DNA from: a virus
Lineage: Duplodnaviria; Heunggongvirae; Uroviricota; Caudoviricetes
IMG/VR virus record: IMGVR_UViG_2778261231_000003
Reading direction: 5' to 3' (one strand)
DNA length: 37,653 nucleotides
Shown: piece after piece, positions 1 to 37,653 of the stretch
Numbering within the stretch: the first letter of the stretch is position 1
How the letters are laid out: the number at the start of each line of letters is the position of its first letter
Made by a program: the position numbers and the translations under genes
Notes under the pieces: generated by a model
What the model was told of the DNA's origin: nothing
Seen by the model: only the letters and a program-made list of their open reading frames with translations
The model's database searches: none

Positions 1-128
1 CCACCGGTGAACTCAGCCCCCACCATGCCCACTGCGTTACCCTGTACCACAACGATTTAACCTGCGAAGCCGACACCCTTGGCAGTTGCGGCTACGTATA
101 CATCGCCATTTACCCCACTCAGAGTTAA
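1..128 (+). CDS. CbeA/YeeU-family antitoxin, C-terminal fragment (5' end lies outside the window)
   Basis: Frame ending at TAA 126-128 reads ...[29 protein letters not shown], matching the conserved C-terminus of CbeA/YeeU/YafW antitoxins (recalled from memory). The toxin gene starts 20 nt downstream. Confidence 0.6.
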
Positions 129-148
129 TTACCTTCACGAGAGTAAAC

Positions 149-490
149 ATGAAAACTTTACCTGCAACAACTCAGCGGGCGGCGAAGCCCTGCCTAGCAC
201 CCGTGGCTGTCTGGCAAATGCTACTGACCCGCCTGCTGAAACAGCACTATGGTCTCACCCTCAACGACACACCGTTCAGTGAGGAACGTGTTATACAGGA
301 ACATATCGATGCCGGAATCACGCTGGCTGATGCCGTGAATTTTCTGGTGGAAAAATACGAACTGGTGCGTATCGACAGGAAGGGATTTAACTGGCAGAAA
401 CAATCCCCTTATCTCCGGGCTGTAGACATTCTGCGAGCACGGCAGGCAACTGGCTTGTTGCGGCAAAGCCGTAACAACGTAGTACGATGA
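149..490 (+). CDS. cbtA: CbtA/YeeV/YkfI-family toxin (type IV toxin-antitoxin toxin)
   Basis: ORF-track product from [14 protein letters not shown]... carries the family motifs [18 protein letters not shown] and IDILRAR. The ATG at 149 (not the in-frame upstream start at 86) is chosen because it follows the antitoxin stop. Confidence 0.8.
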
Positions 491-555
491 ACATTGCGTA
501 CAACCTTCCCGATTTACATTTCTGAACTTCCTCCCTTGTTTACCTATTGCGTAAT

Positions 556-591
556 GCGCCTGCTACTACCCGGCAGGCGCGTTATCTTTTT
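556..591 (+). terminator. Rho-independent terminator downstream of the toxin gene
   Basis: GCGCCTGC (556-563), 9-nt loop, GCAGGCGC (573-580), then GTTATCTTTTT. Confidence 0.5.
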
Positions 592-871
592 ACGGACAAA
601 CAATCATGCAACCAGAAGTTGAAGTATTAACCGATCATAATGAGCTAATTTGTTCGAGCTTTATTGAACACATTGCCAACACATTAAATTTAGGAGTAGT
701 GTACAACTAAACCTGCAGCCAAGGATGTATAGTGAGCGAAGCCCTATCAGGCCTTTTTGGTCAGTAGATAAGATTGATCTTCGTTGATAGAATTTACTTA
801 CACCAGCTGTTACATTAAGATAATTTTTTGGTGGGAGAATGATAAGATCTTACGTAACAATTTGATTTTAA

Positions 872-917
872 TGGTGCCGATAATAGGAGTCGAACCTACG
901 ACCTTCGCATTACGAAT
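872..917 (-). repeat. 46-nt 3' fragment of a tRNA-Thr(CGU) gene (anticodon loop to CCA end): attachment-site remnant, not a functional tRNA
   Basis: Reverse complement of 872-917 is ATTCGTAATGCGAAGGTCGTAGGTTCGACTCCTATTATCGGCACCA (anticodon loop with CGT, T-arm GGTTCGACTCC, acceptor 3' strand, CCA). Sequence 5' of it (918 onward) cannot supply the D-arm or the 5' acceptor strand. Identity to E. coli thrW is from memory. Confidence 0.7.
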
Positions 918-1222
918 TATAAGAATCCGCTTCTAATTCAAAGCATTACCCCATCAACACTGCGCTCACACGTCCCACCACATCAAAACATGTAAAGCCT
1001 TGCAAGCCATTGCGAGGCCTTATGTGTCTCAGTTTTGTCCCACCTTGTATTACGACTTACATAGCCAATGAAGATAAACGTGACGGCAAACGGCGCAGCA
1101 GTCTTCTTTTCCTTCATACTTTCCCCACCCAGCATGCATACCTTTATGCCATAACTGAAGTTTATGTCTGTTATGAGCGAAAAGCAGACATTACACTAAA
1201 TTATTTAGGTTTACTTTTATCA

Positions 1223-2101
1223 TTACATTTCTAATGCTTTTTCTCTGCTAATTGATCCTTCACCATTGCAGGTTCTGCAATCTAATTTTATATTCCTGCA
1301 GTCAGGACAAGTGAATTTTTCATAATTAGAAAGATTCACCTTTGCAGCAATATATCTTTTTACGGATCCCATTCCATTACAGATCGGACAATCTTCTCCC
1401 GCTAAACTGCCTTTTCCATTACATAAAGGGCAAGTTACAGTGGATATCACTTCATTTTCATTTTCATTTTCATAAATAAAATTGTTGAAATTTTGGGCGT
1501 TTATTGTGCTTAGTTGAACTTTTTCAATTTTTTTTATGTGATGTTCAAAATACTTTTTAATTGCCTTCTTAAGATCCTCTTTAGACGATTTCCATTGTTC
1601 TGGTGAGATCCTAATCGATTGAAATCCTTCGTTACTAGTTATTACTGCATCACGCTTGTAAGTAGACTTAATTTTACTTTCCACATAATGAGCTATGTGG
1701 CCATCATACTCGATGCCAATAGCAGCAATCTCAACCAAATCTTGACCAATCCATCTATTTAGTCTAAGGACAAGGTCTATTGCCCAAGGCTGGGCTTTTG
1801 GGTTTATATTGCCAACCTTATACTGAGGCTCGATATAAACAATATGTCCGTTTGGGAATTGACCTTTCAGAGTTATTCGTCGTGGTGAATTTTGAAAACT
1901 ATCGATTTCCAATGGACTAAACTGAGATATGAGGCCGGCAATTACCTCTATCTCAGCCTGAGATGTTTTTTCCACTCCTTGTAAACTAATAAGACCGATA
2001 GCTACTTGACGGTTAGTGGCTGGCTCAATCCTTTTAAATAGTTTCTTCTGATTATTACTAAAATTATTTTTGATAACTTCAAGTGTTTCATCTAGTTCCA
2101 T
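1223..2101 (-). CDS. Predicted endonuclease: Vsr/DUF559-like PD-(D/E)xK core fused to a C-terminal DnaJ-type zinc finger (four CxxCxGxG motifs)
   Basis: ORF-track protein 1223..2110. Core motifs AIDLVL, GIEYDGHIAHY, KRDAVITSNEGFQSIRI follow the D...E-x-DG-x-H...RD...G pattern of Vsr/DUF559 endonucleases. C-terminus has CPLCNGKGS, CPICNGMGS, CPDCRN, CRTCNGEGS. ATG at 2101 preferred over GTG at 2110 because of a GGGTGAG Shine-Dalgarno. AT-rich codon usage. Confidence 0.55.
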   Translation of the reverse strand: MELDETLEVIKNNFSNNQKKLFKRIEPATNRQVAIGLISLQGVEKTSQAEIEVIAGLISQFSPLEIDSFQNSPRRITLKGQFPNGHIVYIEPQYKVGNINPKAQPWAIDLVLRLNRWIGQDLVEIAAIGIEYDGHIAHYVESKIKSTYKRDAVITSNEGFQSIRISPEQWKSSKEDLKKAIKKYFEHHIKKIEKVQLSTINAQNFNNFIYENENENEVISTVTCPLCNGKGSLAGEDCPICNGMGSVKRYIAAKVNLSNYEKFTCPDCRNIKLDCRTCNGEGSISREKALEM

Positions 2102-2233
2102 CTCACCCACTCTATAAACTGATTATCCATATAAACTACATTATCATTTTTAACTGCTCAACATAGATTAACATAGCGCGATGCTAACAGTGTCAACTCC
2201 TGGCACAGGGCTGTTGTTGCAGCCCTGACAACC

Positions 2234-2836
2234 TTAGACTTCAATCGATTCAGAGATCTCTAACACATCATCTACTTCAATACCCAGATAACGGACTGTG
2301 CTTTCCAGTTTCTTATGGCCCAACAGAAGTTGGATCACCCGAAGATTCTTGGTTTTCTTGTAGATCAGGTAAGGTTTTGTTCTTCTCATGGAATGAGTGC
2401 TGTAAAGCGAATCTTCGAGACCAAGCTTTTCTACCCACCCATGAAAAATTCGGTTGTATTGCCGGGTAGATATGAGCTGATTAGTTCCGACCAGAAACCG
2501 AAACAAGAAGTCTTTACTATGCAAATTGCCAAGCATTATCAATGCAGCAACAGCTTCTCTTGTCCCTTTGGTTATCTCAAACTGCACAGGGCTACCGGTT
2601 TTCTGTTGCAGCACCGTAGCTCTGCTTGAAGCAGAGCTACCATATGCAACATCAGATACTTTGAGTTTGACCAGATCACAGCCTCGTAGCTTACTGTCCA
2701 GGGCCATATCGAACTGAGCTAAATCGCGCGTTTTACCTTCCAGTTCAAGCCGGATTCGGATCCCCCAGATATGAGATATCTGAAGTGGTCTTTTTTGGCC
2801 GATGATACGGTCTTTGTTCCACGGTGACGTGTTCAT
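2234..2836 (-). CDS. Short tyrosine recombinase (catalytic domain only, ~200 aa): truncated integrase or FimB/FimE-size recombinase
   Basis: Catalytic signature visible: Arg in LRGCDL, H-x-x-R in HSMRRT, LLGH and Y in VRYLGI. Start at MNTSPW (ATG 2836) preceded by GGAGA; the ORF-track start at 2890 lacks a ribosome-binding site. Confidence 0.65.
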   Translation of the reverse strand: MNTSPWNKDRIIGQKRPLQISHIWGIRIRLELEGKTRDLAQFDMALDSKLRGCDLVKLKVSDVAYGSSASSRATVLQQKTGSPVQFEITKGTREAVAALIMLGNLHSKDFLFRFLVGTNQLISTRQYNRIFHGWVEKLGLEDSLYSTHSMRRTKPYLIYKKTKNLRVIQLLLGHKKLESTVRYLGIEVDDVLEISESIEV

Positions 2837-2872
2837 ACTCAAATCTCCTGCAATGTGGGAGATTTGAGTATG
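2834..2872. promoter_or_regulatory. Perfect 15-bp inverted repeat with 9-bp spacer overlapping the recombinase start codon and Shine-Dalgarno
   Basis: CATACTCAAATCTCC (2834-2848), spacer TGCAATGTG, GGAGATTTGAGTATG (2858-2872). Arms are exact reverse complements. Geometry resembles a recombinase core site or a translation-sequestering hairpin. Confidence 0.5.
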
Positions 2873-3042
2873 GTTGTCCCTTATGAGCAAATCGCAGACG
2901 TAACATCAAGTTCATAGCTACCCTGGAGCACCTTATTATCCTGTATAACGATAAGTTGGGAAGCCAGTGGCCTCACAGTGTCCCCAAGATGGTGGTGTCT
3001 CTGCACCAAAGATGCGCTAGTTCAAATGTTAGTAAATATAAT

Positions 3043-3954
3043 TTATATGTAATCAGGTAGTGAATTCAAAGCCATCACTCTTTCTCTTTCTTTTTCTGTC
3101 ATTTCTCTCATAACAATTTGAGATAGCGCTAATGTTATCTCCTTTGTTTTATTGAAGGCTTCTTTGGTATATGTTTTCCTTCCATACTCAAGTTCATTAA
3201 ATGTCCCCATAATCCATTTGAGATAGAATAATGGGATGGCTAGATCACTTATATCCTGCCATCTCGTAATCGCTTTATATTCATTCCAAAAATAATCCTC
3301 AAAATGCTTATCACAATCACCTTTACACGCATAATAAACCGCTATCACCTCATTTGGTTTGTCATCGTGTATGATCTCTGCATTGCACACAATGCCATCA
3401 TAATTTTCTTCATGATGGTTTTCTATTAAGTCCTTTCCACAACGATCACATTTTATAGGTAAGTACTTATCAAAAATCAAATGCTTGGGTTTTATTTTTT
3501 TATAGCTCTCAGGAAAGTATCTAAGGAGTAGTTTTGAGTAACCAATTCTGACTAAGTGATTTTCAATTAATTTACCATCAAAGAATCGAAAGTCCTTTAT
3601 TTTTCCATTCTCTTTTAATTGCGTCATTCTTGAATTTAAACCACTACTTGGCAGTGTTGAGTAAAATCCAATAAATCCGTCGGCATTGAATCCATCAATA
3701 CGTTCTTGTATATTAATCTCATCCTTTTCTGAAACTGATTTTTTACTTGTTGCATAATGTTTACAGCTAACAAGCCAACGAAATTTATATTTATTTAACT
3801 GACCTTGCAATTGCTCTGTGATTAAAAGATCTTTACCTCCATCTGCACCTCTATCTGGCGCGGATTCAATATAAAAGCCAAGTTCTTCAAGAAAATCACG
3901 GGCAAATGACTCCCAGGCTTCACCGTCACTATCAATTTCAGTAAAGTTAATCAT
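3043..3954 (-). CDS. Predicted Mrr-like (PD-(D/E)xK restriction-endonuclease fold) nuclease domain protein with Cys/His-rich C-terminal region
   Basis: N-terminus EAWESFARDFLEELGFYIESAPDRGADGGKDLLITEQ...FRWLVSCKHY fits the Mrr catalytic-domain pattern (acidic residue, D-x-G-x-D-L, Q/E-x-K). C-terminal part has CDRCGKDL...C...ACKGDCDKH. GGGAG Shine-Dalgarno 9 nt upstream of ATG 3954. Very AT-rich. Confidence 0.55.
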   Translation of the reverse strand: MINFTEIDSDGEAWESFARDFLEELGFYIESAPDRGADGGKDLLITEQLQGQLNKYKFRWLVSCKHYATSKKSVSEKDEINIQERIDGFNADGFIGFYSTLPSSGLNSRMTQLKENGKIKDFRFFDGKLIENHLVRIGYSKLLLRYFPESYKKIKPKHLIFDKYLPIKCDRCGKDLIENHHEENYDGIVCNAEIIHDDKPNEVIAVYYACKGDCDKHFEDYFWNEYKAITRWQDISDLAIPLFYLKWIMGTFNELEYGRKTYTKEAFNKTKEITLALSQIVMREMTEKERERVMALNSLPDYI

Positions 3955-4206
3955 TTGTTAACTCCCAAGCGTTGAGATATTTTTATATCTGTATTGTGGG
4001 CTTATTATAAGCGAATGTAATTATAATATCATACTAACAGACACAACTTCCGCTTCTGGTACATAGCAGACCAGAGACACTGGCGTAAAGCCATGGAGGA
4101 TCGGTGGGAGGAGGTAAAAATCCTCTCATGCAAAAAATACGCAAAATCGATAACAGTTGGAAATCATTCAATACTCGCACTATCGGAAGTTCACCAGCCA
4201 GTCGTA

Positions 4207-4240
4207 GCACGTTCTTGCATACGACGTGGCTACGGGTTTC
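4207..4240 (+). repeat. Direct repeat copy 1 (~34 bp, hairpin-capable), upstream of the GIY-YIG gene
   Basis: GCACGTTCTTGCATACGACGTGGCTACGGGTTTC; near-identical to 5226-5263 apart from 1-2 nt indels. Confidence 0.6.
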
Positions 4241-4331
4241 GAGACCGGTCCAATCATCAAACGAAACATAAAATTAATTCACATTATGAGGAAAAGTATC
4301 TTTTTTATACTATGTAAATTCAAAGGCTTAG

Positions 4332-5201
<870 letters not shown>

Positions 5202-5225
5202 GTCTTTAAGTGATAAGCATAAACC

Positions 5226-5263
5226 GCAGCACGATCTTCTTGCATACGACGTGCTACGGTTTC
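5226..5263 (+). repeat. Direct repeat copy 2, between the GIY-YIG stop and the invertase stop
   Basis: GCAGCACGATCTTCTTGCATACGACGTGCTACGGTTTC; internal inverted repeat AGCACG...CGTGCT. Overlaps the invertase stop codon (5262-5264) by 2 nt. Confidence 0.6.
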
Positions 5264-5816
5264 ATTTATCTCCGACCGGAAACTTCTTATACAGTGTCGA
5301 TATACCAACATCATAGATGATCGCCACCTTCTGGCGAGGAACGCCTGATGCAATTAATCGCCCGGCCTGCGCCCATTGTTCTGGTGTAAGTTTGGGACGA
5401 CGTCCCCCAATTCGTCCCTGTGCGCGAGCAGCTTCCAGTCCAGCTTTTGTTCGTTCAACAATCAGTTCTCGTTCCATTTCAGCCAGGGCACCCATCACAT
5501 GAAAGAAAAAACGCCCCATCGGTGTGCTGGTATCAATAGCATCCGTCAGGCTGCGAAAATTAACGCCACGTTCGCGCAACTCCTCAACCAGAATGACCAG
5601 ATGCCGCATACTACGCCCCAGCCGATCCAGCTTCCAGACAACCAGAGTGTCACCTGCCGATAATGTCCTGAGCAGTTTTTTCAGTCCCGGCCTTTCGGAC
5701 TTTGTACCGCTTATCTTGTCTTCAAAAATCAGCTCGCATCCTGCACAGTTCAGCGCATTACGTTGTAGATCTGTGTTCTGGTCATTTGTTGACACACGTA
5801 CATAGCCAATAAGCAT
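5262..5816 (-). CDS. Serine recombinase, DNA invertase of the Pin/Gin/Hin/Cin family
   Basis: N-terminus MLIGYVRVSTNDQNTDLQRNAL matches Pin/Gin invertases (from memory) and includes the catalytic serine; C-terminal HTH GVPRQKVAIIYDVGISTLYKK. GGGAGA Shine-Dalgarno upstream. Confidence 0.85.
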   Translation of the reverse strand: MLIGYVRVSTNDQNTDLQRNALNCAGCELIFEDKISGTKSERPGLKKLLRTLSAGDTLVVWKLDRLGRSMRHLVILVEELRERGVNFRSLTDAIDTSTPMGRFFFHVMGALAEMERELIVERTKAGLEAARAQGRIGGRRPKLTPEQWAQAGRLIASGVPRQKVAIIYDVGISTLYKKFPVGDK

Positions 5817-5912
5817 GGTAGATCTCCCTGACTGATTAGACTTGAGATAAATGACAGGGGATAAGTGAGATAATTATGGGAAGTACTGGGTCAACATGGG
5901 AAGAGACTGGAT

Positions 5913-5945
<33 letters not shown>

Positions 5946-5993
5946 AAGACTGGCCCGAAAAAAACAGAACTCGCACCAGCCTGATTGCAGATA

Positions 5994-6383
5994 TTACTCC
6001 TTTTTCCCTGTATCGGCATCAGGTTCGCCATCAAACAGTTTGCCCTGCATCCGATCCAGTTCTTCTTTTCTGACCCGCTTCACCACGCTGTAAACCCACT
6101 GTAGTGAAACACCAAATTTGCGGGCCAGTTCGTGATGGTTGCGCCCGTCAAACTCCAGGAAAATTTCCCGGTCGCGCTGGCTGACCTTCCAGACCATGCC
6201 CATCGGAAAATAGACGTTTTGCCCACCCCAGACCTGCATCATGCGGTTCGCGACGGCCTGACCAATCTGGTCGGCAACTGCGGGTTCGATATCAATAATC
6301 TCGCGGACAGTCTCAGAGGTATGCTGTGCCAGTTCCACCAACAGTTCCGGCCCTTTACTACGAAACTGATTCAGGTCGCTCAT
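5994..6383 (-). CDS. Mor/C-family transcription activator
   Basis: GGQNVYFP and C-terminal HTH ELARKFGVSLQWVYSVVKRVR align with Mu Mor (from memory). ATG 6383 has a GGGAG Shine-Dalgarno and overlaps the GemA stop (ATGA); 129 aa. Confidence 0.8.
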   Translation of the reverse strand: MSDLNQFRSKGPELLVELAQHTSETVREIIDIEPAVADQIGQAVANRMMQVWGGQNVYFPMGMVWKVSQRDREIFLEFDGRNHHELARKFGVSLQWVYSVVKRVRKEELDRMQGKLFDGEPDADTGKKE

Positions 6384-6808
6384 TGCTTCACTCCCGCAGC
6401 TCTGCGCTGCCACTTCTTCAGTTTCTCAATCACGCTACTTGCCTGCTCATTGCTGAGCCAGCGTAACGCGCTGATGCCGGTTTCCCGTTTAACCCACAGC
6501 GCCAGCGCCTGCTCTGAACTGTCACGGACGATGCCTGCGGCAGCCATTTCAAGCCATAGCGCACGGATTTTCTTTGACTGCGGATGGCTGTCGAGCGGTA
6601 AGCCGGACTTGGCTTTCCCGGCAGGCTTAATGCGAAAGCCTTTCTTTTTCATTGATTCCAGCACGCGGTTTAGCTGTGGGGTATCCATCCCTTTGGTTGA
6701 GGCTTTGCCGGTCAGCCCCTGTAGCATCTGGCGGTAGGTGTCCTCATCCATCTGGAGGTCGCTGCGGGCAATATGAATGAGTTGAATAAGACGCTGCTTA
6801 GTCATCAT
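6380..6808 (-). CDS. GemA-like protein (Mu gp16 family, DUF1018)
   Basis: MMTKQRLIQLIHIARSDLQMDEDTYRQMLQGLTGKAS is the typical GemA N-terminus. Start at 6808 preceded by GGAG and overlapping the upstream stop; the ORF-track extension to 6997 lacks support. Confidence 0.7.
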   Translation of the reverse strand: MMTKQRLIQLIHIARSDLQMDEDTYRQMLQGLTGKASTKGMDTPQLNRVLESMKKKGFRIKPAGKAKSGLPLDSHPQSKKIRALWLEMAAAGIVRDSSEQALALWVKRETGISALRWLSNEQASSVIEKLKKWQRRAAGVKQ

Positions 6809-7013
6809 TGCCACTCCTTTTACCTGCGCCACCGATATAGTCGACATATAAAGGAAGCGCGACAGGCCAGCACAGGAACATAACGGCCCAACTGATCCAG
6901 TGTCCGGTACCGCTGTAACGTGAGTAAAACCCTGAACGGCGGTGCAGTTCAGCAGTACACCACCCCACGAGACCATACCAGAACAAGGCACATACAATTG
7001 ATTCAGCCATCAT
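6798..7013 (-). CDS. Small membrane protein (hypothetical, early operon)
   Basis: 71 aa with two hydrophobic segments; translationally coupled to neighbours. Confidence 0.5.
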   Translation of the reverse strand: MMAESIVCALFWYGLVGWCTAELHRRSGFYSRYSGTGHWISWAVMFLCWPVALPLYVDYIGGAGKRSGNDD

Positions 7014-7699
7014 AAGCCACTCCCCAGCTTCCGCTGTTCCTGCCCGCTGACAGGCTGATGTAGACGGACGTTTTCTCCCTCTCTGTAACCGATGTGGCGG
7101 GACATGTCCGCGTCACGGGATTTACCGGCTTTGCGGCCAGAGGTTGTTCCTGAATCAGGGTATTTTTGTTCAAGCCAGAGGTTTGCCAGCTCCCGTTCTT
7201 CGCGGGACATAGCAAATAAATGAACCTCACTACGCACGGCCAGAACCCATCCTTCGGCAAATTTGTCACCACGGCTGGTCTTGGTCGTGTTTTTGATTCT
7301 TTTATTCTGCTGTCGAATATAGTTTTTACGGGCCATGATTAACTGTCTGGCCAGTACCTCCCATGTATATGAGGCCAGTTCAACCCGGTCTTTATTACCG
7401 TAAAAGCCAACGCCGGGTTTAAAGCCGGAGTGAATAATAGACTTAACGCCAAATGCCACCTGGATAATATCCAGCAGACCCAGCATATAACGCGGCGGAT
7501 TAACGCTACCTGCAGCCCAGTAGTTACTGACGCTTTCATCAATATCACTGAGTGCGAGGTCAGCCTGGGTGATGTTATAGGCCTGCATCAGTTTCTGGGC
7601 GCGTTGCAGTGCCAGTGCCGCTTCATGGGGGTTATCGGATTTAGCCAGCGCAAGTAGCTTTTTTAACTTCTCCAGCAGCTTTTCATTATTCTGCGGCAT
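7010..7699 (-). CDS. DUF2786-like early protein
   Basis: N-terminus LLEKLKKLLALAKSDNPHEAALALQRAQKLMQAYNI is the DUF2786-type motif; GGGGGTG Shine-Dalgarno. Confidence 0.6.
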   Translation of the reverse strand: MPQNNEKLLEKLKKLLALAKSDNPHEAALALQRAQKLMQAYNITQADLALSDIDESVSNYWAAGSVNPPRYMLGLLDIIQVAFGVKSIIHSGFKPGVGFYGNKDRVELASYTWEVLARQLIMARKNYIRQQNKRIKNTTKTSRGDKFAEGWVLAVRSEVHLFAMSREERELANLWLEQKYPDSGTTSGRKAGKSRDADMSRHIGYREGENVRLHQPVSGQEQRKLGSGL

Positions 7700-7982
7700 A
7701 AGTCACCCCCAGGCGTTCGGCAAGGCGTTCCAGCTTTTTCTGCTTATGAAAATCAATCATCAGGCCCATCCCGTTTAGGCGGAACTGTTCAATCATGATT
7801 TCAACGTCAGCCAGTTCGCCTGCCAGATCAACTTCATTGCCCAGTCCGTTCATGTTGCGGGCAGCAGCAGCGGCCAGTTCGGCAGCTTCTTCCATCAGCT
7901 TCAGAGCCTGAGCTTCTGGGCCGAAGGTTTTGAGGGCCAGATTGTAGATCGTCGAACGGTTATATAATTTCATGCCTTTCAT
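7686..7982 (-). CDS. MazG-like nucleoside triphosphate pyrophosphohydrolase domain protein (small, all-alpha)
   Basis: KLMEEAAELAAAA ... LAGELADVEIMIEQF matches the EE-x-x-E / E-L-x-D paired acidic motifs of MazG-type NTP-PPases. 98 aa. Confidence 0.45.
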   Translation of the reverse strand: MKGMKLYNRSTIYNLALKTFGPEAQALKLMEEAAELAAAAARNMNGLGNEVDLAGELADVEIMIEQFRLNGMGLMIDFHKQKKLERLAERLGVTYAAE

Positions 7983-7997
7983 CTTATCTTCCCCAAA

Positions 7998-8270
7998 TCA
8001 ATGGCGTGATACGCTGATAACTTTCACGTGGCCGTCCTCAGTAATTTCCAGCTCGTACAGCGGCGGCATTTTTCTCAGGTGGTCACTGGTGGCGTGAAGA
8101 ACGTAAATGGCCTGATCTAGGCCATTTGTTGCTACGATGGCGTGTGAAGCCATGCTGATTAATTTGATTAATACCTGCCGGATATGGTTGGGATTTTCAC
8201 AACCACATTCACTGATATATTCCGCGACAATTTCACGGGTCCGTTTTTCGGCTTCTTTTGCAGTAATCAT
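7998..8270 (-). CDS. Hypothetical early protein
   Basis: 90-aa ORF with GAGG Shine-Dalgarno, coupled to upstream gene. Confidence 0.5.
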   Translation of the reverse strand: MITAKEAEKRTREIVAEYISECGCENPNHIRQVLIKLISMASHAIVATNGLDQAIYVLHATSDHLRKMPPLYELEITEDGHVKVISVSRH

Positions 8271-8455
8271 TTCTTTGCCTCACAAGGGATGAATTCCATG
8301 GCCGGGACTTCGGTGTAGTAATGCTGGCTACAGTGTGGGCATACCAGCGTGATGAGGACGGCTGGTACGCGGTACTTACCGGAGGAAATGACGCTGGCGT
8401 CGCTGAACTTCAGGGTGGTGATACCTTTCTGGCAGTTGATACATTTGATGGACAT
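8267..8455 (-). CDS. Small zinc-ribbon protein (two CxxC pairs)
   Basis: MSIKCINCQ ... VCPHCSQH; AAGGA Shine-Dalgarno. Confidence 0.5.
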   Translation of the reverse strand: MSIKCINCQKGITTLKFSDASVISSGKYRVPAVLITLVCPHCSQHYYTEVPAMEFIPCEAKK

Positions 8456-8533
8456 GATTTATTCCTTAATGCTGTTTTCGGCGTGTAGAAGCCCACGGCA
8501 CTGACGCCGAAATAAAAAGAAATTGAATTAAAA

Positions 8534-9145
8534 TTAAATGGCAGCGATATCTAACGGAATATTAATTAGCTTCCCGTGTTTATCTTTCTCCCGGAAATTA
8601 ATATAGGTTTTGGACATTGCCACCTGCAGTGATTCCGATATGGCCTCCATTGCCCGGTTCCAGCGCTCGTCCTGAATCTTGACGCGGCGCAGGGAAAGAA
8701 TACGTCCGGTATTAAGCTGGCCCTCTTTGTCCACCTGAAAAGCATCGCTGATGATGGCCCGCAGGTTGGCGTTCGCGCCTTCCGACCACTCGGTGACGCA
8801 CTCGTCTATCAGGTCTTTGGCAATCTGCAGCTCTGGCCCGAAGGTCAGGGTTTCCTGCACGCGGATGGTGATCTGCTGAGCACCGTCGAAGCTGCTGAAG
8901 GTCACGTTGCCTTTGGCACCGCCACGCGTTCTGCCGTACTTCTCGGCCACAAGGTCAAGCCAGGCATAGCACTCGTCAAAGGCACGACGCTTGAAGTCAC
9001 TGAGTTCATCGCGTTTAACCTTCGCGGCGACAACCTGTTCTTTAACGAAAGAGTCCATCGCAAGGTCATAGTCAGACACCTGGTCAACCGGCACCAGACG
9101 CCCCTTGCGGTCTTTCATGTAGTTTTCTTTATTTACTTCGCTCAT
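8534..9145 (-). CDS. DUF3164-like early protein
   Basis: 203 aa, AAGGTGA Shine-Dalgarno; position and composition as in Mu-like early regions. Family call from memory. Confidence 0.55.
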   Translation of the reverse strand: MSEVNKENYMKDRKGRLVPVDQVSDYDLAMDSFVKEQVVAAKVKRDELSDFKRRAFDECYAWLDLVAEKYGRTRGGAKGNVTFSSFDGAQQITIRVQETLTFGPELQIAKDLIDECVTEWSEGANANLRAIISDAFQVDKEGQLNTGRILSLRRVKIQDERWNRAMEAISESLQVAMSKTYINFREKDKHGKLINIPLDIAAI

Positions 9146-9162
9146 CTCTGTTCACCTTATGG

Positions 9163-9432
9163 TTAATGTAACGACTCTGACCAGGTAATACGGCAGCCAT
9201 GCAACTCAAAGACACCCTGACGGAAGCGCCCTGAGCCGTCATGGCCAACATGGGTATAACTCGCTTTGCCCTGCTCCAGCAGGCGGGCACAGTGCCCGTT
9301 GCGGGCGATACGGATAACCGGCTTACTGCCAGCAATCATGACGCTCTGCACGGTAGTGTTCATGGCGTTGAGCGCCATAATGGCGGACTGCACCTTGTTC
9401 ATCTGCTGGTTGATATCGGCGATGGATTTCAT
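9163..9432 (-). CDS. Hypothetical early protein
   Basis: 89 aa, AAGGAG Shine-Dalgarno, immediately downstream of the B-like gene. Confidence 0.5.
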   Translation of the reverse strand: MKSIADINQQMNKVQSAIMALNAMNTTVQSVMIAGSKPVIRIARNGHCARLLEQGKASYTHVGHDGSGRFRQGVFELHGCRITWSESLH

Positions 9433-9434
9433 GC

Positions 9435-10601
9435 TTAAACTCCTTTGACGACGTCGGCGTTGACCTGCGGGACCCCGATTTCAGCAGCCAGATTCATGGC
9501 GGCTATCACCAGGTTACTGACGGCCAGCGGATACAGCAGGCTGACCATGCTTTTACGGCTACTACCCAGATTGCTCAGACGGGCGCGGATGGCTTCCACT
9601 GCGCTGGCGTCCATGATGTCGGCCAGCTGCTTACCGGCACGTTGCAGTTTGAACGTCAGAAACTCTTCGAGGCTGTTGTCCAGCGGCAGCAATTCAACCA
9701 ACTCGCAGCGCTGGACGACCTCACGGACTTCCATGTTGCGTTCGGACAGTTTGTCCGCCAGTTCAGGCTGGCCAATCAGCACGATGGACAGCAGTTTTTT
9801 GAAGCCGGACTCCAGTTCGAAGAAGCGTTTAAGGTGCTTCAGCGTCGGAATGGGAAGGCTGTGGGCCTCCTCAATCACCAGAACGTGGCTGAAACCCGCC
9901 TGACTGCTGTCCTTCAGGACTCGGTGCAACTGGCGGAAGCGGGCGTCCTGGCTGCGTTTGATACTCTCCAGCGGCGCGATGGTGCTGATGATGGCCTCGG
10001 CGATAGCTGCCGCCTTCAGGGTTTTGCCCTTCACGTCGTTGTCTTCCATGGCGATGATGTATGGCTCGATTACAATCACCGGCGCGTTCTCGCGGTTGAC
10101 GCGTTCAATCAGGTCGCGGCGCAGCGTGGATTTACCCGCACCGGACTCGCCGATAACCGCCAGAAAGCCACCATGGCGGGCGGTCTGGAACAGCGCCTCA
10201 CGCACGTAGCGGATATCCGGCGTGGTGAACACATCGTCCGCGCCCTGCATGGCTTCATCGGCGAACGGATCACGGAAAAGGCCAAACGCTTTTTTGGTTG
10301 CTGGAAATAACACCTGCTTTTTGAGTAACATGTTCTCTTCCTCACTGAGGTTGGTTTTATCGGTAGTACCCGCTGTACGGGGCGTGACAGCGCCCTGTGC
10401 AGCATCAAAACTTTTCACTGTATCAATCCCCTTACTTTCCAGATACAACGCCAGACGCTGGCGTACCTCTTCGGGGCTGGTGCGTGGCCACTCGTTATGG
10501 TTCACAATCTGGGCCAGCGTGGCCTCGGAAACGGCGACGGCTCTTGCCACCACCGCCTGCGGGATGCGGGCCTCTTTCAGTTGTTGCTTCAGTACCAGCA
10601 T
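9435..10601 (-). CDS. Transposition ATPase / target-DNA activator (Mu B-like AAA+ protein)
   Basis: N-terminal HTH region, Walker A GESGAGKST, downstream acidic Walker B-like stretch; sits directly after the transposase gene; GAGGAGG Shine-Dalgarno. Confidence 0.8.
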   Translation of the reverse strand: MLVLKQQLKEARIPQAVVARAVAVSEATLAQIVNHNEWPRTSPEEVRQRLALYLESKGIDTVKSFDAAQGAVTPRTAGTTDKTNLSEEENMLLKKQVLFPATKKAFGLFRDPFADEAMQGADDVFTTPDIRYVREALFQTARHGGFLAVIGESGAGKSTLRRDLIERVNRENAPVIVIEPYIIAMEDNDVKGKTLKAAAIAEAIISTIAPLESIKRSQDARFRQLHRVLKDSSQAGFSHVLVIEEAHSLPIPTLKHLKRFFELESGFKKLLSIVLIGQPELADKLSERNMEVREVVQRCELVELLPLDNSLEEFLTFKLQRAGKQLADIMDASAVEAIRARLSNLGSSRKSMVSLLYPLAVSNLVIAAMNLAAEIGVPQVNADVVKGV

Positions 10602-10611
10602 GCCTTCCTCC

Positions 10612-12381
10612 TCAGTTACCGTTAACGATGCTGATAACGCTGTTGCGGGCCGGAGTGGTCAGGGTAACCATCACCTCATCCAGCGCGGCTTCAGGTACGC
10701 CATCCGGGTACTGCGCCGTTAACTGGCGGTAATGTTCCGGCGTCCAGATATGGCCGTTAGCGCCAAACTTCTCGCGCAGGGCTTTCGCCGCCTCCACATG
10801 GGTCAGCGGACGCTGCTCAATACGCGGCCCGCGCACGTCTGAAGCCTGACCGCGCTTCGGCATATAGGCCGGAAGCGTGGTGTCGTCGATATGTTTGTAC
10901 GGGTCAAGTCGCCCGCCGAACGGCAGCGCCTTCGCCTTGCGTGCAGCAGCTGCATCGGTGGCGTTATCGGTGCCCGTAACCAGCTCTTCGATTTCTTTTG
11001 CCGCCGTCTGCGCCGGGGTCTCCGGCAGGGCTTTGTAGTTTTCGCCAAATACCGCCGCGTTTTCGGCAAAGCCGAACTCGTTCTTTCTGACCTCCTCGAC
11101 CAGGAAGAACGTCTCGTGACCGTCCTCACCGGTCAGCACCACCTGCGCCACATCGCTGCGCCACGGGTTACGGGTAATCATCAGTTTTTCGCCGACCAGT
11201 ACGCCCGGTACCGTCGAAACGTCAAACTCATTGCCCCGGAACGAGACGCGCAGTTTTGGTGTGACCTTACGGAGTTCCGGTGCGGCCACCGCCAGTTCGC
11301 GGCAAACCTCAACGGATGGCGCTTTTTTCAGCTGGTCAGCAGTAATCTTCAGCCAGATATCCGTGCGGGTTTTACCGTGGCGGCTGTGGACCGCCGTGGC
11401 GTTAAAGTGGCTGCGCCATTTCACCGCCAGTGCGTTCAGTTCGTCCAGGCTATGAACCGGCTGGAATTTGAGACCCGGCTCCAGTTTACGTTCGATAATG
11501 TCACGGGCCTTTTCCACCTGCCCGGTGGCGCGGGCGTTATGCGGCTTGTGCGCTATCAGATTGATGCCCAGCGAGCGGCACATGTTTTTCGTCATGCCAG
11601 CGGTGTTCGCCGAACCGGGATCAAGGTAGAGTATTTTCGGCACGCCGTGCAGCACGTCCGCGCCGCCGCGCTCCTGCATGGCGTTGATAAGCACAGAACA
11701 GAGGTTCTCACCAGATTCCGCACCCATCACGTACTCAACGTAAATCCAGCCGCTGGTATGGTCGGTAATCTCGTAACTCCACACGCGGTCACTGGCGATG
11801 CGGGCGATGTTGGCAGGCTTGTTCTTGTAGAACTTCGAGCTGTCCATCACCTGCAACCCTTTATGGCCGTTGCTCAGGTAGTAAAGCGTACAAAGTGAGG
11901 CATCAATCTCCCAGACGTGATTGGGATGCAGGCTGGCCATCTCGGACGACGGGGCCGGTGCGTCAAGCTGTTCCGGGTGCAGACCATAGTTCCGCAGGGC
12001 GCGGCTGATGGTGTCCTCGGACAGCGGGAAAAACTCGCCTGTGGCCTCGTCCGTTCTGCCAGCAGTGATAAAGCCGTTTGACCGCAGGGTCTCCACCGCA
12101 TCCGCGATGGAATACAGGCGCTTACCGTTCTTACGGGTGGCCTCGCGCAGCGTGGCAGATATCAGCGCGGCTTCGTCGCGGCTCAGGGCACTGCGCCCGG
12201 CATCGGCGCGTTTTTTACGTTTGTCAGTCACTGATACCTCCTTCAGCTTGCGCAGCAGGGTGGCGCGGGAAATGCCCAGTTCGGCGCAGGCGGCATCATA
12301 TATCGCACCACGCTTACCATGCCCCGCGTCACGTGCCGCGCGGGCAACATAAACCAGTCGTTCAGTCAGGGCGGCACTCAT
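10612..12381 (-). CDS. DDE transposase (phage transposase A; rve/integrase-core type)
   Basis: 589 aa, N-terminal HTH, central integrase-core-like region (HPNHVWEIDAS...); AGGAGG Shine-Dalgarno; upstream of the B-like ATPase as in transposable phages. Confidence 0.8.
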   Translation of the reverse strand: MSAALTERLVYVARAARDAGHGKRGAIYDAACAELGISRATLLRKLKEVSVTDKRKKRADAGRSALSRDEAALISATLREATRKNGKRLYSIADAVETLRSNGFITAGRTDEATGEFFPLSEDTISRALRNYGLHPEQLDAPAPSSEMASLHPNHVWEIDASLCTLYYLSNGHKGLQVMDSSKFYKNKPANIARIASDRVWSYEITDHTSGWIYVEYVMGAESGENLCSVLINAMQERGGADVLHGVPKILYLDPGSANTAGMTKNMCRSLGINLIAHKPHNARATGQVEKARDIIERKLEPGLKFQPVHSLDELNALAVKWRSHFNATAVHSRHGKTRTDIWLKITADQLKKAPSVEVCRELAVAAPELRKVTPKLRVSFRGNEFDVSTVPGVLVGEKLMITRNPWRSDVAQVVLTGEDGHETFFLVEEVRKNEFGFAENAAVFGENYKALPETPAQTAAKEIEELVTGTDNATDAAAARKAKALPFGGRLDPYKHIDDTTLPAYMPKRGQASDVRGPRIEQRPLTHVEAAKALREKFGANGHIWTPEHYRQLTAQYPDGVPEAALDEVMVTLTTPARNSVISIVNGN

Positions 12382-12384
12382 GGG

Positions 12385-13293
12385 TTATGCCTCCTGCCCG
12401 TTAATCTCTGGCGTCGGGTCAGTCAGCCATGAAGGGGCGGCGTTGCCTGTCGGCTCGTCCGGCAGGTCAAATGTGGAGCGTAGGCTACGCGCGGTGCTTT
12501 CCAACTGGCAGACCAGACCGGCCATAAAGTCTCTGGGGGTATCAATCATATTTTCAGCACAGTATGCGCACAGGGTCTCAAAGGCGCTGGACAGTCGAAC
12601 GGCGATGGCAGATTCCGCCTCAACCGCTAACGCTGTAACTTCCGCACGCAGCTTCTTCACCTCTTCGTCAGGCTTGGGCGGCTGGATACGGGATTTCTTC
12701 TCCAGTTTTGTGGAGAGCGAGTCGATTTTTTCGTTTTTGTCGGCAAGCACGCGCTGTTGTGCTGCGTTGGTTTCGCGGGCTTCACGTAGGGCTTGACGCA
12801 ATTCTCTACAGCTCATGCGGTCGACATCATCTAGTTTCAGACCCGCTACAGTGCCACCATCAGCCAGTTCAGCGAGAGATTCATCATCTTCAGTCATCAA
12901 TTCAAAAAGTTTGGATTTACCCAAATGTGCCAACGTTGGCACATTTGATTTCAGTGCGGGGGATAAGTATTTAGTCGATGCTTGCATCATCCGCACAGAA
13001 GTTCGGTATGGTAAGCCCAACTCATTTTCAAGAATGTTAATAAATTCCCCGTGCGGCTCATTTTCTTTAAGAATTACAAGGCGCTTACCTGCTTCCAGCA
13101 TCGCCTCAGCACTCTGTGCCATATAAAACCGTGTTTCGTGAACAATACGATCACGTTCATACGGCAGACCATCACCGAACTGCTGCATGATTTCGAGGCG
13201 ATGTTCGGTCATGGCATTAAGACTAACGTTGAGGCCATCACTCAGCGGAGCATCTTCCATTAGTTCAACTGGTTGTGATTTTGTGCGTCCCAT
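12385..13293 (-). CDS. DUF3102-like early protein
   Basis: 302 aa with central coiled-coil; AAGGAG Shine-Dalgarno. Family call from memory. Confidence 0.55.
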   Translation of the reverse strand: MGRTKSQPVELMEDAPLSDGLNVSLNAMTEHRLEIMQQFGDGLPYERDRIVHETRFYMAQSAEAMLEAGKRLVILKENEPHGEFINILENELGLPYRTSVRMMQASTKYLSPALKSNVPTLAHLGKSKLFELMTEDDESLAELADGGTVAGLKLDDVDRMSCRELRQALREARETNAAQQRVLADKNEKIDSLSTKLEKKSRIQPPKPDEEVKKLRAEVTALAVEAESAIAVRLSSAFETLCAYCAENMIDTPRDFMAGLVCQLESTARSLRSTFDLPDEPTGNAAPSWLTDPTPEINGQEA

Positions 13294-13302
13294 TTCAACT
13301 CC

Positions 13303-13608
13303 TTAGCGACTACCAGCCATAACACGCTGGTTGATTTCATTAATACGATCCTGCGCCCGCGCCATTTCGGTACTGTGCGCCATGGCGATTTGTAAGAGCT
13401 GGACTCCAGGGGCAAAACGCCCGTTATCCAGTTTCAGGGCCAGTCCTTCTTCGATAAGGGTATTGAGCGCCCGATTGATATTCGCCGGGGACTCGCCCAG
13501 AGCTGACGCCAGCTCGCCGTTAGAAACACCGTTCAGAGCGTGACCGCGTAAAGCCTTAAGGACACGCAAAATACGGGTACCTGAGCTTGATGTATTTGGT
13601 TTACTCAT
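13303..13608 (-). CDS. Small winged-helix DNA-binding protein (IclR-type N-terminal HTH)
   Basis: TRILRVLKAL...GVSNGELASALGESPANINRALNTLIEEGL; AAGGAGG Shine-Dalgarno; start overlaps the Ner-like stop (ATGA). Confidence 0.55.
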   Translation of the reverse strand: MSKPNTSSSGTRILRVLKALRGHALNGVSNGELASALGESPANINRALNTLIEEGLALKLDNGRFAPGVQLLQIAMAHSTEMARAQDRINEINQRVMAGSR

Positions 13609-13835
13609 GACGCCTCCTTGAGGATGCCGGGGGTAACTTCTTTGCCTATTGCGACCGAAAGGTCTCGCAAAATCCGATAAGTCAAACGACCGCGTGGAAG
13701 TTCGCTTTTGCCTGCCCAGCGGCTGACAGCCTGGGTGACTGTTCGTGGCTCATAGCCCGCGTTAAGCGCGAACTGGCGCAAGCTACTGCCTCTTTCAACC
13801 AGCCGTGCCCGAACTTGTTGTTTGTTCATATGCAC
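13605..13835 (-). CDS. Ner-like DNA-binding protein
   Basis: ~75-aa protein with SLRQFALNAGYEPRTVTQAVSR HTH, divergent from the repressor. True start may be ATG 13829 rather than GTG 13835. Confidence 0.7.
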   Translation of the reverse strand: MHMNKQQVRARLVERGSSLRQFALNAGYEPRTVTQAVSRWAGKSELPRGRLTYRILRDLSVAIGKEVTPGILKEAS

Positions 13836-13917
13836 CGTGTTCCTGTTGGGTTATGATGTACTCTATTGGGTCTATTGTACGCACCCGAACGGGTATGTCA
13901 AATTGAGATATGTTCAA

Positions 13918-14328
13918 ATGAGTATAAAAGAGAGATTGCGCGAAGCGATGGATGCTAAGAGTCTGACAATTAAGGCATTGTCAGACTTGTCAAAAATTCC
14001 ATATCGCTCACTTCAAAACTATCTGCGTGGAGAGAGAGAACCTAATGCAGAGGCTCTTGTTGCGCTAAGCACCCATTTGAACATATCAATAGATTGGCTA
14101 CTTACTGGTAAAGGGGAAGCTGTTGGGGTAGAGAAAGCACAGCCAGCTAATCAGGAGCAGCATTTCAACCAGTCTGATCTGAAGTTATTGGAGCTGCTCA
14201 ACCAACTGGAGCCAGAGGTGCGAAAAGAGTTGCTGCGAGGCGCTGAGGAAAAACAGCGAATGATTGATATGGAAAAACAGCTTAAGGAGCTGTCCGCAGC
14301 GTTCGAAAGATTAAAAAATACGGGTTAA
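13918..14328 (+). CDS. XRE-family HTH repressor (phage c-type repressor candidate)
   Basis: LTIKALSDLSKIPYRSLQNYLRGEREPNAEALVALSTHLNISIDWLLTG is a Cro/cI-type HTH. No S24 peptidase domain. The 5' part of ORF-track 13822 lies in the operator region, so ATG 13918 is used. Confidence 0.7.
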   Translation: MSIKERLREAMDAKSLTIKALSDLSKIPYRSLQNYLRGEREPNAEALVALSTHLNISIDWLLTGKGEAVGVEKAQPANQEQHFNQSDLKLLELLNQLEPEVRKELLRGAEEKQRMIDMEKQLKELSAAFERLKNTG

Positions 14329-14363
14329 TCTGTTCCTATTAAGAACATTAGAGGTATAAGGAC

Positions 14364-14897
14364 ATGACTATGCGCAAATTATTTTTACCGTTGATATTTG
14401 TTTTATCTGGGTGTGGAGATAATACCGATCCTGCTGATACGTCCACCACAGCTAAGGAGCACGCGGTTTTTAGCGTTGAAACAGATAATCCGGTTGTAAA
14501 TCGCGAATTACCGTTTATTCGCCAACAACTCCCCGGCCTGGATAAGTACGCGGACAGTTTTGAAAAAGTCGAAGTATCCGAGGATAGCGAACGTCCGGTG
14601 ACAACGGTGCAGTTTCATATTAAAGACGAAAATAATATTCCAAGTGACTACATAGCCTCTGGTCATAATTGTTATTTGTTCATATCAAATAATGCCCACG
14701 AAGTGAAAATATCTAAATCAGCATGTCAGGCTGTTTTTTTCGATAAAACGGATGTTCCTGGTGGAGACCTGACCGTGAAACTTGATAAGGAAAAAGTTCC
14801 TATGACAGATGATGGTAAGACCCCGCGAGCAGGTTGTTTGAAAGCTTATTCACCAGAGCCAGATAATGATTATTGGACTTGTCCAAGGCAGGATTAA
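14364..14897 (+). CDS. Lipoprotein (possible moron / superinfection-exclusion candidate)
   Basis: Signal peptide with lipobox LSGC (MTMRKLFLPLIFVLSGCG); AAGGA Shine-Dalgarno; lower GC than surrounding phage genes (by eye). Confidence 0.65.
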   Translation: MTMRKLFLPLIFVLSGCGDNTDPADTSTTAKEHAVFSVETDNPVVNRELPFIRQQLPGLDKYADSFEKVEVSEDSERPVTTVQFHIKDENNIPSDYIASGHNCYLFISNNAHEVKISKSACQAVFFDKTDVPGGDLTVKLDKEKVPMTDDGKTPRAGCLKAYSPEPDNDYWTCPRQD

Positions 14898-14944
14898 ATG
14901 TTTAGGTGGTGCTGCAGATGCACCACCACCTTTAACTACCTCTT

Positions 14945-15715
14945 TCAAAAATTACAAATTACCAGCTCTTTCTTCGGGCTGGGTTTGCCTGTTACCTTAA
15001 GGTTGTAGCTGATATCAACCGACTGCATGTTCAGACCGTTGAATACCTGCCGCATTTCCGGGATATCGTTCACTGATATAATCATCTTCCCTTTGATCCT
15101 TCGCGCTAAATCTGCCATGTGATCATAGTTTTCCAGCCCGAACTCCACACCATAGCCTTCCGTTCCCCAGTACGGTGGGTCACAGTAGAACAGCGTATGC
15201 GGGCGATCATATCGCTCTATGCACTGGTGCCAGTCCAGATGCTCTATCAGCGTTCTCGACAGGCGCAGGTGTGCCATCGACAGTTCTTCCTCAATACGCA
15301 GCAAATTGAAGCGCGGCGCACTGGTTGTAGAGGTACCGAATGTGTGATCGGCGACCTTGCCGCCAAATGCCTGTTTCTGCAGGTAGTAGAACCGGGCCGC
15401 CCGCTGAATGTCGGTGAGCGTTTCTTCCGGCGTATCCTGCAACCATTTGTAAATCTGACGGCTGACCAGCGCCCATTTGAACTGGCGAATAAATTCTTCC
15501 AGATGATGCTTGACCACCCGATAGAGGTTCACCAGTTCCCCGTTGATATCGTTAATGACTTCGGTCTTGCTGGGAGTCTTTAGGAAATAGAGCGCAGCTG
15601 CCCCGCAGAACGGCTCCACATAGCAGGTATGGGCCGGAAACAATGGTAAAATATGCTTCGCCAGACGACGTTTACCGCCAATCCATGGGACGATGGGTAA
15701 AGATTGTTCTTTCAT
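14945..15715 (-). CDS. Dam-like N6-adenine DNA methyltransferase (D12 class)
   Basis: EPFCGAAALYF (AdoMet motif) and FYCDPPY catalytic motif. ATG 15715 preferred over TTG 15739. Confidence 0.8.
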   Translation of the reverse strand: MKEQSLPIVPWIGGKRRLAKHILPLFPAHTCYVEPFCGAAALYFLKTPSKTEVINDINGELVNLYRVVKHHLEEFIRQFKWALVSRQIYKWLQDTPEETLTDIQRAARFYYLQKQAFGGKVADHTFGTSTTSAPRFNLLRIEEELSMAHLRLSRTLIEHLDWHQCIERYDRPHTLFYCDPPYWGTEGYGVEFGLENYDHMADLARRIKGKMIISVNDIPEMRQVFNGLNMQSVDISYNLKVTGKPSPKKELVICNF

Positions 15716-15762
15716 TATCCGTAAGCCTTTTGCAATCAATGAAAATATGGCAGGCTAGTCTG

Positions 15763-15774
15763 GTCTCGCGAGAC
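15763..15774. promoter_or_regulatory. 12-bp perfect palindrome in the divergent methyltransferase-holin intergenic region
   Basis: GTCTCGCGAGAC, ~190 bp upstream of the holin start. Confidence 0.3.
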
Positions 15775-15962
15775 TGACTGAACCCTGGTCGGCTCACAGT
15801 GCATACCTGTGGGTTGATGACCAGCCTGGTGTTACCGCACCGGGCTGGTCGTTCTTTCAAAGCCATCATGCGGTTCACGTCTGCATCCTCACTATTAACG
15901 CTGTTTAAAATCCCTTTCCCCGACCATTTGTGATGCTGTCTCCACTACACAAGGAGACGCTC

Positions 15963-16313
15963 ATGAAAAACCTGAAAAAATTCATTCCCCCTGTTAAAAA
16001 GCCACGTCTCAGCGGCTGGCTGCTGACCGCTGTGCTGCTGCTCGGCACCATCGGTCTGGTATCGCCCCAGCAGCTGCCGGTGGTTGTCTACAAGCTATCA
16101 CTCATCACGCTGGCGGCAGTATTGGGCTACTGGCTTGACCGTTCGCTTTTCCCCAAAGCCCGTCCCGGTCAGTACCTGAAGCATGATGACAGGCTGATGG
16201 CTGATGGTCGCTTCCCTGTCCAGACTGGCCTTCACCTGGTCTTTTCTGCTGCGCTAATCCGCCGTGCGCTGATTGTTGCTGCAGTCTGTCTGGCCGTAGC
16301 GATGGGGCTTTAA
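15963..16313 (+). CDS. Holin-like membrane protein
   Basis: AAGGAG Shine-Dalgarno before ATG 15963; hydrophobic TM segments; stop overlaps the endolysin start (TAATG). Confidence 0.6.
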   Translation: MKNLKKFIPPVKKPRLSGWLLTAVLLLGTIGLVSPQQLPVVVYKLSLITLAAVLGYWLDRSLFPKARPGQYLKHDDRLMADGRFPVQTGLHLVFSAALIRRALIVAAVCLAVAMGL

Positions 16314-17050
16314 TGATGACCCTCTATATGTACTGGCCTCAGGTTGTCTGGGCCGTGCTGGTACTGCTGGGGCTGGGCATCGAACTGGCCCGCTACGGGC
16401 AGGCCCGAACGGGTAAGCACAGTTTCTGGTGGCAGCTCTTTGGTTCAGTAACGGTAGCCTGGCTGCTCTGGTGTGGCGGCTTCTTCAGTCAGGCCCGCGC
16501 TGCCCAGCCACCGCAGACCGCGCTGCAGTATCGCGACGATGTGATCCGTAATGCCCGGCTTGAATGGGGAATGTCTGCGCCGGTGGCCGACTTCGCCGCG
16601 CAGCTGCATCAGGAAAGCGGCTGGCGACCTGATGCGGTCTCGCCGGTTGGCGCTCAGGGACTGGCGCAGTTTATGCCCACCACCGCTGACTGGATAAGTC
16701 AGCTGATGCCGGGGCTTAACAGCCGTGAACCGTTTAATCCGTCTTGGGCCATCCGGGCGCTGGTCAGCTATGACCGCTGGCTGTGGCAACGCGTCAGCGC
16801 CGTCAATGACTGCGAGCGTATGGCCATGACGCTGTCAGGCTATAACGGTGGTCTGGGCTGGGTACAGCGGGACAAACGGCTGGCCTCGCAGCAGGGGCTG
16901 GACAGCACCCGCTGGTTTGGTCATGTCGCCACGGTGAATGCCGGACGCAGCACTGCCAACTGGCGGGAGAACCGTCATTATCCGCAGCGCATCCTGCACG
17001 AACTGGCCCCGCGTTATCTCACCTGGGGAGGCGGCAGCTGTGTGGACTAA
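16313..17050 (+). CDS. Endolysin: SLT-domain lytic transglycosylase with N-terminal hydrophobic anchor
   Basis: ESGWRPDAVSPVGAQGLAQFMP matches the SLT catalytic motif; N-terminal hydrophobic stretch WAVLVLLGLGI. Confidence 0.8.
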   Translation: MMTLYMYWPQVVWAVLVLLGLGIELARYGQARTGKHSFWWQLFGSVTVAWLLWCGGFFSQARAAQPPQTALQYRDDVIRNARLEWGMSAPVADFAAQLHQESGWRPDAVSPVGAQGLAQFMPTTADWISQLMPGLNSREPFNPSWAIRALVSYDRWLWQRVSAVNDCERMAMTLSGYNGGLGWVQRDKRLASQQGLDSTRWFGHVATVNAGRSTANWRENRHYPQRILHELAPRYLTWGGGSCVD

Positions 17051-17693
17051 CCTGCTAAAAAATCTGCCGTGGCGCAGTCTGCTGCTGGCGGTGGTCATAA
17101 ATGCTTTTCTGATTGGGCTTTATTACCTGGGCTACAAAAGCGGGCATGAAAACGCCACGCGCGACGGCGATAAGGCGGTCAGTGAGTTGCAGTCAGCATT
17201 CGACACGTACAAAACGGAGCAGGCAACGCTTGAGAACGCTGCGTTGCGGGCTTGGGCGAAACGGTATCAGGAACAGGTAGCCGCCGGGCAGCAGGCTGAA
17301 GCCAGTTACCTTGAGCAGATTGCTCAACTGGAGAGCCAGAACAAACAACTACAGGGGCAAATTAACGATGTCACACAGCGCTGGATTGATGAAAAAGGTA
17401 AGAGCCATCCCATTGAGTGCGTGTTTACTCGCGGTTTCGTGCGCCAGTACAACGCCGCGCTCGGATATGACAACGCATCCGTCGACACCGGTCATTCAGA
17501 CGCAACTGCCGCCGCTGGCACCGGCACTGGCGCAGCGTCCGGGCAACCTGAAGCCGCTGACGCCTGGCTACGCAACTCAGGCGTCTCCCAGCGTGATGTC
17601 CTCGCCAACATCATCGACAACGCGAAGCAGTGCCGCATCTGGCGCAGCCAGATAAACGGGATGCTGGACGAACGGGAAGGATTACAGAAATGA
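17040..17693 (+). CDS. Rz-like i-spanin
   Basis: GTG 17040 after GGGGAGG; N-terminal TM LLLAVVINAFLIGLYYLGY then coiled-coil periplasmic domain; Rz1-like ORF embedded in the +1 frame. Confidence 0.65.
   Translation: MWTNLLKNLPWRSLLLAVVINAFLIGLYYLGYKSGHENATRDGDKAVSELQSAFDTYKTEQATLENAALRAWAKRYQEQVAAGQQAEASYLEQIAQLESQNKQLQGQINDVTQRWIDEKGKSHPIECVFTRGFVRQYNAALGYDNASVDTGHSDATAAAGTGTGAASGQPEAADAWLRNSGVSQRDVLANIIDNAKQCRIWRSQINGMLDEREGLQK
17389..17655 (+). CDS. Rz1-like o-spanin lipoprotein, embedded in the Rz gene
   Basis: MKKVRAIPLSACLLAVSCAS (lipobox candidates LSAC / AVSC) followed by a proline-rich mature region, wholly inside 17040-17693 in another frame. Confidence 0.5.
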   Translation: MKKVRAIPLSACLLAVSCASTTPRSDMTTHPSTPVIQTQLPPLAPALAQRPGNLKPLTPGYATQASPSVMSSPTSSTTRSSAASGAAR

Positions 17694-18022
17694 CGTTGCA
17701 GGTTGAATTCTGGACGGTGGTGGGCTTTCTCATCACCTTCATGAGCTTTGTCGGCGGTATGGCCAAGTGGCTGTTCAGTAAAGCGGAGGAGCGTCAGGCG
17801 GCGCGGTTCGCCTCTCTTGAGCAGTCGCTGCAACAGTCCGCTTCCAACTGGGGCGAGCTGGAAAAAGAATTTATGCGGTTTAAGGCGGATTTACCGCTGA
17901 ACTACGTCCGCCGCGAGGATTACATCCGTGGGCAGACGGTCATCGAGGCCAAGCTGGACGCACTCTACAACAAACTGGAAGTGGTACAGCAGTATCGTCA
18001 TACAGGAGGTCACCATGGTTGA
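17690..18022 (+). CDS. Small membrane / coiled-coil protein (hypothetical)
   Basis: ATG 17690 overlaps the Rz stop (ATGA); one TM WTVVGFLITFMSFVGGMAKWLF. Confidence 0.55.
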   Translation: MTLQVEFWTVVGFLITFMSFVGGMAKWLFSKAEERQAARFASLEQSLQQSASNWGELEKEFMRFKADLPLNYVRREDYIRGQTVIEAKLDALYNKLEVVQQYRHTGGHHG

Positions 18023-18326
18023 TATCGCCCGCGTGCGCCGGGAATCCCTGCGCTGGAGTCTGCTGGTTGCTCTGAACAAAACCCGCCCGTACACCGCCAG
18101 CGAGACGCTGCTGCTGGACGTGTCCCGCGCCATCTACCCGGACACCACTCCGCTGGAGCTGCGCCGTGAGCTGGATTATCTGTCCGACCGCAAGATGGTT
18201 GATCTGGAGAAAAAACCCTCCGGCGACTGGTTTGCCGACCTGACCCGCCTCGGCGTTGACCTGGTGGAATATACCGTGGAATGCGGCCCCGGTATCGCCC
18301 GCCCGGAAAAGTACTGGAGTGAATGA
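18015..18326 (+). CDS. Hypothetical protein
   Basis: AGGAGG Shine-Dalgarno 6 nt before ATG 18015; 103 aa. Confidence 0.55.
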   Translation: MVDIARVRRESLRWSLLVALNKTRPYTASETLLLDVSRAIYPDTTPLELRRELDYLSDRKMVDLEKKPSGDWFADLTRLGVDLVEYTVECGPGIARPEKYWSE

Positions 18327-18871
18327 TGGCCAGACGCAGCACGATAGAAAAGCTGCCGGAAGACGTGCGTCGCTGGCTTGAGCGGGCGCTGACTGAATCC
18401 GGCTTCAGCGGGTATAACGAGCTGGAGTCCCTGCTGCGTGAGCAGGGTTATGTCATCAGCAAATCGGCTATCCATCGCTATGGCCAGAAGATTGAGCGCC
18501 GCTATGGCGCTATCCGTGCAGCCACTGAAGCGGCCCGGATGCTGACCGAAGGTGCGGCTGACGATCAGGATGCACGTTCGGAGGCGGTGATCGCCCTGAT
18601 TCAGACCGAGCTGTTCGAGAGCATCGTCCAGCTGCAGGAAGCGGAAGAAGGCGAAGTCGACCCCAAAGAGCGCGTGGCGCTGTTGTCGAAGGTGGCAAAG
18701 AACGTGGCCACGCTGTCCCGCGCTTCCGTCAACCTCAAGAAGTTCCAGTCTGAAGTCCGGGCCAGAGCGCAGCAGGCGGCCAGCAACGCCGAGAAAATTG
18801 CCCGTAAGGGTGGACTGTCAACCGATGCGGTACAGGCGCTGCGTCGTGAAATTCTGGGGATTGCCTCATGA
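18323..18871 (+). CDS. DUF3486-like protein (putative terminase small subunit)
   Basis: Immediately precedes and overlaps the large terminase gene; family call from memory. Confidence 0.6.
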   Translation: MMARRSTIEKLPEDVRRWLERALTESGFSGYNELESLLREQGYVISKSAIHRYGQKIERRYGAIRAATEAARMLTEGAADDQDARSEAVIALIQTELFESIVQLQEAEEGEVDPKERVALLSKVAKNVATLSRASVNLKKFQSEVRARAQQAASNAEKIARKGGLSTDAVQALRREILGIAS

Positions 18872-20391
18872 GCCAGCTTGCTCCTGTTTTGCCTGACACC
18901 TCGGCGCTGGATATCCCCGCCGTTCTGATGCCCTACCAGCAGCGCTGGGTGGCTGACACGTCTCCGCTCAAGGTGATTGAGAAGAGCCGCCGAACCGGTA
19001 TCACCTGGGCTGAGGCGTCCGATGACGTGCTGACCGCAGCCTCTTCAGCCCCTGCGGGTGGGATGAACGTGTATTACATCGCCTATAACCAGGACATGAC
19101 CGTCGAATATATTCAGGCGTGTGCGATGTGGGCGCGGGCATTCAACTATGCCGCCAGTGAAATCGAAGAGGGTTTCTGGGAAGAGGACGAAGACGACAAG
19201 CATATCAAGACCTACACCATCAAATTCCCTGACTCCGGCTTCCGCGTTGTCGCGCTCTCCAGCCGTCCGTCTAACCTGCGTGGCCGTCAGGGCATCATCG
19301 TTATCGACGAAGCGGCGTTCCATGAGCAACTGGACGAACTGCTGAAGGCGGCGCTGGCGATGCTTATCTGGGGCGGTAAAGTGCGCGTTATCTCCACCCA
19401 TGACGGTGACGATAACCCGTTCAATACGCTTATCGGTGATATCCGGGCCGGGCGTCAGGGGGGCAGCGTACATCGCATTACTTTTCAGGAGGCTGTGTCC
19501 CAAGGGCTGTTCCACCGCGTCTGCCTGCGTACCGGGAAAGAATGGTCGGAAGCATCCGAGCAGGCGTGGATGGCATCGGTGTACAAATTCTACGGTGCCG
19601 GTGCATCGGAGGAGCTTGACTGTGTTCCGGCCAACGGTGGCGGAGCCTGGCTGTCCCGCGCCCTGATTGAGTCCCGTATGTCGGCTGGCACGCCGGTGTT
19701 GCGTCTGACCTGCCCGGAGGGTTACGAGCTGAAGCCCGATGATGTCCGCTGGAGCGAGACGCAGGAGTGGCTTGATACACATCTGAAACCGTTGCTGGAG
19801 GCGCTCCCCGCTGACGCACGTTCTTTCCTGGGTCGCGACTTTGGCCGCAGCGGTGACCTGTCGGTGGACTATCCCCTGCTGCAGGAGAAGAACCTAGTTC
19901 GCCGCGTGCCGTTCGTGCTGGAGCTGCGCAACGTGCCGTTCAAACAGCAGGAGCAAATCGCCTGGTACCTGATGGATGGCCTGCCAAACCTGATGGGCGC
20001 GGCGCTTGATGCCCGTGGTAACGGCTCTTACCTCGCCGAATACGCCATGCAGCGCTACGGCTCCAGCCGGGTTAAGCAGGTGATGCCAACTGAAAACTGG
20101 TATCGCGAGCATATGCCGCCGGTCAAGGCTGCGCTGGAAGATGGCAACCTGGTGGATTTACCGAAGGATGAAGATACGCTGGATGACCTGCGGGCCGTTC
20201 AGGTGGTAAACGGCGTTCCCCGCGTGCCGGAACAGCGCTCAAAAGCGAAGTCTGACAGTGGCAAGCGTCACGGGGATTCAGCCATCGCACTGGCGCTGGC
20301 GTACTTCGCCAGTCGTGAAATTAACAAAGGGCCGGTGAAGGCAAGCTCACGCCGTCGTCGTCAGGCGGCCCGTATGCTGGAGGATTACTGA
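18868..20391 (+). CDS. Terminase large subunit (Mu gp28-like)
   Basis: 507 aa, located between the DUF3486 gene and the portal gene; start overlaps upstream stop. Confidence 0.8.
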   Translation: MSQLAPVLPDTSALDIPAVLMPYQQRWVADTSPLKVIEKSRRTGITWAEASDDVLTAASSAPAGGMNVYYIAYNQDMTVEYIQACAMWARAFNYAASEIEEGFWEEDEDDKHIKTYTIKFPDSGFRVVALSSRPSNLRGRQGIIVIDEAAFHEQLDELLKAALAMLIWGGKVRVISTHDGDDNPFNTLIGDIRAGRQGGSVHRITFQEAVSQGLFHRVCLRTGKEWSEASEQAWMASVYKFYGAGASEELDCVPANGGGAWLSRALIESRMSAGTPVLRLTCPEGYELKPDDVRWSETQEWLDTHLKPLLEALPADARSFLGRDFGRSGDLSVDYPLLQEKNLVRRVPFVLELRNVPFKQQEQIAWYLMDGLPNLMGAALDARGNGSYLAEYAMQRYGSSRVKQVMPTENWYREHMPPVKAALEDGNLVDLPKDEDTLDDLRAVQVVNGVPRVPEQRSKAKSDSGKRHGDSAIALALAYFASREINKGPVKASSRRRRQAARMLEDY

Positions 20392-21887
20392 TGGCCCGTG
20401 GACTCTGGGTTTCACCCAGTGAGTTCGTCAAATTTGCCGAACCTAATAAAACACTGACGGAGCAGATCGCCTCGCGCAGCCGCTCCATCGACTTCTTCGG
20501 GCTGGGGATGTACCTGCCTAACCCTGACCCCATTCTGAAATCTCAGGGCCGGGATATCCGCATCTATCGCGAGCTGCGTACCGACCCGCTGGTCGGTGGC
20601 TGCATCCGCAGGCGTAAGGCGGCGGTCAAATCGCTGGAGCGCGGTCTTGAACGTGGCCATGCCCCGGCGCGGGTATTCAGCTTCATCCGGGATATGCTCG
20701 ACGATCTGGATCTGTCCCGCATCATCGGCGAGATGACCGACGCCGTTCTCTACGGGTATCAGCCCTGTGAGATCATGTGGGGACGCTCTGTTAAATCCTG
20801 GGCCATTGCCGATATCGTAGGTAAACCCCCTGAGTGGTTCCAGTTCGACAACGACAACCTGCTGCGCTTTCGCGCCAAGGACGCCGGGCTGGAAGGCGAG
20901 CCGGTACCGCTGAACAAGTTTGTGGTACCGCGTCAGGACGCGACCTACGATAACCCGTATGGCTTCCCTGACCTGTCGATGTGCTTCTGGCCCGTGACCT
21001 TCAAAAAAGGCGGCATGAAGTTCTGGGTGCGCTTTGCCGAGAAATATGGCTCACCGTGGGTTATCGGCAAGCATCCGCGCGGTACCGCTCAGGGTGAGAT
21101 TGACCTGCTGCTGGATTCCATGGAGGCAATGGTGGAAGACGCGGTGGCCGCTATCCCCGACGATTCCTCCATTGAAATTAAGGAGGCCGCAGGCAAGGCC
21201 GACAGCAGCGATATTTATCAGAACCTGATAACGCTTGCCCGCAGTGAAATCTCCATCGCCCTGCTGGGGCAGAACCAGACCACCGAGGCCAACAGTAACC
21301 GCGCCTCCGCGCAGGCCGGACTGGAGGTTACTGATGATATCCGTGACGCTGACGCTGATATCGTGGAAAGCGCGGTGAATCAGGCCATCAGGATGGCGGT
21401 ATCAATGAACTTTGGCGACGTGGCCAGCCCCGTCTGGAAGATGTGGGAACAGGGAACGGTCGACGATACCCAGGCAACCCGCGACGAGAAACTCAGCCGC
21501 TCCGGTGTGGTCTTCACCCCGCAATACTTCAAGCGTGAGTACCAGCTGCAGGACGGTGATATTGACGAGACACCACCGTCAGAACGCCAGAAGAACATGC
21601 TGCCGCTGTCATTTGCCGAAGCTATTGATGCCGATATTCAGGCACAGCAGGCCCTGGACGACGCGCTGGATATTATGATGAACGGAGGCGCGTTAAATGG
21701 CACGCTGGAACCCGTACTGGCTCCTTTGTTTAAGCGGGTTGAAGATGGCGTCAATCCGTCTGAGCTGCTGGGCGAACTGGCCGAGCTGTACCCGCAGATG
21801 AACGCTGAAGACCTGCAGGAACGGCTGGCACGGATTATGTTTGTTGCAACTGTCTGGGGGCGTCTGCATGAGCGTGACAACGGCTGA
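20391..21887 (+). CDS. Portal protein (Mu gp29-like, DUF935)
   Basis: 498 aa; N-terminal region typical of Mu-type portal proteins; followed by the Mu F-like gene. Confidence 0.8.
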   Translation: MARGLWVSPSEFVKFAEPNKTLTEQIASRSRSIDFFGLGMYLPNPDPILKSQGRDIRIYRELRTDPLVGGCIRRRKAAVKSLERGLERGHAPARVFSFIRDMLDDLDLSRIIGEMTDAVLYGYQPCEIMWGRSVKSWAIADIVGKPPEWFQFDNDNLLRFRAKDAGLEGEPVPLNKFVVPRQDATYDNPYGFPDLSMCFWPVTFKKGGMKFWVRFAEKYGSPWVIGKHPRGTAQGEIDLLLDSMEAMVEDAVAAIPDDSSIEIKEAAGKADSSDIYQNLITLARSEISIALLGQNQTTEANSNRASAQAGLEVTDDIRDADADIVESAVNQAIRMAVSMNFGDVASPVWKMWEQGTVDDTQATRDEKLSRSGVVFTPQYFKREYQLQDGDIDETPPSERQKNMLPLSFAEAIDADIQAQQALDDALDIMMNGGALNGTLEPVLAPLFKRVEDGVNPSELLGELAELYPQMNAEDLQERLARIMFVATVWGRLHERDNG

Positions 21888-22689
21888 ACTGGCGTACTGC
21901 ATGACGTTGCCCCCCAAACGGGCTATCAGTTACCTGAAGTCCAAAGGGTATAGCTTCACGTGGGACTGGGAGGAGATGTGGCAGGATGCCCATGCCCGCG
22001 CCTTTACCGTCGCCAAAGTGACCCGCCTTGATATCCTGGAAGATATTCGCGGGGCACTGCAGCAGGCTGTCGATGAAGGAAAAACAGGCCGCTGGTTCCG
22101 GCAGGAGCTGGAGCCGGAGCTGCAGCGTAAGGGATGGTGGGGGCCACGTGACACCACCGACCCGGTAACGGGCGAGCCGGTCACCATCCAGCAGGGCAGC
22201 CCATGGCGTCTCGACACCATCTTTCGCACAAATATGTCCGTACTCTACAGCGCCGGTCGCTGGGCTGAGCAGATGGAGAACGTCGACGACAGGCCGTACT
22301 GGATGTATACCGGCATCAACGACAGCCATACCCGCAAGAGCCATCTGGCGCTGCATGGTCTGGTGCTGCGCTATGATGACCCGTTCTGGCAGGCGTTCTA
22401 TCCGCCGAACGGCTGGCGCTGCCGTTGTGGCGTGATTGCCCTGAGCGCGGCGGATGTGCGTGCCCGTGGCCTGAAGGTGTCAGGTTCTGGCGCAGCTCTG
22501 GGATGGGAGCTGAAGCTGGTCTCAGAGAAAACCGGCGAGATGCAGAACGTCGCCACCTTCAATACCGGCACCACGAAGGTGGCTACCGACGTCGGCTGGT
22601 CTTATGCGCCGGGGGCAGCATACCGTCCCGACCTTGCCCGCTATCAGGGGACGCTTCAACCGCTGGCACAGCAGGAACTGAGAGGATAA
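21868..22689 (+). CDS. Head morphogenesis protein (Mu F-like)
   Basis: C-terminal ...HLALHGLVLRYDDPFWQAFYPPNGWRCRCGV is the Mu F hallmark; ATG 21868. Confidence 0.8.
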   Translation: MSVTTAELAYCMTLPPKRAISYLKSKGYSFTWDWEEMWQDAHARAFTVAKVTRLDILEDIRGALQQAVDEGKTGRWFRQELEPELQRKGWWGPRDTTDPVTGEPVTIQQGSPWRLDTIFRTNMSVLYSAGRWAEQMENVDDRPYWMYTGINDSHTRKSHLALHGLVLRYDDPFWQAFYPPNGWRCRCGVIALSAADVRARGLKVSGSGAALGWELKLVSEKTGEMQNVATFNTGTTKVATDVGWSYAPGAAYRPDLARYQGTLQPLAQQELRG

Positions 22690-22691
22690 CG

Positions 22692-23150
22692 ATGGCTTCC
22701 GATAACCTGGTCAATGTCACCATTAACGATGAATCCCTGCGCCGGAGCCTCCGTGCGCTGGATCTTGCTGCCACAGACCTGGAACCCGCGATGCGCAAAA
22801 TCGCCGGAACCCTGCTGGCGGAAACGCAGTTTAACTTTCTCGATGAGGGGCGTCCGGGGTGGACTCCCTCGCTGGCAGCGCAGGAGCGCGACGGGCAAAC
22901 GCTGCAGGATACCGGGCGTCTGATGGGGTCGGTATCAACCGACCATGACGACCGGCAGGCAGCGGTTGGCACTAATGTCGTTTATGGGCCGATTCACCAG
23001 TTTGGGGGTAAAACGGGGCGTAATGAGTCCGTTGAACTTCCTGCCCGTCCGTTCCTGCCGCTGACGGGGGACGGTGAGCTGCAGCCTGAAGTGGTTGTCC
23101 CTATCCTCGATACGATTGTCCGCCATCTTGAAGCAGCGGCCCGTCGCTGA
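22692..23150 (+). CDS. Virion morphogenesis protein (Mu G-like)
   Basis: 152 aa after Shine-Dalgarno GAGAGGA; position between F-like and I-like genes. Confidence 0.7.
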   Translation: MASDNLVNVTINDESLRRSLRALDLAATDLEPAMRKIAGTLLAETQFNFLDEGRPGWTPSLAAQERDGQTLQDTGRLMGSVSTDHDDRQAAVGTNVVYGPIHQFGGKTGRNESVELPARPFLPLTGDGELQPEVVVPILDTIVRHLEAAARR

Positions 23151-23194
23151 GTTTTGTCTCTGCAGGCGGGTGATTTATCATTGCCAGCCGCTGA

Positions 23195-23230
23195 GGGGCT
23201 GTATTACCTTTATAAAGGCTTTACAGCCCC
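23195..23230. promoter_or_regulatory. Long imperfect palindrome / hairpin in the G-I intergenic region (terminator or late-promoter element)
   Basis: GGGGCTGTA-TTACCTTTATAAAGGCTT-TACAGCCCC: 9-bp perfect outer arms plus inner CCTTTATAAAGG palindrome. Confidence 0.4.
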
Positions 23231-23364
23231 CGCTTTGCACCACTATTCGCCCGCAGCGTGACATTCCCCGTACTGATACCCCCGATTTTTTCTAAAGCAG
23301 ATTAAAAGCGCTGCTGACGCTTTTTCCACAGACTGTCCCCGACAACGTAACGCGGGACAGCAAA

Positions 23365-24462
23365 ATGCCAGCCATTCACATTTTTAAAGCCGGTACTCAT
23401 ACCGATATGCACGGCACGAAATTGCCGTTCACGCAAAGCGATCTTGCCGCCTGCGTGAAAGCCTATGACCCGTCCGTCCATGAAGCACCACTCGTTATCG
23501 GCCACCCCAAAACGGAAGACCCGGCGTGGGGCTGGGTGAAATCCCTGTCGCTTAACGGCGGCGATCTGCTGGCTGAGCCTGACCAGCTCGACCCGCAGTT
23601 TGCCGAACTGGTGGGCAACGGGCGCTTCAAGAAGGTCTCAGCCTCGTTCTATCTCCCGGACTCACCGAACAACCCGAAGCCCGGCACGCTTTACCTGCGT
23701 CATGTCGGCTTTCTGGGGGCGCAGCCACCGTCCATTAAGGGGCTTAAGCAGGTTTCGTTTGGTGAGAAAGAAGAAGGCGTCGTGGAGTTTGCCGACTGGA
23801 GTGATATCACCAACGCCTCTTTATGGGGCCGTCTGCGCGATTTTCTGATCGCCCAGTTCGGGCTGGACGAGACCGACAAGGTGCTTCCTTCATGGCAGGT
23901 GGACTCCCTGCGTGAAGAGGCTTACCGCGACACCGGGAAGTCTGAACCGGACTTCAGTGAACACAATCCCACCCCTCAAAAAGAGAACAGCACCATGACT
24001 GAAGAAGAAATCAAAGCGCTTCAGGCGGAAAACACGCGTCTGAAAGCGGAAGCCACCCAGCGGGCGGAACAGGAAGCGAAGGCTAAGCAGGACAAACTGC
24101 ACGCGGACAACGTCTCCTTTGCCGAGAAGCTGGTTGGCGATGGCCGACTGGCTCCTAAAGCGAAGTCGGTTGTCGTGGCCATTCTGGACGCGGTCTCTGC
24201 AGGCGACAAGCCGGTTGAGTTTGCCGAAGGCGATATCCGCACCCCTCTGGCCACGGCGTTTAAGACGCTGCTGGACAGCACTGAGCCGGTACTGAATTTC
24301 AGTGAGCACGCGACCAAAGACCGCGTGAACACGGAGATCAAAACGACGTCAGCAGAGTTCGCTGAAGCCGACCCGGAACGTCTGGCGCTGCATCAGAAAG
24401 CGCTGGAACTGTCGAAAAAAGAAGGCATCAGCTACGACGCTGCTGTCTCCCGCTGCCTGTAA
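23365..24462 (+). CDS. Head maturation protease / scaffold protein (Mu I-like)
   Basis: 365 aa; acidic, coiled-coil C-terminal half; directly upstream of the major head gene as in Mu. Confidence 0.7.
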   Translation: MPAIHIFKAGTHTDMHGTKLPFTQSDLAACVKAYDPSVHEAPLVIGHPKTEDPAWGWVKSLSLNGGDLLAEPDQLDPQFAELVGNGRFKKVSASFYLPDSPNNPKPGTLYLRHVGFLGAQPPSIKGLKQVSFGEKEEGVVEFADWSDITNASLWGRLRDFLIAQFGLDETDKVLPSWQVDSLREEAYRDTGKSEPDFSEHNPTPQKENSTMTEEEIKALQAENTRLKAEATQRAEQEAKAKQDKLHADNVSFAEKLVGDGRLAPKAKSVVVAILDAVSAGDKPVEFAEGDIRTPLATAFKTLLDSTEPVLNFSEHATKDRVNTEIKTTSAEFAEADPERLALHQKALELSKKEGISYDAAVSRCL

Positions 24463-24475
24463 TTAAGGAGAGAAC

Positions 24476-25429
24476 ATGTCTGACTATTTAAAGGGTAAGC
24501 GCGTTGTTGACCCGGTGCTGACCAGCATCGCTCGCGGTTATAAAAATGCCGCATTTATCGGCGAACGCATCTTCCCCATTGTCCAGACCGATAAGGAAGG
24601 TGTGACCGTCCCGACCTTCGGTAAATCCGCCTTTGTTGAGTACGACACCGAGCGTGCCGTGGGGGCTGACAGTAACGTCCTGGTACGTGAGAAGACCGGC
24701 AAACTGGATCTGGTTCTTAACGAGCACGATCTGGCCGCGCCGGTGGACTACCGCGAGCAGGCGGAGTCGATGTTCAACGAAGAGGCCAAGGCCATTCGTC
24801 GCGTGACCAGTGGCGTCAACCTGAAGCGCGAACTGTATGCGGCCCGTCTGGCGCAGGACAAAAACGTTTACCCGGCATCGTCCGTTAAAGCACTGGCAGC
24901 TGCTGAACGCTGGGTCGGTGGTAAAGGTGATCCAATTGGCATTATTGAAGGTGGCATTGAGGCGGTACGTAACAAAACCGGCCTGCGCCCAAACCTGATG
25001 ACCATGGGGGCCAGCGTCATGTCGCTGCTGAAGTTCCACCCGGCGATTCAGGCCGCGATTGGAGCCAACGAGCGCAAGCGTATCACCATCGAAATTCTGA
25101 AAGACCTTTTCCAACTGGAAGATGTGGCGATCGGCGAGCCGGTCTCCATGGCCTCCATGAAAGACGCGCAGAACAAGGACAAAGTCCCGACCGATATCTG
25201 GGGTGACAACCTGATGCTGCATTACGTTGGCAAACCGCAACCAGGCACCGACAGCGCCGACGAAAACGAGCCGTCATTCGGTTACACCCTGCGCCGTAAA
25301 GGGATGCCGGTGGCGGATAAATACGACGGTGTCGGCGGCAAAGTGAAGTACTGCCGTTATACCGATATCTACAAAGTCGCCGTGGTCGGTGGCGATGCCG
25401 GGTATCTCGTCACCAACATTGTGAAATAA
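24476..25429 (+). CDS. Major head subunit (Mu T-like)
   Basis: 317 aa, AAGGAGAG Shine-Dalgarno; position and N-terminus as in Mu-type major capsid proteins. Confidence 0.8.
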   Translation: MSDYLKGKRVVDPVLTSIARGYKNAAFIGERIFPIVQTDKEGVTVPTFGKSAFVEYDTERAVGADSNVLVREKTGKLDLVLNEHDLAAPVDYREQAESMFNEEAKAIRRVTSGVNLKRELYAARLAQDKNVYPASSVKALAAAERWVGGKGDPIGIIEGGIEAVRNKTGLRPNLMTMGASVMSLLKFHPAIQAAIGANERKRITIEILKDLFQLEDVAIGEPVSMASMKDAQNKDKVPTDIWGDNLMLHYVGKPQPGTDSADENEPSFGYTLRRKGMPVADKYDGVGGKVKYCRYTDIYKVAVVGGDAGYLVTNIVK

Positions 25430-25439
25430 GGAGACGGTC

Positions 25440-25796
25440 ATGGGTACAACTCAACAGGTCATTCTGACCACCACCGTGACGGCCAGCGCGGCGCTGACGC
25501 AACAGCGCTTTGTCGGTGCCGATAATGGCCCCTGTCAGGCCGGTGCCGTGGCGCTCGGTGTGGCAGAGGTGGATGCTGCTGCCGGTGATGTAACGCCGGT
25601 CAACGTACTGGGTATTGTTGCCGTCGAGGCTGGTGCTGCGATTGCTAAAGGGCAGAACGTCCAGTCGGATGAGAATGCCTGCGCCGTTCCCCAGACAGCC
25701 GCATCGGGCGAGACCCCGGCGGGCATTTCTGCCGGGATTGCGCTGGATGAGGCGCTGGCCGAAGGTGACGTTATCCGTATCCTGCGCGGGGTGTGA
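25440..25796 (+). CDS. Small head-associated protein (hypothetical, Ala/Gly-rich)
   Basis: AGGAGA Shine-Dalgarno before ATG 25440; 118 aa. Confidence 0.55.
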   Translation: MGTTQQVILTTTVTASAALTQQRFVGADNGPCQAGAVALGVAEVDAAAGDVTPVNVLGIVAVEAGAAIAKGQNVQSDENACAVPQTAASGETPAGISAGIALDEALAEGDVIRILRGV

Positions 25797-25797
25797 T

Positions 25798-26244
25798 ATG
25801 TACTGCACCCTCGCGGATTTGCTTGAACAGGTTCCTGAGCGGACGCTAATCCAGCTCACCAATGAGGAGCTGGACTTCGACTCGCCCGCGACGGTGAAAA
25901 CTGAGGTGGTGGACAGCTGTATTCGCTATGCCGATGAACTGATTGATGCCCATCTGCGCGGACGCTATACCCTGCCGCTGGCGGAAATACCGACCGTTCT
26001 GCGGGACATTGCCATCACGCTGGTGCGTTACCGGCTCTACACCCGCCGCCCGGAAGGGGCTGTCCCGGATACCGTGAAGGATGACCACAAAGAGGCCCGG
26101 CGACAGCTGGAGGGGTTGCGTGACAACAAGCTGACGCTGGGGCTGCAGTCCACTCAAAAAGACGTGCCTGAGTCCGGTGAAATCCGGGCGCGGGCACGTC
26201 GCCCCACCTTTGGCGGGCGCGATGGCTTACTGGAGAAATACTGA
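25798..26244 (+). CDS. Mu gp36-like protein (DUF1320; head-tail connector candidate)
   Basis: ATG 25798 (MYCTLADL...); the upstream part of ORF-track 25615 overlaps the preceding gene. Confidence 0.6.
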   Translation: MYCTLADLLEQVPERTLIQLTNEELDFDSPATVKTEVVDSCIRYADELIDAHLRGRYTLPLAEIPTVLRDIAITLVRYRLYTRRPEGAVPDTVKDDHKEARRQLEGLRDNKLTLGLQSTQKDVPESGEIRARARRPTFGGRDGLLEKY

Positions 26245-26708
26245 TGAACGTTCTGCCCGTCCTCGATGCAGTACTGACCCGGTTACGGGAGAAGCTGCCG
26301 CAGCTGCAGGTGGAGTACTTCCCGGAGAAACCGGCTGAGTATCGCCTGAATCATCCGGTTGGGGCGCTGCTGGTGAGCTATGCCGGGTCGCGCTTCGATA
26401 AGCCGAATGATATCGGTGCGGTGCTCCAGACTCAGACTATCCAGCTCTGCGTCACGGTAGTTTTCCGCCAGCTCAACGGTAAAAGAGGCGCGATTGACGT
26501 TCTGGATGCAGTCCGTCGCATCCTCGGTGGCTACACCCCGCCGAACTGCCGCCGTCGCATCTGGCTGACCCGCGAGGTGTTTATCGGTGAGGTCAAGGGG
26601 CTGTGGCAGTACGCCCTCGACTTTGCCACTGAAAGCGTCTTTATCGAAGACAGCGATTTACCGTCCGGCCCGCTGTTAACCGAAGTGAACTATGAGGAAA
26701 GCGAGTGA
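26244..26708 (+). CDS. Mu gp37-like protein (DUF1834)
   Basis: 154 aa, coupled to neighbouring genes. Confidence 0.55.
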   Translation: MNVLPVLDAVLTRLREKLPQLQVEYFPEKPAEYRLNHPVGALLVSYAGSRFDKPNDIGAVLQTQTIQLCVTVVFRQLNGKRGAIDVLDAVRRILGGYTPPNCRRRIWLTREVFIGEVKGLWQYALDFATESVFIEDSDLPSGPLLTEVNYEESE

Positions 26709-26959
26709 TGAAAGAATACCGCTATTCCGGCCCGGCCAGCGGCGTCACGCTGTCGGACGGAACCGAAATCCTGCTCTGGCCGGGGAAGAATGTTTCCCTG
26801 CCGGAGGAGCATGACTATGTGAAGGTACTGGTGGCGCTGAAGCATCTGACACCGGTATCTGAAGAGACTAAACCCGCCAGCACACCGGTTGTGCAGTCAC
26901 CAAAGCGCAGGAACGCCGGCGACAACGATGTGAAAACGGAGGACTCCCATGGCAGCTAA
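26705..26959 (+). CDS. Small hypothetical protein upstream of the sheath gene
   Basis: 84 aa; start overlaps upstream stop. Confidence 0.5.
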   Translation: MMKEYRYSGPASGVTLSDGTEILLWPGKNVSLPEEHDYVKVLVALKHLTPVSEETKPASTPVVQSPKRRNAGDNDVKTEDSHGS

Positions 26960-28376
26960 CTATCTGCATGGCGTCGAAACCATTGAGGTGGAAAACGGTG
27001 CCCGCCCGGTAAAAATGGTGAAGTCTGCCGTCATTGGCCTGATTGGTACCGCCCCGATGGGGGACGTCAATACGCTGGTGCAGTGCCTGTCTGAGAAAGA
27101 TGCAGCGGCGTTTGGCAGCCAGCTCACCGGTTTTACCATTCCGCAGGCGCTGGATGCGATCTACGACCATGGGGCAGGCACCGTTCTGGTCATTAACGTG
27201 CTTGATCCGGCTGTGCATAAAACCGCTGTGGCCGATGAAGATGTAACGTTCGACAAGGCGACGGGCAAGGCACAGCTGGCTAATCCGGTGGTCGCGCAGC
27301 TGGTACTGAAACCGGACAGCGATGGCCAGCCTTATGTGGAAGGTCAGGACTACTCGCTTGATGCACAGACCGGAGTGATTACCAACCTTGGTAAGAGCAT
27401 TGCCGCAGATGCAACGGTGAAGGCCAGCTATAACTATGCTGATCCAACTAAAGTCACCCCGGCTGATATCATCGGTGCCGTTAACGCTGCGGGCAACCGT
27501 ACCGGCATGAAGCTGCTTAACGACAGCTTCAACCTGTTTGGCTACTTCGCAAAAATACTGATTGCCCCGGTCTTCTGCACCCAGAACAGCGTCTCGGTTG
27601 AGCTTATCGCCATGGCTGAGAAGCTGGGCGCGGTGACCTACATCGACGCGCCGATTGGTACCACTTTTGCGCAGGCTCTGGCGGGGCGTGGCCCGGAAGG
27701 CACCATTAACTTCAACACCAGCTCCGACCGCGTCCGTCTGTGCTACCCGCACGTCAAGGTGTACGACGCGGCCACCAACAGCGAACGGCTGGAGCCGCTG
27801 AGCCAGCGTGCTGCAGGTCTGCGTGCCAAAGTCGACCTGGACAAGGGCTACTGGTGGTCGTCCTCCAACCAGGAAATTCTGGGTATCACCGGCGTGGAGC
27901 GCCAGCTGTCGGCAATGATTGACGACCCGCAGAGCGAGGTGAACCTGCTCAACGAACAGGGCATCACCACGGTCTTCAGCAGCTACGGCAGCGGCCTGCG
28001 TCTGTGGGGCAACCGTATGGCGGCATGGCCAACGGTCACCCATATGCGCAACTTTGAGAACGTTCGCCGTACCGGTGATGTGATCAACGAGTCCCTGCGT
28101 TACTTCAGCCAGCAGTACATCGACATGCCGATTACCCAGGCGCTGATTGATGCGCTGACGGAGTCGGTCAACGCCTACGGTCGCAAGCTGATTGGCGACG
28201 GTGCGCTGCTGGGCTTCAGCTGCTGGTTTGATCCGGCCCGCAACGAAGAGACGGAGCTTGCCGCCGGTCACCTGTTGCTGAGCTACAAATACACGCCACC
28301 ACCACCGCTGGAGCGACTGACGTTTGAGACCGAGATCACCTCGGAATATCTGTTAACCCTGAAGGGGAATAGCTGA
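26949..28376 (+). CDS. Tail sheath protein (Mu L-like)
   Basis: 475 aa, directly upstream of the tube gene; contractile-tail gene order. Confidence 0.8.
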   Translation: MAANYLHGVETIEVENGARPVKMVKSAVIGLIGTAPMGDVNTLVQCLSEKDAAAFGSQLTGFTIPQALDAIYDHGAGTVLVINVLDPAVHKTAVADEDVTFDKATGKAQLANPVVAQLVLKPDSDGQPYVEGQDYSLDAQTGVITNLGKSIAADATVKASYNYADPTKVTPADIIGAVNAAGNRTGMKLLNDSFNLFGYFAKILIAPVFCTQNSVSVELIAMAEKLGAVTYIDAPIGTTFAQALAGRGPEGTINFNTSSDRVRLCYPHVKVYDAATNSERLEPLSQRAAGLRAKVDLDKGYWWSSSNQEILGITGVERQLSAMIDDPQSEVNLLNEQGITTVFSSYGSGLRLWGNRMAAWPTVTHMRNFENVRRTGDVINESLRYFSQQYIDMPITQALIDALTESVNAYGRKLIGDGALLGFSCWFDPARNEETELAAGHLLLSYKYTPPPPLERLTFETEITSEYLLTLKGNS

Positions 28377-28897
28377 TGGCAAAGATTGAGATCAACCGCA
28401 TCACGAATGCCAACATCTACCTGGATGGCGCTAACCTGCTGGGCCGGGCCGAGGAGGTCAAACTCCCGGACGTCTCCATGACCATGCAGGAGCATAAGGC
28501 GCTGGGGATGGTGGGCAAAGTGGAACTCCCGGCAGGCTTCGACAAGCTGGAGGGTGAGATCAAGTGGAACAGCTTTTACCGCGACGCGATGCTGTCTGCT
28601 GCGAACCCGTATAAGTCGCTGGCGCTGCAGTGCCGTTCCAGCGTCCAGCGCTACAGTTCGCAGGGGCTGATTGACGAAATCCCGCTGGTCACATTCCTGA
28701 CGATCATGTTCAAGAAGAACCCGCTGGGGACGTTCAAACAGCACGAGAACGCCGAGTTCTCTAGCAGCTTCACCTGCACGTACATCAAGCAGGTACTGGA
28801 TGGTGAAGAGCTGCTGGAGCTGGACTATCTGGCCAACATCTTCCGAGTCGGCGGCGTTGACCAGTTGACTGACTACCGCATCAATATCGGGGGCTGA
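28376..28897 (+). CDS. Tail tube protein
   Basis: 173 aa after sheath; start overlaps sheath stop. Confidence 0.75.
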   Translation: MAKIEINRITNANIYLDGANLLGRAEEVKLPDVSMTMQEHKALGMVGKVELPAGFDKLEGEIKWNSFYRDAMLSAANPYKSLALQCRSSVQRYSSQGLIDEIPLVTFLTIMFKKNPLGTFKQHENAEFSSSFTCTYIKQVLDGEELLELDYLANIFRVGGVDQLTDYRINIGG

Positions 28898-28899
28898 CG

Positions 28900-29181
28900 G
28901 TGACCGTCGAGATTGAAGATAAAGGCGGGAACTGTGGTTCGATTGGCATGGGAAATGGTACGTGGTTTACCATCCTTGATATTCCGGGGGTGGAAAACCT
29001 TTTTAATACCCAGAAAACCAATGATCCGATTGACTGCACCCGCTCTAAAGCACGGAAGCTCGCTGACCTGATTGAGGCATGGGAGCCACCTGACCACTGG
29101 TTCACCGGCATCGGCAAATCTGAAGGAAAGGCGCTTCTTATCGCCTTCCTGCGTAACTGCAAAGGCTTTCGCACTCACTGA
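28900..29181 (+). CDS. Small hypothetical protein between tube and chaperone genes (possible moron)
   Basis: GTG 28900 after GGGGG Shine-Dalgarno; 93 aa with several Cys; followed by a strong terminator. Confidence 0.45.
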   Translation: MTVEIEDKGGNCGSIGMGNGTWFTILDIPGVENLFNTQKTNDPIDCTRSKARKLADLIEAWEPPDHWFTGIGKSEGKALLIAFLRNCKGFRTH

Positions 29182-29187
29182 TATCAC

Positions 29188-29211
29188 AGGGGCTTCGGCC
29201 CCTTTCTTCTT
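29188..29211 (+). terminator. Rho-independent terminator
   Basis: AGGGGC-TTCG-GCCCCT (6-bp GC-rich stem, TTCG tetraloop) followed by TTCTTCTT. Confidence 0.65.
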
Positions 29212-29279
29212 AATCCCCTTTAATATCCGTCACGTCCACCTCCAGACATACTGCTCTGAACTTACACAGGAGCACGATC

Positions 29280-29594
29280 ATGTCACAGACCCAATCCGAT
29301 ACTTTTAAGCTGTCTTACCCCTTCACCACCGCAGCAGGCACCAGAGTTGAGCAGGTTGAACTGAAACGCCTGACGGTCAAAGACCTGAAGCAGGTGCGCA
29401 AAATCAGTAAAGACCCGGCTGACTGGGACGAACCGCTCATTGCCCGTAGCACCGGTATTCTCCCCGAAGACCTCGATAACATGGATCTTGCCGATTACAT
29501 GGAGCTGCAGAAACGATTTCAGCAAGTCACTGGGCTGGGCAAGAGCGACGAAAACGCTGATGCAGGCGCAGGGGCTGCTGGCGAGGTGGTTTAG
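29280..29594 (+). CDS. Tail assembly chaperone (gpE / gp41-like, upstream frame)
   Basis: 104 aa immediately upstream of the tape measure gene, overlapped by a second ORF whose product ends ...LARWFRFQPGEIDALDTDDLEMWLEQAEEQIK, the conserved extension of frameshifted tail chaperones. Confidence 0.7.
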   Translation: MSQTQSDTFKLSYPFTTAAGTRVEQVELKRLTVKDLKQVRKISKDPADWDEPLIARSTGILPEDLDNMDLADYMELQKRFQQVTGLGKSDENADAGAGAAGEVV

Positions 29595-29697
29595 ATTTCA
29601 GCCGGGGGAGATTGATGCCCTCGATACTGACGATCTGGAGATGTGGCTGGAGCAGGCTGAAGAGCAAATCAAAAGCGAGTTCGGCGACAATCAGTAA
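29440..29697 (+). CDS. Frameshift extension ORF of the tail assembly chaperone (E'/G-T-like)
   Basis: Open frame offset +1 (equivalent to -2) from 29280-29594, extending 103 nt past its TAG; conserved RWFRFQPGE motif. Slip site not identified. Confidence 0.45.
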   Translation: MPVAPVFSPKTSITWILPITWSCRNDFSKSLGWARATKTLMQAQGLLARWFRFQPGEIDALDTDDLEMWLEQAEEQIKSEFGDNQ

Positions 29698-29789
29698 CGA
29701 CTCATCACTTAACAGCCGCCCCTCGCGGCTGTTCTGCATGGCTCTCAGACATTTTCCTTCCGTTTTTCCGCTTTCAGAGGATAACAACC

Positions 29790-32255
29790 GTGGCCAGTGA
29801 ATTTTCAGTCGGCGTCATTATTGGCGGCATTGTCGGAAGCAGCTTCCGCTCAGCCGTCAGTGGCACCCGACGCGCCCTAGATTCCCTGGGCGATACATCG
29901 CGCCGCCTGCAGGAACGCCAGAATGCCTTAACTCGTGCAACTGAACGTTATGGCCAGTTAGGCTCTTCCCGGATGCAGCGCCTCAACAGCGAACTGCTGC
30001 GGGTAAGCCGCACAATGGAGCAAATTGAACGCCAGCAGCGCCGTCTGTCAGCAGTATCAGCCACCAGTGACGCGCTGAAAGCTAACCGCATGGCGCTCTA
30101 TGGCCAGGGAGCAGAGACTTATGGTATCGCCCGAACGCTGGGCGCACCGGTCATGGCCTCTGTCAAACAATATTCATCGTTTGAATCCCAGCTACGCGAT
30201 ATCAGTGTCACCGGTGATCTGGATTCAAGGCAGGAACAGGCCATCGGTACTGCCATTCGTCGGGCATCCCTGCAGGTCAATCAGCTCCAGGAATCTCTGT
30301 TGAGCGGCGTTGGTCAACTGGTTGCCGATGGCATGAATCCGCAGCAGGCAGCGACCTTTGCCGGGATGCTCGGTAAAGCGGCCACGGCCACCAAAGCAGA
30401 TATGACTGACCTCGCAAAAATGACCTATGCCTTTAGCGATGCGCTGAAAATTACCGATGCCAAAGAGCTGGAGCAGGCGTTTGGGATTGCGGCAACCGGG
30501 GCCAAGCTAGGCTCGTTTGAGCTGAAGGATATGGCGAAAGCGTTACCCGGTATGGCCAAAGCCTTCGCTGCACGTGGTATTTACGGCAAAGACGCCATAA
30601 CCCAGATCGTAGCCAGTCTGGAAGTGGGTAAAGGCAGCGGCTCAGCGGAAGAGGCCGTCACCAATATGTCAAACTGGCTGGCGGCAATGGGACGCGGAGA
30701 TACCACGCAGAAATACGCTAAGGCTGGCGTGGATTACCAGGGATCAATGCAAAATTATGTAGCCCAGGGGTTCTCTCAATATGAAGCCTCCCTGATGATT
30801 GCCAACCGGTTTATCGACGGTAAAGGCAAGGCATTTGTGCAGCAATGGAAGGCGGCAGGCTCAAGAGGCGATCAGGAAGGCCAGCAGAGGCTGATGGAGT
30901 CCTTCGGACTGGCGGAAGTCTTTACCGATATCCAGACCGTGAACCATCTACTGTCTATGCGTCAGGGCTGGGATAAGTACCAATCTAACAAGCAGGAAAT
31001 GAACACTCCCTCTGCAATGTCTACGCTGGACAAGGATGCAGCGAAACAAAATGATACGCTCGAAGGACGTTGGCGCAGAACGCAGATTGGGTTTAACGAC
31101 TCGGCCATTAGCATCGGAGAATCATTACGTCCGGCGTTGATCCAGCTGGGGGAAACATTCATCCCCTTAATGAACAGCGTTGGAAAATGGATTGCGGCTA
31201 ATCCGCAACTCGTGAGCGGCACAATTCAAGTGATTGGCGCATTACTTGCGTTCAAGATGGCAACCATCGGCCTCAAGCTCGGGCTGAATCTCCTTATTTC
31301 ACCTTTCGTCAACGTCTGGAAAAATGCCGTGCTCCTGCGGGCCAACTGGCTTCGCCTGACACTCGCGCTGGGTGAAGGCGGCAAACTTCGCTGGCTGGTG
31401 ACCGGCTTCAGCGCCGTCGCCAGAGGAGCCAGAACACTGGGTGGTGTGCTGTCAGGTGGGCTGGTTCGCGGCATTATGATCGCCGGGCGTGCCGTTCTCT
31501 GGATTGGGCGGGCATTGCTGATGAATCCCATTGGTCTTGCTATCACCGCCGTCGCGGCGGCGGCTTATCTTATTTATCGTAACTGGGGGGCTGTCAGCAG
31601 TTGGTTCAAACAGCGCTGGGCTGACATTAAAGAGGCTTTTAACGGCGGTATCGTGGGGATTGGTAAACTGCTGATTAACTGGTCGCCGGTTGGTCTGCTC
31701 TATAAAGCCTTTGCGGCTGCGCTGAAATATCTCGGCGTTGATCTGCCCGCGAAGTTCACTGACTTCGGTGGCCATCTTATCGACGGGCTGATAAACGGCA
31801 TCAAAAACAAATGGGAGTCGCTCAAAACCACCGTCACAGATATGGGTGACAGTGTCGGCGGCTGGTTCAAGGAAAAGCTGGGTATCCATTCGCCGAGCCG
31901 CGTGTTTATGGGCTTTGGTGACAACATCGCGCAGGGTGCCGCTATCGGCCTGCAGCGTACCACACCACTGGCAGCGCTCGCCGGACAACGCCTGGCAACA
32001 GAGATGACTCCCGATGTTCCCCGTATCCCGTCGCCGGAAATCATGGCTGCGGGATATTCAGGTCGTGGCGCAGTTGCAACTGGCGGCGGAACATCTGGCG
32101 GTATCCAGGTCAGCTTTAATCCTCAGTTTTTCCTCAATGGCAAAGAAACCGCAGCGCCTGCCGGACTGACCGGCGCACTGAATATGAGCCTGCATGAACT
32201 GGAGAAAATGCTGGAGCGTCTGCTGGCTCAGAAACAACGTCGGGGGTACGAATAA
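29790..32255 (+). CDS. Tail tape measure protein
   Basis: 821 aa, Ala/Gly-rich with hydrophobic central segments; GTG start after AGAGGA; position after the chaperone pair. Confidence 0.85.
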   Translation: MASEFSVGVIIGGIVGSSFRSAVSGTRRALDSLGDTSRRLQERQNALTRATERYGQLGSSRMQRLNSELLRVSRTMEQIERQQRRLSAVSATSDALKANRMALYGQGAETYGIARTLGAPVMASVKQYSSFESQLRDISVTGDLDSRQEQAIGTAIRRASLQVNQLQESLLSGVGQLVADGMNPQQAATFAGMLGKAATATKADMTDLAKMTYAFSDALKITDAKELEQAFGIAATGAKLGSFELKDMAKALPGMAKAFAARGIYGKDAITQIVASLEVGKGSGSAEEAVTNMSNWLAAMGRGDTTQKYAKAGVDYQGSMQNYVAQGFSQYEASLMIANRFIDGKGKAFVQQWKAAGSRGDQEGQQRLMESFGLAEVFTDIQTVNHLLSMRQGWDKYQSNKQEMNTPSAMSTLDKDAAKQNDTLEGRWRRTQIGFNDSAISIGESLRPALIQLGETFIPLMNSVGKWIAANPQLVSGTIQVIGALLAFKMATIGLKLGLNLLISPFVNVWKNAVLLRANWLRLTLALGEGGKLRWLVTGFSAVARGARTLGGVLSGGLVRGIMIAGRAVLWIGRALLMNPIGLAITAVAAAAYLIYRNWGAVSSWFKQRWADIKEAFNGGIVGIGKLLINWSPVGLLYKAFAAALKYLGVDLPAKFTDFGGHLIDGLINGIKNKWESLKTTVTDMGDSVGGWFKEKLGIHSPSRVFMGFGDNIAQGAAIGLQRTTPLAALAGQRLATEMTPDVPRIPSPEIMAAGYSGRGAVATGGGTSGGIQVSFNPQFFLNGKETAAPAGLTGALNMSLHELEKMLERLLAQKQRRGYE

Positions 32256-33139
32256 TGTTTGCGGTACTGGGTGATATTGAGTTTGAACTGATTACCTACT
32301 GGGACGGCTTTGAGGCCACTTTCGGTGTCGATTATGCGGAACATGCCCGCATAGAGGGTAAGCCCGGCCTGCAGTTCGTCGGCGACAAGCTGGACGAAAT
32401 CCAGATAAGCCTGGTCTTCCATCAGCATTATTGTGTGCCCGACGTGGAGCTGGCGAGACTGAGAACGGCCATGAAAGCCCATCAGGCGCTGGCACTGGTT
32501 TTCGGCAACGGTGACTATCGCGGCTGGTTTGTGATTACCGACGTGACCGCGACCAGCGAGCAGACCGACAGCACAGGCAACGTGCTGGCCGTCAATGCCA
32601 CCGCATCTCTCCGGGAGTACATCGGCGACCCGAAGAACCCGCTACAGCCTCCTGCGATACGCACGCAGGTTCCCGGCGTCGGGGCGGTCTCCGGTGCCGT
32701 ACCTTCTCCCTCCGGGGTGGCGCAGTACGTTCGCGACGGCGTCAACTATGCCAAACAGGCGCAGTCTGTTCTCCAGACCACCATCAGCGCCGTTCGGGTG
32801 GCGCAGAAAATGAAGGATAACCCCGCCGTCGCGCTGACCCGCGTGCCGGGGCTGATGAGCGGACTGGGCAACGTGTCCGGGGCGTTAGGCCAGAGCGTTC
32901 CGGCATTCAATGCGCTCTCTGAATCCATGCCTGATGCCATCAGTCTGGCCAGAGCCACCAGCGATGCGGCCACGTATGTACAACAGGCACAGTCTTCGCT
33001 GAGCGGCGTGGACGGCAGCAATATCGCGGCAGCGCTGGATGCCGTTTCCGGGCAGCTTAACTCCGCCAGCACCACCTTCACTCGTATGTCGCCGGGGTTA
33101 AGCACCATGGCAGCTAAAATTCTGGCGAGGAGTGTGTGA
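32255..33139 (+). CDS. Tail protein (Mu N / DNA-circularisation-protein-like)
   Basis: 294 aa directly after the tape measure gene (TAATG overlap). Confidence 0.6.
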   Translation: MFAVLGDIEFELITYWDGFEATFGVDYAEHARIEGKPGLQFVGDKLDEIQISLVFHQHYCVPDVELARLRTAMKAHQALALVFGNGDYRGWFVITDVTATSEQTDSTGNVLAVNATASLREYIGDPKNPLQPPAIRTQVPGVGAVSGAVPSPSGVAQYVRDGVNYAKQAQSVLQTTISAVRVAQKMKDNPAVALTRVPGLMSGLGNVSGALGQSVPAFNALSESMPDAISLARATSDAATYVQQAQSSLSGVDGSNIAAALDAVSGQLNSASTTFTRMSPGLSTMAAKILARSV

Positions 33140-33351
33140 TGTTTCTTGAACATGTTACCCGTGACGGAGAGCGCTGGGACTCTCTGGCATGGCAGTACTA
33201 CGGCGACCCACTGGGCTATCCCCGGATAATTGCCGCCAATCCGCACGTGGCCATTACGCCGGTGCTGCCCTCCGGGCTGTTGTTACTGATCCCGGTTATC
33301 GAGGCTGAAGAAGCCACCACAGAAGAGGATATTGCCCCATGGCTGAGATAA
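33139..33351 (+). CDS. Tail protein X-like (LysM-like small tail protein)
   Basis: RWDSLAWQYYGDPLGYPRIIAANP matches the tail-X family motif; start may be GTG 33136 or ATG 33139. Confidence 0.65.
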   Translation: MFLEHVTRDGERWDSLAWQYYGDPLGYPRIIAANPHVAITPVLPSGLLLLIPVIEAEEATTEEDIAPWLR

Positions 33352-34508
33352 ACAGCACTGCACAGGTCGCATCAGCGTTAACCGGCGTCAGCGATGTTCT
33401 GAGTCCGGTGTTCACGCTGTGGTATCTGCAGAAGAACATCACCACCGATATCGCCCCCTATGTCACCCGCGTAACCTACAGCGATAACATCAAAAGCGAG
33501 TCCGATACCATTGAGGTGGAGCTGGACGACACCGATGGCCGCTGGCTGGATAAGTGGTATCCGGGCAAGGGTGACACGCTGACGCTGAAAATGGGTTATC
33601 AGGGCGAGAAGCTGCTGTCCTGTGGTACGTTCTCGATAGACGAGATCGAGGTGAGTTCGCCCGCGTCCGTTGTCGCTATCCGGGGCGTGGCCACGTCGGT
33701 CAACAACGCCCTGCGGACAAAATCCAGTCGTGGTTTCGAGAGCACCACGCTGGCGGCTATAGCCGGACGGATTGCCAAAAAGCATCAGCTGAAGCTGGTT
33801 GGCAGTATTGAGTCCATCAAAATTGACCGGGTGACCCAGTATGCTGAAACGGACGTGGGCTTCCTGCGTCGACTGGCCAGCGAGTATGGTTATGCCGTGA
33901 AAGTGGTCAGCGACCAGCTGATTTTCTCTCATCTGGCCACGCTGCGCGATCAGGAGCCGGTAAAACAGTTGAAGCCACAGGATGTGGCCAGCTTTTCCCT
34001 GCGTGACACCATCAACCGCGTCTACAAATCCGCAAAGGTAAAACACCAGAAGAGCAGCGATAAAAAGCTGATCGTCTACGAAGCTGATGGCGGTACCAGC
34101 GAAAGCGACAAACAAACCAAAGGCGGTAAGGTCACCAGTGCCGACTCACTGAAGGTCAACAGCCGCGTCAGTGATCCGGACAGCGCCCGGATTAAAGCAG
34201 ATTCGGCGCTGGCCAGGCATAACGAATACCAGCAGAACGGCTCGCTGTCGCTGATGGGGACGCCTCAGTTGACTGCAGGCAACAAAATTGAACTGGTGGG
34301 TTTTGGTCAGTTATCCGGGCCATGGCTGATAACTACTGCCCGCCATGCGTTTGACCGTAACAGCGGCTACATCACCGAACTGGAAGTGGCACGAGGGCCG
34401 GTTACGCAGGGCAAAGCGAAGAAAGGTAAAAAGACCGGAAAAACCCAGACGCTGACCGTCTATAAACCGGACGGCAGCACGTCCACGGTAATAAAGGAGA
34501 AAAAATAA
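33339..34508 (+). CDS. Baseplate hub / late control D-like tail protein
   Basis: 389 aa; position before the gpV-like spike gene. Confidence 0.7.
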   Translation: MAEINSTAQVASALTGVSDVLSPVFTLWYLQKNITTDIAPYVTRVTYSDNIKSESDTIEVELDDTDGRWLDKWYPGKGDTLTLKMGYQGEKLLSCGTFSIDEIEVSSPASVVAIRGVATSVNNALRTKSSRGFESTTLAAIAGRIAKKHQLKLVGSIESIKIDRVTQYAETDVGFLRRLASEYGYAVKVVSDQLIFSHLATLRDQEPVKQLKPQDVASFSLRDTINRVYKSAKVKHQKSSDKKLIVYEADGGTSESDKQTKGGKVTSADSLKVNSRVSDPDSARIKADSALARHNEYQQNGSLSLMGTPQLTAGNKIELVGFGQLSGPWLITTARHAFDRNSGYITELEVARGPVTQGKAKKGKKTGKTQTLTVYKPDGSTSTVIKEKK

Positions 34509-35020
34509 TGGCAGGCGTCACCCGTCAGGTCGGTACGGTCAGCGCCGTCGATGCCGACAAGGTTCAGGCCCGCGTTCGTCTGCCTGAGTGCGATAACCTG
34601 CGCACTAACTGGCTTAACGTACTGCAGCGCAACACCCAGGATAACAAGGATTACTGGCTACCTGACGTGGGGGAGCAGGTTGAGGTGCTGCTCGATGCCA
34701 ACGGCGAGGATGGTGTCATTCTGGGCGCGGTGTATTCAGACGTCGATAAGCCACCGTTCAGCGACAAAAACGTCCGGGGCACGAAATACGCGGATGGCGC
34801 AGAGTTCAGCTATAACCGCGCGACCCATACGCTGACGGTCAAAGGTGGTATCGAGCGCGTAGTAATCGAGGTTGCGGTAGGTATCAGCCTGAAGGGGAAA
34901 ACCATTGATTTGACCGCTGACACCACCACGGTGAACGGCAACCTTGAAATCAACGGCAATGCCCACTCCACAGGCAGCATGCTCTCTGACGGCCAGAACT
35001 CCAATCATCACTCCCACTGA
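34508..35020 (+). CDS. Baseplate assembly protein V (central spike)
   Basis: 170 aa with N-terminal OB-fold-like region and C-terminal beta-repeat; start overlaps upstream stop. Confidence 0.75.
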   Translation: MAGVTRQVGTVSAVDADKVQARVRLPECDNLRTNWLNVLQRNTQDNKDYWLPDVGEQVEVLLDANGEDGVILGAVYSDVDKPPFSDKNVRGTKYADGAEFSYNRATHTLTVKGGIERVVIEVAVGISLKGKTIDLTADTTTVNGNLEINGNAHSTGSMLSDGQNSNHHSH

Positions 35021-35074
35021 CCTTCTTAAACGCCTTTAATATCGGCGTTCCCGCACAGGGGCAATACTGCCCCC

Positions 35075-35422
35075 ATGAAAACAACTTCCGTATTCTGGCA
35101 ACCGGCCCTGCAGGCCCCTGGCGAAATCGTCCGGGGGCTGGATGATATCTGGCAGGCCATTCAAATCATCCTGCGAACTCCTCGCGGCAGCGACCCGCAT
35201 CGCCCGGAGTTCGGCAGCAACCTGCATCTTTATATCGACTGGCCCATCGACCGGGCTATCCCACATGTGGTGCGCGAGTCCGTTGATGCCATCCGGCGCT
35301 GGGAGCCTCGCTGCCAGCTTATGTCGGTTAAACCCGCCGTCGACGGTGAACATCTTACGCTCCGGGTGAGCTGGAAAGGCTCTGACGGACAGCCCCGGAC
35401 TCAGGAGCTTTTATGGCGCTGA
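35075..35422 (+). CDS. Baseplate protein W (gp25 / GPW family)
   Basis: 115 aa with LDDIWQAIQIILRTPRGSDPHRPEFGSNLHLYID motif typical of the GPW/gp25 family. Confidence 0.75.
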   Translation: MKTTSVFWQPALQAPGEIVRGLDDIWQAIQIILRTPRGSDPHRPEFGSNLHLYIDWPIDRAIPHVVRESVDAIRRWEPRCQLMSVKPAVDGEHLTLRVSWKGSDGQPRTQELLWR

Positions 35423-36516
35423 CAGAACCCGATTTTATTGAACGCGATGCCGACAAAATCACGGCTGAAATGATTGCTCAGTACGAAGCCGCAACCGGCA
35501 AGACGCTGTACCCCGCCCAGGCTGAGCGCCTGTTGATTGACCTGTGGGCATACCGCGAAATGCTGGTCAGGGTAGCGGCGCAGGAAGCGGCCAAACAGAA
35601 TCTGGTCGCCTTTGCCCGTGAGCCGATGATTGATTACCTCGGTGAACTGGTCGGTGTTTACCGCCTTGCCGCGCAGCCTGCCACCACCACTCTCCAGTTC
35701 TCCGTGGATGAGGCACTGGCCATTGATGTGCTGATTCCGGCAGGCACCCGCGTCAGCGCTTCCGACAGCATTATTTTTGCCACCGATACGGACGTGGTGC
35801 TGAAAGCCGGATTGCTTCTGGTCAATGCCACGGCCACCTGTACCGAACCGGGAGCCGCTGGCAATGGCTGGCAACCTGCGCAGGTCAGTCAGTTGCTCGA
35901 TGAGATTGATAACGTCGACCTGCAGGTGACCAATCTGATGGCAAGTTCTGGCGGTTCAGAGCAGGAAGACAATGACAGGCTCCGCGAGCGTATCAAACTG
36001 GCCCCGGAGTCATTCACCAACGCCGGAAGCCGTATGGCATACCGCTTTCATGCCATGCAGGCCCATCCCAACATCGTCGACGTCGCTGTGCTCTCCCCGG
36101 TTCCCGGCACCGTAGAACTGTATCCGCTGCTCAGTACCGGCCTGCCGGAGGACAGCATCCTTACGCTGGTAGAGAGTTTCTGCTCGGACGAAAAAGTCAG
36201 GCCGCTCACTGACACCGTGCGGGCTAAAACACCTGTGCAGGTGGATTACGCCATTGAAGCCAACATCACTATCTATCGTGATCAGGATGCCAACTCGATA
36301 AAGGACAACGCCAACAGCGCCATACAGAACTGGGTGGCGTCCCGTACCGCCACGCTGGGGCGCGATATTGTCCCCAGTCAGATTATCAGCGTGCTGTCCG
36401 TTGCCGGAGTGTATCAGGTCGAACTGGTGACACCAGTGCTGAAGGTAGTGGCAGAAAACGAATGGGCAAACTGTACGGCGATCACTCTTAACATGACCGG
36501 GGTGTCCGATGGCTGA
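35413..36516 (+). CDS. Baseplate J-like protein
   Basis: 367 aa; overlaps W and I genes in the usual W-J-I order. Confidence 0.75.
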   Translation: MALTEPDFIERDADKITAEMIAQYEAATGKTLYPAQAERLLIDLWAYREMLVRVAAQEAAKQNLVAFAREPMIDYLGELVGVYRLAAQPATTTLQFSVDEALAIDVLIPAGTRVSASDSIIFATDTDVVLKAGLLLVNATATCTEPGAAGNGWQPAQVSQLLDEIDNVDLQVTNLMASSGGSEQEDNDRLRERIKLAPESFTNAGSRMAYRFHAMQAHPNIVDVAVLSPVPGTVELYPLLSTGLPEDSILTLVESFCSDEKVRPLTDTVRAKTPVQVDYAIEANITIYRDQDANSIKDNANSAIQNWVASRTATLGRDIVPSQIISVLSVAGVYQVELVTPVLKVVAENEWANCTAITLNMTGVSDG

Positions 36517-37087
36517 GCCGCTACAACTCCCGCCACCGCTTGAGGGTGATATCAGTCTCAGAACGCTGGGAAGACTCGCCGGGCGGCTGGATAACATCGA
36601 CCTGAGCGTACTGATGGTCTATCTCGTCGATATTGTCGACAGTTCCGCGCTGCCATGGCTGGGCGAGCAGTTCTCACTGTTCGGCGATGGCTGGGAGCTG
36701 GCGGAATCTGACGATGTACGCCGCATGCTTATCAAATCCGCTATCGAGCTGCACCGCTACAAAGGGACGCCGTGGTCAATCAGGGAAATTATCCGCCGTT
36801 TCGGCTTCGGCGAAGTGGATCTGATTGAAGGCACTGGCCAGATTGGCTACGACGGCAAACACACTTACAACGGGCTTTTCGTTCATGGCGATGCGGAAGC
36901 CTGGGCGGTATATCGCGTCATCCTTCAACAGCCCATCACTAACGATCAGGCGGCGCTGTTACGCCAGACGCTCGCTGCTTTTGCTCCGGCCCGCTGCCAT
37001 CTGGCAAGCCTGGAGTATCAGTCTGTCGCCATTCGCTACAACAACACCGCCAACTATGACGGCAGCTATAACCACGGGAGCAGTTAA
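36509..37087 (+). CDS. Tail protein I-like (baseplate)
   Basis: 192 aa with GTPWSIREIIRRFGFGEVDLIEG motif typical of P2 gpI-type proteins. Confidence 0.7.
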   Translation: MAEPLQLPPPLEGDISLRTLGRLAGRLDNIDLSVLMVYLVDIVDSSALPWLGEQFSLFGDGWELAESDDVRRMLIKSAIELHRYKGTPWSIREIIRRFGFGEVDLIEGTGQIGYDGKHTYNGLFVHGDAEAWAVYRVILQQPITNDQAALLRQTLAAFAPARCHLASLEYQSVAIRYNNTANYDGSYNHGSS

Positions 37088-37089
37088 TT

Positions 37090-37653
37090 ATGGCAAACCT
37101 ACCTGAAACACCGCAGTGGGAAGAAGGCATCTACCAGATTGAGGTCTCTGACCCCGTTCTGGGTGGGCCTGACGGAATCTCTAACCGTCAGGGTAAACAA
37201 CTGGCCAGCCGCACGCTGTACCTGAAGCAACAGGTTGAAAAAGGCGGTTCTGAACTTGCGAAACACATCGCGGCAGCAGACCCGCATACCCAGTACGCAC
37301 CGAAAGCCAGCCCGACATTCACCGGCACGCCAACAGCGCCTACGCCTGCAAATAGTGATAACAGCAAGAAGCTGGCGACGACAGAGTTTGTGGCCAAAGC
37401 ACTTGCGGTGCTTGCTGGCAGCGCTCCTGAGACGCTGGATACGCTCAAAGAGCTGGCTGATGCCCTCGGCAACGATCCGAATTTTGCGACCACGGTGTTG
37501 AACAAGCTGGCGGAAAAGCTGGCCAAAGACCAGCACGGCGCAGATATTCCTGACCCGGCGCTCTTTGTCAAAAACCTTGGTTTGGGGGAAGCGGCCAAAT
37601 TGCCTGCGATTAGTGGCTCTTTATCATCATCTGGCTGGATAAAAATCCCTGTT
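37090..37653 (+). CDS. Tail fibre protein, N-terminal part (3' end outside the window)
   Basis: ATG 37090; uninterrupted frame to the window end (188 codons) beginning MANLPETPQWEEGIYQIEVSDPVLGGPDGISNRQGKQLASRTLYLKQQVEK, the conserved N-terminal domain of P2 H / Mu S-type fibres. Not in the ORF track because it has no stop. Confidence 0.75.
   Translation, partial: MANLPETPQWEEGIYQIEVSDPVLGGPDGISNRQGKQLASRTLYLKQQVEKGGSELAKHIAAADPHTQYAPKASPTFTGTPTAPTPANSDNSKKLATTEFVAKALAVLAGSAPETLDTLKELADALGNDPNFATTVLNKLAEKLAKDQHGADIPDPALFVKNLGLGEAAKLPAISGSLSSSGWIKIPV

Follow-up and report, generated by a model that had tools for sequence, protein, structure and literature searches.

The tRNA-Thr gene thrW is the integration site of the Shigella phages SfI, SfII, SfIV, SfV and SfX and of Salmonella phage P22. 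The 46-bp sequence ATTCGTAATGCGAAGGTCGTAGGTTCGACTCCTATTATCGGCACCA is the core of attP, attL and attR in SfI and is common to SfII, SfV, SfX and P22 (PMC3636060). Experiments with S. flexneri lysogens have established that SfI and SfX can occupy thrW in tandem (PMC3306764). The serotype-converting phages of Shigella and E. coli have a common layout, in which the core is followed by an attachment arm, a moron slot and a tail-fibre/invertase end, and in which int lies at the opposite end beside intact thrW and proA. E. coli K-12 carries the cryptic island CP4-6 at this locus, and its thrW-proximal end reads thrW, ykfN, ykfI, yafW. Lastly, the BcepMu-like phages Phi06_2974 B, PhiKM and KP12 carry Mu-type genes and are found at many insertion sites.

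We find that parts of all these systems meet in a single stretch of DNA of 37,653 nucleotides (the window), the features of which are collected in Table 1. We propose, with a probability of roughly 0.88, that an SfV/e14-like prophage integrated in thrW upstream of CP4-6 and that positions 872-917 are the core of its attR. The junction is real and is an ordinary island boundary of a type that has already been described. The 46-bp core, the mechanism of integration and the tandem occupancy of thrW are all published, and CP4-6 with YafW/YkfI and a Mu-like phage at an arbitrary position are likewise described biology.

Table 1. Features of the window, with positions, strand and the match or remark that goes with each.
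Feature	Position	Strand	Match or remark
3' end of yafW, type IV antitoxin of CP4-6 (CbeA family)	1..128	+	cut by window edge
ykfI-type toxin gene, CbtA family, complete, 113 aa	149..490	+	
CP4-6 spacer, directly downstream of thrW in K-12	491..871	.	K-12 match
Terminator-like hairpin	551-585		14-bp stem, 7 G-C pairs, then CTTTTT
46-nt 3' remnant of thrW, tRNA-Thr(CGU)	872..917	-	probable attR core of SfV/P22-type prophage
Phage-side attachment arm, conserved end of SfV/e14-like prophage	918..1180	.	
Cargo ORF, 295 aa, DnaJ-type CXXCXGXG zinc finger and weak REase_MTES_1575 match	1223..2110	-	Pfam
Cargo ORF, short tyrosine recombinase, catalytic domain only, ~200-218 aa	2234..2890	-	Pfam Phage_integrase, E=1.4e-14
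Cargo ORF, 303 aa, Mrr_cat restriction-endonuclease-like domain	3043..3954	-	Pfam Mrr_cat, E=2.3e-5
LEM-3-like GIY-YIG nuclease gene, PD-T4-3 PADLOC match	4377..5201	+	E=2.4e-140; Pfam LEM-3_GIY-YIG
pinE-type serine DNA invertase	5262..5816	-	Pfam Resolvase and HTH_7; labelled pinE in matching genomes
BcepMu-like transposable prophage inside SfV-like prophage	5833..37653	+	left end TGATTAGACTTGAG... at 5833

Read on the minus strand, 872-917 reproduces the 3' 46 nt of thrW with no mismatch, and it is letter-for-letter identical to the published core. It occurs once in the window, where shuffled sequence would be expected to hold no copy, and a search that allowed up to 3 mismatches found no second copy anywhere in the window. 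Identity to thrW ends precisely at 917/918, and the 5' half of the tRNA has no alignment. The DNA on that side is moderately AT-rich, with a GC content of 41.6% for 918-1222 and 37.7% for 1223-3954. The preliminary description had claimed exactly this, a tRNA fragment of only the 3' 46 nt with unrelated AT-rich DNA 5' of it; the detail to be corrected is the strand, which is minus. A complete tRNA gene at 872-960 can be rejected: ARAGORN predicted no tRNA gene in the whole window, and the Rfam tRNA model scored the remnant at 14.2 bits (E=8), below its gathering score of 29.

Left of the core the window holds the thrW-proximal end of CP4-6. Positions 3-125 in frame 3 (stop codon at 126-128) encode the C-terminal part (41 aa) of a CbeA-family antitoxin (PF06154 CbeA_antitoxin, E=9e-20, 71.5 bits against a cut-off of 27), and the neighbouring gene encodes a CbtA-family toxin (PF06755 CbtA_toxin, E=6e-66, 219.9 bits against a cut-off of 25), the antitoxin coming first. 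The pair had been described as a CbeA/CbtA module, which holds for the family but not for the pair proper, as the closest K-12 proteins are YafW and YkfI. Amino acid identity of the antitoxin is 100% to YafW (40/40 aligned aa), 85% to YfjZ and 67% to CbeA, and that of the toxin is 89% to YkfI, 82% to YpjF and 59% to CbtA. Based on these identities across the three K-12 paralogue pairs and on the synteny common with K-12, we assign the genes, as a predicted pair, to the YafW/YkfI subgroup of the CbtA/CbeA type IV toxin-antitoxin family. The toxin gene is labelled ykfI in matching RefSeq genomes, and an NCBIfam search for the toxin and antitoxin names gave no match. At the nucleotide level the ykfI allele is 89% identical to that of K-12, amid flanks (the yafW end and the spacer) that are 98-99.7% identical; this low identity suggests a mosaic toxin gene that was exchanged between paralogues or alleles.

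The spacer between toxin gene and core is nearly indistinguishable from the K-12 thrW-ykfI spacer (380/381 positions identical, 99.7%), and nucleotide identity to the K-12 CP4-6 end over all 917 nt is 95.5%, with the same gene order. These alignments bear out the likeness to the tRNA-proximal end of CP4-6 that had been noted earlier, and the terminator reported beside the toxin-antitoxin pair is present as a hairpin followed by a T run. The tRNA beside ykfI is complete in K-12, whereas in the window only its last 46 nt are left, because another element parts CP4-6 from the intact gene.

That element begins to the right of the core. Positions 872-1042, which comprise the core and a further 125 bp, are 98.2% identical to the attP region of phage SfIV, next to int, and 872-1188 are 89.7% identical to Escherichia phage phi458 (both by blastn). 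Megablast of 860-5832 against the phage collection gave no listed record that spanned the attachment arm. Of 5426 complete E. coli genomes, 1014 have core and arm together (872-1190) at a coverage of at least 80%. Collinearity with the window that begins at yafW, takes in the core and reaches ~1180 is seen in 41 complete E. coli genomes. In the orientation of the window, the order in SfIV is xis, int, core, arm, gtrA, gtrB, gtrIV. This order is kept in the window from the core rightward, but left of the core the CP4-6 end replaces int. We read 872-917 as attR because it joins the chromosomal downstream flank to the int-distal arm of a phage. The earlier proposals that a second element had integrated at the same tRNA core and that the fragment marks an island boundary are both upheld, the first by a published att core with an SfIV-homologous arm and the second by the position of the core between the CP4-6 end and the arm of the SfV-like prophage.

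The locus differs from the described systems in its neighbors. The 46-bp core is the same as in SfI, SfII, SfV, SfX and P22, but the downstream neighbor is CP4-6 where the Shigella serotype-converting phages have yaiC, and the prophage carries a nested Mu-like phage, unlike the attR systems of those phages. As in the tandem of SfI and SfX, successive elements use the same 46-bp core and a bare copy lies between them; unlike in that tandem, the inner element is the old cryptic island CP4-6 and not a second active phage. Other E. coli carry P22-like, P4-like or other prophages in the same slot by the CP4-6 end. The exact toxin protein is present in 137 blocks of the assembly collection, and public assemblies with this toxin allele differ in what lies to the right of the CP4-6 end: in some cases proA follows directly, in others there is a P22-like phage or an SfV-like prophage, another myovirus, or a P4-like satellite that carries a reverse transcriptase. 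On the other side, several genomes, CX21 included, carry heat-resistance genes a few kb left of the CP4-6-like end (among them trx-GI, kefB-GI, psiE-GI, HtpX-like and DegP-like; positions 1-4400 of one extract and 1-2230 of four others). The window begins to the right of where such genes would show.

Comparison with complete genomes indicates what the SfV-like prophage looks like beyond the part visible here. Window positions 900-5832 are 99% identical to a prophage end in several complete E. coli genomes. In 21EVA, this prophage continues past pinE with an invertible tail-fibre segment and Mu-type baseplate and tail genes and, further on, with an HK97-type head and a P27-type terminase. By sequence, the prophage to which 918-5832 belongs is classed as an SfV/e14-like lambdoid myovirus. 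The far end can be seen in CX21, which has the same left junction and is collinear with window positions 1-1180. There, a prophage of ~38.5 kb ends in excisionase-region genes, a tyrosine integrase and an intact tRNA-Thr, with proA, proB and phoE beyond it. ARAGORN calls this tRNA Thr(cgt), and its sequence is that of K-12 thrW. The arrangement is the one anticipated in the preliminary description, in which an integrase and the intact tRNA should lie further right. The window itself contains neither the integrase nor a second copy of the core; an intact thrW and an integrase beyond its right end are a prediction that these comparators support well. Because the large prophage that fills most of the window is not a tRNA-integrating element (see below), the intact thrW would lie beyond the rest of both prophages; the estimate is ~3 kb for what is left of the Mu-like phage and up to ~33 kb more for the SfV-like prophage.

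A different possibility is that 872-917 is indeed attR but the SfV-like prophage is a decayed remnant, in which case the integrase or even thrW may be missing further right. The element could be such a remnant, since degraded versions are known: one example carries an IS1 (extract L020), another has lost its tail genes (extract L042), and in the window the Mu-like insertion already disrupts the pin/tail-fibre region. Both decayed examples, however, keep the integrase next to proA, and 900-5832 are 99% identical to intact prophages, which points to a recent origin. We consider decay to this extent unlikely, while giving it real weight.

We also considered whether site-specific recombination is needed at all. 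The 46-nt piece might be a tRNA pseudogene that arose when an unrelated deletion or insertion truncated thrW, and in favor of this a single junction is visible in the window. But the break matches the published 46-bp att core to the base, the adjoining DNA is homologous to the SfIV attP arm beside int, and the same junction recurs in 1014 genomes, all of which makes a pseudogene highly improbable.

Another explanation would place the fragment at the far end of CP4-6, as the island's own distal att repeat. K-12 does have a second copy of the core at the intF end of CP4-6 (extract L008, 7210-7255). That repeat, however, is 60 nt long (3 + 46 + 11) and lies beside intF and yagP, whereas thrW identity in the window stops at 46 nt and the fragment sits at the ykfI end, joined to the thrW-proximal spacer (99.7% identical). 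Neither an intF-type integrase nor yagP/pao genes are present next to 872-917. We reject this candidate on repeat length, position and flanks and regard it as scarcely credible. The K-12 repeat, in which the 46-nt core has 3 nt before it and 11 nt downstream of it, is at 297206-297265 (L008, 7207-7266) and pairs with L002, 2899-2958. In K-12, intF lies beside the distal fragment copy and not beside the intact thrW, which is the opposite of the layout in CX21, where int is next to the tRNA.

The large prophage that dominates the window is a passenger that stands outside the tRNA-site mechanism. Resemblance to SfV-like prophages can be followed as far as 5832, 16 nt upstream of the pinE ATG, and Mu-like sequence runs from 5833, so that the insertion falls between the invertase gene and the invertible tail-fibre segment of the host prophage. 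The inserted phage has a GC content of 56% and a Mu-type set of Pfam domains (Mor, GemA, DUF3164, rve transposase, AAA_22 (MuB-like) ATPase, DUF3102, HTH repressor and Portal_Mu), after which come P2-like tail genes. Nucleotide identity is 98.3% to Escherichia phage Phi06_2974 B and 96.5% to Klebsiella phage KP12, within the 96-98% that relates it to these phages and PhiKM; BcepMu itself is distant.

In more than 12 genomes the left end of this phage begins at an identical base although the flanking genes (narU, gadC, rumB and an aldolase gene among them) are unrelated, and further copies lie inside other prophages. In E. coli AW1.7, adiA is interrupted by a copy with 100% identity in the regions compared, 5833-6300 and 30000-37591. 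Judged from AW1.7 and PhiKM (~34.3-34.7 kb), the right end is expected ~2.5-3 kb past the window. The junction of pinE with the Mu-like phage occurs in none of the 5426 complete E. coli genomes, and searches of the genome, viral and metagenome contig collections for the exact 39-nt junction pattern found no match. Exact matches to the toxin, pinE, the last complete tail gene and the Mrr-like protein were found in many contexts, none of which has the window's combination.

The preliminary description had implicitly treated this large prophage as the tRNA-integrating element, a point on which it does not stand. Though the window has no other near-complete prophage and this one is on the side of the fragment where the element was expected, integration of the large prophage itself into thrW is about as implausible as any reading we weighed and is rejected, because it starts at 5833, 4.9 kb from the core, has Mu-type genes (rve transposase, MuB-like ATPase, Mor, GemA) and no integrase gene in its visible part, has near-identical copies in adiA, narU, gadC, rumB and other prophages, and is separated from the core by 918-5832, which belong to the different, SfV-like prophage.

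Within the Mu-like phage, an early transposase operon runs leftward and a late operon rightward from ~13.6-13.9 kb. A D12-class N6-adenine DNA methyltransferase gene (14945-15739, minus strand; PADLOC MTase_II, E=9e-114) sits between the repressor region and the late genes, with no nuclease noted beside it.

The exact match of the core, the homology of the arm, the synteny with CP4-6 and a Mu-like end that recurs at many unrelated sites are direct observations, and from them we infer the following order of events. The ancestral locus would have been K-12-like, with proA, thrW and then CP4-6, its ykfI/yafW end adjoining the tRNA. A lambdoid myovirus of the SfV/SfIV/e14 type, whose attP would hold a copy of the 46-bp thrW 3' end next to the tyrosine integrase gene, would then have entered, its integrase recombining attP with thrW. 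Integration of this kind would rebuild a complete tRNA at the integrase-proximal junction (attL) and leave a bare 46-nt core at the distal attR, still joined to the former downstream DNA of thrW (window positions 1-871). To the right of this core would follow the attP arm (918-~1180), the moron slot with its nuclease- and defence-like cargo, and the pin invertase. A BcepMu-like phage would have inserted later, at 5833, with 16 nt between it and the start codon of pinE, on the upstream side.

Fixing the boundary allows the genes of the window to be assigned to CP4-6, to the SfV-like prophage or to the nested Mu-like phage, and it adds to the known cases of thrW as an integration hotspot with more than one occupant. 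The value is practical only and has no bearing on any open question.

The sole part of the window with some unexplored content is the cargo of the moron slot, which is outside the boundary finding itself. Where the Shigella phages carry gtrA, gtrB and a type-specific gtr gene, the window has nuclease-like genes, a short recombinase and a gene of the type of PD-T4-3, which is known for anti-phage defence. The 295-aa ORF has a partial match to the PADLOC candidate PDC-M01B (E=5e-15), and the short recombinase is labelled a 200-aa tyrosine-type recombinase in 21EVA. The Mrr_cat gene is 91% identical at the nucleotide level to ORF1 of the P2-EC67 Z-region (AJ512685). Many E. coli genomes have the cargo of 1223-3954 in the same slot, and the nuclease gene of this cargo is also found in the P2 Z-region hotspot. 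It is possible, though we would put it forward tentatively and more doubt it than not, that these genes form an uncharacterised mobile anti-phage cassette.

Some minor observations concern the same genes. The exact 303-aa protein is present in 782 blocks of the assembly collection. Among the 10 places listed, a zinc-finger protein of 290-292 aa adjoins it in 10/10, and the recombinase is called in 6/10. In P2-EC67, ORF1 is flanked by inverted repeats. The start codon of the PD-T4-3-type gene is probably the ATG at 4425. This gene has on either side an exact 17-nt direct repeat, TTCTTGCATACGACGTG, at 4212-4228 and 5237-5253, which may be a cassette boundary.

What the first reader, a model, noticed from the sequence alone, without database searches (positions are those of the whole stretch)
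1223..2101. Unusual fusion of a Vsr/DUF559-like endonuclease core with a four-repeat DnaJ-type zinc finger
The central region has the D...E-x-DG-x-H...RD...G arrangement (AIDLVL, GIEYDGHIAHY, KRDAVITSNEGFQSIRI) of Vsr-like PD-(D/E)xK endonucleases. The C-terminal 60 residues carry four CxxCxGxG-type motifs, normally a chaperone substrate-binding or zinc-ribbon module. I do not recognise this architecture from any described protein; it could be a stand-alone effector with a zinc-ribbon sensor.
Basis: partly seen in the sequence, partly recalled or inferred. Interest (0 to 1): 0.65.

Follow-up and report, generated by a model that had tools for sequence, protein, structure and literature searches.

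The report
Stand-alone Vsr-like nuclease with zinc ribbons
This is a real, uncharacterised 292-residue gene that joins a Vsr/DUF559-type DNA-cutting domain to two small zinc-binding units, travels alone between phage-defence hotspots of many bacteria, and is therefore most likely a new single-gene anti-phage nuclease, although nobody has tested it.

The parts
1223..2101 (-). Complete CDS of 292 aa plus stop codon (alternative GTG start at 2110). It is a stand-alone gene with 35% GC.
   Evidence: ORF listing and translation. Annotated as hypothetical protein WP_088540995.1 in E. coli 21EVA. 31 homologue clusters. GC content.
1970..2101 (-). N-terminal three-helix region, residues 1-44, with conserved FSNxQKKL (S15 and Q18 at least 90% conserved). 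Function unknown. It always accompanies the nuclease core, including in the paralogues that lack the zinc units.
   Evidence: AF2 helices 2-12, 16-28 and 31-38 with pLDDT above 90. Conservation. Paralogue sequences.
1604..1969 (-). Vsr/DUF559-like PD-(D/E)xK nuclease core, residues 45-166. The secondary-structure order is helix 48-58, five strands between 65 and 132, helix 141-158 and strand 161-165. Putative active-site residues are E50, D109 (1775-1777), E131 (1709-1711), D133 (1703-1705), H138 (1688-1690), R150 (1652-1654) and D151 (1649-1651).
1469..1603 (-). Long basic alpha-helix, residues 167-211, linking the nuclease to the zinc units. It is a candidate dimerisation or DNA-contact element (inference).
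   Evidence: AF2 helix 167-211. Median net charge +4 across the family.
1442..1474 (-). Low-confidence Asn/Glu-rich flexible linker, residues 210-220 (YENENENEVIS).
   Evidence: pLDDT below 50 for residues 210-217. The column lengths here vary in the alignment.
1358..1441 (-). Zinc unit 1, residues 221-248: CPLCNGKG, six residues, then CPICNGMG (C224, C227, C238, C241).
   Evidence: Conserved cysteines. Pfam DnaJ_CXXCXGXG and NCBIfam anti-TRAP RtpA hit at residues 222-247. PDB profile hits 1exk and 3lcz. The +14 spacing of CxxC pairs is the same as in the relatives.
1319..1357 (-). Inter-unit linker, residues 249-261, with the conserved (D/N)-L-S-x-Y motif and two short helices. The same linker separates the units in the HNH-(zinc unit)n proteins.
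   Evidence: AF2 helices 249-254 and 257-260. BLASTP alignment to P0047 repeats. Y at least 90% conserved.
1247..1318 (-). Zinc unit 2, residues 262-285: CPDCRNIKLD then CRTCNGEG (C265, C268, C275, C278). Its first motif lacks GxG.
1226..1246 (-). Conserved C-terminal helix (I)SREKALE, residues 286-292 (R286 and A289 at least 90% conserved).

Best explanation
The gene encodes a self-contained, single-protein nuclease that is carried as cargo by phages, satellites and integrons. Its most likely job is to protect the host or the resident element against other incoming phages.

Proposed mechanism:
1. The Vsr/DUF559-type core (D109, E131, D133, H138, with R150 and D151) binds divalent metal and cuts nucleic acid, most probably DNA.
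2. The long basic helix lets the protein dimerise or contact DNA.
3. The two C-terminal one-zinc CxxCxGxG units form an exchangeable recognition or regulation module. They either hold the nuclease inactive until a phage-derived ligand (protein or nucleic acid) is bound, or they tether it to its target.

What is shown here: the fold, the conserved catalytic-type residues, the zinc-unit family, the stand-alone status and the hotspot contexts.

What is inferred: nuclease activity, DNA as the substrate, the anti-phage role, zinc binding, and the sensor or regulator role of the zinc units.
For: Fold and active site:
- AF2 model with pLDDT 89.
- D109, E131, D133, H138 and R150 are invariant across 32 sequences.

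Stand-alone status:
- An all-against-all comparison of flanking ORFs in 15 loci finds no shared neighbour outside one Vibrio lineage.
- In V. parahaemolyticus the gene is the only ORF between two attC-type repeats.
- No Rfam RNA family matches next to the gene.

Context:
- It lies in Vibrio integron arrays.
- In Photobacterium it sits immediately beside a divergently oriented integrase, which would fit a first integron cassette.
- It lies between gpA and portal gpQ in a V. splendidus P2-like prophage. That is the P2 defence hotspot defined in PMC9122126.
- It lies between int and the delta/sid genes of a P4-like satellite, which is the P4 hotspot position.
- It is found on a 90-kb contig with a P7-type C1 repressor that is also listed in the viral contig collection.
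- It lies next to Hachiman, AbiGi and DUF4238; SIR2_2 plus an ATPase and a RES-Xre pair; HEPN_RiboL-PSP and a weak BrnT-like hit; and DUF6602 and DUF2971.
- In this window it lies about 2.3 kb from PD-T4-3 (E 2.7e-140) and about 0.9 kb from an Mrr_cat nuclease, at a prophage end.

Rarity and foreign origin:
- It is present in 8 of 5426 complete E. coli genomes.
- Its GC content is 35%, against 54% for the window.

Modularity:
- The nuclease module also occurs with other C-termini.
- The zinc unit also occurs on HNH nucleases, including a Septu-like PtuB subclass that sits next to an AAA_15/AAA_21 ATPase.
- Single-gene nuclease-fusion integron cassettes have been shown experimentally to be anti-phage (10.1101/2024.07.02.601686).
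Against: - There is no experimental evidence for any family member.
- No full-length hit was found in PADLOC-DB v2. The only match is to the C-terminal part of PDC-M01B.
- Pfam scores for both domains fall below the gathering thresholds.
- Guilt by association in hotspots is probabilistic. [quoted passage not shown]
- Two loci (Halomonas, Gilliamella) show no obvious mobile or defence neighbours.
- The zinc region is not basic (median net charge 0), so a DNA-binding role is not favoured. No trigger is known.
- Some Vsr-fold domains, such as RAP, bind RNA or are not catalytic.
Confidence: 0.55

Rival explanations
1. It is a weapon or addiction module that serves the mobile element rather than the host. 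Examples would be a nuclease used in competition between elements (prophage against satellite or plasmid) or one that stabilises the carrier, without general anti-phage activity.
For: Every informative context is itself a mobile element: a prophage end, P2 and P4 hotspots, a probable phage contig and integron cassettes. PMC9122126 stresses that hotspot genes take part in competition between viruses.
Against: In practice this overlaps with defence. Most hotspot systems that target other elements also score as anti-phage. No cognate immunity gene or antitoxin is conserved next to it, which an addiction module would need.
Confidence: 0.15
2. It is a toxin whose antitoxin or immunity factor is encoded elsewhere or lies within the same polypeptide, with the zinc units acting as a built-in inhibitor. 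On this reading it is a growth-arrest effector rather than a nuclease directed at phage nucleic acid.
For: Stand-alone nucleases in defence islands often act by abortive infection. The flexible linker and separate C-terminal module fit autoinhibition. Toxin-antitoxin genes are frequent neighbours: a weak BrnT-like hit, RES-Xre, HipA and CbtA.
Against: There is no conserved partner. The Vibrio cassette leaves only about 70 bp upstream, so there is no room for a second gene or RNA. Intact copies are maintained in many lineages without an antitoxin.
Confidence: 0.12
3. It is a homing-type or otherwise selfish endonuclease, like the Vsr-fold homing enzyme I-Bth0305I, that promotes its own spread.
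Against: The gene is never inside an intron, an intein or a conserved host gene. It sits in different, well-known cargo slots and in attC-bounded cassettes that are moved by an integrase, not by homing. tblastn found no copies in 50,697 phage genomes.
Confidence: 0.05
4. It is a housekeeping-type repair or RNA-processing factor, acting like Vsr in mismatch nicking or like a RAP domain on RNA, and it happens to reside on mobile DNA.
For: Vsr itself and RAP or FASTK domains are among the structural neighbours. Two loci lie among ordinary metabolic genes.
Against: Only 3 hits were found in 100,044 species-representative genomes, and the gene is in 8 of 5426 E. coli genomes. It does not co-occur with a Dcm-type methylase, which is the functional partner of Vsr. 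Its GC content is foreign.
Confidence: 0.05

Closest known systems
DUF559 / Vsr-like PD-(D/E)xK nucleases (N. gonorrhoeae NGO0050, PDB 3hrl; E. coli Vsr, 1cw0; homing endonuclease I-Bth0305I, 3r3p; Pfam MTES_1575)
   Different: Sequence similarity is below family thresholds (21.4 bits against a cut-off of 38.2). The target has an extra conserved N-terminal helical region, a 45-residue helix and two zinc units. It has no Dcm partner and no intron context.
PADLOC candidate PDC-M01B, model PDLC04253: a Septu-like PtuB HNH nuclease with a C-terminal zinc module
   Same: It has the same C-terminal module of two 41-aa CxxC...CxxC units. The target matches profile positions 246-362 with E 4.9e-15, and shows 36% identity over 67 aa to P0207. 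In both cases a nuclease carries this module.
   Different: The nuclease fold is HNH, not PD-(D/E)xK. The gene is always paired with an upstream AAA_15/AAA_21 ATPase, whereas the target has no partner. Most PDC-M01B models (about 280 aa) lack the zinc module altogether.
HNH_2-(zinc unit)n proteins of about 400-560 aa, often annotated 'zinc finger domain-containing protein' or 'DnaJ-class molecular chaperone'
   Same: They have the same 41-aa unit and the same inter-unit D-L-S-x-Y/F linker. The architecture is again a nuclease at the N-terminus and zinc units at the C-terminus.
   Different: They carry 3-7 units instead of 2 and an HNH nuclease instead of a Vsr-like one. They are much more widespread (Proteobacteria, Firmicutes, Myxococcota). 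Their function is also unknown.
DnaJ cysteine-rich domain (PF00684) and B. subtilis anti-TRAP (RtpA)
   Different: The target has no J domain, G/F region or DnaJ C-terminal domains, and it scores below the Pfam cut-off. Only one 34-35-residue unit superposes. Unit numbers in relatives can be odd, which fits local anti-TRAP-like zinc binding by neighbouring motifs rather than DnaJ's interleaved 1+4 / 2+3 arrangement.
Validated single-gene nuclease-fusion cassettes of Vibrio chromosomal integrons (Epona, Divona, Damona; Darracq et al., 10.1101/2024.07.02.601686)
   Same: Each is a single-gene integron cassette that fuses a nuclease domain to an unrelated second domain. The genomic niche in Vibrio is the same.
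   Different: The nuclease subfamilies differ (Mrr_cat, RecB-like, DUF6602) and so do the partner domains. The paper does not mention a zinc-finger or Vsr-like cassette. Those systems were tested; this one was not.

Membership tests
PD-(D/E)xK nuclease superfamily, Vsr/DUF559 branch | Restriction-endonuclease-like alpha/beta core fold | tested here: met
PD-(D/E)xK nuclease superfamily, Vsr/DUF559 branch | Conserved acidic and histidine active-site motif (D on one core strand, E-x-D-G-x3-H at the end of the next) | tested here: met
   D109, E131, D133, G134 and H138 are invariant in 32 sequences. D133 is N or E in a few distant zinc-less paralogues.
PD-(D/E)xK nuclease superfamily, Vsr/DUF559 branch | Score above the curated threshold of a Pfam family of this branch (MTES_1575, DUF559, Vsr) | tested here: not met
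   MTES_1575 scores 21.4 bits against a cut-off of 38.2 (E 2.6e-4). Neither DUF559 nor Vsr appears among the hits. 17 of 32 members match MTES_1575 at E below 0.01. The gene is therefore a relative at superfamily level, not a member of those families.
PD-(D/E)xK nuclease superfamily, Vsr/DUF559 branch | Metal-dependent phosphodiester cleavage | not testable with these tools
   This needs purified protein and active-site mutants.
DnaJ cysteine-rich (CR) domain, PF00684 | Four CxxCxGxG repeats scoring above the Pfam gathering threshold | tested here: not met
   The score is 29.7 bits against a cut-off of 32.7. Motif 3 (CPDCRNIK) lacks GxG here and in the family consensus.
DnaJ cysteine-rich (CR) domain, PF00684 | Interleaved two-zinc topology (motifs 1+4 and 2+3) forming one domain | tested here: inconclusive
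DnaJ cysteine-rich (CR) domain, PF00684 | Embedded in a J-domain chaperone (J domain, G/F region, C-terminal substrate-binding domains) | tested here: not met
   NCBIfam DnaJ models match only residues 203-291, at 32 bits against cut-offs above 330. The rest of the protein is a nuclease.
Anti-TRAP-like single-zinc CxxCxGxG unit | Two neighbouring CxxC motifs about 14 residues apart forming one unit | tested here: met
Septu / PADLOC PDC-M01 (PtuA ATPase plus PtuB HNH nuclease) | Adjacent PtuA-type ABC ATPase gene | tested here: not met
   No ATPase lies next to the gene in the window or in any of the 15 compared loci. By contrast, P0207 and P0209 sit directly after an AAA_15/AAA_21 gene.
Septu / PADLOC PDC-M01 (PtuA ATPase plus PtuB HNH nuclease) | HNH nuclease domain in the B protein | tested here: not met
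   There is no HNH hit. Only the last 120 residues match PDLC04253.
Anti-phage defence system (functional class) | Recurrent location in defence islands or mobile-element defence hotspots | tested here: met
   About 11 of 13 distinct lineage contexts are integron cassettes, P2 or P4 hotspots, prophage ends, a probable phage contig, or neighbours of known defence genes. No statistical background model was run.
Anti-phage defence system (functional class) | Measured protection against phage infection | not testable with these tools
   No report was found. The accession, domain and keyword searches were empty. The term searches inside five papers found no zinc-finger, DnaJ or Vsr system.

The most novel reading that the evidence does not exclude
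The 41-aa CxxCxGxG one-zinc unit may be a previously unrecognised, portable module with a variable copy number. It has been attached independently to nucleases of at least two unrelated folds: Vsr-like PD-(D/E)xK here, and HNH in PtuB-like and HNH-(unit)n proteins. It could act as the infection sensor, for example by imitating the client-binding cysteine-rich region of DnaJ to capture phage proteins that depend on the host DnaK/DnaJ chaperones, and so switch the nuclease on. On this reading the gene would be the founding member of a new single-gene defence family, and the zinc unit would be a general trigger-recognition domain.
Probability: 0.12. Interest if true: 0.8.

Novelty: new variant of a known kind. 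Interest (0 to 1): 0.55.

Why it matters
If the protein is confirmed as anti-phage, it would add a compact (0.9 kb) single-gene defence system with a domain combination that is not in PADLOC-DB v2 or the Pfam copy searched.

It would also give a function to a zinc-ribbon repeat that decorates hundreds of HNH nucleases now mislabelled as DnaJ-class chaperones, and to a subclass of Septu-like PtuB proteins.

Because it works alone and fits in an integron cassette, it is an easy system in which to study how a nuclease effector is kept silent and then triggered.

The gene also marks a small defence cluster at a prophage end in E. coli, together with an Mrr-like nuclease and PD-T4-3.

Tried and rejected
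- Conserved partner gene or antitoxin. An all-against-all BLASTP of flanking ORFs from 15 loci found only attC-derived pseudo-ORFs within one Vibrio lineage. Rejected.
- Co-transfer with the adjacent truncated tyrosine recombinase as an integron remnant. It shares only 22% identity with the Photobacterium integrase and has the wrong orientation. Rejected.
- Non-coding RNA partner. Rfam found nothing near the gene.
- Own sigma-70 promoter or terminator. The consensus scan gave no more sites than shuffled sequence, and none was convincingly placed upstream of the gene. A TTGACA at about 2195 on the - strand lacks a good -10 box at a 16-18 nt spacing. No claim is made.
- Phage-borne copies. tblastn against 50,697 phage genomes found none. 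PHROGs gave only marginal zinc-finger hits. The plasmid collection gave only a zinc-unit hit in a Methylobacterium HNH protein.
- Literature. The accession numbers, 'DnaJ-like zinc finger' with anti-phage, Vsr-like with zinc finger and defence, CHP02642/TIGR02642/PF27659, and PtuB with DnaJ were searched. The integron, P2/P4-hotspot and language-model defence papers were also checked, as were the stored (partly truncated) P2/P4 supplements. No description turned up.
- AFDB50 fold search. The library was unavailable.
- Context of the HNH-(unit)n protein P0071. It was not on record, and the look-ups were then exhausted.
- Sequence search of the PDB with the family profile. It found only zinc-finger hits and no nuclease. 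The nuclease relationship is visible only at the level of structure and of sub-threshold Pfam scores.
Full report
**1. The observation**

Window 1223-2101 on the - strand is an intact ORF of 292 codons. The ATG is at 2101, an in-frame GTG lies at 2110, and the stop codon is TAA at 1223-1225.

Four CxxC motifs start at residues 224, 238, 265 and 275. Three are complete CxxCxGxG motifs. The third, CPDCRNIK, has no GxG.

The gene has 35% GC in a window of 54% (profile). RefSeq annotates the identical product as a hypothetical protein, WP_088540995.1. A 99.5% identical DNA variant encodes WP_000417871.1. The gene is present in only 8 of 5426 complete E. coli genomes.

**2. It is a real, conserved protein family**

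A search of 5.8 billion proteins found 31 clusters, with identities from 96% down to 30%. They come from Escherichia, Citrobacter, Vibrio, Photobacterium, Pseudomonas, Halomonas, Delftia and metagenomes. Where they carry a name at all, it is 'hypothetical' or 'zinc finger-like'.

In the alignment (A1):
- Invariant: S47, E50, Q93, D109, G129, E131, Y132, D133, G134, H138, Y148, R150, C224, C227, G229 and C238.
- Conserved in at least 90%: D151 and the remaining cysteines.

In the 30-sequence alignment of the zinc region (A2), all eight cysteines are invariant.

An exhaustive profile search of 1.84 billion cluster representatives gave only 219 hits at E up to 0.001. Scans of 100,044 species genomes and of IMG/VR found 3 loci each. 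The family is rare.

**3. The nuclease half**

AlphaFold2 on alignment A1 gave a confident model, with mean pLDDT 89 and pTM 0.67. Its parts are:
- three N-terminal helices (residues 2-38);
- a core of helix 48-58, five strands between 65 and 132, helix 141-158 and strand 161-165;
- a single 45-residue helix (167-211);
- a disordered ENENEN linker;
- a small C-terminal domain.

Foldseek against viral models gave only weak hits, but they were to DUF559, DUF2726 and a 'VSR homing endonuclease'.

At sequence level the only nuclease signal is Pfam MTES_1575. It matches residues 104-181 at E 2.6e-4 and 21.4 bits, below the 38.2-bit cut-off. It is seen in 17 of the 32 family members. The family profile found no nuclease in the PDB by sequence.

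The protein is therefore a relative of the Vsr/DUF559 branch at superfamily level. It has the branch's catalytic-type residues intact, but it is not a member of any curated family in the Pfam copy searched.

**4. The zinc half**

The named sequence hits are:
- Pfam DnaJ_CXXCXGXG at E 7.6e-7 (29.7 bits, cut-off 32.7; 25 of 32 members match);
- NCBIfam DnaJ models, matching only residues 203-291;
- anti-TRAP RtpA, matching residues 222-247;
- PDB DnaJ CR domain 1exk at E 8.9e-6 and anti-TRAP 3lcz at E 0.03.

The precomputed 'PF27659' label on some homologues is CHP02642, a faint hit to a phage zinc-finger family.

The closest relatives of this region are not chaperones. They are nucleases. The exhaustive search returned many HNH proteins in which pairs of CxxC motifs, 14-16 residues apart, recur with a strict period of about 41 residues. 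They carry 2, 3, 4, 5, 6 or 7 pairs. BLASTP shows that the target's two pairs and the D/N-L-S-x-Y linker between them align to every repeat of P0047 at 37-42% identity.

Odd numbers of pairs cannot be satisfied by DnaJ's interleaved zinc sites (motifs 1+4 and 2+3). The unit is therefore most simply one zinc bound by two neighbouring motifs, as in anti-TRAP.

The region is not basic (median net charge 0), whereas the preceding long helix has a median charge of +4.

**5. The same zinc module on other nucleases, and the nuclease with other tails**

PADLOC-DB gave one relevant hit for the target. This was PDC-M01B model PDLC04253, with target residues 172-291 matching profile positions 246-362 of 366 at E 4.9e-15.

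Full-length members of that model (P0113, P0148, P0207) are HNH proteins of about 365 aa. Their first 280 residues match the many other PDC-M01B models, which lack the zinc tail. P0207 and P0209 sit 3 bp downstream of an AAA_15/AAA_21 ATPase gene. PDC-M01 calls coincide with Septu in the B. cereus group (PMC11811056). This is therefore a PtuB-like nuclease subclass that has acquired the two-unit tail.

A much larger family of HNH_2 plus 3-7 units is spread over several phyla. It is often mis-named 'DnaJ-class molecular chaperone'. The one locus examined, in Methylobacterium, showed no ATPase partner.

Conversely, the target's N-terminal region plus nuclease occurs with other C-termini. There are proteins of about 240 aa ending in a short conserved 'P(D/E)F-x-V ... 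G ... A-x-P' segment, and a 362-aa protein with an unrelated 150-residue tail.

Both halves therefore behave as exchangeable modules.

**6. Genomic context**

No neighbour is conserved. A BLASTP comparison of all ORFs of at least 40 aa within 3 kb of the gene, in 15 loci, found matches only among three V. parahaemolyticus integron arrays. Most of those were translated attC-type repeats.

In V. parahaemolyticus the gene is the only ORF between two copies of the array's 86-135-nt repeat. In L003 the repeats are at 9800-9933 and 10851-10984, and the gene is at 10001-10855. This leaves no room for a second gene or an RNA partner.

Other contexts are:
- Photobacterium: directly beside a divergent tyrosine integrase, which would fit a first integron cassette.
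- V. splendidus: between the gpA replication gene and the portal gene gpQ of a P2-like prophage. Rousset et al. define this interval as the P2 defence hotspot, the site of old and tin (PMC9122126).
- An enterobacterial metagenome contig: between the integrase and the delta/sid-like genes of a P4-like satellite next to smpB. This is the position of the P4 psu-int hotspot, although psu itself is not called there.
- A 90-kb contig carrying a P7-type C1 repressor, which is also in the viral contig collection.
- Beside HamA plus a DEAD/ResIII helicase (a Hachiman-type pair), AbiGi and DUF4238.
- Beside SIR2_2 plus a ParA-like ATPase, and a RES-Xre pair.
- Beside HEPN_RiboL-PSP and a weak BrnT-like hit in P. 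aeruginosa.
- Beside DUF2971 and DUF6602 proteins in Pseudomonas sp. ML96. DUF6602 is the domain of the validated cassette Damona.
- At a prophage edge in Delftia.
- Two loci, Halomonas and Gilliamella, are uninformative.

In E. coli the gene lies at the end of a prophage with a Mu-like tail module. The order is tail-fibre genes, pinE, a GIY-YIG protein, an Mrr-like nuclease, a truncated integrase, the target gene and then the chromosomal junction.

In this window:
- The GIY-YIG gene (4377-5201) is PD-T4-3, with PADLOC E 2.7e-140.
- The 303-aa protein (3043-3954) carries Mrr_cat. Its DNA is 91% identical to a P2-EC67 moron record.
- A separate Mu-like transposable phage has inserted at about 5833, just beyond the invertase gene.

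**7. Interpretation**

What is shown: a conserved protein of foreign origin that moves alone, with a Vsr/DUF559-type nuclease fold, intact catalytic-type residues and two CxxCxGxG zinc-type units. It recurs in the cargo slots where phages, satellites and integrons keep anti-phage genes.

What is inferred: that it is an active metal-dependent nuclease working in phage defence or in conflict between mobile elements, and that the zinc units recognise or regulate. Three points support a recognition or regulation role:
- the module is swapped for other tails on the same nuclease;
- its copy number varies on HNH nucleases;
- the flexible linker would allow it to dock back on the catalytic domain.

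Its neutral charge argues mildly against simple DNA binding. By analogy with DnaJ CR, anti-TRAP and BSD2, which are all protein binders (established knowledge), I favour protein recognition or autoinhibition, with low confidence.

Experimental precedent for the class comes from Vibrio integron cassettes that fuse nuclease domains to unrelated domains and do protect against phage (10.1101/2024.07.02.601686). It also comes from the P2/P4 hotspot screens (PMC9122126).

**8. Rivals**

- Inter-element weapon or addiction module. This overlaps with defence, and no immunity gene was found.
- Toxin with built-in inhibition. This is plausible as the mode of action, abortive infection, rather than as a separate hypothesis.
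- Homing endonuclease. There is no intron, intein or target-gene context, and no phage copies were found.
- Repair or RNA-processing factor. The rarity, foreign GC content and absence of a Dcm partner argue against it.

**9. Novelty**

I found no description of this family. The full-text searches by accession number, domain name and keyword were empty. Term searches inside the integron, hotspot and language-model defence papers, and in the stored (partly truncated) hotspot supplements, found no zinc-finger, DnaJ or Vsr system.

PADLOC-DB v2 (2023) has no full-length model, and NCBIfam and PHROGs have none. I could not run the newest DefenseFinder models or HHpred, so a very recent description cannot be excluded.

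The kind, a single-protein nuclease-based candidate defence gene, is well known. The domain combination, and the recognition that one 41-aa zinc unit decorates nucleases of two different folds, appear to be new.

I rate it a new variant of a known kind, with interest 0.55.

Noticed in passing
window 4377-5201 (+): A LEM-3-like GIY-YIG protein that matches the PADLOC model for the validated defence gene PD-T4-3 over its full length (E 2.7e-140). It lies about 2.3 kb from the target.
   Followed up: partly
window 3043-3954 (-): A 303-aa protein with an N-terminal Mrr_cat nuclease domain and a Cys/His-rich C-terminal half. It has no PADLOC or PHROGs family. Its DNA is 91% identical to the P2-EC67 moron record AJ512685, so it is another hotspot cargo gene of unknown role.
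   Followed up: partly
window 2234-2890 (-): A truncated tyrosine recombinase (catalytic domain only, about 200 aa) immediately upstream of the target and in the same orientation, in all 8 E. coli copies. It shares only 22% identity with the integrase beside the Photobacterium homologue, so it is not evidence of joint transfer.
   Followed up: yes
window 5262-5816 (-) and 5833-37653: A Pin/Hin-type invertase marks the end of the older prophage. From about 5833 a separate Mu-like transposable prophage is inserted (99.1% identical to Escherichia phage Phi06_2974 B; Mor at 5994-6413, rve transposase at 10612-12381). In other E. coli strains tail-fibre genes follow pinE instead.
   Followed up: partly
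window 86-490 (+) and 1000-1193: A CbtA-family type IV toxin gene (Pfam E 1e-65) lies to the left. The 194 bp just downstream of the target are shared at about 98% identity with roughly 3800 E. coli genomes, so the island junction lies at about 1194-1222.
   Followed up: no
P0047, P0056, P0060 and more than 100 relatives; L028 5681-7240: A widespread family of HNH_2 nucleases that carry 3-7 tandem 41-aa CxxC...CxxC units with a conserved D-L-S-x-Y/F linker. They are often annotated 'DnaJ-class molecular chaperone', which looks like a misannotation. Their function is unknown.
   Followed up: partly
P0046, P0054, P0061, P0062, P0065, P0089 (about 240 aa) and P0045 (362 aa): Paralogues that keep the N-terminal helices and the Vsr-like core but replace the zinc units with a short conserved 'P(D/E)F-x-V' segment or an unrelated 150-residue domain. 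In a few of them the second acidic residue of E-x-D-G is N or E.
   Followed up: partly
P0111, P0122, P0124, P0131, P0145, P0149 and others (81-120 aa): Free-standing proteins that consist of just two of the zinc units. Their genomic context and role (partner, decoy or fragment) were not examined.
   Followed up: no
L010 3561-8364 (E. coli E275a) and L005 14840-18539 (P. aeruginosa): In two distant hosts the gene lies within a few kb of PaoABC-type aldehyde oxidoreductase genes. This is probably coincidence or a shared insertion-prone region.
   Followed up: no
window 1372-1391 and 1414-1433: A 20-nt direct repeat, 80% identical and 42 nt apart, inside the gene. It is the DNA trace of the two adjacent CxxCxGxG motifs of zinc unit 1.
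   Followed up: yes

Follow-up and report, generated by a model that had tools for sequence, protein, structure and literature searches.

Positions 2192–2899 of the window (the whole 37,653-nt stretch of DNA that was analyzed) form a fixed module of ~700 bp that carries the gene of a 200-residue tyrosine recombinase between two 24-bp sites, here called T2 and T1. In the mRNA sense the order is T2 site, hairpin, CDS, stem-loop and T1 site. On balance, the best explanation is a cassette-exchange module whose ~200-aa recombinase would be silenced by the hairpin, and we read the system as integron-like, lox-heterospecific cassette exchange. This reading builds on the anatomy of the module, its conservation and covariation, the statistics of the sites and the homology breakpoints at these sites. 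From these we infer that the recombinase acts on T1 and T2, that the two sites are heterospecific and that the hairpin affects translation. For the coordinates of all features see Table 1.

Table 1. Features of the recombinase module and of the adjoining cassettes in the window.
Feature	Position	Strand	Remarks
T2-class site, far end of downstream cassette	1166–1189	plus	GTCTGTTA TGAGCGAA AAGCAGAC; backbone boundary
Cassette 2	1190–2191	minus	gene 1223–2110; weak REase_MTES_1575-like region, two DnaJ-type CXXCXGXG zinc fingers
T1-class site, 3′ module end	2192–2215	minus	mRNA sense AACAGCCC TGTGCCAG GAGTTGAC
Post-stop stem-loop	2206–2227	minus	CAGGGCTG / CAGCCCTG; 6-nt loop, no U-tract
Recombinase CDS	2234–2836	minus	603 bp, 200 aa; ORF and Pfam PF00589
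Palindrome within recombinase CDS	2616–2640	strandless	perfect 12-bp arms CTCTGCTT/AAGCAGAG, 1-nt center
Repeat arm, 3′ strand of mRNA stem	2834–2848	minus	CATACTCAAATCTCC; bears SD GGAG and AUG
Hairpin loop	2849–2857	minus	9 nt, CACAUUGCA on the mRNA
Repeat arm, 5′ strand of mRNA stem	2858–2872	minus	GGAGATTTGAGTATG; anti-SD/anti-AUG
T2-class site, 5′ module end	2876–2899	plus	GTCCCTTA TGAGCAAA TCGCAGAC; 3 nt upstream of the hairpin
Cassette 1	2900–4047	minus	Mrr_cat-like restriction endonuclease gene 3043–3954 (Pfam Mrr_cat)
T1-class site, far end of upstream cassette	4048–4071	minus	plus strand TTCCGCTT CTGGTACA TAGCAGAC; backbone boundary

According to the list of open reading frames, the start codon AUG of the recombinase gene is the complement of 2834–2836 and the stop codon occupies 2234–2236; the RefSeq annotation of E. 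coli 21EVA carries the same 603-bp gene. The protein matches the Pfam profile Phage_integrase (PF00589) with 55 bits (cut-off 27.1), residues 35–184 being aligned with positions 21–166 of the 172 profile positions. Since the match starts at residue 35 and profile position 21, the catalytic domain begins about 15 residues from the N-terminus. The predicted catalytic residues R51, K79, H148, R151, H174 and Y183 are invariant or nearly so in alignments of the family. An AlphaFold model calculated from a deeper alignment is a single domain with a pLDDT of 89 and disordered residues 1–19 (a shallow alignment, in which all sequences were >74% identical, gave a pLDDT of 45). A Foldseek search with this model found the catalytic domains of XerA, XerH, IntI and Cre with a probability of 1.00 and a query-normalized TM-score of ~0.72. 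Both the fold and the R-K-H-x-x-R-H/W-Y residues place the protein in the tyrosine recombinase superfamily, and the enzyme is probably active. The initial annotation had described a recombinase consisting of the catalytic domain only, and the intact R/K/HxxR/H/Y set, the single-domain model and the catalytic-domain matches agree with this. It had put the missing N-terminal DNA-binding domain at ~150 aa; compared with simple recombinases (Xer, Cre), the part that is absent is a core-binding domain of ~100 aa. A phmmer sequence search of the PDB gave no match. None of the PADLOC defense-system models matches the recombinase, which is therefore not a known component of a defense system.

To place the protein in a family we used a library of 1.84 billion proteins, in which 327 clusters (50% identity) match the recombinase at E ≤ 1e-30. 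Among the best 150 of these 327 clusters, no representative is longer than 296 aa and none is a full-length integrase, the kind of protein to which the initial annotation had proposed an alignment. Near-full-length matches have about 200–210 aa, and homologs of the same length as the recombinase number in the thousands. An N-terminal motif, PWNKGxxxGQKxPL, recurs together with the 200-aa length across Gamma- and Betaproteobacteria. Judged by these relatives, the recombinase is a complete, not a truncated, member of a widespread family of ~200-aa proteins. The gene was detected in 828 E. coli genomes; the proposed cassette system is present in ~15% of the complete E. coli genomes and in many other Proteobacteria. 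Cultured phage genomes contain no close homolog, the best match being 55% identical. By this distribution, the element is island- or plasmid-borne and not part of functional phages.

The Shine-Dalgarno sequence (SD) and the start codon both lie inside a perfect inverted repeat, as the initial annotation had stated. The repeat finder gave two 15-nt arms with 100% complementarity and a 9-nt spacer. On the mRNA the 3′ arm reads GGAGAUUUGAGUAUG, and the SD GGAG is the complement of 2845–2848. No other perfect inverted repeat of at least 12 nt with a loop of at most 20 nt occurs in the 37.6-kb window; the analytic chance expectation is 6e-4, and 20 shuffles contained none. The same annotation had suggested a search for further copies of the arm; the window contains none at up to two mismatches. 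The leader folds at −22.5 kcal/mol (z = −3.8), and the MFE and centroid structures each contain the 15-bp stem. An Rfam search of positions 1000–4400 found nothing relevant.

Across 80 relatives the arms vary in sequence, but the complementarity around CTCC/GGAG is kept. The three pairs beyond CTCC/GGAG occur as T-A/C-G/A-T, A-T/T-A/G-C and A-T/G-C/C-G. An anchored count of pairs beyond CTCC/GGAG yielded 106 paired versus 69 ± 4.8 after permutation (maximum 87). The evidence for covariation is this count and not RNAalifold, which predicted no pairs on a MAFFT alignment of 48 leaders because GGAG was misaligned and the alignment was out of register. A stem that sequesters GGAG is predicted in most of 82 distinct leaders, with the AUG fully paired in 33 of them; in about half of the distant relatives the SD is paired and the AUG is not. 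Even relatives with a protein identity of 57% retain the repeat. Its arms are wholly different between Enterobacterales and Pseudomonas, whereas the site arm AAGCGG(A/C)C is kept. Mismatches in the stem comprise 19 G-U and 13 A-C, a ratio that fits an RNA hairpin as well as a DNA site with dyad symmetry. In a Leclercia relative (L014) the loop is flipped (UGCAAUGUG). We conclude that the repeat is probably an mRNA hairpin that sequesters the ribosome-binding site (RBS) and keeps the recombinase switched off. With a stem that covaries across the family, this is the reading to be favored among the three that the initial annotation had offered. A scan of the module upstream of the stem found no sigma-70 consensus promoter. 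By eye, a weak promoter-like candidate, GGGACA-17-CACATT, can be seen, which we do not count as evidence.

In E. coli loci with unrelated flanks, conservation extends from about 20–27 bp upstream of the repeat to ~43 bp past the stop codon. Each of the sites at the ends of the module has a central spacer of 8 bp, on either side of which lie 8-bp arms in inverted orientation (GTCCGCTT/AAGCGGAC); toward the cassette the arms may reach ~9 bp further. The spacers fall into the classes T1 (TGTGCCAG) and T2 (TGAGCGAR), which differ at positions 3 and 6. The consensus sequences are GTCCGCTn-TGTGCCAG-AAGCGGAC for T1 and GTCCGCTn-TGAGCGAR-RAGCGGAC for T2. In the window, the gene-side arm GTCCCTTA of the T2 site departs from the consensus, and the gene-proximal arm of the T1 site is degenerate and overlaps the post-stop stem-loop. 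This stem-loop is conserved in the E. coli copies, and Pseudomonas relatives have a comparable hairpin downstream of the gene. The palindrome within the CDS has arms resembling those of the junction sites; it is a quasi-palindrome in other alleles, and perfect with different bases in the allele of locus L138.

The 23 enterobacterial loci contain 106 sites versus a single one in shuffled controls. The spacer belongs to class T1 or T2 in 94 of 102 distinct sites and is a hybrid in the other 8. Neighboring T1/T2 pairs are inverted relative to each other in 82 of 84 cases. About a quarter of neighboring site pairs do not alternate between T1 and T2, which we attribute to degenerate sites missed by the scan. 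Where two cassettes meet, the junction is a composite T2-(15–18 nt)-T1, seen 18 times with a start-to-start distance of 39–42 bp, and these junctions fold into strong hairpins. The composite junction occurs in 1029 E. coli genomes, compared with 828 for the recombinase gene. Sites are found at no more than four places per genome; they are intergenic and confined to these islands. The gene lies between T2 and T1, reading from T2 to T1, in the 23 enterobacterial and about 30 IMG/VR loci, and the same site pattern is present in IMG/VR loci that had been left out of the derivation of the consensus. Pseudomonas relatives have an inverted GTCGCTAACCGGCCAGAAGCGGMC on both sides of the gene (22 matches versus 0 in shuffles) with one spacer type, and the flanks of a Pelomonas relative carry CGTCCGCTTCCG/CGGAAGCGGCCG. 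Across 80 loci the site motif is ~9-fold enriched beside the recombinase gene, a value that is not an unbiased estimate of the association since the loci were fetched via the recombinase. The enterobacterial motif was not recognized in many of the betaproteobacterial relatives.

We observed 42 clean T1-cassette-T2 units of 0.36–5.6 kb, which carry 1–5 genes in either orientation. The array cargo includes SIR2-HerA, a Lit-like protease, DUF4238, GNAT acetyltransferases and transporters, and the exchangeable cassettes are largely anti-phage. In the window, the C-terminus of the cassette 2 protein matches the PADLOC candidate PDC-M01B (5e-15). The Mrr cassette (2884–4071) is 91% identical to a cassette of E. 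coli BE2-5, which stands alone at another locus there and ends in the same two sites. Its homology with locus L088 begins at 2884, the boundary between arm and spacer of the T2 site at the 5′ module end. Homology between unrelated loci ends at T1/T2 sites in other cases as well. Positions 1732–4193 of locus L008 and 915–3379 of L122 are 96% identical, and the cassettes beyond differ. The homology blocks of the pairs L006/L089 and L009/L021 end within 0 bp of a detected site, and those of L007/L013 do so at their outer ends. The window and the loci L003 and L089 share a backbone (97–98%) up to and including the terminal sites; their cassettes differ, and their recombinases are only 92–93% identical. 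The difference from strain to strain is in cassette content and not in orientation. Homologous recombination within the 24-bp sites or the 700-bp module could yield some of the same breakpoints. Of 782 blocks the 24 with the longest contigs were searched for a circular form of the Mrr cassette; in these it stands in chromosomal contexts only, and no small circular contig was seen.

The repeat could instead be a DNA site for the recombinase, either a core site (as in attI-intI or difSL-xerS) or an operator for autorepression. Its 15-9-15 geometry is close to the 13-8-13 of lox and FRT, it adjoins the gene at 3 nt from the T2 site, its dyad symmetry is conserved with wobble statistics compatible with DNA, and the inverted loop of one lineage indicates that the DNA between the arms flipped at least once. 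We nevertheless regard such a role as unlikely, because the arms vary across relatives whose proteins and T-site arm are conserved, and the only constant parts, CTCC/GGAG and often CAT/ATG, are translation signals. The repeat does not recur in the window or in the cassette arrays, where T1/T2 mark every boundary, and the conservation of the module runs past the repeat as far as the T2 site. Bulges and loops of 7–14 nt are tolerated, which is unusual for a strand-exchange spacer. Since the arms change sequence yet stay complementary around CTCC/GGAG, as an mRNA hairpin would, the repeat is probably not a recombination site. The core-site reading of the initial annotation is not supported: the other, 24-bp element, which is conserved in sequence and has the architecture of a core site, flanks the gene and all of the neighboring cassettes, and T1/T2 are the better candidate recombination sites. 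A similarly low probability applies to the view that T1/T2 have nothing to do with the enzyme, being terminator- or REP-like palindromes, sites of another factor or ends of miniature modules, with mosaics arising by homologous recombination at short conserved sequences and the recombinase as a selfish passenger. The composite T2-linker-T1 does look like a recombinase module that is reduced to its ends and lacks the gene, and it forms strong hairpins, cassettes without a nearby recombinase exist (L088), and the composite is found in slightly more E. coli genomes than the gene. Inverted 8-bp arms, an asymmetric 8-bp spacer, two classes and a strict orientation are, however, the signature of a tyrosine recombinase and not of terminators. 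Moreover, efficient RecA recombination needs homology much longer than 24 bp, the few sites per genome are intergenic and limited to the islands, and they flank the gene in distantly related hosts.

The remaining two alternatives concern the enzyme itself. An invertase like FimB/FimE, flipping the module or a cassette between inverted sites and thereby phase-varying the adjacent defense genes, had been considered in the initial annotation and would fit the size of the protein (about 200 aa, catalytic domain only, likewise without core-binding domain) and the position of the gene and each cassette between inverted sites; the single spacer type of the Pseudomonas sites would also permit inversion. 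We consider it very unlikely. The invertase model NF007371 has a cut-off of 222 bits, of which the protein reaches 15.9, with only residues 120–184 matched, and the gene reads from T2 to T1, never the reverse, in all enterobacterial and IMG/VR loci. The hybrid spacers expected from T1×T2 inversion are rare (8/102), and strains differ in the content and not the orientation of their cassettes. The system differs from FimB/FimE in failing this model, in lacking invertible-switch behavior across loci and in its site architecture. Least credible, to the point of being negligible, is a further suggestion of the initial annotation, by which only the 3′ part of a once complete phage or island integrase gene would be left, with the repeat as the breakpoint of the truncation. 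The gene does lie in a decayed prophage or island region with integrase fragments nearby, but its length and N-terminal motif are those of relatives across Gamma- and Betaproteobacteria, the best 150 of the 327 cluster representatives include no longer relative, and the hairpin is kept at 57% protein identity.

Based on the sites and the hairpin we propose the following mechanism for cassette exchange. The recombinase would bind the 8-bp arms and exchange strands across the 8-bp spacer. Since the spacers differ at positions 3 and 6, T1 and T2 would be heterospecific in the same way as loxP and lox2272. Recombination of T1 with T1 or of T2 with T2 could then excise or insert circles consisting of one cassette and one junction, or could let two arrays trade entire blocks in the manner of recombinase-mediated cassette exchange, and T1×T2 events, i.e. 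inversion or deletion of a cassette, would be disfavored. The 15-bp repeat would be transcribed into a hairpin of −22 kcal/mol that buries the SD and the AUG, so that transcripts entering from the variable upstream cassette would not be translated. Such fold-back inhibition, as in IS10/IS50, would hold the recombinase at a very low level. A broader proposal, to which we give about even weight for and against, is a second, integron-independent cassette system of Proteobacteria, in which the hairpin-silenced 200-aa recombinase would excise and capture T1/T2-bounded, often anti-phage cassettes and swap them among chromosomes, plasmids and islands associated with prophages. We found no account of the sites or arrays of this recombinase family in the searchable literature, which leaves out most subscription journals.

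Defense genes are exchanged fast at hotspots in prophages, satellites and islands, and a dedicated cassette system would be a concrete, testable mechanism for this. According to a 2026 survey of P2/P4 hotspots, transposons are nearly absent there, and homologous recombination is unable to explain exchange with unrelated elements (PMC13586616). If true, the system would provide the mechanism so far lacking for the fast replacement of defense genes at hotspots, and it would join integrons as a further platform for gene capture. With its 200 aa, its 24-bp sites and an intrinsic heterospecific pair of these, the recombinase would also make a compact tool for cassette exchange. The hairpin alone, as a clean example of how the translation of a recombinase may be insulated from transcription that enters from outside, is of moderate interest.

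In its putative translational control the module resembles IS10 and IS50, where a sequence at the edge is complementary to the RBS and start codon and read-through transcripts fold and escape translation. Here, too, the SD and the start codon are predicted to pair with a segment upstream of them, in a covarying stem that is longer (15 perfect pairs). The differences are the enzyme, a tyrosine recombinase instead of a DDE transposase, and the internal promoter for an unfolded native transcript, which the sigma-70 consensus scan of the module did not reveal.

Like the pdif modules of Acinetobacter, the cassettes are discrete units between short sites of alternating orientation and recur in different contexts. 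They would have a dedicated recombinase, whereas pdif modules depend on the host XerC/XerD; the recombinase scores 40 bits against the XerC model TIGR02224 (cut-off 335) and 23 bits against the XerD model TIGR02225 (cut-off 330). The dif site has 28 bp in an 11-6-11 arrangement. The present site is 8-8-8 (GTCCGCTT-N8-AAGCGGAC) and unrelated to dif in sequence. The R64 shufflon also uses many sites of one tyrosine recombinase to separate DNA segments, and the spacer of its sfx sites, GTGCCAA, equals the core of the T1 spacer, GTGCCA(G/A), a resemblance that may be due to chance. A relation to Rci suggested by this spacer was dismissed, the two proteins being unrelated beyond the superfamily (BLASTP E = 0.39, hhalign probability 0.4%). 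While sfx sites have a single conserved arm and support inversion only, both arms of T1/T2 are conserved and gene content varies between strains.

The sites themselves are most reminiscent of Cre/loxP with its variants lox2272 and lox511: inverted arms surround an asymmetric 8-bp spacer, and the classes differ at two internal positions. As in Cre-mediated cassette exchange, each cassette has one site of each class, and blocks are replaced between conserved terminal sites. In contrast to the Cre system, the arrangement is natural, the arms measure 8 bp instead of 13 bp, the enzyme has no counterpart of the Cre N-terminal domain, and heterospecificity is a prediction from the spacers.

The array as a whole is comparable to an integron. 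A tyrosine recombinase gene adjoins, or lies within, a series of exchangeable cassettes with palindromic sites between them, the cargo mixes defense, detoxification and acetyltransferase genes, and cassettes without a nearby recombinase occur. The defining mobile cassette array next to a recombinase gene is present, with 42 cassettes and homology that ends at the sites. The enzyme, however, is a single domain of 200 aa without core-binding domain, whereas IntI has about 320 aa and an IntI-specific insertion; NF040815, the model for XerA and integron integrases, gives 44.7 bits (cut-off 220). T1/T2 are conserved in sequence, while attC sites are conserved in structure, variable in sequence and recombined as folded single strands. 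An attC-like folding of the composite junction was dropped as the preferred model, because its halves show no covariation (22.2/33 paired versus 22.5/33 for halves of different junctions, permutation p = 0.8). Finally, each cassette has two heterotypic sites instead of one attC and holds 1–5 genes in either orientation, and the recombinase sits between the cassettes and not at the end of the array.

The protein encoded by the recombinase gene matches the Pfam profile over residues 35–184 (profile positions 21–166). Thousands of homologues were retrieved by a word-indexed search. The best 120 are 74–93% identical to the recombinase, nearly all of them comprise 194–203 amino acids, and their hosts include Escherichia, Proteus, Providencia, Pantoea, Erwinia, Idiomarina and Pseudoalteromonas, among others. 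When 1.84 billion cluster representatives were searched exhaustively with HMMER, 327 clusters had E ≤ 1e-30. None of the best 150 of these exceeds 296 amino acids, and near-full-length matches place recombinase residues 4–200 on target positions ~14–210. The alignments retain an N-terminal motif, PWNKGxxxGQKxPL, directly followed by the catalytic domain, and R51, K79, H148, R151, H174 and Y183 are conserved. Together with the absence of any 350–400-residue integrase among the matches listed, the common length and the shared N-terminal motif rule out the truncated integrase that the initial annotation had considered.

A shallow alignment resulted in an AlphaFold model with a pLDDT of 45; a deeper alignment was used instead and gave a single domain (pLDDT 89, pTM 0.85) with residues 1–19 disordered. 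Foldseek matched this model to the catalytic domains of XerA, XerH, Tn1549 Int, IntI, Cre and lambda Int. The TM-scores were ~0.72 when normalised by the query and 0.43–0.55 when normalised by the target, the latter being low because the targets have an additional core-binding domain. The description as a catalytic-domain-only enzyme was thus correct: there is one domain, its catalytic residues are conserved, and the core-binding domain of the targets is missing. The protein fell below every curated subfamily model tried (XerA/integron-integrase, XerC, XerD, XerS and FimB/E-type invertase); the suggested likeness to FimB/FimE holds for size and not for family. Sequence comparisons exclude the IntI, Xer, FimB/E and Rci families. 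The recombinase is thus complete in itself and belongs to an uncharacterised family of tyrosine recombinases that have the catalytic domain alone.

Features of the recombinase module and the neighbouring sites in the window
Feature	Position	Strand	Remarks
T2 site	1166-1189		
T1 site	2192-2215		
Recombinase gene	2234-2836	minus	603 bp, 200 aa; sole Pfam match Phage_integrase
Arms of inverted repeat	2834-2848 and 2858-2872		15 nt each, over the recombinase 5' end; perfectly complementary, 9 nt between
T2 site	2876-2899		
T1 site	4048-4071		

The window is E. coli DNA, and positions 866–5832 are 99% identical to strain 21EVA. The recombinase gene is present in 828 of 5426 complete E. coli genomes, almost always at 603 bp. 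Its neighbours vary between strains, among them Mrr-like nuclease, DUF4145, HNH nuclease, hsdR-like gene, dynamin-like protein, FRG plus kinase, CBS protein and reverse transcriptase. An alignment of seven loci revealed sharp edges of conservation, from ~27 bp upstream of the inverted repeat to ~43 bp past the stop codon. The left flank of the array is likewise strain-dependent: 21EVA has a P4-type integrase there, DETEC-P61 has the pao operon, and the left edge of the window carries a gene for a CbtA-family type IV toxin (cbtA, 86–490, plus strand; Pfam 1.1e-65). Further right, a GIY-YIG protein (4377–5201, plus strand) matches the PADLOC defence model PD-T4-3 (2.7e-140) and is adjoined by a Pin-type small serine invertase (5262–5816, minus strand). 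Sister strains carry DUF4145 or GmrSD in place of the GIY-YIG gene, a second variable defence slot that does not have T1/T2 sites on both sides. Homology to 21EVA ends at ~5832, followed on the minus strand by homologues of the Mu-like middle-region genes Mor and GemA (~5832–7000 onward). A Mu-like prophage thus seems to lie directly beside the pin gene, in the position of the invertible tail-fibre segment of other strains.

A search with the ends of the recombinase module identified a dispersed 24-bp site, composed of 8-bp inverted arms (GTCCGCTT / AAGCGGAC) and an asymmetric 8-bp spacer. It occurs 106 times in 23 enterobacterial loci, compared with once in shuffled controls. The two spacer classes, T1 (TGTGCCAG) and T2 (TGAGCGAR), differ at spacer positions 3 and 6, and 94 of 102 distinct sites carry either T..C or A..G there. 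T1 is opposite in orientation to T2 in all neighbouring pairs except two. We use the term cassette for a T1-genes-T2 unit; the 42 clean cassettes span 0.36–5.6 kb and contain 1–5 genes in either orientation. Cassettes are joined by a composite junction, T2-(15–18 nt)-T1, with a constant start-to-start spacing of 39–42 bp and an extra conserved flank of ~9 bp on the cassette side of each site. The same grammar recurs in IMG/VR loci that were fetched later and lay outside the derivation of the consensus. The junction is intergenic. About 1029 E. coli genomes contain it, with at most 4 occurrences in each, so that it does not qualify as a genome-wide REP-like repeat.

Within the window, the sites bound three units: the recombinase module and, on either side of it, an Mrr-like nuclease cassette and a zinc-finger/nuclease-like cassette. 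The recombinase gene invariably takes the place of the junction linker and is read in the T2-to-T1 direction; both site arms that face it deviate from the consensus. Four IMG/VR loci (L143–L146) retain only a 361-bp remnant with the last ~39 recombinase codons between intact T2 and T1 sites, and in L158–L161 the recombinase is disrupted with both flanking cassettes still present. Arrays therefore outlive their recombinase. Positions 2616–2640, within the recombinase coding sequence, are perfectly palindromic, with 12 bp on each side of a single central nucleotide (GTAGCTCTGCTT C AAGCAGAGCTAC), and encode GSSASSRA. Other alleles have the palindrome in imperfect form; in the L138 allele it is perfect but made of different bases (GTTGCTCTGTTT C AAACAGAGCAAC), a compensatory change. 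The palindrome arms (CTCTGCTT/AAGCAGAG) resemble those of the junction sites without having the 8-bp spacer between them. Possible explanations are an internal binding site, a hairpin of RNA or DNA, or template-switch 'perfecting'.

Homology breakpoints coincide with the sites, which points to exchange there. The Mrr cassette (window 2884–4071) has a 91% identical copy at an unrelated locus of E. coli BE2-5, the homology being limited by the T2 arm/spacer boundary at its start and the outer edge of T1 at its end. A block shared at 96% identity by a plasmid of Pectobacterium and an IMG/VR contig has its two ends precisely at consecutive T1 sites, and outside this block the cassettes of the two differ. 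When all loci were compared with one another, homology blocks outside the recombinase ended 0 bp from a site for the locus pairs L006/L089 and L009/L021; for L007/L013 this was true of the outer ends. The window, E. coli CS18F (L003) and DETEC-P61 (L089) are 97–98% identical in the backbone on both sides, terminal T2 and T1 sites included, whereas the cassettes between these sites are entirely different and the recombinase is merely 92–93% identical. In BE2-5 the lone Mrr cassette with its T1/T2 sites (L088:5960-7200) lies exactly central in an 18-bp perfect palindrome of the flanking DNA (AATCTGACA | cassette | TGTCAGATT). Some T2 sites, and the recombinase stop codon as well, are followed by a TGTCAG motif, which may be a target or an accessory motif.

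The 127 cassette proteins include defence cargo (SIR2-HerA three times, DUF4238, Lit-type peptidase U49, HEC-08 and DUF3644) as well as GNAT acetyltransferases, LysR regulators, MFS/BCCT/ArsB transporters, NUDIX proteins and short-chain dehydrogenases. In the protein of the downstream cassette in the window (1223–2110, minus strand), a weak REase_MTES_1575-like region is accompanied by two DnaJ-type CXXCXGXG zinc-finger repeats, and the C-terminus has a match to the PADLOC candidate PDC-M01B (5e-15). It is a putative, uncharacterised defence protein.

The association of site and enzyme extends beyond Enterobacterales. Pseudomonas relatives (~60% protein identity) carry inverted copies of GTCGCTAA-CCGGCCAG-AAGCGGMC on both flanks (22 matches, 0 in shuffles), and the flanks of a Pelomonas relative read CGTCCGCTTCCG / CGGAAGCGGCCG. 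Across 80 genome loci the motif CAGAAGCGGAC (≤2 mismatches) was found beside the gene in 26% on each side (≤130 nt downstream or ≤150 nt upstream), compared with 2.9% of control windows. The enterobacterial motif was not recognisable at many betaproteobacterial relatives, whose sites may have diverged.

The inverted repeat over the Shine-Dalgarno sequence and start codon was described accurately in the initial annotation. In the mRNA its downstream arm (GGAGAUUUGAGUAUG) holds GGAG as the Shine-Dalgarno sequence, followed after 8 nt by the AUG. It is the only perfect inverted repeat of at least 12 nt with a short loop in the 37.6-kb window (chance expectation 6e-4 analytically, 0 in shuffles), and neither arm has a second copy there. 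Folding predicted pairing of CUCC with the ribosome-binding GGAG in most of the 82 distinct leaders of relatives, with a fully paired AUG in 33. The stem of the window (-22.5 kcal/mol) falls in the strongest class, and its 86-nt leader has a z-score of -3.8. The flanks of CTCC/GGAG vary by lineage yet stay complementary (AAATCTCC/GGAGATTT, TTGTCCTCC/GGAGGACAA, GACTCC/GGAGTC, GGTTCTCC/GGAGAACC). For the three pairs beyond this core an anchored count found 106 of 132 positions paired, against 69 ± 4.8 (maximum 87) in permutations, and three or four kinds of Watson-Crick pair occur at each position. The loops have 7–14 nt, and bulges occur. In Leclercia (L014:9959-10004) the 9-nt loop is the exact reverse complement (TGCAATGTG) of that in the window (2849–2857, CACATTGCA) between identical arms, so a small inversion arose inside the perfect repeat. 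Such hairpin-loop inversions are known elsewhere.

The repeat had also been proposed as the recombinase's own core site. Its arms drift, unlike the T-site arm, which is kept between Enterobacterales and Pseudomonas; a conserved protein would not recognise a freely drifting sequence, whereas a hairpin needs complementarity only. The covariation and the predicted Shine-Dalgarno pairing thus favour an mRNA hairpin that would occlude the ribosome-binding site. A DNA operator is a minority possibility, in that wobble-pair statistics fail to separate RNA from DNA symmetry. Inside the module no consensus promoter was found upstream of the stem, and the upstream neighbour is a variable cassette, frequently transcribed towards the module. 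The most economical reading of the hairpin is fold-back inhibition, by which transcripts from outside would be translationally silent. In IS10 and IS50, fold-back inhibition silences the translation of transcripts entering from outside. Of the initial proposals, the hairpin has held up; truncation, FimB/E membership and the core site have not.

Based on comparative anatomy, from which all aspects of recombinase activity are deduced, we propose the following mechanism. The arms, the asymmetric spacer and the two spacer classes suggest lox/FRT-type sites with heterospecific variants. If neighbouring junctions recombined, T1 with T1 or T2 with T2, one cassette and one composite junction would leave as a circle that could insert into any array. 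Two arrays undergoing T1xT1 and T2xT2 recombination together would trade the block between the sites, which fits the replacement observed between identical backbones. Spacer heterology would prevent T1xT2 recombination, which would account for both the scarcity of hybrid spacers and the module's constant orientation. Recognition of the junction as a folded, attC-like single strand was rejected: its own halves pair at 22.2/33 positions, compared with 22.5/33 for mixed junctions (p = 0.8), and junction conservation therefore lies at the sequence level.

The finding leads to an apparently undescribed cassette-exchange system, as judged from sequence. Literature searches by keyword and site sequence, with most subscription journals outside their coverage, yielded no description of the sites or arrays. 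A 2026 analysis of P2/P4 defence hotspots (PMC13586616) explicitly leaves the exchange mechanism open; a 2026 paper on recombinases as defence-system markers concerns small serine recombinases, with unrelated tyrosine recombinases merely as a control. The 7-bp spacer GTGCCAA of the R64 shufflon site sfx matches the T1 spacer core GTGCCA(G/A), for example at window 4048–4071. The two recombinases are unrelated beyond the superfamily, and the match may be coincidence. The closest functional resemblance is to integrons, whose CALINs are comparable to the arrays that outlast their recombinase, and to Acinetobacter pdif modules. In site logic the system resembles Cre/lox cassette exchange, and in regulation IS10/IS50.

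Follow-up and report, generated by a model that had tools for sequence, protein, structure and literature searches.

The window, by which we mean the whole stretch of 37,653 nucleotides taken from the Caudoviricetes record IMGVR_UViG_2778261231_000003, contains a real, intact gene for a protein annotated as a restriction endonuclease (Table 1). An open frame of 303 codons would arise by chance with a probability of about 1e-10 (our own arithmetic, with about 7 % of random codons being stops at 33.7 % GC), and the reality of the gene follows from the existence of at least 1358 full-length homologues. The identical protein is present on 335 public contigs under one sole name, 'MULTISPECIES: restriction endonuclease [Enterobacteriaceae]', and near-identical copies are found in Cronobacter, Raoultella, Serratia, Morganella, and Citrobacter.

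Table 1. Features of the gene and its cassette, with structural neighbors of the nuclease domain in the last four lines
Feature	Positions in window, or structure entry	Strand, or protein	Details
Complete ORF	3043-3954	minus	ATG start, 303 aa + stop, uninterrupted; RefSeq WP_000606914.1 'restriction endonuclease'
N-terminal Mrr/FokI-type PD-(D/E)xK nuclease domain	3496-3954	minus	residues 1-153
Motif D38-G-G-K-D42	3829-3843	minus	D38, D42 invariant; aligns with GDGGID203 of E. coli Mrr
S63-C64-K65-H66	3757-3768	minus	invariant; at the Q217-A-K219 position of E. coli Mrr
E79, N81, E84, R85	3700-3720	minus	invariant, after β3
C-terminal domain	3046-3495	minus	residues 154-303; α/β Cys4 part, then three helices
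C169-D-R-C172, predicted first zinc knuckle	3439-3450	minus	both Cys invariant; codons read from sequence
C210-K-G-D-C214, second half of predicted Cys4 site	3313-3327	minus	both Cys invariant; strand end/helix start
1.19-kb single-gene cassette	2884-4071	minus	promoter + ORF; 117 bp upstream, 159 bp downstream
Sigma-70-type promoter (predicted)	4004-4032	minus	-35 at 4027-4032, -10 at 4004-4009, 10/12 consensus matches
GGGAG ribosome-binding site	~3961-3966	minus	
PD-T4-3, GIY-YIG (LEM-3-like) single-gene defense system	4377-5201	plus	PADLOC 464 bits full length; phrog_5356 477 bits
Structural neighbor of nuclease domain	4oc8	AspBHI	13.1; 137
Structural neighbor of nuclease domain	1y88	AF1548	12.0; 125
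Structural neighbor of nuclease domain	4f0p	MspJI	10.5; 134
Structural neighbor of nuclease domain	2fok	FokI	9.8; 124

The cassette and its surroundings

The cassette that carries the gene sits in an AT-rich block, between a gene for a YkfI/CbtA-type toxin (86-490) and a group composed of a capsid fragment, PD-T4-3, and pinE. The stretch between the toxin gene and this group, within positions 1-5300, is a variable cargo slot, which in E. coli 0H26 holds two unrelated hypothetical genes (488 and 129 aa) instead of the three present here. The sequence-only reading had described a very AT-rich gene lying beside a recombinase and had suggested recent acquisition. Composition and neighbors agree with this description: the GC content of the ORF is 33.7 %, versus 56 % in the window beyond 5.8 kb, a short tyrosine recombinase (2234-2890, minus strand) lies directly downstream, and the serine invertase pinE is encoded at 5262-5816 (minus strand). 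Recent acquisition is supported by the low GC content, the variable cargo slot, and the mobility of the cassette.

The entire cassette is 90.7 % identical to 'Z-region ORF1' of phage P2-EC67 (AJ512685), a record that labels this copy 'putative lysogenic conversion protein', and it is equally identical to a copy in E. coli BE2-5 that lies beside the tail-fiber assembly gene of a P2-like remnant. Among the Z/fun cargo of P2 phages (fun(Z) of P2; 'ORF1' of P2-EC67), a 90 % identical protein fills the slot in P2-EC67, whereas the slot occupied here is another one, flanked by ykfI and the PD-T4-3/pinE pair and next to a Mu-like prophage. The predicted promoter is the best promoter-like site found in a scan, and it coincides with the -35 and -10 elements annotated in the P2-EC67 record. 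That copy is annotated with flanking inverted repeats, which were not detectable as an inverted pair in the window. The gene is horizontally mobile, in E. coli as a promoter-plus-ORF cassette that moves between the cargo slots of prophages and islands. The adjacent genes were considered as functional partners, an idea rejected because the cassette occurs elsewhere without them.

The left edge of the cassette (2884) abuts the tyrosine recombinase, which consists of a catalytic domain only, of about 200 aa, the size of FimB or FimE. It gives weak NCBIfam matches to tyrosine-type DNA invertases, and a perfect 15-nt inverted repeat (2834-2848/2858-2872) is found at the 5′ end of its gene. Another candidate 'nuclease + zinc-finger' protein is encoded at 1223-2110 (minus strand) in the same AT-rich block, at 35.6 % GC. 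In this protein of 295 aa, hypothetical in RefSeq, aa 107-184 weakly match the MTES_1575 REase and aa 227-285 contain zinc-finger repeats of the DnaJ type (CxxCxGxG); there is also a partial match to the PADLOC model PDC-M01B (53.6 bits, covering only the C-terminal third of the model). For PD-T4-3, the RefSeq relatives are annotated to start about 50 codons after the first TTG. A Mu-like transposable prophage extends from about 5833 to 37653 and starts directly after the pinE invertase; it shares 99 % identity with Escherichia phage Phi06_2974 B and 96 % with Klebsiella phage KP12, its GC content (56-60 %) is clearly above that of its surroundings, and a Mor-like ORF is located at 5994-6413 (minus strand). 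Strain 30EVA1 has tail-fiber genes after pinE instead.

The nuclease domain and the Cys4 domain

An Mrr-like N terminus had been proposed from the sequence, and Pfam Mrr_cat (PF04471) indeed matches residues 10-77 with 24.9 bits (E = 2.3e-5), above the gathering score of 21 bits. The proposed division of the protein into about 70 and 230 residues does not hold, since the domain boundary separates two halves of about 150 residues each. When 40 diverse family members were scanned singly, 29 matched Mrr_cat at E ≤ 0.01 and essentially nothing else, and distant relatives with the same motifs cover positions 6-111 of the 115 in the profile. The domain has the α-β-β-β-α-β arrangement of the restriction-endonuclease-like fold, and AspBHI and MspJI, both modification-dependent, are its closest structural neighbors. 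The HMM match and the fold place the protein in the Mrr_cat nuclease superfamily, with an atypical S-x-K motif. Sequence searches of PDB chains with the whole protein, the N-domain profile, or the C-domain profile returned only noise. A weak 'RusA-like' match in PHROGs was discounted as a generic match to the nuclease fold, and NCBIfam ECs_2282 gave only a sub-threshold match at a CxxC.

Residue conservation was taken from a 40-sequence alignment of the family. The invariant residues of the nuclease domain are E15, D38, D42, E47, W60-L-V-S63-C64-K65-H66, E79, N81, E84, and R85, together with G93, G96, Y98-S-T100, and R109 further along. In the predicted model both motifs take canonical positions, with D42 at the start of strand β2 and S63-x-K65 on β3. 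When the N-domain profile was compared by hhalign with E. coli Mrr, the right motif was aligned at negligible probability, and the alignment served residue mapping only; D42 is paired with D203, after which Mrr continues VYVQ217AK219. Motif III of the family is an invariant S-x-K, a variant of (D/E/Q)xK in which Ser replaces the Gln of Mrr and the Asp or Glu of other enzymes. Of the D/E/K catalytic residues expected at the outset, D42 and K65 are invariant and correctly placed, but the third motif is S63-x-K65 rather than D/E/Q-x-K.

Cfr10I and NgoMIV also have S-x-K, and in these enzymes the missing carboxylate comes from a helix 16 residues later. In the present family E79 lies exactly 16 residues past S63, and E84 is on the next helix; by analogy, either one may be regarded as a candidate for the relocated acidic catalytic residue. 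Cfr10I and NgoMIV differ in overall architecture, however, and as Type II enzymes they have cognate methyltransferases. Since motif III has an invariant Ser where an acidic residue or Gln is usual, nuclease activity is not guaranteed; the domain is likely but not certain to be active.

Residues 154-303 fold independently into a confident model (pLDDT 87.8, pTM 0.78). The model begins with the CxxC knuckle (C169 and C172), continues through a short helix and a β-hairpin that ends in C210, places C214 in the opening turn of the helix that follows, and is completed by a third strand and three long helices. The Cys/His cluster that had been read in this region, C169-x2-C172 ... C190 ... C210-x3-C214-x2-H217, is literally present, but in the 40-sequence alignment C190 and H217 are not conserved and only C169, C172, C210, and C214 are invariant. 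The metal site would accordingly be a Cys4 site, predicted to bind zinc and possibly of the treble-clef or zinc-ribbon type, with one conserved Cys pair on a knuckle and the other where a strand ends and a helix starts. Other conserved positions of the domain are H158, Y207, K211, D215, W232, D234, D237, P241, Q279, R283, and E284. Conserved basic residues (K174, K211, K269, K271, R283, R290, and R292) cluster on the predicted zinc site and the last helices, and conserved aromatic and acidic residues (Y207, W232, D234, D237, Y244, W247, and Y262) make up a cluster that could form a base-binding pocket. The domain is net acidic (mean -3.6) and, with a mean column entropy of 1.86 bits versus 0.98 bits for the nuclease, about twice as variable.

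The sequence-only reading could place no motif in the C-terminal part of the protein, and this judgment survives the searches. Pfam has no significant match to the C-domain in any of 38 family members, the C-domain profile finds no significant match among PDB sequences, and a Foldseek comparison with the viral structures of BFVD returns nothing at E ≤ 0.001. The folds of modified-DNA readers (SRA, winged helix, PUA/EVE/ASCH, and SBD) were looked for in the domain and not found. Among solved structures the C-domain has no structural neighbor.

Family, modularity, and genomic neighbors

The relatives mentioned above, at least 1358 in number, were obtained at E ≤ 0.001 in a search of about 5.8 billion proteins; the best 120 of the 1358 are about 296-331 aa long and are aligned over 93-100 % of the query. 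Full-length identity is 52-60 % across phyla, and outside the Enterobacteriaceae identity is still 50-59 %. The family occurs in 254 of about 185,600 species-representative genomes, which belong to the Proteobacteria, Acidobacteriota, Chloroflexota, Planctomycetota, Bacteroidota, Verrucomicrobiota, Firmicutes, Fusobacteria, and CPR lineages and include one Heimdallarchaeote. The gene is carried by 13 of 5426 complete E. coli genomes and by 13 of 2.9 million viral contigs, and its location is mostly chromosomal, in variable islands. A 4.9-kb mobilizable MOBQ plasmid of Acinetobacter has a homologue with 35 % identity as its only cargo gene.

The nuclease half and the C-domain are swappable modules. 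A search of 1.84 billion representative proteins with the C-domain profile gave 448 proteins at E ≤ 0.001, and almost all of the best 150 have the same architecture of about 300 aa or are fragments of it. In one protein of 460 aa (P0231), encoded on a 2.3-kb metagenomic contig, the domain is joined to a different nuclease, MTES_1575/DUF559 (Vsr-like). Within the best 150 matches the partners are DNases only, never non-nuclease effectors (TIR, SIR2, protease, or membrane), an argument that has P0231 as the sole alternative-nuclease fusion behind it. The C-terminal tail of the nuclease subtype 'PDRGxDGGxD...WLVSCKH...GFYST' can also be a different one: P0385 has an RHH_1 DNA-binding domain there (21.6 bits, against a cut-off of 20.5), P0382 has a GNAT acetyltransferase domain, and at least three further tails are unclassified (P0425 and P0359 among the proteins listed). 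These tails mark the C-terminal position of the nuclease clade as a swap site, and the sequences suggest that small nucleases with interchangeable C-terminal modules form a wider clade.

Several apparent departures from the two-domain plan were set aside. An apparently standalone C-domain protein (L112) sits at the edge of its contig, most of the 'short' C-domain matches start within the nuclease domain and are fragments, and an apparent response-regulator fusion (P0145) looks like a chimeric or truncated call. Another apparently standalone C-domain, on a metagenomic contig (L113, 2529-3460), belongs to a frameshifted full-length gene, which is a pseudogene or an assembly error and not a two-gene version; the frameshift falls exactly between DG and FIGFYST of the motif DGFIGFYST, and because of it 'Mrr_cat' and 'C-domain' were called as two genes in two samples.

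When three ORFs on each side were clustered for 80 loci, no flanking protein family was found in more than 5 of the 80, so that the gene has neither a partner gene nor a cognate methyltransferase. The single-gene organization, which had been likened at the outset to that of one-gene defense systems, is thereby supported for the loci examined. Methyltransferase families account for at most 2 of 145 immediate neighbors, and the same clustering revealed no conserved adjacent small gene that could be a toxin-antitoxin partner; the cassette itself is one ORF. The 145 immediate neighbors are heterogeneous and include many defense genes, the list comprising ResIII helicases, parts of Type I, IIG, and IV R-M systems, the KwaB of Kiwa, DRT reverse transcriptases, AbiU, ThsB, PbeA, HigB toxins, and integrases. 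Single loci contain GmrSD_N+HEPN, HsdR/Bro-N/AAA_23, HicAB, or a TrlF ATPase with a caspase-like protein. In qualitative terms, the neighborhoods are defense-rich.

None of the families in PADLOC-DB 2.0 matches the protein at E ≤ 1. The literature and supplements searched, including the DefensePredictor, metagenomic-selection, and Rousset 2022 tables, contain no mention of the protein or its motifs and no phenotype; most subscription-journal papers lay outside this scope, so an earlier characterization is possible. A single-gene 'Mrr_cat' cargo of the P4-satellite hotspot, WP_000113630, appears in supplementary tables of Rousset et al. (2022; PMC9122126).

Possible function and relation to known systems

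The gene is probably an uncharacterized one-gene phage-defense nuclease. We consider it moderately probable that its product combines a defense nuclease with a C-terminal zinc domain that directs or gates it. Residues 1-150 would constitute a complete Mrr/FokI-type nuclease, with putative catalysis by E15, D42, and S63-x-K65 and probably also by E79 or E84, and residues 154-303 would constitute a zinc-binding (Cys4) α/β-plus-helical domain that is unique to the family. The C-domain may supply target recognition or gating, most likely through contact with nucleic acid, and the nuclease would then cleave invading DNA. Host DNA would be spared through the absence of the recognized feature, whether a modification, a structure, or a state, rather than through protection by a methyltransferase. 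A solitary mobile nuclease that has no methyltransferase or immunity gene must avoid host DNA, and it must therefore recognize a feature that the host lacks or stay off until it is triggered.

Targeting or gating directed by nucleic acid is favored by the occurrence of the C-domain on DNases only, by the RHH domain at the equivalent position of a relative, by the very high conservation across phyla, and by the basic residues on the zinc site and terminal helices. Direct recognition of DNA is weakened by the net acidic character of the domain and by its lack of a known DNA or modified-base reader fold. It is tentatively suggested that the Cys4 domain is a nucleic-acid or modification reader of a new fold, portable between Mrr-like and Vsr-like nucleases, and that with the S-x-K Mrr nuclease it defines an unnamed, pan-prokaryotic family of one-gene restriction or defense enzymes whose specificity goes beyond that of the known Type IV enzymes.

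An acidic domain that matches no known reader fold, and that evolves faster than the nuclease to which it is attached, might instead be a sensor. In such an abortive-infection type of response, the C-domain would sense a phage protein or a small molecule and release an autoinhibited nuclease, which would degrade DNA indiscriminately, including that of the host. We judge this rather unlikely: full-length identity of 52-60 % across bacterial phyla and archaea fits poorly with the sensing of a specific phage protein, the partners among the best 150 C-domain matches are DNases and never TIR, SIR2, protease, or membrane effectors, and conserved basic residues occupy the zinc site and the last helices. 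The proposal made from the sequence alone, a classical modification-dependent Type IV enzyme analogous to Mrr, MspJI, or PvuRts1I, is a sub-case of the favored targeting nuclease, with the C-domain as a new reader of hmC, glc-hmC, or non-host methylation. The kinship of the nuclease fold with AspBHI and MspJI, the absence of a cognate methyltransferase from a gene that moves as a single-gene cassette, and a size and 'nuclease + second domain' plan like those of DpnI and PvuRts1I/AbaSI all point in this direction, as would the aromatic and acidic cluster if it served as a base-binding pocket. The proposal is weakened by the net acidic charge of the C-domain, in which none of the known folds of modified-DNA readers was found, and neither a PADLOC model nor a phenotype in the literature searched speaks for it; it is possible but doubtful, and identity as a Type IV (modification-dependent) restriction enzyme is not established.

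A role outside defense appears improbable. The gene might have a selfish or maintenance function, as an addiction or exclusion nuclease or as a helper in recombination or repair, or its product might be a catalytically dead REase fold that only binds. The Ser that replaces the acidic or Gln residue of motif III is consistent with loss of activity, as are the sub-threshold matches of two shorter relatives to the 'inactive REase' family NA-iREase1; the gene is also cargo of phages and small plasmids, and AJ512685 says no more than 'putative lysogenic conversion protein'. Against this, E15, D42, K65, H66, E79, and E84 do not vary from phylum to phylum, as expected of an active site that selection maintains. 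No antitoxin-like gene is conserved beside it, most copies are chromosomal in variable islands and few (the 13 in 2.9 million) are on viral contigs, and so sparse a distribution does not suit a housekeeping gene.

The defense nuclease favored here departs in several respects from its better-known relatives. In Mrr, MspJI, AspBHI, and FokI the nuclease is C-terminal, whereas in the present family it is N-terminal. Mrr-family and FokI-type enzymes have Q/E/D-x-K as motif III, in contrast to the invariant S-x-K-H found here, and the winged-helix or SRA-like readers of Mrr, MspJI, AspBHI, and FokI are unrelated to the C-domain. Closer in plan are DpnI and PvuRts1I/AbaSI, which like the present family are solitary proteins of about 250-320 aa with an N-terminal nuclease, a C-terminal second domain, and no methyltransferase. 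The reader of DpnI is a winged helix and that of PvuRts1I/AbaSI is SRA-like, whereas the Cys4 domain has no structural neighbor; the nuclease of PvuRts1I is Vsr-like. By analogy, the protein may work like DpnI, PvuRts1I/AbaSI, MspJI/AspBHI, or Mrr, though it is not demonstrably a member of any of these groups, and no sequence kinship to named systems was found with the tools used. The architecture of a nuclease plus a sensor is a familiar theme; the C-domain is unclassified, and the family is large, strongly conserved, and unnamed.

If the enzyme is active, a compact (303 aa) and widespread single-gene nuclease system, of which current tools say only 'restriction endonuclease', would join the catalog of defense systems, and its C-domain would be a new module of recognition or regulation. 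Should that domain read a DNA modification or structure, the protein would be a potential reagent, as MspJI, AbaSI, and DpnI became. Activity would also provide a function for a gene from the cargo of the P2 Z/fun slot, some of which has long gone unexplained, and the case shows a promoter-plus-gene cassette hopping between prophage hotspots. PD-T4-3, which is adjacent in the window and was reportedly validated experimentally in the original study, is likewise a single gene with its own promoter in a low-GC cargo slot of prophages or islands. It differs in belonging to the GIY-YIG superfamily and in having a PADLOC model, whereas the present family has none.

Follow-up and report, generated by a model that had tools for sequence, protein, structure and literature searches.

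All-α NTP pyrophosphohydrolases of the MazG type share the signature EExxE-x(12-28)-ExxD, whose acidic residues bind Mg2+ ions and thereby activate water to attack the α-β phosphoanhydride bond; their single-domain members are dimers or tetramers. Solved single-domain ('type 1') proteins include Sulfolobus SSO12199 (1vmg), the MazG conserved in Bacillus (5ie9), B. subtilis YpjD (2gta), iMazG of the Vibrio DAT722 integron (2q73/2q5z) and Archaeoglobus AF1178 (4qgp). Phage-encoded enzymes of this type acting on dNTP pools include MazG of cyanophage S-PM2 and MazZ of cyanophage S-2L (7ody); MazZ works with PurZ in supplying the 2-aminoadenine pathway. For the S-PM2 enzyme, dGTP and dCTP are the favored substrates; it neither binds nor hydrolyzes (p)ppGpp, though such hydrolysis had once been proposed (PMC6850273). 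Atd1 of Pectobacterium phage PcCB7V, a MazG-like protein, does hydrolyze ppGpp, with a Km of about 50 uM, and blunts the toxicity of TIR-STING (bioRxiv 10.1101/2022.06.09.495361).

The gene considered here lies in a window of 37,653 nucleotides, by which we mean the whole stretch of viral DNA that was analyzed (IMG/VR record IMGVR_UViG_2778261231_000003). It runs from an ATG at 7982-7980 to a TAA at 7688-7686 and encodes the protein MKGMKLYNRSTIYNLALKTFGPEAQALKLMEEAAELAAAAARNMNGLGNEVDLAGELADVEIMIEQFRLNGMGLMIDFHKQKKLERLAERLGVTYAAE. The initial annotation had given an ORF of about 98 codons at 7686-7982, and both coordinates and length proved exact, with the minus strand as the sole correction. 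The upstream 90-residue ORF ends with a stop codon at 8000-7998, 15 nt ahead of the ATG, and the downstream DUF2786/DUF7168 gene, beginning at 7699, overlaps the end of the MazG-like gene by 14 nt. The MazG-like gene is therefore packed into its operon (Table 1); the overlap suggests that the two genes are translationally coupled. Comparison with orthologues in five related viral contigs gave dN/dS values of 0.02-0.25. The reading frame is therefore under purifying selection, and the ORF is a real, selected and conserved gene.

Table 1. Positions of the MazG-like gene, its sequence elements and the surrounding genes in the window
Feature	Position	Strand	Remarks
Protein with sub-threshold DnaJ-CXXCXGXG and REase_MTES_1575 matches	1223-2110		Host-side flank
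Phage-type integrase	2234-2890		Host-side flank
Mrr-type restriction endonuclease domain protein	3043-3954		Host-side flank
GIY-YIG (LEM-3-like) protein	4377-5201		Host-side flank
Serine resolvase/invertase	5262-5816		Host-side flank
Mor	5994-6413	-	Last in early-operon order
GemA	within 6380-6997	-	Early operon
DUF2786/DUF7168	7010-7699	-	Early operon; directly downstream of MazG-like gene
Single-domain MazG-like (all-α NTP pyrophosphohydrolase superfamily) CDS, 98 aa	7686-7982	-	
14-nt overlap of MazG-like 3' end and DUF2786/DUF7168 start	7686-7699	-	ORF coordinates; Pfam DUF2786, DUF7168
K83..R86..R90 codons, conserved basic face of C-terminal helix	7713-7736	-	Putative triphosphate-binding residues
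E56-L-A-D59 codons, second metal-binding motif (ExxD), second helix	7806-7817	-	Conservation; aligns with EELGD of 5ie9 and EEIGD of YpjD 2gta
E31-E32-A-A-E35 codons, first metal-binding motif (EExxE), long helix	7878-7892	-	Sequence; conservation; aligns with EEMGE of Bacillus MazG 5ie9
Shine-Dalgarno-like GGGGAAG, 5 nt upstream of MazG-like ATG	7988-7994	-	Read from sequence
90-aa ORF	7998-8270	-	Early operon; directly upstream of MazG-like gene
62-aa zinc-ribbon ORF	8267-8455	-	Early operon
DUF3164	8534-9145	-	Early operon
89-aa ORF	9163-9432	-	Early operon
MuB-like AAA ATPase	9435-10601	-	Early operon
DDE transposase	10612-12381	-	Early operon
DUF3102	12385-13293	-	Early operon
HTH (Ner-like)	13303-13608	-	First in early-operon transcription order
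CI-type repressor	13822-14328	+	
177-aa ORF without Pfam match	14364-14897		After repressor gene
D12-class N6-adenine DNA methyltransferase	14945-15739	-	Between 177-aa ORF and holin gene

The assignment of the 98-residue protein to the MazG family, made earlier from motif spacing, holds at the level of the superfamily (the MazG/HisE/dimeric-dUTPase type of all-α NTP pyrophosphohydrolases), and is borne out by a PHROG profile, invariant metal ligands, structural matches and an existing RefSeq name. On profile comparison the protein clearly belongs to PHROG 2245 ('nucleoside triphosphate pyrophosphohydrolase'): residues 4-96 match positions 116-210 of the 218 in phrog_2245 (E=4.7e-31, 109.3 bits), and three further MazG-like or NTP-PPase PHROGs are matched with E-values of 1.6e-5 to 3e-3. 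Its only Pfam matches, both over the motif region, are PRA-PH (PF01503; E=0.0013, 19.6 bits), below the curated cut-off of 21.3, and MazG (PF03819; E=0.093, 13.5 bits), below the gathering cut-off of 22. No NCBIfam model reaches its cut-off for the protein, and none covers the subfamily in a scan of 81 relatives. The MazG-family HMM hit predicted by the initial annotation was thus obtained with PHROGs but not with the curated Pfam and NCBIfam models, and the verdict of such a search depends on the library used. The subfamily is nevertheless tied to MazG by transitivity, as 21 of the 81 relatives match the Pfam MazG model (E<=0.01, best 4.2e-8). This domain assignment can already be found in RefSeq, JGI and PHROGs: the identical protein, WP_001569383.1, is a 'nucleoside triphosphate pyrophosphohydrolase family protein' in NZ_OZ510750.1 and a 'hypothetical protein' in most other E. 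coli records, and two close relatives bear the JGI label 'NTP pyrophosphatase (non-canonical NTP hydrolase)'.

The paired acidic motifs that had been claimed are present as E31-E32-A-A-E35 and E56-L-A-D59 with 20 residues between them, and fit the metal-binding signature of the superfamily. An alignment of the 81 diverse relatives (A2), whose identity to the query is 23-51%, shows no substitution at G21, Q25, E31, E35, E56 or D59 and a conservation of at least 90% at E32, K83 and R86; in a further family alignment (A1) K83 and R90 are invariant and R86 is at least 90% conserved. Sequence and profile searches of the PDB yielded weak matches to solved MazG chains (E 0.009-1), mixed with designed helical repeats and of use for motif alignment only, in which EExxE and ExxD align with the same motifs of 5ie9 and YpjD. 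The protein thus keeps, as E31, E32, E35, E56 and D59, the five acidic residues that hold the catalytic Mg2+ ions in solved MazG enzymes, and the basic face formed by K83, R86 and R90 is a candidate phosphate-binding surface.

The protein is predicted to assume the all-α bundle fold of the superfamily, in agreement with the all-α character originally ascribed to it: an AlphaFold2 model of the single chain, built from a 29-sequence alignment (mean pLDDT 93.6, pTM 0.78), has helices at residues 9-44, 50-70 and 73-90. Foldseek searches with this model against the PDB placed Bacillus MazG 5ie9, iMazG, human DCTPP1 and AF1178 in the top ranks (probability 0.92-0.97), with HisE also among the best solved-structure matches. 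As the E-values of these matches are only about 0.1 (TM about 0.5), the fold match is not decisive by itself and becomes so when taken together with the PHROG match and the invariance of the motif. Of the 12 best BFVD matches, 10 are phage proteins that bear the name NTP pyrophosphohydrolase or NTP-PPase (best match TM 0.80, E=3.5e-5; TM up to 0.82 among the best matches).

These phage NTP pyrophosphohydrolases of PHROG 2245 and BFVD (for example UniProt A0A8S5UYQ2 and A0A8S5TW21) constitute the direct family of the protein, with 30-34% identity and predicted structures at TM 0.8; they are annotation-only families, and many of their members have unrelated N-terminal extensions, which the 98-residue protein lacks. 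The solved type 1 proteins are only 16-27% identical to it and show a helix-turn-helix where the AlphaFold2 monomer has the first two helices joined into one long helix (9-44) passing through the conserved G21-P22. Their substrates differ from each other, and hence none of them predicts that of the 98-residue protein. E. coli MazG (3cra) is a 263-residue tandem two-domain protein with 15% identity, whereas the protein studied here has a single domain and, without a second MazG domain, falls outside the tandem-domain type with its chain of about 260 residues. MazZ 7ody is a weak structural match (Foldseek rank 47, TM 0.39), and no PurZ-like gene was found among the annotated early genes of the window prophage.

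According to Pfam scans of its neighbors, the MazG-like gene belongs to the early operon of a transposable, Mu-like prophage, for which the earlier description of a location among 'semi-essential early genes' is apt. The early operon (5994-13608, minus strand) points leftward, with the repressor gene behind it, and the plus strand from 13822 onwards carries the rightward holin, lysis and late genes. The early and late regions are therefore divergent, unlike those of phage Mu, which are collinear; the layout presumably resembles that of Pseudomonas phage B3. Homology with the same prophage at another E. coli chromosomal site (L001) begins at window position 5833, with a sequence starting TG (TGATTAGAC), and this position is probably the left end of the prophage, with Mor as its outermost gene. 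At the other site the element sits in the integrase gene of a P2-like prophage, which is annotated as a truncated pseudogene. The host-side flank of the window (1-5832) looks, from its gene content, like a further mobile or defense island, with the Mu-like prophage inserted either within it or beside it.

The 90-residue ORF directly upstream of the MazG-like gene has no Pfam match, and tblastn found no match to it in the related viral contigs L002-L081, including the closest ones, L002 and L003. In these two contigs the zinc-ribbon ORF abuts the MazG-like gene directly (159-637 in L002 and 7816-8294 in L003), and the database proteins P0018 and P0024 are called as fusions of the two. Within the early operon, the position of the 90-residue ORF resembles a slot for variable insertions.

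The same DNA occurs in 24 of 5,426 complete E. coli genomes, in Escherichia phage Phi06_2974 B and in Klebsiella phage KP12, and Escherichia phage PhiKM encodes a MazG-like protein that is 72% identical. About 22 viral contigs (46-99% identity) display the fixed order DUF3164, MazG-like gene, GemA and Mor, which persists when the identity of the partner genes to those of the window falls to about 37-40%; such Mu-like matches, taking one genome per species, come from Xenorhabdus, Kluyvera, Raoultella, Klebsiella, Erwinia, Edwardsiella and Apirhabdus. Among Mu-like prophages of Enterobacterales, the MazG-like gene keeps a constant position within the early accessory region. Relatives at 35-45% identity lie on contigs without detectable Mu-like genes, and their hosts include Clostridia/Oscillospiraceae, gut Alphaproteobacteria, Bdellovibrionaceae, Chryseobacterium and a haloarchaeon. 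When 1.84 billion cluster representatives were searched with a profile of 29 relatives and no word index, 15,377 proteins scored E<=1e-3, of which 6,325 had E<=1e-10, the roughly 15,000 matches being clusters at 50% identity. The subfamily is thus a widespread, mostly phage-borne branch of MazG, of which Mu-like prophages hold one conserved lineage. A tblastn search of the phage collection with the 98-residue protein (E<=10) returned just 7 records, a number probably limited by the effect of the BLAST low-complexity filter on this alanine-rich sequence.

Many of the cluster representatives are extended at the N-terminus by unrelated sequence, and two tandem MazG-like domains occur in a few distant relatives (P0089, P0106). 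Two others, P0082 and P0084, have an N-terminal zinc ribbon, which in P0084 matches Pfam Lar_restr_allev at 22.8 bits, below the cut-off of 28.6. A zinc-ribbon ORF stands upstream of the MazG-like gene or is fused to it in loci such as L004-L007, L012, L082 and L084. We rejected this ORF as a general or obligate partner of the MazG-like gene: a CxxC...CxxC ORF is found upstream of it or fused to it in 16 of 161 loci, compared with about 3% of background ORFs, and this mild enrichment comes largely from related Mu-like prophages. The metagenomic protein P0074 (ENA, 94 residues), which has a precomputed PF01503 match, is identical to the 98-residue protein over its first 37 residues and then continues into a HisE-like C-terminus; it is probably a chimera of assembly or gene calling.

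We consider it likely that the 98-residue protein is an active MazG-type NTP pyrophosphohydrolase acting on the nucleotide pool. Like other MazG proteins of about 100 residues it would form a dimer or tetramer, and it would act on a nucleoside triphosphate or a similar nucleotide, cleaving the α-β phosphoanhydride bond to release a monophosphate and pyrophosphate, with the phosphates probably held by the K83/R86/R90 face. The gene would share the early promoter with those for the transposase and the MuB-like ATPase, and its product would thus act during replicative transposition. Its most likely role would be the trimming or cleaning of the nucleotide pool, through removal of a non-canonical or otherwise unwanted (d)NTP (dUTP, a damaged dNTP or a defense-made analog) or of an alarmone. 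Our literature search found no assayed member of this MazG-like subfamily.

A specific sub-case of such a MazG-type enzyme is a counter-defense or host-takeover protein of the Atd1 type, which would hydrolyze (p)ppGpp, another nucleotide immune signal or a toxic analog, and thus avert abortive infection during transposition. The initial annotation had likewise suggested that host takeover or counter-defense might proceed by reshaping of nucleotide or alarmone pools, and the protein may conceivably act in this way. Apart from the precedent of Atd1 itself, which is likewise a small phage-encoded single-domain MazG/HisE-like protein with twin acidic motifs, this reading draws on the early position of the gene in the 'semi-essential' accessory region, in which host-interaction genes of Mu-like phages reside, and on the sub-threshold Lar-like (restriction-alleviation) zinc ribbon of some distant relatives. 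However, the probable Atd1, QQG33500.1 (86 residues; the sole MazG/HisE-like ORF near the PcCB7V nucleotidyltransferase, two genes away), shares only the generic motif with the 98-residue protein, without detectable specific similarity: hhalign of profile A2 against it gave a probability of 0.2%, and PcCB7V is absent from the tblastn matches of the phage collection at E<=10. The two proteins also differ in the spacing of their motifs, with 15 residues in the probable Atd1 and 20 here, and in their surroundings, a lytic Vequintavirinae genome and a neighboring nucleotidyltransferase as against a Mu-like early operon. Identity as an Atd1 orthologue was accordingly rejected. As the behavior of the cyanophage MazG toward (p)ppGpp also speaks against an Atd1-type activity, and nothing within the window links the MazG-like gene to a specific defense system, we regard this sub-case as unlikely.

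Less probable still is that the protein is non-catalytic, either a helical regulator or binding partner derived from or resembling MazG, or an Ala/Glu/Leu-rich helix with a chance acidic motif. Its 98 residues do show a compositional bias, with 15 Ala, 14 Leu and 11 Glu, designed helical repeat proteins occur among its weak PDB sequence matches, and it scores below the Pfam thresholds. Yet the pattern EE..E.{12,28}E..D arises in merely 0.34% of 200,000 composition-matched shuffles of the protein, the metal-ligand positions are invariant or nearly so in relatives that have otherwise diverged to 23-51% identity, and the PHROG match is strong, with structural neighbors enriched for NTP-PPases. 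A HisE-type phosphoribosyl-ATP pyrophosphatase auxiliary to histidine biosynthesis is highly improbable and was rejected on score and context, since HisE TIGR03188, the sole NCBIfam match, reaches 15.8 bits against a cut-off of 42.7, the neighbors are Mu-like early genes with no his genes nearby, just 4 of the 81 relatives match PRA-PH as against the 21 that match MazG, and the family is phage-borne across many phyla.

Phages often carry MazG-like genes, and this very protein already has such a name in RefSeq and a place in an annotated PHROG; its identification as an NTP pyrophosphohydrolase is an ordinary finding. Three modest aspects were not obvious beforehand, namely its fixed slot among the early accessory genes of Mu-like prophages of Enterobacterales, its membership of a very large phage-associated MazG subfamily that is largely missed by the curated Pfam and NCBIfam models, and the diversity of substrates among known phage MazG enzymes. 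It is conceivable, though rather improbable, that the protein is the founding conserved member of a counter-defense module of Mu-like phages, in which an early MazG-type enzyme destroys an anti-phage host nucleotide and so protects replicative transposition; the targets may then be (p)ppGpp, as for Atd1, chain-terminating analogs such as viperin products, or a nucleotide second messenger. If this were true, the roughly 15,000 clusters of the subfamily, in which fusions to zinc ribbons (Lar-like ones among them) are frequent, would form a widespread anti-defense family of phages. Given that the substrates of phage MazG proteins diverge, with ppGpp for Atd1 and dGTP/dCTP for the cyanophage enzyme, knowing the substrate of the 98-residue protein would assign a function to thousands of phage genes.

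Follow-up and report, generated by a model that had tools for sequence, protein, structure and literature searches.

We show by comparative alignment that a structured RNA, encoded on the + strand beside an adenine methyltransferase gene (dam) of an E. coli prophage, is real, strand-specific, and tied to dam across phages of Beta- and Gammaproteobacteria. The element sits beside this methylase gene in hundreds of prophages and represents, for phage biology, an RNA family not described before. Many phages carry orphan adenine methylases, and to our knowledge their silencing in lysogens is known in detail for Mu mom only. The overall best explanation, which we advance tentatively, is that a divergently transcribed small RNA keeps dam, as an analogue of Mom, silent until lytic growth. 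The Dam-family cassette is very widespread, with occurrences in over 450 species genomes and over 450 viral contigs, and the conserved structured RNA gene that it carries would provide a testable handle on a portable control mechanism.

The region studied lies in a window of 37,653 nucleotides (the whole stretch of DNA that was analysed) and holds the immunity and accessory genes of a transposable E. coli prophage of the BcepMu-like kind (Bcepmuvirus). E. coli AW1.7 and Ecol_542 have the identical sequence. The assignment draws on the RefSeq annotation of an identical prophage, which contains a leftward early operon with an rve transposase, an ExeA-like ATPase, and Mor, together with rightward holin/SLT/Rz, Mu-like head, and P2-like tail genes; on the taxonomy of the relative PhiKM; and on the map of BcepMu. 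Early genes are read leftward, and the repressor, accessory genes, and lysis/late genes are read rightward. Comparison with BcepMu genes 16–21 reveals the same plan of a leftward early operon with an rve transposase and an ExeA-like ATPase, a divergent HTH pair, accessory genes, and then holin, SLT endolysin, and Rz, but the BcepMu slot holds gp18–gp20, without dam, the RNA element, or a lipoprotein homologue, and its Ner-position and repressor proteins are barely similar to those of the window. Between repressor and holin, phages of this group have an accessory slot of variable content. The layout bears out the original prediction, in which accessory genes come after a divergent switch between early genes and repressor, and the sequence features listed in that prediction all exist, at or near the positions assigned to them. 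Its choice of Mu as comparator was wrong: the phage is BcepMu-like, and BcepMu too carries accessory genes between repressor and holin.

The RNA element has the following parts, all on the + strand:
15750..15858: conserved structured RNA element found with covariance model R1, roughly 100 nt
About 15763 to 15858: predicted transcript of the element, ~96 nt
15763-15774, with a lower stem extending to 15757/15779: hairpin H1, coinciding with the palindrome GTCTCGCGAGAC noted in the original prediction
15780-15783 paired with 15851-15854: closing helix
15788-15818: hairpin H2, with a CUCACAG-N7-CUGUG core
15819-15850: hairpin H3, terminator-like and followed by a U-rich tail

When 33 sequences were aligned with MAFFT, pairing held in 93.3% of cells, compared with 33–49% when the partners were slid, and we counted 18 compensatory pairs; the observed values were reached by 0 of 500 shuffles. 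Extending the data to 63 distinct model-aligned sequences gave 91.8% pairing, compensatory changes in 35 of 38 base pairs, and a covariation score of 0.572 (0.05–0.14 for slid controls). A model-fitted alignment favours structure, whereas the MAFFT-based pair count is free of that bias. The closing helix covaries as GAAC/GTTC, GAGC/GCTC, GCGC/GCGC, and GGTGC/GCACC, and the single-sequence fold of the element has a z of -4.96. Strand preference is evident from three features: H2 pairing reaches 95.9% on the + strand and 70.3% on the - strand, the difference arising through G-U pairs; the H1 palindromes of relatives carry G-T mismatches that are tolerable only in + strand RNA; and U tracts follow the closing helix on the + strand only. 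Conserved in sequence are the nearly invariant H2 stem, the GCCUUGG junction, and the H3 loop (GGUGUU...GCAC), while the H2 loop varies and does not resemble that of an anticodon. The H2 core motif occurs once in the window. Rfam 15 gave no match at gathering score in the whole window and none at E<=10 in 15650-16000.

In 68 of 82 genomic sources and 78 of 80 IMG/VR contigs, a full-length model match lies immediately upstream of dam and on the strand opposite to it. The element is also present in Vibrio phage VP882 and Acinetobacter phage AM106, and the model gave no match in the Mu com-mom region, BcepMu, or the Halomonas phage. VP882 additionally encodes the small RNA VpdS, described as ~50 nt and trans-acting; its comparison with the dam-linked element is by description only.

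The methyltransferase and the region that separates it from the RNA are arranged as follows:
14945..15715, - strand: D12-class (Dam-family) N6-adenine DNA methyltransferase, 256 aa (PF02086, TIGR00571, DPPY)
15716..15762, both strands: back-to-back control region with the dam ribosome-binding sequence and -10/-35-like hexamers
15721-15731, - strand: dam ribosome-binding sequence, the complement of GTAAGCCTTTT, which occupies invariant alignment columns
15729-15734, + strand: -35-like TTTGCA of the RNA strand
15742-15747, - strand: -10-like TATTTT of the dam strand
15751-15756, + strand: -10-like CAGGCT of the RNA strand, weak

The enzyme matches PF02086 over residues 12–233 (E 1.1e-27, 97.8 bits against a gathering score of 22) and contains the catalytic motif IV, DPPY (DPPYW in the translation). 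It scores barely above the cutoff of the TIGR00571 subfamily (117.2 bits; cutoff 114.85) and falls below that of the Dam equivalog NF008152 (69.8 bits; cutoff 441). Thus, the predicted Dam-like methyltransferase on the opposite strand holds at the level of the D12/Dam family but not at that of the Dam equivalog. Compared with the GATC-specific D12 enzymes E. coli Dam, T4 Dam, and DpnM, it shares the fold family, the catalytic DPPY, and an alignment over nearly the full length, while scoring under the Dam equivalog cutoff. The residues K9, R124, L122, and P134 of E. coli Dam, which contact the GATC bases in the Dam–DNA structures (K9 and R124 reading the G:C pair), align in phmmer to P11, A123, K121, and S133. 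GATC specificity, the first methylation motif that the original prediction would have looked for, is not to be assumed, because the GATC-reading residues of E. coli Dam are absent, and the enzyme should not be annotated as the GATC "methyl-directed repair" Dam. We found no usable methylome literature for strains carrying the prophage. M.EcoGII was considered as a relative and dropped, being a beta-class enzyme.

The methylase is 67–98% identical across 459 species genomes and 460 viral contigs and 65% identical to the Dam of VP882. The original prediction noted that Mu has no such gene in this region. The gene is not an oddity of this prophage: dam is the most conserved gene locally, and its position is kept across enterobacterial relatives. 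In Betaproteobacterial relatives, dam instead follows the tail-fibre genes at the prophage end, and in 15 loci a Mu-type com ORF (PF10122, E 1.4e-15) immediately precedes it. A putative anti-restriction role of the methylase fits these com-dam operons at the mom position. The resemblance to Mu com-mom thus covers the location of the relatives' dam past the tail-fibre genes, the Com zinc-ribbon gene before it, and the proposed logic, in which a potentially harmful modification enzyme is held off until late. The differences are that the gene encodes a methyltransferase and not an acyltransferase-fold enzyme like Mom, that we saw no GATC/OxyR-type sites, and that in the window the com zinc-ribbon gene upstream of dam is absent and dam lies between the immunity (repressor) and lysis (holin) genes, not at the right prophage end after tail-fibre genes. 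Modules of com and a methylase are known to replace mom in FluMu (hin1523), Pnme1 (nma1821), Hia5, and phage B3 (ORF47/48) (Drozdz et al. 2012, PMC3299994). Like the window enzyme, these are DPPY adenine methyltransferases that stand in place of mom in transposable phages, sometimes with com, but no associated structured RNA is described for them (PMC3299994). The Hia5 family is only remotely Dam-like (about 15% identity, at the third PSI-BLAST iteration; PMC3299994), whereas the window enzyme matches the Dam family model directly (E 1e-33), Hia5 being compared here by description only. Hia5/Hin1523 were set aside as close relatives of the methylase, as published accounts place them much further from Dam.

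We placed the RNA start and the dam promoter from conservation only, and both assignments are accordingly provisional. A TAnnnT hexamer, with A2 and T6 kept, is found in 58 of 60 distinct loci; the hairpin begins 6–7 nt later, and in Enterobacterales TTTnCA lies 16 nt upstream. We read the hexamer as a -10 element because its variants retain only A2 and T6. An AGSCT methylation site within the TAGGCT/TAGCCT forms of the hexamer was rejected, since TAGAAT, TAAACT, and CATACT keep only those two positions. No promoter in the stretch 15716-15860 was picked out by a simple, generic sigma-70 scan.

In the mechanism that we tentatively prefer, the repressor and lipoprotein genes would be read rightward from the divergent switch, and would be followed by a self-contained, horizontally mobile cassette of leftward dam and a rightward gene for the ~96-nt structured small RNA. 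The RNA promoter would stand back to back with the dam promoter, with the palindrome as H1 and the last hairpin as an intrinsic terminator. The methylase would be a functional analogue of Mu Mom that modifies phage DNA produced late in infection and thereby protects it from restriction, with the small RNA as a safety lock on the enzyme. In the lysogen, occupation of the shared 40-bp control region by the RNA promoter would render the two promoters mutually exclusive; in the many phages with dam downstream of co-oriented late genes, the RNA would also be complementary over its full length to the read-through leader. Under this scheme, no Dam would be made until lytic transcription overwhelms the lock. 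Divergent and mutually exclusive RNA polymerase binding has reportedly been described for the Mu mom promoter region (momP1/momP2). Because dam in the window has no co-oriented gene before it, the antisense arm would not apply here and only promoter competition remains. The RNA showed no complementarity to the translation start of dam or com (duplex energies against shuffles, mean z +0.31), leaving direct trans repression of dam translation unsupported. The strongly conserved sequence of the H2 stem suggests a specific protein or RNA partner, which the model leaves unnamed.

P22 sar and lambda OOP are short, highly structured, terminator-ended RNAs opposite genes that are harmful when expressed at the wrong time. 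The dam-linked RNA resembles them in that, judging by gene orientation, it is complementary to the read-through dam leader in most relatives. It differs in showing no sequence or structural kinship, in having a closing helix around two hairpins, and, in the window, in having no evident overlap with the dam transcript.

Downstream of the element lie the following features:
15859..15892, no strand assigned: cargo junction defined by blastn breakpoints, empty in the window and occupied in relatives by annotated inserted genes
15895..15911, + strand: motif TTAACGCTGTTTAAAAT, resembling a late (lysis) promoter and preceding the holin gene
15963..16313, + strand: holin, first gene of the lysis/late operon (PF13272, E 1.1e-41; phrog_1528)

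The holin gene has a Shine–Dalgarno sequence at 15951-15956 and its ATG at 15963. Three exact + strand copies of TTAA-N5-TTTAAWAT occur in the window, all in late intergenic regions, where 0.15 would be expected. The lysis promoter is a module separate from the palindrome and the RNA element.

This arrangement bears on an alternative in which the element is an insulator without regulatory role: dam would have a bidirectional promoter, and the terminator-ended transcript would halt rightward read-through into cargo and lysis genes in the lysogen. H3 and its U-rich tail do resemble an intrinsic terminator, the element directly precedes the cargo slot and the holin promoter in the window, and the missing complementarity to the dam start is as such an account would have it. 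We nevertheless consider it unlikely: a terminator needs one hairpin, whereas compensatory changes in Beta- and Gammaproteobacteria preserve H1, H2, and the closing helix as well; the H2 stem sequence is nearly invariant; and the element accompanies dam into settings that have no lysis genes downstream of it (the phages VP882 and AM106, and positions at the prophage end).

Rather less probable is a trans-acting RNA unrelated to dam control. It might act against a host defence as decoy or inhibitor, or serve the methylase as partner or substrate, and dam and the RNA would together form a two-part counter-defence cassette. The strict linkage of the RNA with an anti-restriction-type gene, a neighbouring slot that gathers variable cargo genes, and the conserved H2 stem, GCCUUGG junction, and H3 loop, which suggest a specific ligand, would agree with it, but the RNA bears no similarity to described RNA families, the variable H2 loop does not look like an anticodon loop, and the idea is purely circumstantial. 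The more specific proposal of a new phage RNA class that works with or for the methylase, as a ligand gating or targeting its activity or as a host-defence decoy, is more doubtful still; if true, dam and the RNA would be a two-component counter-defence cassette moving among BcepMu-like, VP882-like, and Acinetobacter phages.

We regard it as very unlikely that the structure belongs to a - strand dam mRNA leader and works in cis, in the manner of a riboswitch or of the stem that inhibits mom translation. The mom paradigm combines a leader structure with Com and would be a precedent, most helices also form on the complementary strand (70–85% of cells paired), and complementarity between AAGCCT and AGGCTT could sequester the dam ribosome-binding site. 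However, each G-U pair turns into an A-C mismatch on the - strand (29 of the 33 sequences have G-U at one H2 pair), the U tract exists on the + strand only, and the unrelated cargo of relatives at the distal end of the element leaves no conserved room for an upstream dam promoter.

The palindrome GTCTCGCGAGAC is present at 15763-15774, but the original prediction, by placing it in a divergent dam/holin promoter region, implied an operator shared by the two genes, and it is instead the 5' hairpin of the conserved + strand RNA. Perfect 12-bp palindromes number 6 in the window against a shuffle mean of 9.8 and hence are not beyond chance, so the significance of this one derives from comparative data only. 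That it is a DNA operator at which a dimeric regulator controls divergent dam and holin promoters is the least probable reading, as, despite perfect dyad symmetry where the putative dam promoter has its -35 region, the dyad sequence varies freely (TCGCGA, ATCGAT, CTCGAG, GTCGAC, GTGCAC, and others) while dam remains 70–98% identical, relatives' dyads often carry G-T "wobble" imperfections, no second copy exists in the window at up to 2 mismatches, the holin promoter is a separate and differently conserved module, and palindromes of this length occur at chance frequency.

The remainder of the segment (switch, repressor, and lipoprotein moron) is ordinary for a temperate transposable phage and contains these features:
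13605..13829, - strand: small HTH protein in the Ner position, first early gene (ORF list and RefSeq CDS; alternative GTG start at 13835)
13830..13917, both directions: divergent switch region with a promoter-like site, two repeats, and a palindrome
13846-13854: repeat TTGGGTTAT in the switch region
13866-13875: repeat TTGGGTCTAT, 20 bp from TTGGGTTAT
13881-13892: palindrome ACCCGAACGGGT in the switch region
13901-13896 (-35, TTGACA) and 13879-13874 (-10, TACAAT), - strand: strong leftward early promoter-like site, 11/12 matches
13918..14328, + strand: Cro/CI-type (HTH_3) repressor, 136 aa (PF01381, E 5.8e-11)
14370..14897, + strand: orphan lipoprotein, 175 aa (alternative ATG at 14364)
14900..14936, both strands: hairpin where the lipoprotein and dam genes converge (fold z -3.9 on the + strand, -4.0 on the - strand)

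The protein in the Ner position matches phrog_8503 (E 4.9e-35) and remains below the cutoffs of PF13693 (17.6 bits; cutoff 25) and of TIGR04111, the BcepMu gp16 model (29.1; cutoff 34); BLASTP gave no match to BcepMu gp16 itself. "Ner" is therefore a label by position, and the agreement with Mu Ner and BcepMu gp16 is positional only. The predicted 82-bp switch (13836-13917) applies if the gene starts at the GTG at 13835, but the region measures 88 bp with the RefSeq ATG at 13829. The TTGGGT repeat pattern occurs 3 times in the window (0.41 expected), and the second repeat of the switch, TTGGGTCTAT, overlaps the -10 of the leftward promoter-like site. The TTGGGT(N)TAT repeats had been proposed as possible operators, and both are located where operators would be expected, at the early promoter; we retain them as operator candidates. 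In heteroimmune relatives, 13830-13864 is kept with an identical Ner gene, and 13865-13917, the half nearer the repressor, is exchanged along with it. The repressor itself matches the RstR/DicA subfamily only below threshold and is 35% identical to BcepMu gp17, over the HTH only.

The lipoprotein begins with MRKLFLPLIFVLSGC, and the translation contains the lipobox LSGC with Cys15 and four more conserved cysteines. The signal peptide conforms to the pattern [LVI][ASTVI][GAS]C, and the Cys is invariant in 21 homologues; the Gly at +2 predicts an outer-membrane location. Both the lipobox and the lower GC content noted by eye in the original prediction are confirmed (41.7%, compared with 56.3% for the prophage part of the window). 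The family is small, orphan, and limited to Enterobacterales, with no recognisable family or fold match. We found no sequence or fold similarity to superinfection-exclusion lipoproteins (e.g. T5 Llp and phi80/N15 Cor), and the suggested role in superinfection exclusion is pure conjecture. The gap between the repressor and lipoprotein genes is 41 nt and has neither structure nor terminator; because of this lack of a terminator, the two genes look co-transcribed, and the lipoprotein would thus be a lysogenic-conversion gene expressed with the repressor. The hairpin at 14900..14936, which is predicted to fold on either strand, is likely a bidirectional terminator.

All features listed in the original prediction are present in the window, and its composite finding is mostly ordinary temperate-phage anatomy set against the wrong model phage. 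One feature is apparently undescribed, namely an RNA element that is widespread, supported by covariation, and linked to a putatively mobile phage Dam-family cassette. Coordinates are those of the window; L-numbers designate loci of relatives, which have their own coordinates.

Sequence features of the window
13846-13854, switch repeat copy 1, TTGGGTTAT
13866-13875, switch repeat copy 2, TTGGGTCTAT
15763-15774, 12-bp palindrome, GTCTCGCGAGAC
15895-15911, + strand, TTAA-N5-TTTAAWAT, late intergenic region
29210-29226, + strand, TTAA-N5-TTTAAWAT, late intergenic region
35026-35042, + strand, TTAA-N5-TTTAAWAT, late intergenic region

The palindrome had been assigned to a divergent methyltransferase/holin promoter region. 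Taken alone it has no significance, because the window holds six perfect 12-bp palindromes against a mean of 9.8 in shuffles; it is instead the first hairpin (H1) of a conserved + strand RNA, and the lysis promoter is a separate module. The gap between dam and holin comprises three modules: a left block reaching 15859 and 84-99% conserved in E. coli relatives, a junction, and a right block ahead of the holin gene. Three hairpins form in the left block when its + strand is folded (z -5.1), a better fold than that of the - strand, and covariation was obvious once the sequences upstream of dam in 36 Enterobacterales loci had been aligned. For the four-helix structure (H1, a closing helix, H2, and H3) in a MAFFT alignment of 33 distinct sequences, 93.3% of cells were paired, compared with 33-49% for slid partners, and 18 pairs showed compensatory change; none of 500 shuffles reached the observed values. 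Folded singly, 15762-15862 reproduced the consensus structure.

A covariance model trained on Enterobacterales only matched independent sequence over its full length: in Betaproteobacterial loci (bringing the total to 68 of 82 sources), in phages VP882 (E 1e-15) and AM106 (E 4e-7), and in 78 of 80 IMG/VR contigs. The matches all sit immediately upstream of dam, on the strand opposite to it. With the alignment fitted to the model, 35 of 38 pairs across 63 distinct sequences carried compensatory changes, and the G-U pairs place the RNA on the + strand. The model found no element in BcepMu, a phage without dam, or in the com-mom region of Mu, and Rfam 15 gave no match to the region even at E<=10. 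Two loci look like disrupted cassettes: Pantoea stewartii (L007 3462-3500), where the match is limited to the first 39 nt upstream of dam and the element is missing, and Apirhabdus (L018), where the element (1333-1441) lies ~2 kb from a dam at 3501 that matches only from residue 24.

How might the RNA act on dam? A hexamer keeping A2 and T6 stands 6-7 nt before the hairpin in 58 of 60 distinct loci (TAGGCT in 30, CAGGCT in 10, TAGCCT in nine, and variants such as TAGAAT), Enterobacterales add TTTnCA 16 nt further upstream, and U-rich tracts follow the closing helix. These signals fit a predicted promoter with a start at ~15763 and a terminator, which would yield an RNA of ~96 nt. The interval from the element to the dam start codon is only ~34 nt and includes an invariant ribosome-binding sequence for dam as well as TATTTT on the dam strand; if this TATTTT and the hexamer before the hairpin both belong to promoters, these would lie back to back and exclude each other. 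In most other phages the genes that precede dam share its orientation, so a read-through dam transcript there would be fully complementary to the RNA. The RNA gene could thus be a lock on dam expression, acting through promoter competition and, where read-through leaders exist, through antisense, a reading to which we give slightly less than an even chance. Against it count the weak -10 of the window itself, the lack of RNA complementarity to the dam or com start, and the sequence conservation of H2, for which a lock does not account. In this window the 3' tail of the RNA, GUUCUUUC (15851-15858), exactly complements the first dam codons, AUG AAA GAA C (15706-15715); this match is not kept in relatives (e.g., L020) and is therefore probably a coincidence.

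The junction after the left block holds differing cargo genes in relatives (L002 5260-6228, L003 3808-4628, L004 3752-4870, and L006 4857-6285). This hotspot, at 15859-15892 directly after the predicted RNA terminator, is empty in the window; elsewhere its content is a gene for a DUF2441 protein, one for a 182-aa protein weakly matched by PADLOC '2TM effector' (E 7.5e-5), or a pair of genes on the same strand as dam. One viral contig (L146) has two full copies of the element, 723-831 and 1358-1466, ~630 nt apart, and in two genomes (L009 2338-2396 and L013 1368-1426) another H3-like hairpin stands on the far side of the cargo, which suggests cargo exchange by recombination at these hairpins.

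The original prediction of a Dam-class methyltransferase on the opposite strand holds at the family level: the enzyme is D12-class, encoded opposite to the repressor and lipoprotein, and matches PF02086. It fits the Dam subfamily model narrowly and scores far below the Dam equivalog cutoff. In Dam structures, K9 and R124 of the E. coli enzyme read the G:C pair of GATC; because they align to Pro and Ala here, GATC specificity should not be assumed. Homologues at 67-98% identity occur in 459 species genomes and 460 viral contigs, and the Dam proteins of VP882 and Acinetobacter phage AM106 share 65% and 55% identity, respectively, with the window's enzyme. In Betaproteobacteria its neighbors are no longer recognizable with the window's proteins, and it follows tail-fiber genes beside host genes, the mom position; a Mu-type com gene directly precedes it in 15 loci (PF10122, E 1.4e-15). 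Com-plus-methylase modules replace mom in FluMu, Pnme1, and B3 (PMC3299994). From this spread, position, and precedent we infer that dam is a mobile, Mom-like anti-restriction cassette. Across L007-L086, dam is far better conserved than its surroundings (~70-78% identity in Betaproteobacteria, where holin, transposase, and other neighbors are undetectable with the window's proteins), which indicates probable horizontal movement between phage types.

On the holin side, the + strand has three exact matches to TTAA-N5-TTTAAWAT (0.15 expected), one before the holin gene and the other two before later blocks of late genes. These sites are probably Mor-dependent late promoters. Because the motif is common to other late intergenic regions, the predicted lysis promoter is a module without link to the palindrome.

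The repeats proposed as operators lie in a switch that measures 82 bp if the early gene begins at GTG and 88 bp if it begins at the ATG used by RefSeq. The two copies are spaced 20 bp apart, the pattern occurs three times in the window (0.41 expected), and a leftward promoter-like site close to consensus, TTGACA-16-TACAAT, has its -10 within reach of copy 2, which it overlaps. The window's repressor is an HTH_3 protein. Heteroimmune relatives, whose repressors are 64-67% and Ner-position proteins 95% identical to the window's, keep the left part of the switch, copy 1 included, and carry different sequence with its own repeats and dyad from 13865 onward. Thus, the repressor-proximal half (copy 2 and the ACCCGAACGGGT dyad, over the early promoter) changes with the repressor, as would be expected of operators, and copy 1 stays with the early gene. 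The mosaic breakpoint is at 13864/13865; L009 and L014 share the Ner-side half and swap the other for one with its own repeat set (ATGAATAA and the dyad GAATAAGT..ACTTATTC).

The lipoprotein (N-terminus MRKLFLPLIFVLSGC; gene GC 41.7%, versus 56.3% in the prophage part) has only 35 homologues among 5.8 billion proteins, all of them from Enterobacterales wherever the source is named. The lipobox Cys and four other cysteines are conserved. Prophages of Photorhabdus, Xenorhabdus, Brenneria, Mixta, and others encode a homologue (36-97% identity) in this slot next to dam; further prophages lack it. Pfam, NCBIfam, and PADLOC gave no family match, and PHROG a single family without known function. The proposed role in exclusion is conjecture. 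The lipoprotein gene is likely transcribed together with the repressor gene in the lysogen, since the 41-nt gap between the genes folds no hairpin and the hairpin after the lipoprotein gene folds on both strands.

The region 13600-16400 matches prophage DNA in several chromosomes of E. coli at 100% identity, Escherichia phage Phi06_2974 B at 99.9%, and Klebsiella phage KP12 at 97.6%. By annotation, the early operon of the identical prophage in E. coli Ecol_542 runs leftward (Ner-position HTH, IclR-type HTH, DUF3102, DDE transposase, ExeA-like ATPase, and Mor), and a rightward block comprises repressor, accessory genes, holin, SLT endolysin, and Rz, then Mu-like head and P2-like tail genes. Mu was the wrong comparator, because this layout is that of Burkholderia phage BcepMu and taxonomy places the relative PhiKM in Bcepmuvirus. 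BcepMu also has accessory genes between repressor and holin (gp18-gp20), but different ones. The Mor end of the Ecol_542 prophage (L001 11436-12236, about window 5035-5835) adjoins a truncated aldolase pseudogene, consistent with transposition into a host gene.

Follow-up and report, generated by a model that had tools for sequence, protein, structure and literature searches.

The window analyzed here, a 37,653-nucleotide stretch of DNA from a virus of the Caudoviricetes, covers a prophage in which the region of the tail chaperone pair was matched in 639 of 5,426 complete E. coli genomes (approximately 12%); strain 730V1 is 100% identical to the window over 29280 to 29800. The prophage belongs to the BcepMu type of Mu-like transposable phages and carries a P2-type tail, with genes for the sheath, the FII tube, E, T, U, X, D, and J. 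The original prediction had spoken of a Mu-type tail module, which fits only loosely. A pair of overlapping tail chaperone reading frames sits between the tail tube gene (28376 to 28897; Pfam Phage_tube) and the tape-measure gene (29790 to 32255, plus strand; Pfam PF10145 PhageMin_Tail, 59.9 bits), the downstream neighbor that defines the chaperone position and whose equivalent is labeled tape measure in the records of KP12, PhiKM, and E. coli.

The upstream frame (frame 0) is an ATG ORF of 104 amino acids on the plus strand (29280 to 29594) with the 3' end GAG GTG GTT TAG, the TAG occupying 29592 to 29594. It encodes a tail assembly chaperone homologous to P2 gpE and BcepMu gp41. Residues 8 to 84 matched Pfam PF10109 (Phage_TAC_7), a family that takes in P2 E and Mu gp41, with 80.9 bits against a cutoff of 25, and the same domain was found in all 24 modeled fusions, P2 itself being among the 24. 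An NCBIfam scan of both ORFs of the pair gave zero matches. The conserved chaperone domain ends at approximately F80 to T84, while the frame-0 product of close relatives is 90, 104, 106, 109, 111, or 140 amino acids long; judged from these comparisons, the last 24 residues of the 104-amino-acid product are a variable and dispensable tail.

The second frame is offset by +1 (29440 is 1 mod 3 relative to 29280) and is open from at least 29440 to the TAA at 29695 to 29697, reading TGG TTT AGA TTT CAG across the frame-0 stop. The coordinates and frames of the pair agree with those originally predicted, and a -1 slip cannot reach the extension. The predicted lack of a canonical slippery heptamer also held, as no X_XXY_YYZ motif is present. 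Related loci were located by their E' motif, and the +1 offset was seen in all 147 of those in which both parts could be found; this comparison set represents 47 distinct contexts and extends from Enterobacterales to Burkholderiales and Pseudomonas.

The +1 frame encodes the E' extension (29521 to 29697, plus strand), which has 58 codons followed by the TAA and the translation SKSLGWARATKTLMQAQGLLARWFRFQPGEIDALDTDDLEMWLEQAEEQIKSEFGDNQ. Joined to residues 1 to 80 of the chaperone, it gives a predicted E+E' fusion of 138 amino acids. The +1-frame protein is conserved in Enterobacterales, Burkholderiales, and Pseudomonas from just past the Phe codon at the end of the chaperone domain, and across genera it retains a W (TGG, 29536 to 29538) and an L (29557 to 29559; CTG, CTC, or TTG), both upstream of the LLARWF motif. 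The conserved core of the extension, LARWFRFQPGEIDALDTDDLEMWLEQAEEQIKS (29578 to 29676, plus strand), appears to be related to P2 E' and the "GpE" domain. E' matched Pfam PF06528 (Phage_P2_GpE) with 16.5 bits and an E value of 0.006, which is under the 23-bit cutoff of the family, and 13 of the 24 modeled fusions (again counting P2) matched it at an E value of ≤0.01. The family E' profile scored 11 bits against residues 108 to 134 of P2 E+E'.

Third-position variation identified a dual-coding overlap (29521 to 29591, plus strand) in which the same nucleotides encode the tail of E in frame 0 and the linker of E' in the +1 frame. Upstream of 29517, variation at frame-0 third positions is dominant (69 of 78 sites), whereas 17 of the 24 variable sites in the overlap lie at +1-frame third positions versus 11 of 24 at frame-0 third positions, and from 29566 on the variation has the signature of the +1 frame alone (5/8, 0/9, and 1/9). 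The change point in codon periodicity was at 29496 to 29516. Among 48 unique close relatives, all differences between 29566 and 29612 are synonymous in the +1 frame, while in frame 0 the same stretch changes residues and gains or loses stops. By this pattern of substitutions, the recurrence of the +1 offset in all 147 loci, and the matches in 639 E. coli genomes, the arrangement of the two frames is not a matter of chance. It is extremely improbable that the 104-amino-acid chaperone is the sole product and the +1 ORF a relic or a frame open by chance: some Mu-like phages, such as KS10, were reported to have no detectable frameshift (PMC2628397), and the fusion product is annotated in none of the records examined, but the +1 frame is under strong purifying selection across bacterial orders, with synonymous substitutions, and the extension is probably homologous to P2 E'.

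It is also quite improbable that E' is a separate small protein with its own initiation in the +1 frame and no frameshift. The databases do list the chaperone and the extension as two separate genes, and RefSeq starts the separate CDS at the equivalent of ATG 29560 or of a GTG at 29539. However, the annotated starts vary between genomes and have no Shine-Dalgarno (SD) sequence before them, and ATG 29560 is replaced by ACG, ACA, AAA, or ATT in relatives. The conservation of the +1 frame reaches upstream of these starts, back to a TTT_C sequence, and P2 produces its homologous E' solely through a frameshift, as part of a fusion (GenBank AF063097).

The sequence to which this conservation reaches back is the proposed +1 shift site, CGA_UUU_C (29514 to 29520, plus strand), with TTT at 29517 to 29519 and the C at 29520; the +1 frame is open, and under selection, from there on. 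The site lies approximately 75 nucleotides, or 25 codons, upstream of the frame-0 stop. An in-frame TTT followed by C was present in 147/147 of the +1-offset loci and in 47/47 of the distinct contexts, at a position 19 to 22 codons before RWF (42 in BcepMu). The frame-0 codon after TTT is CAG, CAA, CAT, CTG, CGC, CGG, or CGT; that is, the residue after the conserved Phe varies (Q, H, L, or R) while the first base of its codon is always C. In the neighboring genes of GC-rich hosts, TTC and TTT occur at a ratio of 340:100, yet the candidate slip site is always TTT. The conservation of UUU_C is in part at the protein level, as the Phe at this position is a conserved residue of the chaperone domain.

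Stops in the two frames bracket the site, an argument which presupposes that its position is conserved across relatives. On the upstream side, a +1-frame stop lies 3 codons before TTT in Ralstonia, in Pseudomonas, and in loci L135, L142, L145, and L146. On the downstream side, the frame-0 stop lies 2 to 59 codons past the conserved Phe codon in the 147 loci and just 2 to 9 codons past it in Betaproteobacteria; the distance is 2 codons in L130 (UUU_UUU_CGC_UGA) and 6 to 9 codons in eight others. The eight early-stop Betaproteobacterial loci were +1 offset on inspection. The stretch in which a shift is possible measures 10 codons in L145, and only TTT to TTC re-pairs within it. A 90-amino-acid variant of frame 0, with TAG at codon 91, was found on 914 contigs and ends at the equivalent of 29550.

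P-site +1 slippage is established for UUU_C, and tRNA-Phe binds UUC better than UUU (PMC3498833). At the proposed site, re-pairing from UUU to UUC is cognate, and re-pairing by -2 (to GAU) is impossible. A P-site +1 slip of tRNA-Phe would therefore be the best model, because only UUU to UUC re-pairs as a cognate there, and we consider that the extension is probably reached by such a slip on UUU_C at 29517 to 29520.

A shift further downstream in the overlap is unlikely. Three candidates, GCA_GGG_G (29568 to 29574, +1 on tRNA-Gly), GGC_GCA (29565 to 29570, -2 on tRNA-Ala), and GUU_UAG, are all within the open overlap of the window, and the E. coli clade shows no variation in NCA GGG. The GCGC of the second candidate permits -2 re-pairing of tRNA-Ala in the window, and elsewhere, stops such as that of the third can promote +1 shifting (PMC3498833). 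Outside the window, however, GGG_G is GGG_C, GGG_T, or GGG_A in many close relatives and GGC_GCA is GGC_ACA, GGC_TCA, or GGT_GCA, and the downstream motifs are absent from Salmonella, Ralstonia, and Betaproteobacteria. The +1-frame W (29536) and L (29557), which lie upstream of the candidates, are conserved across orders, and the early frame-0 ends described above, both on the 914 contigs and in the relatives with a stop 2 to 9 codons past TTT, also argue against a downstream shift.

The original prediction had placed the shift at or near GUU_UAG_A, and we rejected this position. The frame-0 stop (TAG, 29592 to 29594, plus strand) is lineage specific; PhiKM-type relatives have CCG or CAG in its place and a TGA 7 codons later. 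Whether the sequence is TAG A, CCG G, or CAG G, the +1 frame encodes Phe-Arg, with TTT AGA replaced by the synonymous TTC CGG or TTC AGG, which implies that ribosomes around the stop are already in the +1 frame. Additionally, tRNA-Val on GUU is unable to re-pair with UUU.

The original prediction had also raised a -2 shift, like the one that Mu uses at this position. For Mu this is accurate: GenBank AF083977 carries the statement "verified -2 translational frameshift in PMID 15469818," three further papers agree (PMC5009743, PMC3498833, and PMC2628397), and the gene pair is analogous. For the prophage described here, a Mu-type -2 slip on a G run, like that on CGG_GGG_CGA in Mu, nevertheless is very improbable. 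A G5 run resembling the Mu slip site is present in the window (29604 to 29608, plus strand), Ralstonia has GGC_GGG_GGA in frame 0, and the G5 run is the exact fusion point of several database ORFs. Against this, the run, the sole one of its kind, lies past the frame-0 TAG, and no G run on which tRNA-Gly could re-pair two bases back was found within the frame-0 ORF. The G5 run is a by-product of +1-frame Pro-Gly-Glu codons and is interrupted in relatives (CCT GGG, CCA GGG, or GGT GAG, and CCG AGT GAG in most other genera). Slippage at the run would leave out LLARWFRFQP, the best-conserved portion of E', which is under +1-frame constraint, and the -2 re-pairing to GAU is, as noted, impossible at UUU_C. 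The fused ORFs found among 5.8 billion proteins have scattered junctions, all at homopolymers, which is consistent with indels, and loss of one G at 29604 to 29608 accounts for several of them; no annotated fusion with an RF-SKS junction was found among the same proteins.

With its position between tube and tape-measure genes, an overlapping second ORF without a conserved start, and a conserved slippery site, the locus is the tail assembly chaperone pair of a BcepMu-like prophage, equivalent to E and E+E' of P2 and to G and GT of lambda. In the mechanism that we propose, most ribosomes would read frame 0 and produce E, consisting of the chaperone domain of approximately 80 amino acids and the dispensable tail. 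In a minority of ribosomes, peptidyl-tRNA-Phe on UUU (29517 to 29519) in the P site would slip by +1 onto UUC (29518 to 29520), after which AGC (29521 to 29523) would be read next and translation would continue in the +1 frame to the TAA at 29695 to 29697. The product would be the 138-amino-acid E+E' fusion, whose C-terminal domain would be the counterpart of P2 E'. If the two proteins act as G and GT do in lambda, E and E+E' would coat the tape-measure protein, with the extension recruiting the tube protein, and a low ratio of fusion would be expected from the lambda gpG/gpGT paradigm (PMC5009743).

Downstream of the proposed site, no conserved RNA structure was found, and no fold was either significant or consistent (z = -1.4 for the window; for 22 relatives, z ranged from -3.3 to +1.4), nor is there an SD-like element upstream of the site in the window, where the sequence is CAG AAA CGA; GGAG at RF2 spacing occurs only in L142, L144, L145, and L104. 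A stop directly after UUU_C is absent, and the site is not of the prfB (RF2) type. In Enterobacterales, the codon entering the A site is CAG, CAA, CTG, or CAT, and in GC-rich hosts it is CGC or CGG; none of these is known to be a hungry codon in its host, and CGC is the common Arg codon of GC-rich hosts. Because no known slow A-site codon, stop, structure, or SD-like element is present, only the intrinsic slipperiness of UUU_C is left to explain the efficiency of the putative shift. Transcriptional slippage was rejected, as the site in the window has only three T residues and no long homopolymer.

Among known systems, P2 gpE/gpE+E' shares with this locus the gene position (FI sheath, FII tube, E, E', T), the Phage_TAC_7 chaperone, and an apparently related E' domain (WFRFQPGEI here versus IFHWPPSEL in P2). 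The linker that leads to the E' motif is of comparable length (27 against 24 amino acids), and the P2 -1 site, GGT TTT TTG, aligns 2 to 4 residues from F80, a Phe located where the chaperone domain ends. In P2, however, a -1 slip on a U-rich heptamer has been experimentally established, whereas the extension here is in the +1 frame and a slip on UUU_C is what the sequence comparisons suggest. Mu gp41 also belongs to a Mu-like transposable phage with a chaperone pair before the tape measure and an extension in the +1/-2 frame. The Mu shift is by -2 on CGG_GGG_CGA, occurs at approximately 2.2%, and uses a G5 run 8 codons before the stop, while the locus described here has no conserved G run in frame 0 and a candidate site 25 codons before the stop; the Mu extension has no Pfam GpE match. 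Lambda gpG/gpGT, too, are two products with a common N terminus, encoded between the tube or major tail gene and the tape measure and made by recoding, but the lambda shift is a -1 shift on a canonical heptamer, the tail is noncontractile, and there is no sequence similarity.

The same tetranucleotide occurs at the influenza A virus PA-X site (UCC_UUU_CGU), at which P-site tRNA-Phe slips from UUU onto UUC and, as far as detectable, no RNA structure is needed. The A-site codon here is CAG (E. coli) or the common CGC (GC-rich hosts), in contrast to PA-X, and the gene and its function are unrelated. BcepMu, with UCC_UUU_CGC, has a site of the same form as that of influenza virus, and many Betaproteobacterial relatives have NCC_UUU_CGC. 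BcepMu gp41/gp42 (Bcepmuvirus, the closest named phage group) are homologous to the genes described here and have the same +1 offset and TTT_C (TCC TTT CGC), but their linker is 20 residues longer.

We lean slightly towards the broader view that a widespread clade of P2/BcepMu-type chaperones, spanning Enterobacterales, Burkholderiales, and Pseudomonas, makes an essential E+E' through programmed +1 slippage of tRNA-Phe at a UUU_C that stands alone, with no stop, rare codon, SD-like element, or structure. Natural programmed +1 sites are few in bacteria and phages, and most need a stop or hungry codon together with an SD-like stimulator. If the view is correct, bacteria would have their own equivalent of the influenza PA-X site, located in a gene that would have to supply two products in a fixed ratio, and a conserved UUU_C with no detectable stimulator would provide a simple and testable model of P-site slippage in E. 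coli. Homologous genes then would have exchanged a -1 shift (U_UUU_UUG in P2) and a +1 shift (UUU_C) at essentially one Phe codon, and one chaperone family would include shifts in three directions (-1, +1, and -2), with two of the three at almost one and the same codon. The site also would supply a positive +1 example for frameshift predictors; PRFect predicted 0 of the 481 forward shifts of the RECODE set (PMC10885494).

The annotation of these loci would be affected in the same way, with hundreds of prophage records to be corrected in which the 138-amino-acid E+E' would be missing and the start of the "GpE family" gene spurious. PGAP names the extension ORF "GpE family phage tail protein." In the GenBank record of BcepMu, gp42 is given as a separate "lambda G" analogue, and ribosomal slippage is placed between gp42 and gp43 rather than between gp41 and gp42.

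The prophage in the window belongs to the BcepMu type of Mu-like transposable phages and has a contractile tail of the P2 type. It encodes an AAA+ MuB-like protein (9435-10601), an rve transposase (10612-12381), a Mu-type portal (20391-21887), a sheath (26949-28376), an FII tube (28376-28897), and a tape-measure protein (29790-32255), with homologues of GpU, X, GpD, and J also among the tail genes. The chaperone, E, is an ATG ORF of 104 aa (29280-29594) situated between the tube and tape-measure genes. It scores 80.9 bits against Pfam Phage_TAC_7 ("tail assembly chaperone proteins E, or 41 or 14"), and it overlaps a +1-offset frame, E', open from at least 29440 to a TAA at 29695-29697. The closest phage records were Klebsiella phage KP12 (99.7% identical over 28900-29800), Phi06_2974 B, and Escherichia phage PhiKM, a phage assigned to Bcepmuvirus. 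The coordinates, frame arithmetic, and stop context of the pair in the original prediction all agreed with the ORF list and the window sequence, and no canonical X_XXY_YYZ heptamer is present. Programmed +1 frameshifting at CGA_UUU_C (29514-29520), yielding a 138-aa E+E' fusion, is the best explanation and a fairly probable one, a judgment drawn wholly from comparative evidence.

The original prediction had placed a +1 or -2 shift at or near the frame-0 stop, GUU UAG. PhiKM, 88% identical over the aligned part, reads CCG GTT where the window reads TAG ATT, a sense codon versus a stop in frame 0, and the +1 frame is Phe-Arg-Phe in both (TTC CGG TTT versus TTT AGA TTT). From 80 viral contigs, 47 distinct versions of the region were compared, and all differences over 29566-29612 were synonymous or at third positions in the +1 frame (GCG/GCA/GCT, GGG/GGC/GGT/GGA, CTG/CTC/CTA, AGG/AGA, TTT/TTC, AGA/AGG/CGG, CAG/CAA, CCG/CCT/CCA, GGG/GGT, and GAG/GAA); the frame-0 amino acids change. 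Thus, ribosomes making the extension are in the +1 frame well upstream of TAG, which excludes that stop as the shift site. The Mu-like G5 run at 29604-29608 was also excluded: it lies 3' of TAG, its +1-frame reading is simply Pro-Gly-Glu, and relatives have it interrupted or lack it. Among relatives, the frame-0 ORF is 90, 104, 106, 109, 111, or 140 aa long. The shortest form results from CAG to TAG at codon 91 (window equivalent, 29550-29552; database protein P0023 and locus L053) and is present in the E. coli clade on 914 contigs, complete chromosomes included; therefore, the frame-0 tail past residue 90 is dispensable. E' might instead be initiated independently, and PGAP does annotate a gene of its own, "GpE family phage tail protein," from ATG 29560. 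However, this is unlikely, because that ATG is ACG, ACA, AAA, or ATT in relatives and PGAP chose another start in another genome.

We added distant relatives (Salmonella, Ralstonia phage YO107_2, Pseudomonas phage Komp_PAO1_1, and BcepMu) and 58 further genome loci gathered by an E' motif search. The +1 offset was universal among the relatives examined except for one Pasteurella phage, AFS-2018a, whose E' homologue lies in the -1 frame and whose stop is preceded, two codons upstream, by a canonical A_AAG_GGA heptamer (about 1730-1745 of locus L090); thus, -1 and +1 solutions coexist in the E/E' family. Conservation of the +1 frame extends far upstream of its LLARWFRF core. From Enterobacterales to Burkholderiales, a Trp (TGG, 29536-29538, within frame-0 codons that always read NTG GNN) and a Leu (29557-29559; CTG, CTC, or TTG) are kept in this frame. 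In 147/147 loci (47 distinct 21-nt contexts), the end of the chaperone domain carries an in-frame TTT with C as the next base, 19 to 22 codons before the RWF motif (42 in BcepMu). Frame 0 continues with CAG, CAA, CAT, CTG, CGC, CGG, or CGT, so that the residue varies (Q, H, L, or R), yet the codon always begins with C. Stops in both frames bracket the site across relatives. A +1-frame stop lies 3 codons 5' of TTT_C in the Ralstonia and Pseudomonas phages and in loci L135, L142, L145, and L146, and a frame-0 stop lies 2 codons 3' in L130 (UUU_UUU_CGC_UGA) and 6 to 9 codons 3' in eight other betaproteobacterial loci; in the E. coli clade, the 90-aa variant ends at the equivalent of 29550. The entire permissible stretch in Brachymonas (L145) is ATG GAG ATG TTT CGC TCG GTT GCG GGT ATC TGA, where cognate re-pairing is possible only from TTT to TTC and no -2 re-pairing exists.

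How often third positions vary in each frame differed by region in 48 unique close relatives. Upstream of 29517, variable third positions numbered 69/78 in frame 0 and 33/78 in the +1 frame; the counts were 11/24 and 17/24 over 29520-29591 and 7/33 and 23/34 past the frame-0 stop. When a two-state change-point model was fitted, the switch fell at 29496-29516 (within 2 lnL), right at TTT_C rather than close to 29590. Across 18 loci, most of them GC-rich (GC, 0.42 to 0.67), the slip-site codon is always TTT despite a TTC:TTT ratio of 340:100 in neighbouring long ORFs.

In the mechanism with the best support, peptidyl-tRNA-Phe in the P site would slip +1 from UUU (29517-29519) to UUC (29518-29520), and AGC (29521-29523) would be decoded next. 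UUU-pyrimidine sites are reportedly +1 shift-prone in E. coli, in work attributed to Fu and Parker (1994) and Schwartz and Curran (1997). For influenza PA-X (UCC_UUU_CGU), mass spectrometry and mutagenesis demonstrated the same P-site +1 slip, and the single tRNA-Phe there (3'-AAG-5') binds UUC more strongly than UUU (PMC3498833); the BcepMu site is UCC_UUU_CGC. We found no stimulator. Downstream RNA structure was neither significant nor consistent (z = -1.4 for the window; 22 relatives ranged from -3.3 to +1.4), the A-site codon after UUU is neither a stop nor a recognised hungry codon, and the window lacks a Shine-Dalgarno-like element. In the 15 nt 5' of TTT_C, a Shine-Dalgarno-like GGAG exactly 3 nt 5' of UUU, the RF2-type +1 spacing, occurs only in L142, L144, L145, and L104, with GGGG in L130. 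Enterobacterales almost always have the rare codon CGA ahead of UUU, and, speculatively, it might act on the slip through the E site. A low slip efficiency would fit the low fusion-to-chaperone ratios of lambda (30:1) and Mu (about 2%).

Recoding of tail chaperone pairs is established: most shifts are -1, Mu shifts -2, and a few phages shift +1. Reviews give -1, -2, or +1 for tailed phages at this gene pair (PMC5009743, PMC3498833, PMC2628397). Therefore, the +1 requirement here is a variant and not a new kind of system. The original prediction was right about the -2 shift of Mu: the joined chaperone CDS of GenBank AF083977 reads "verified -2 translational frameshift in PMID 15469818," reviews give about 2.2% (PMC5009743, PMC3498833, PMC2628397), and the Mu slip site is CGG_GGG_CGA, 8 codons before the frame-0 stop. 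Overall, the original prediction held for the frame and for Mu itself, but its place was wrong and a Mu-type mechanism is probably wrong. The established -1 site of P2 (annotated nt 19685, within GGT TTT TTG TCG) aligns 2 to 4 residues from F80, the slip-site Phe of the window, and the distance to the E' motif is 27 aa in P2 (FHWPPSEL) and 24 aa in the window (WFRFQPGEI). The modelled 138-aa fusion matched Phage_TAC_7 and, below threshold, Phage_P2_GpE (16.5 bits; cut-off, 23); GpE matched at E <= 0.01 in 13 of 24 modelled fusions, P2 itself among the 24, and a profile of family E' matched P2 E+E' residues 108-134. Thus, the two systems appear to share a chaperone domain, a Phe slip site (predicted in the window), a linker of about 25 aa, and an E' domain, whereas the slip direction differs (-1 in P2, +1 for the window extension).

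No description or annotation of this UUU_C site was found in the literature or records examined. In full-text searches for UUU_C with tail assembly, the PA-X paper and the Atkins review were the only hits, although an earlier mention may exist. The pair appears in phage records as E by itself or as ORFs without names, and RefSeq splits it into two genes. In BcepMu (L091, AY539836, 4603-5364), gp42 is the E' homologue, +1 relative to gp41; the record calls it a separate "lambda G" analogue and annotates "ribosomal slippage" from gp42 to gp43, which conflicts with the gp41-to-gp42 +1 model. No RF-SKS junction product was present among 5.8 billion proteins; the only fusions in the same search were ORFs joined through single-base indels at homopolymers, their junctions scattered, and these look like the result of misassembly or prophage decay, not like slippage that had been annotated. 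A single missing G in the G5 run accounts for the fusion of many database ORFs of 138 to 194 aa (P0003-P0005, P0007-P0009) and of an Erwinia tracheiphila locus (L104, around 1201), a striking recurrence; in other ORFs, the fusion lies at an A5 run (P0001) or a G3 run (P0002). In Apirhabdus apintestini (L102, about 1100-1200), one nucleotide is deleted five codons 5' of TTT_C, which permanently joins the chaperone to the +1 frame, so that only E+E' could be made, without E; either the prophage is defective or the locus was misassembled.

The tube and chaperone genes are separated by a small ORF of 93 aa (28900-29181) that is kept in KP12, PhiKM, and E. coli prophages and has no family assignment, its sole match being a weak one to DUF7739 (E 0.003). 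Directly 3' of this ORF and 77 nt before the chaperone start is a terminator-like hairpin (29188-29203; AGGGGCTTCGGCCCCT then TTCTTCTT) that could attenuate transcription between the tube and the chaperone and tape-measure genes. Between the E' stop and the tape-measure start, which are about 270 nt apart in BcepMu, there is a 9-bp hairpin (29711-29733; AACAGCCGC-CCCTC-GCGGCTGTT; z = -3.3) that is not a classical terminator, because it has no T tract. PhiKM retains its stem with a different loop.
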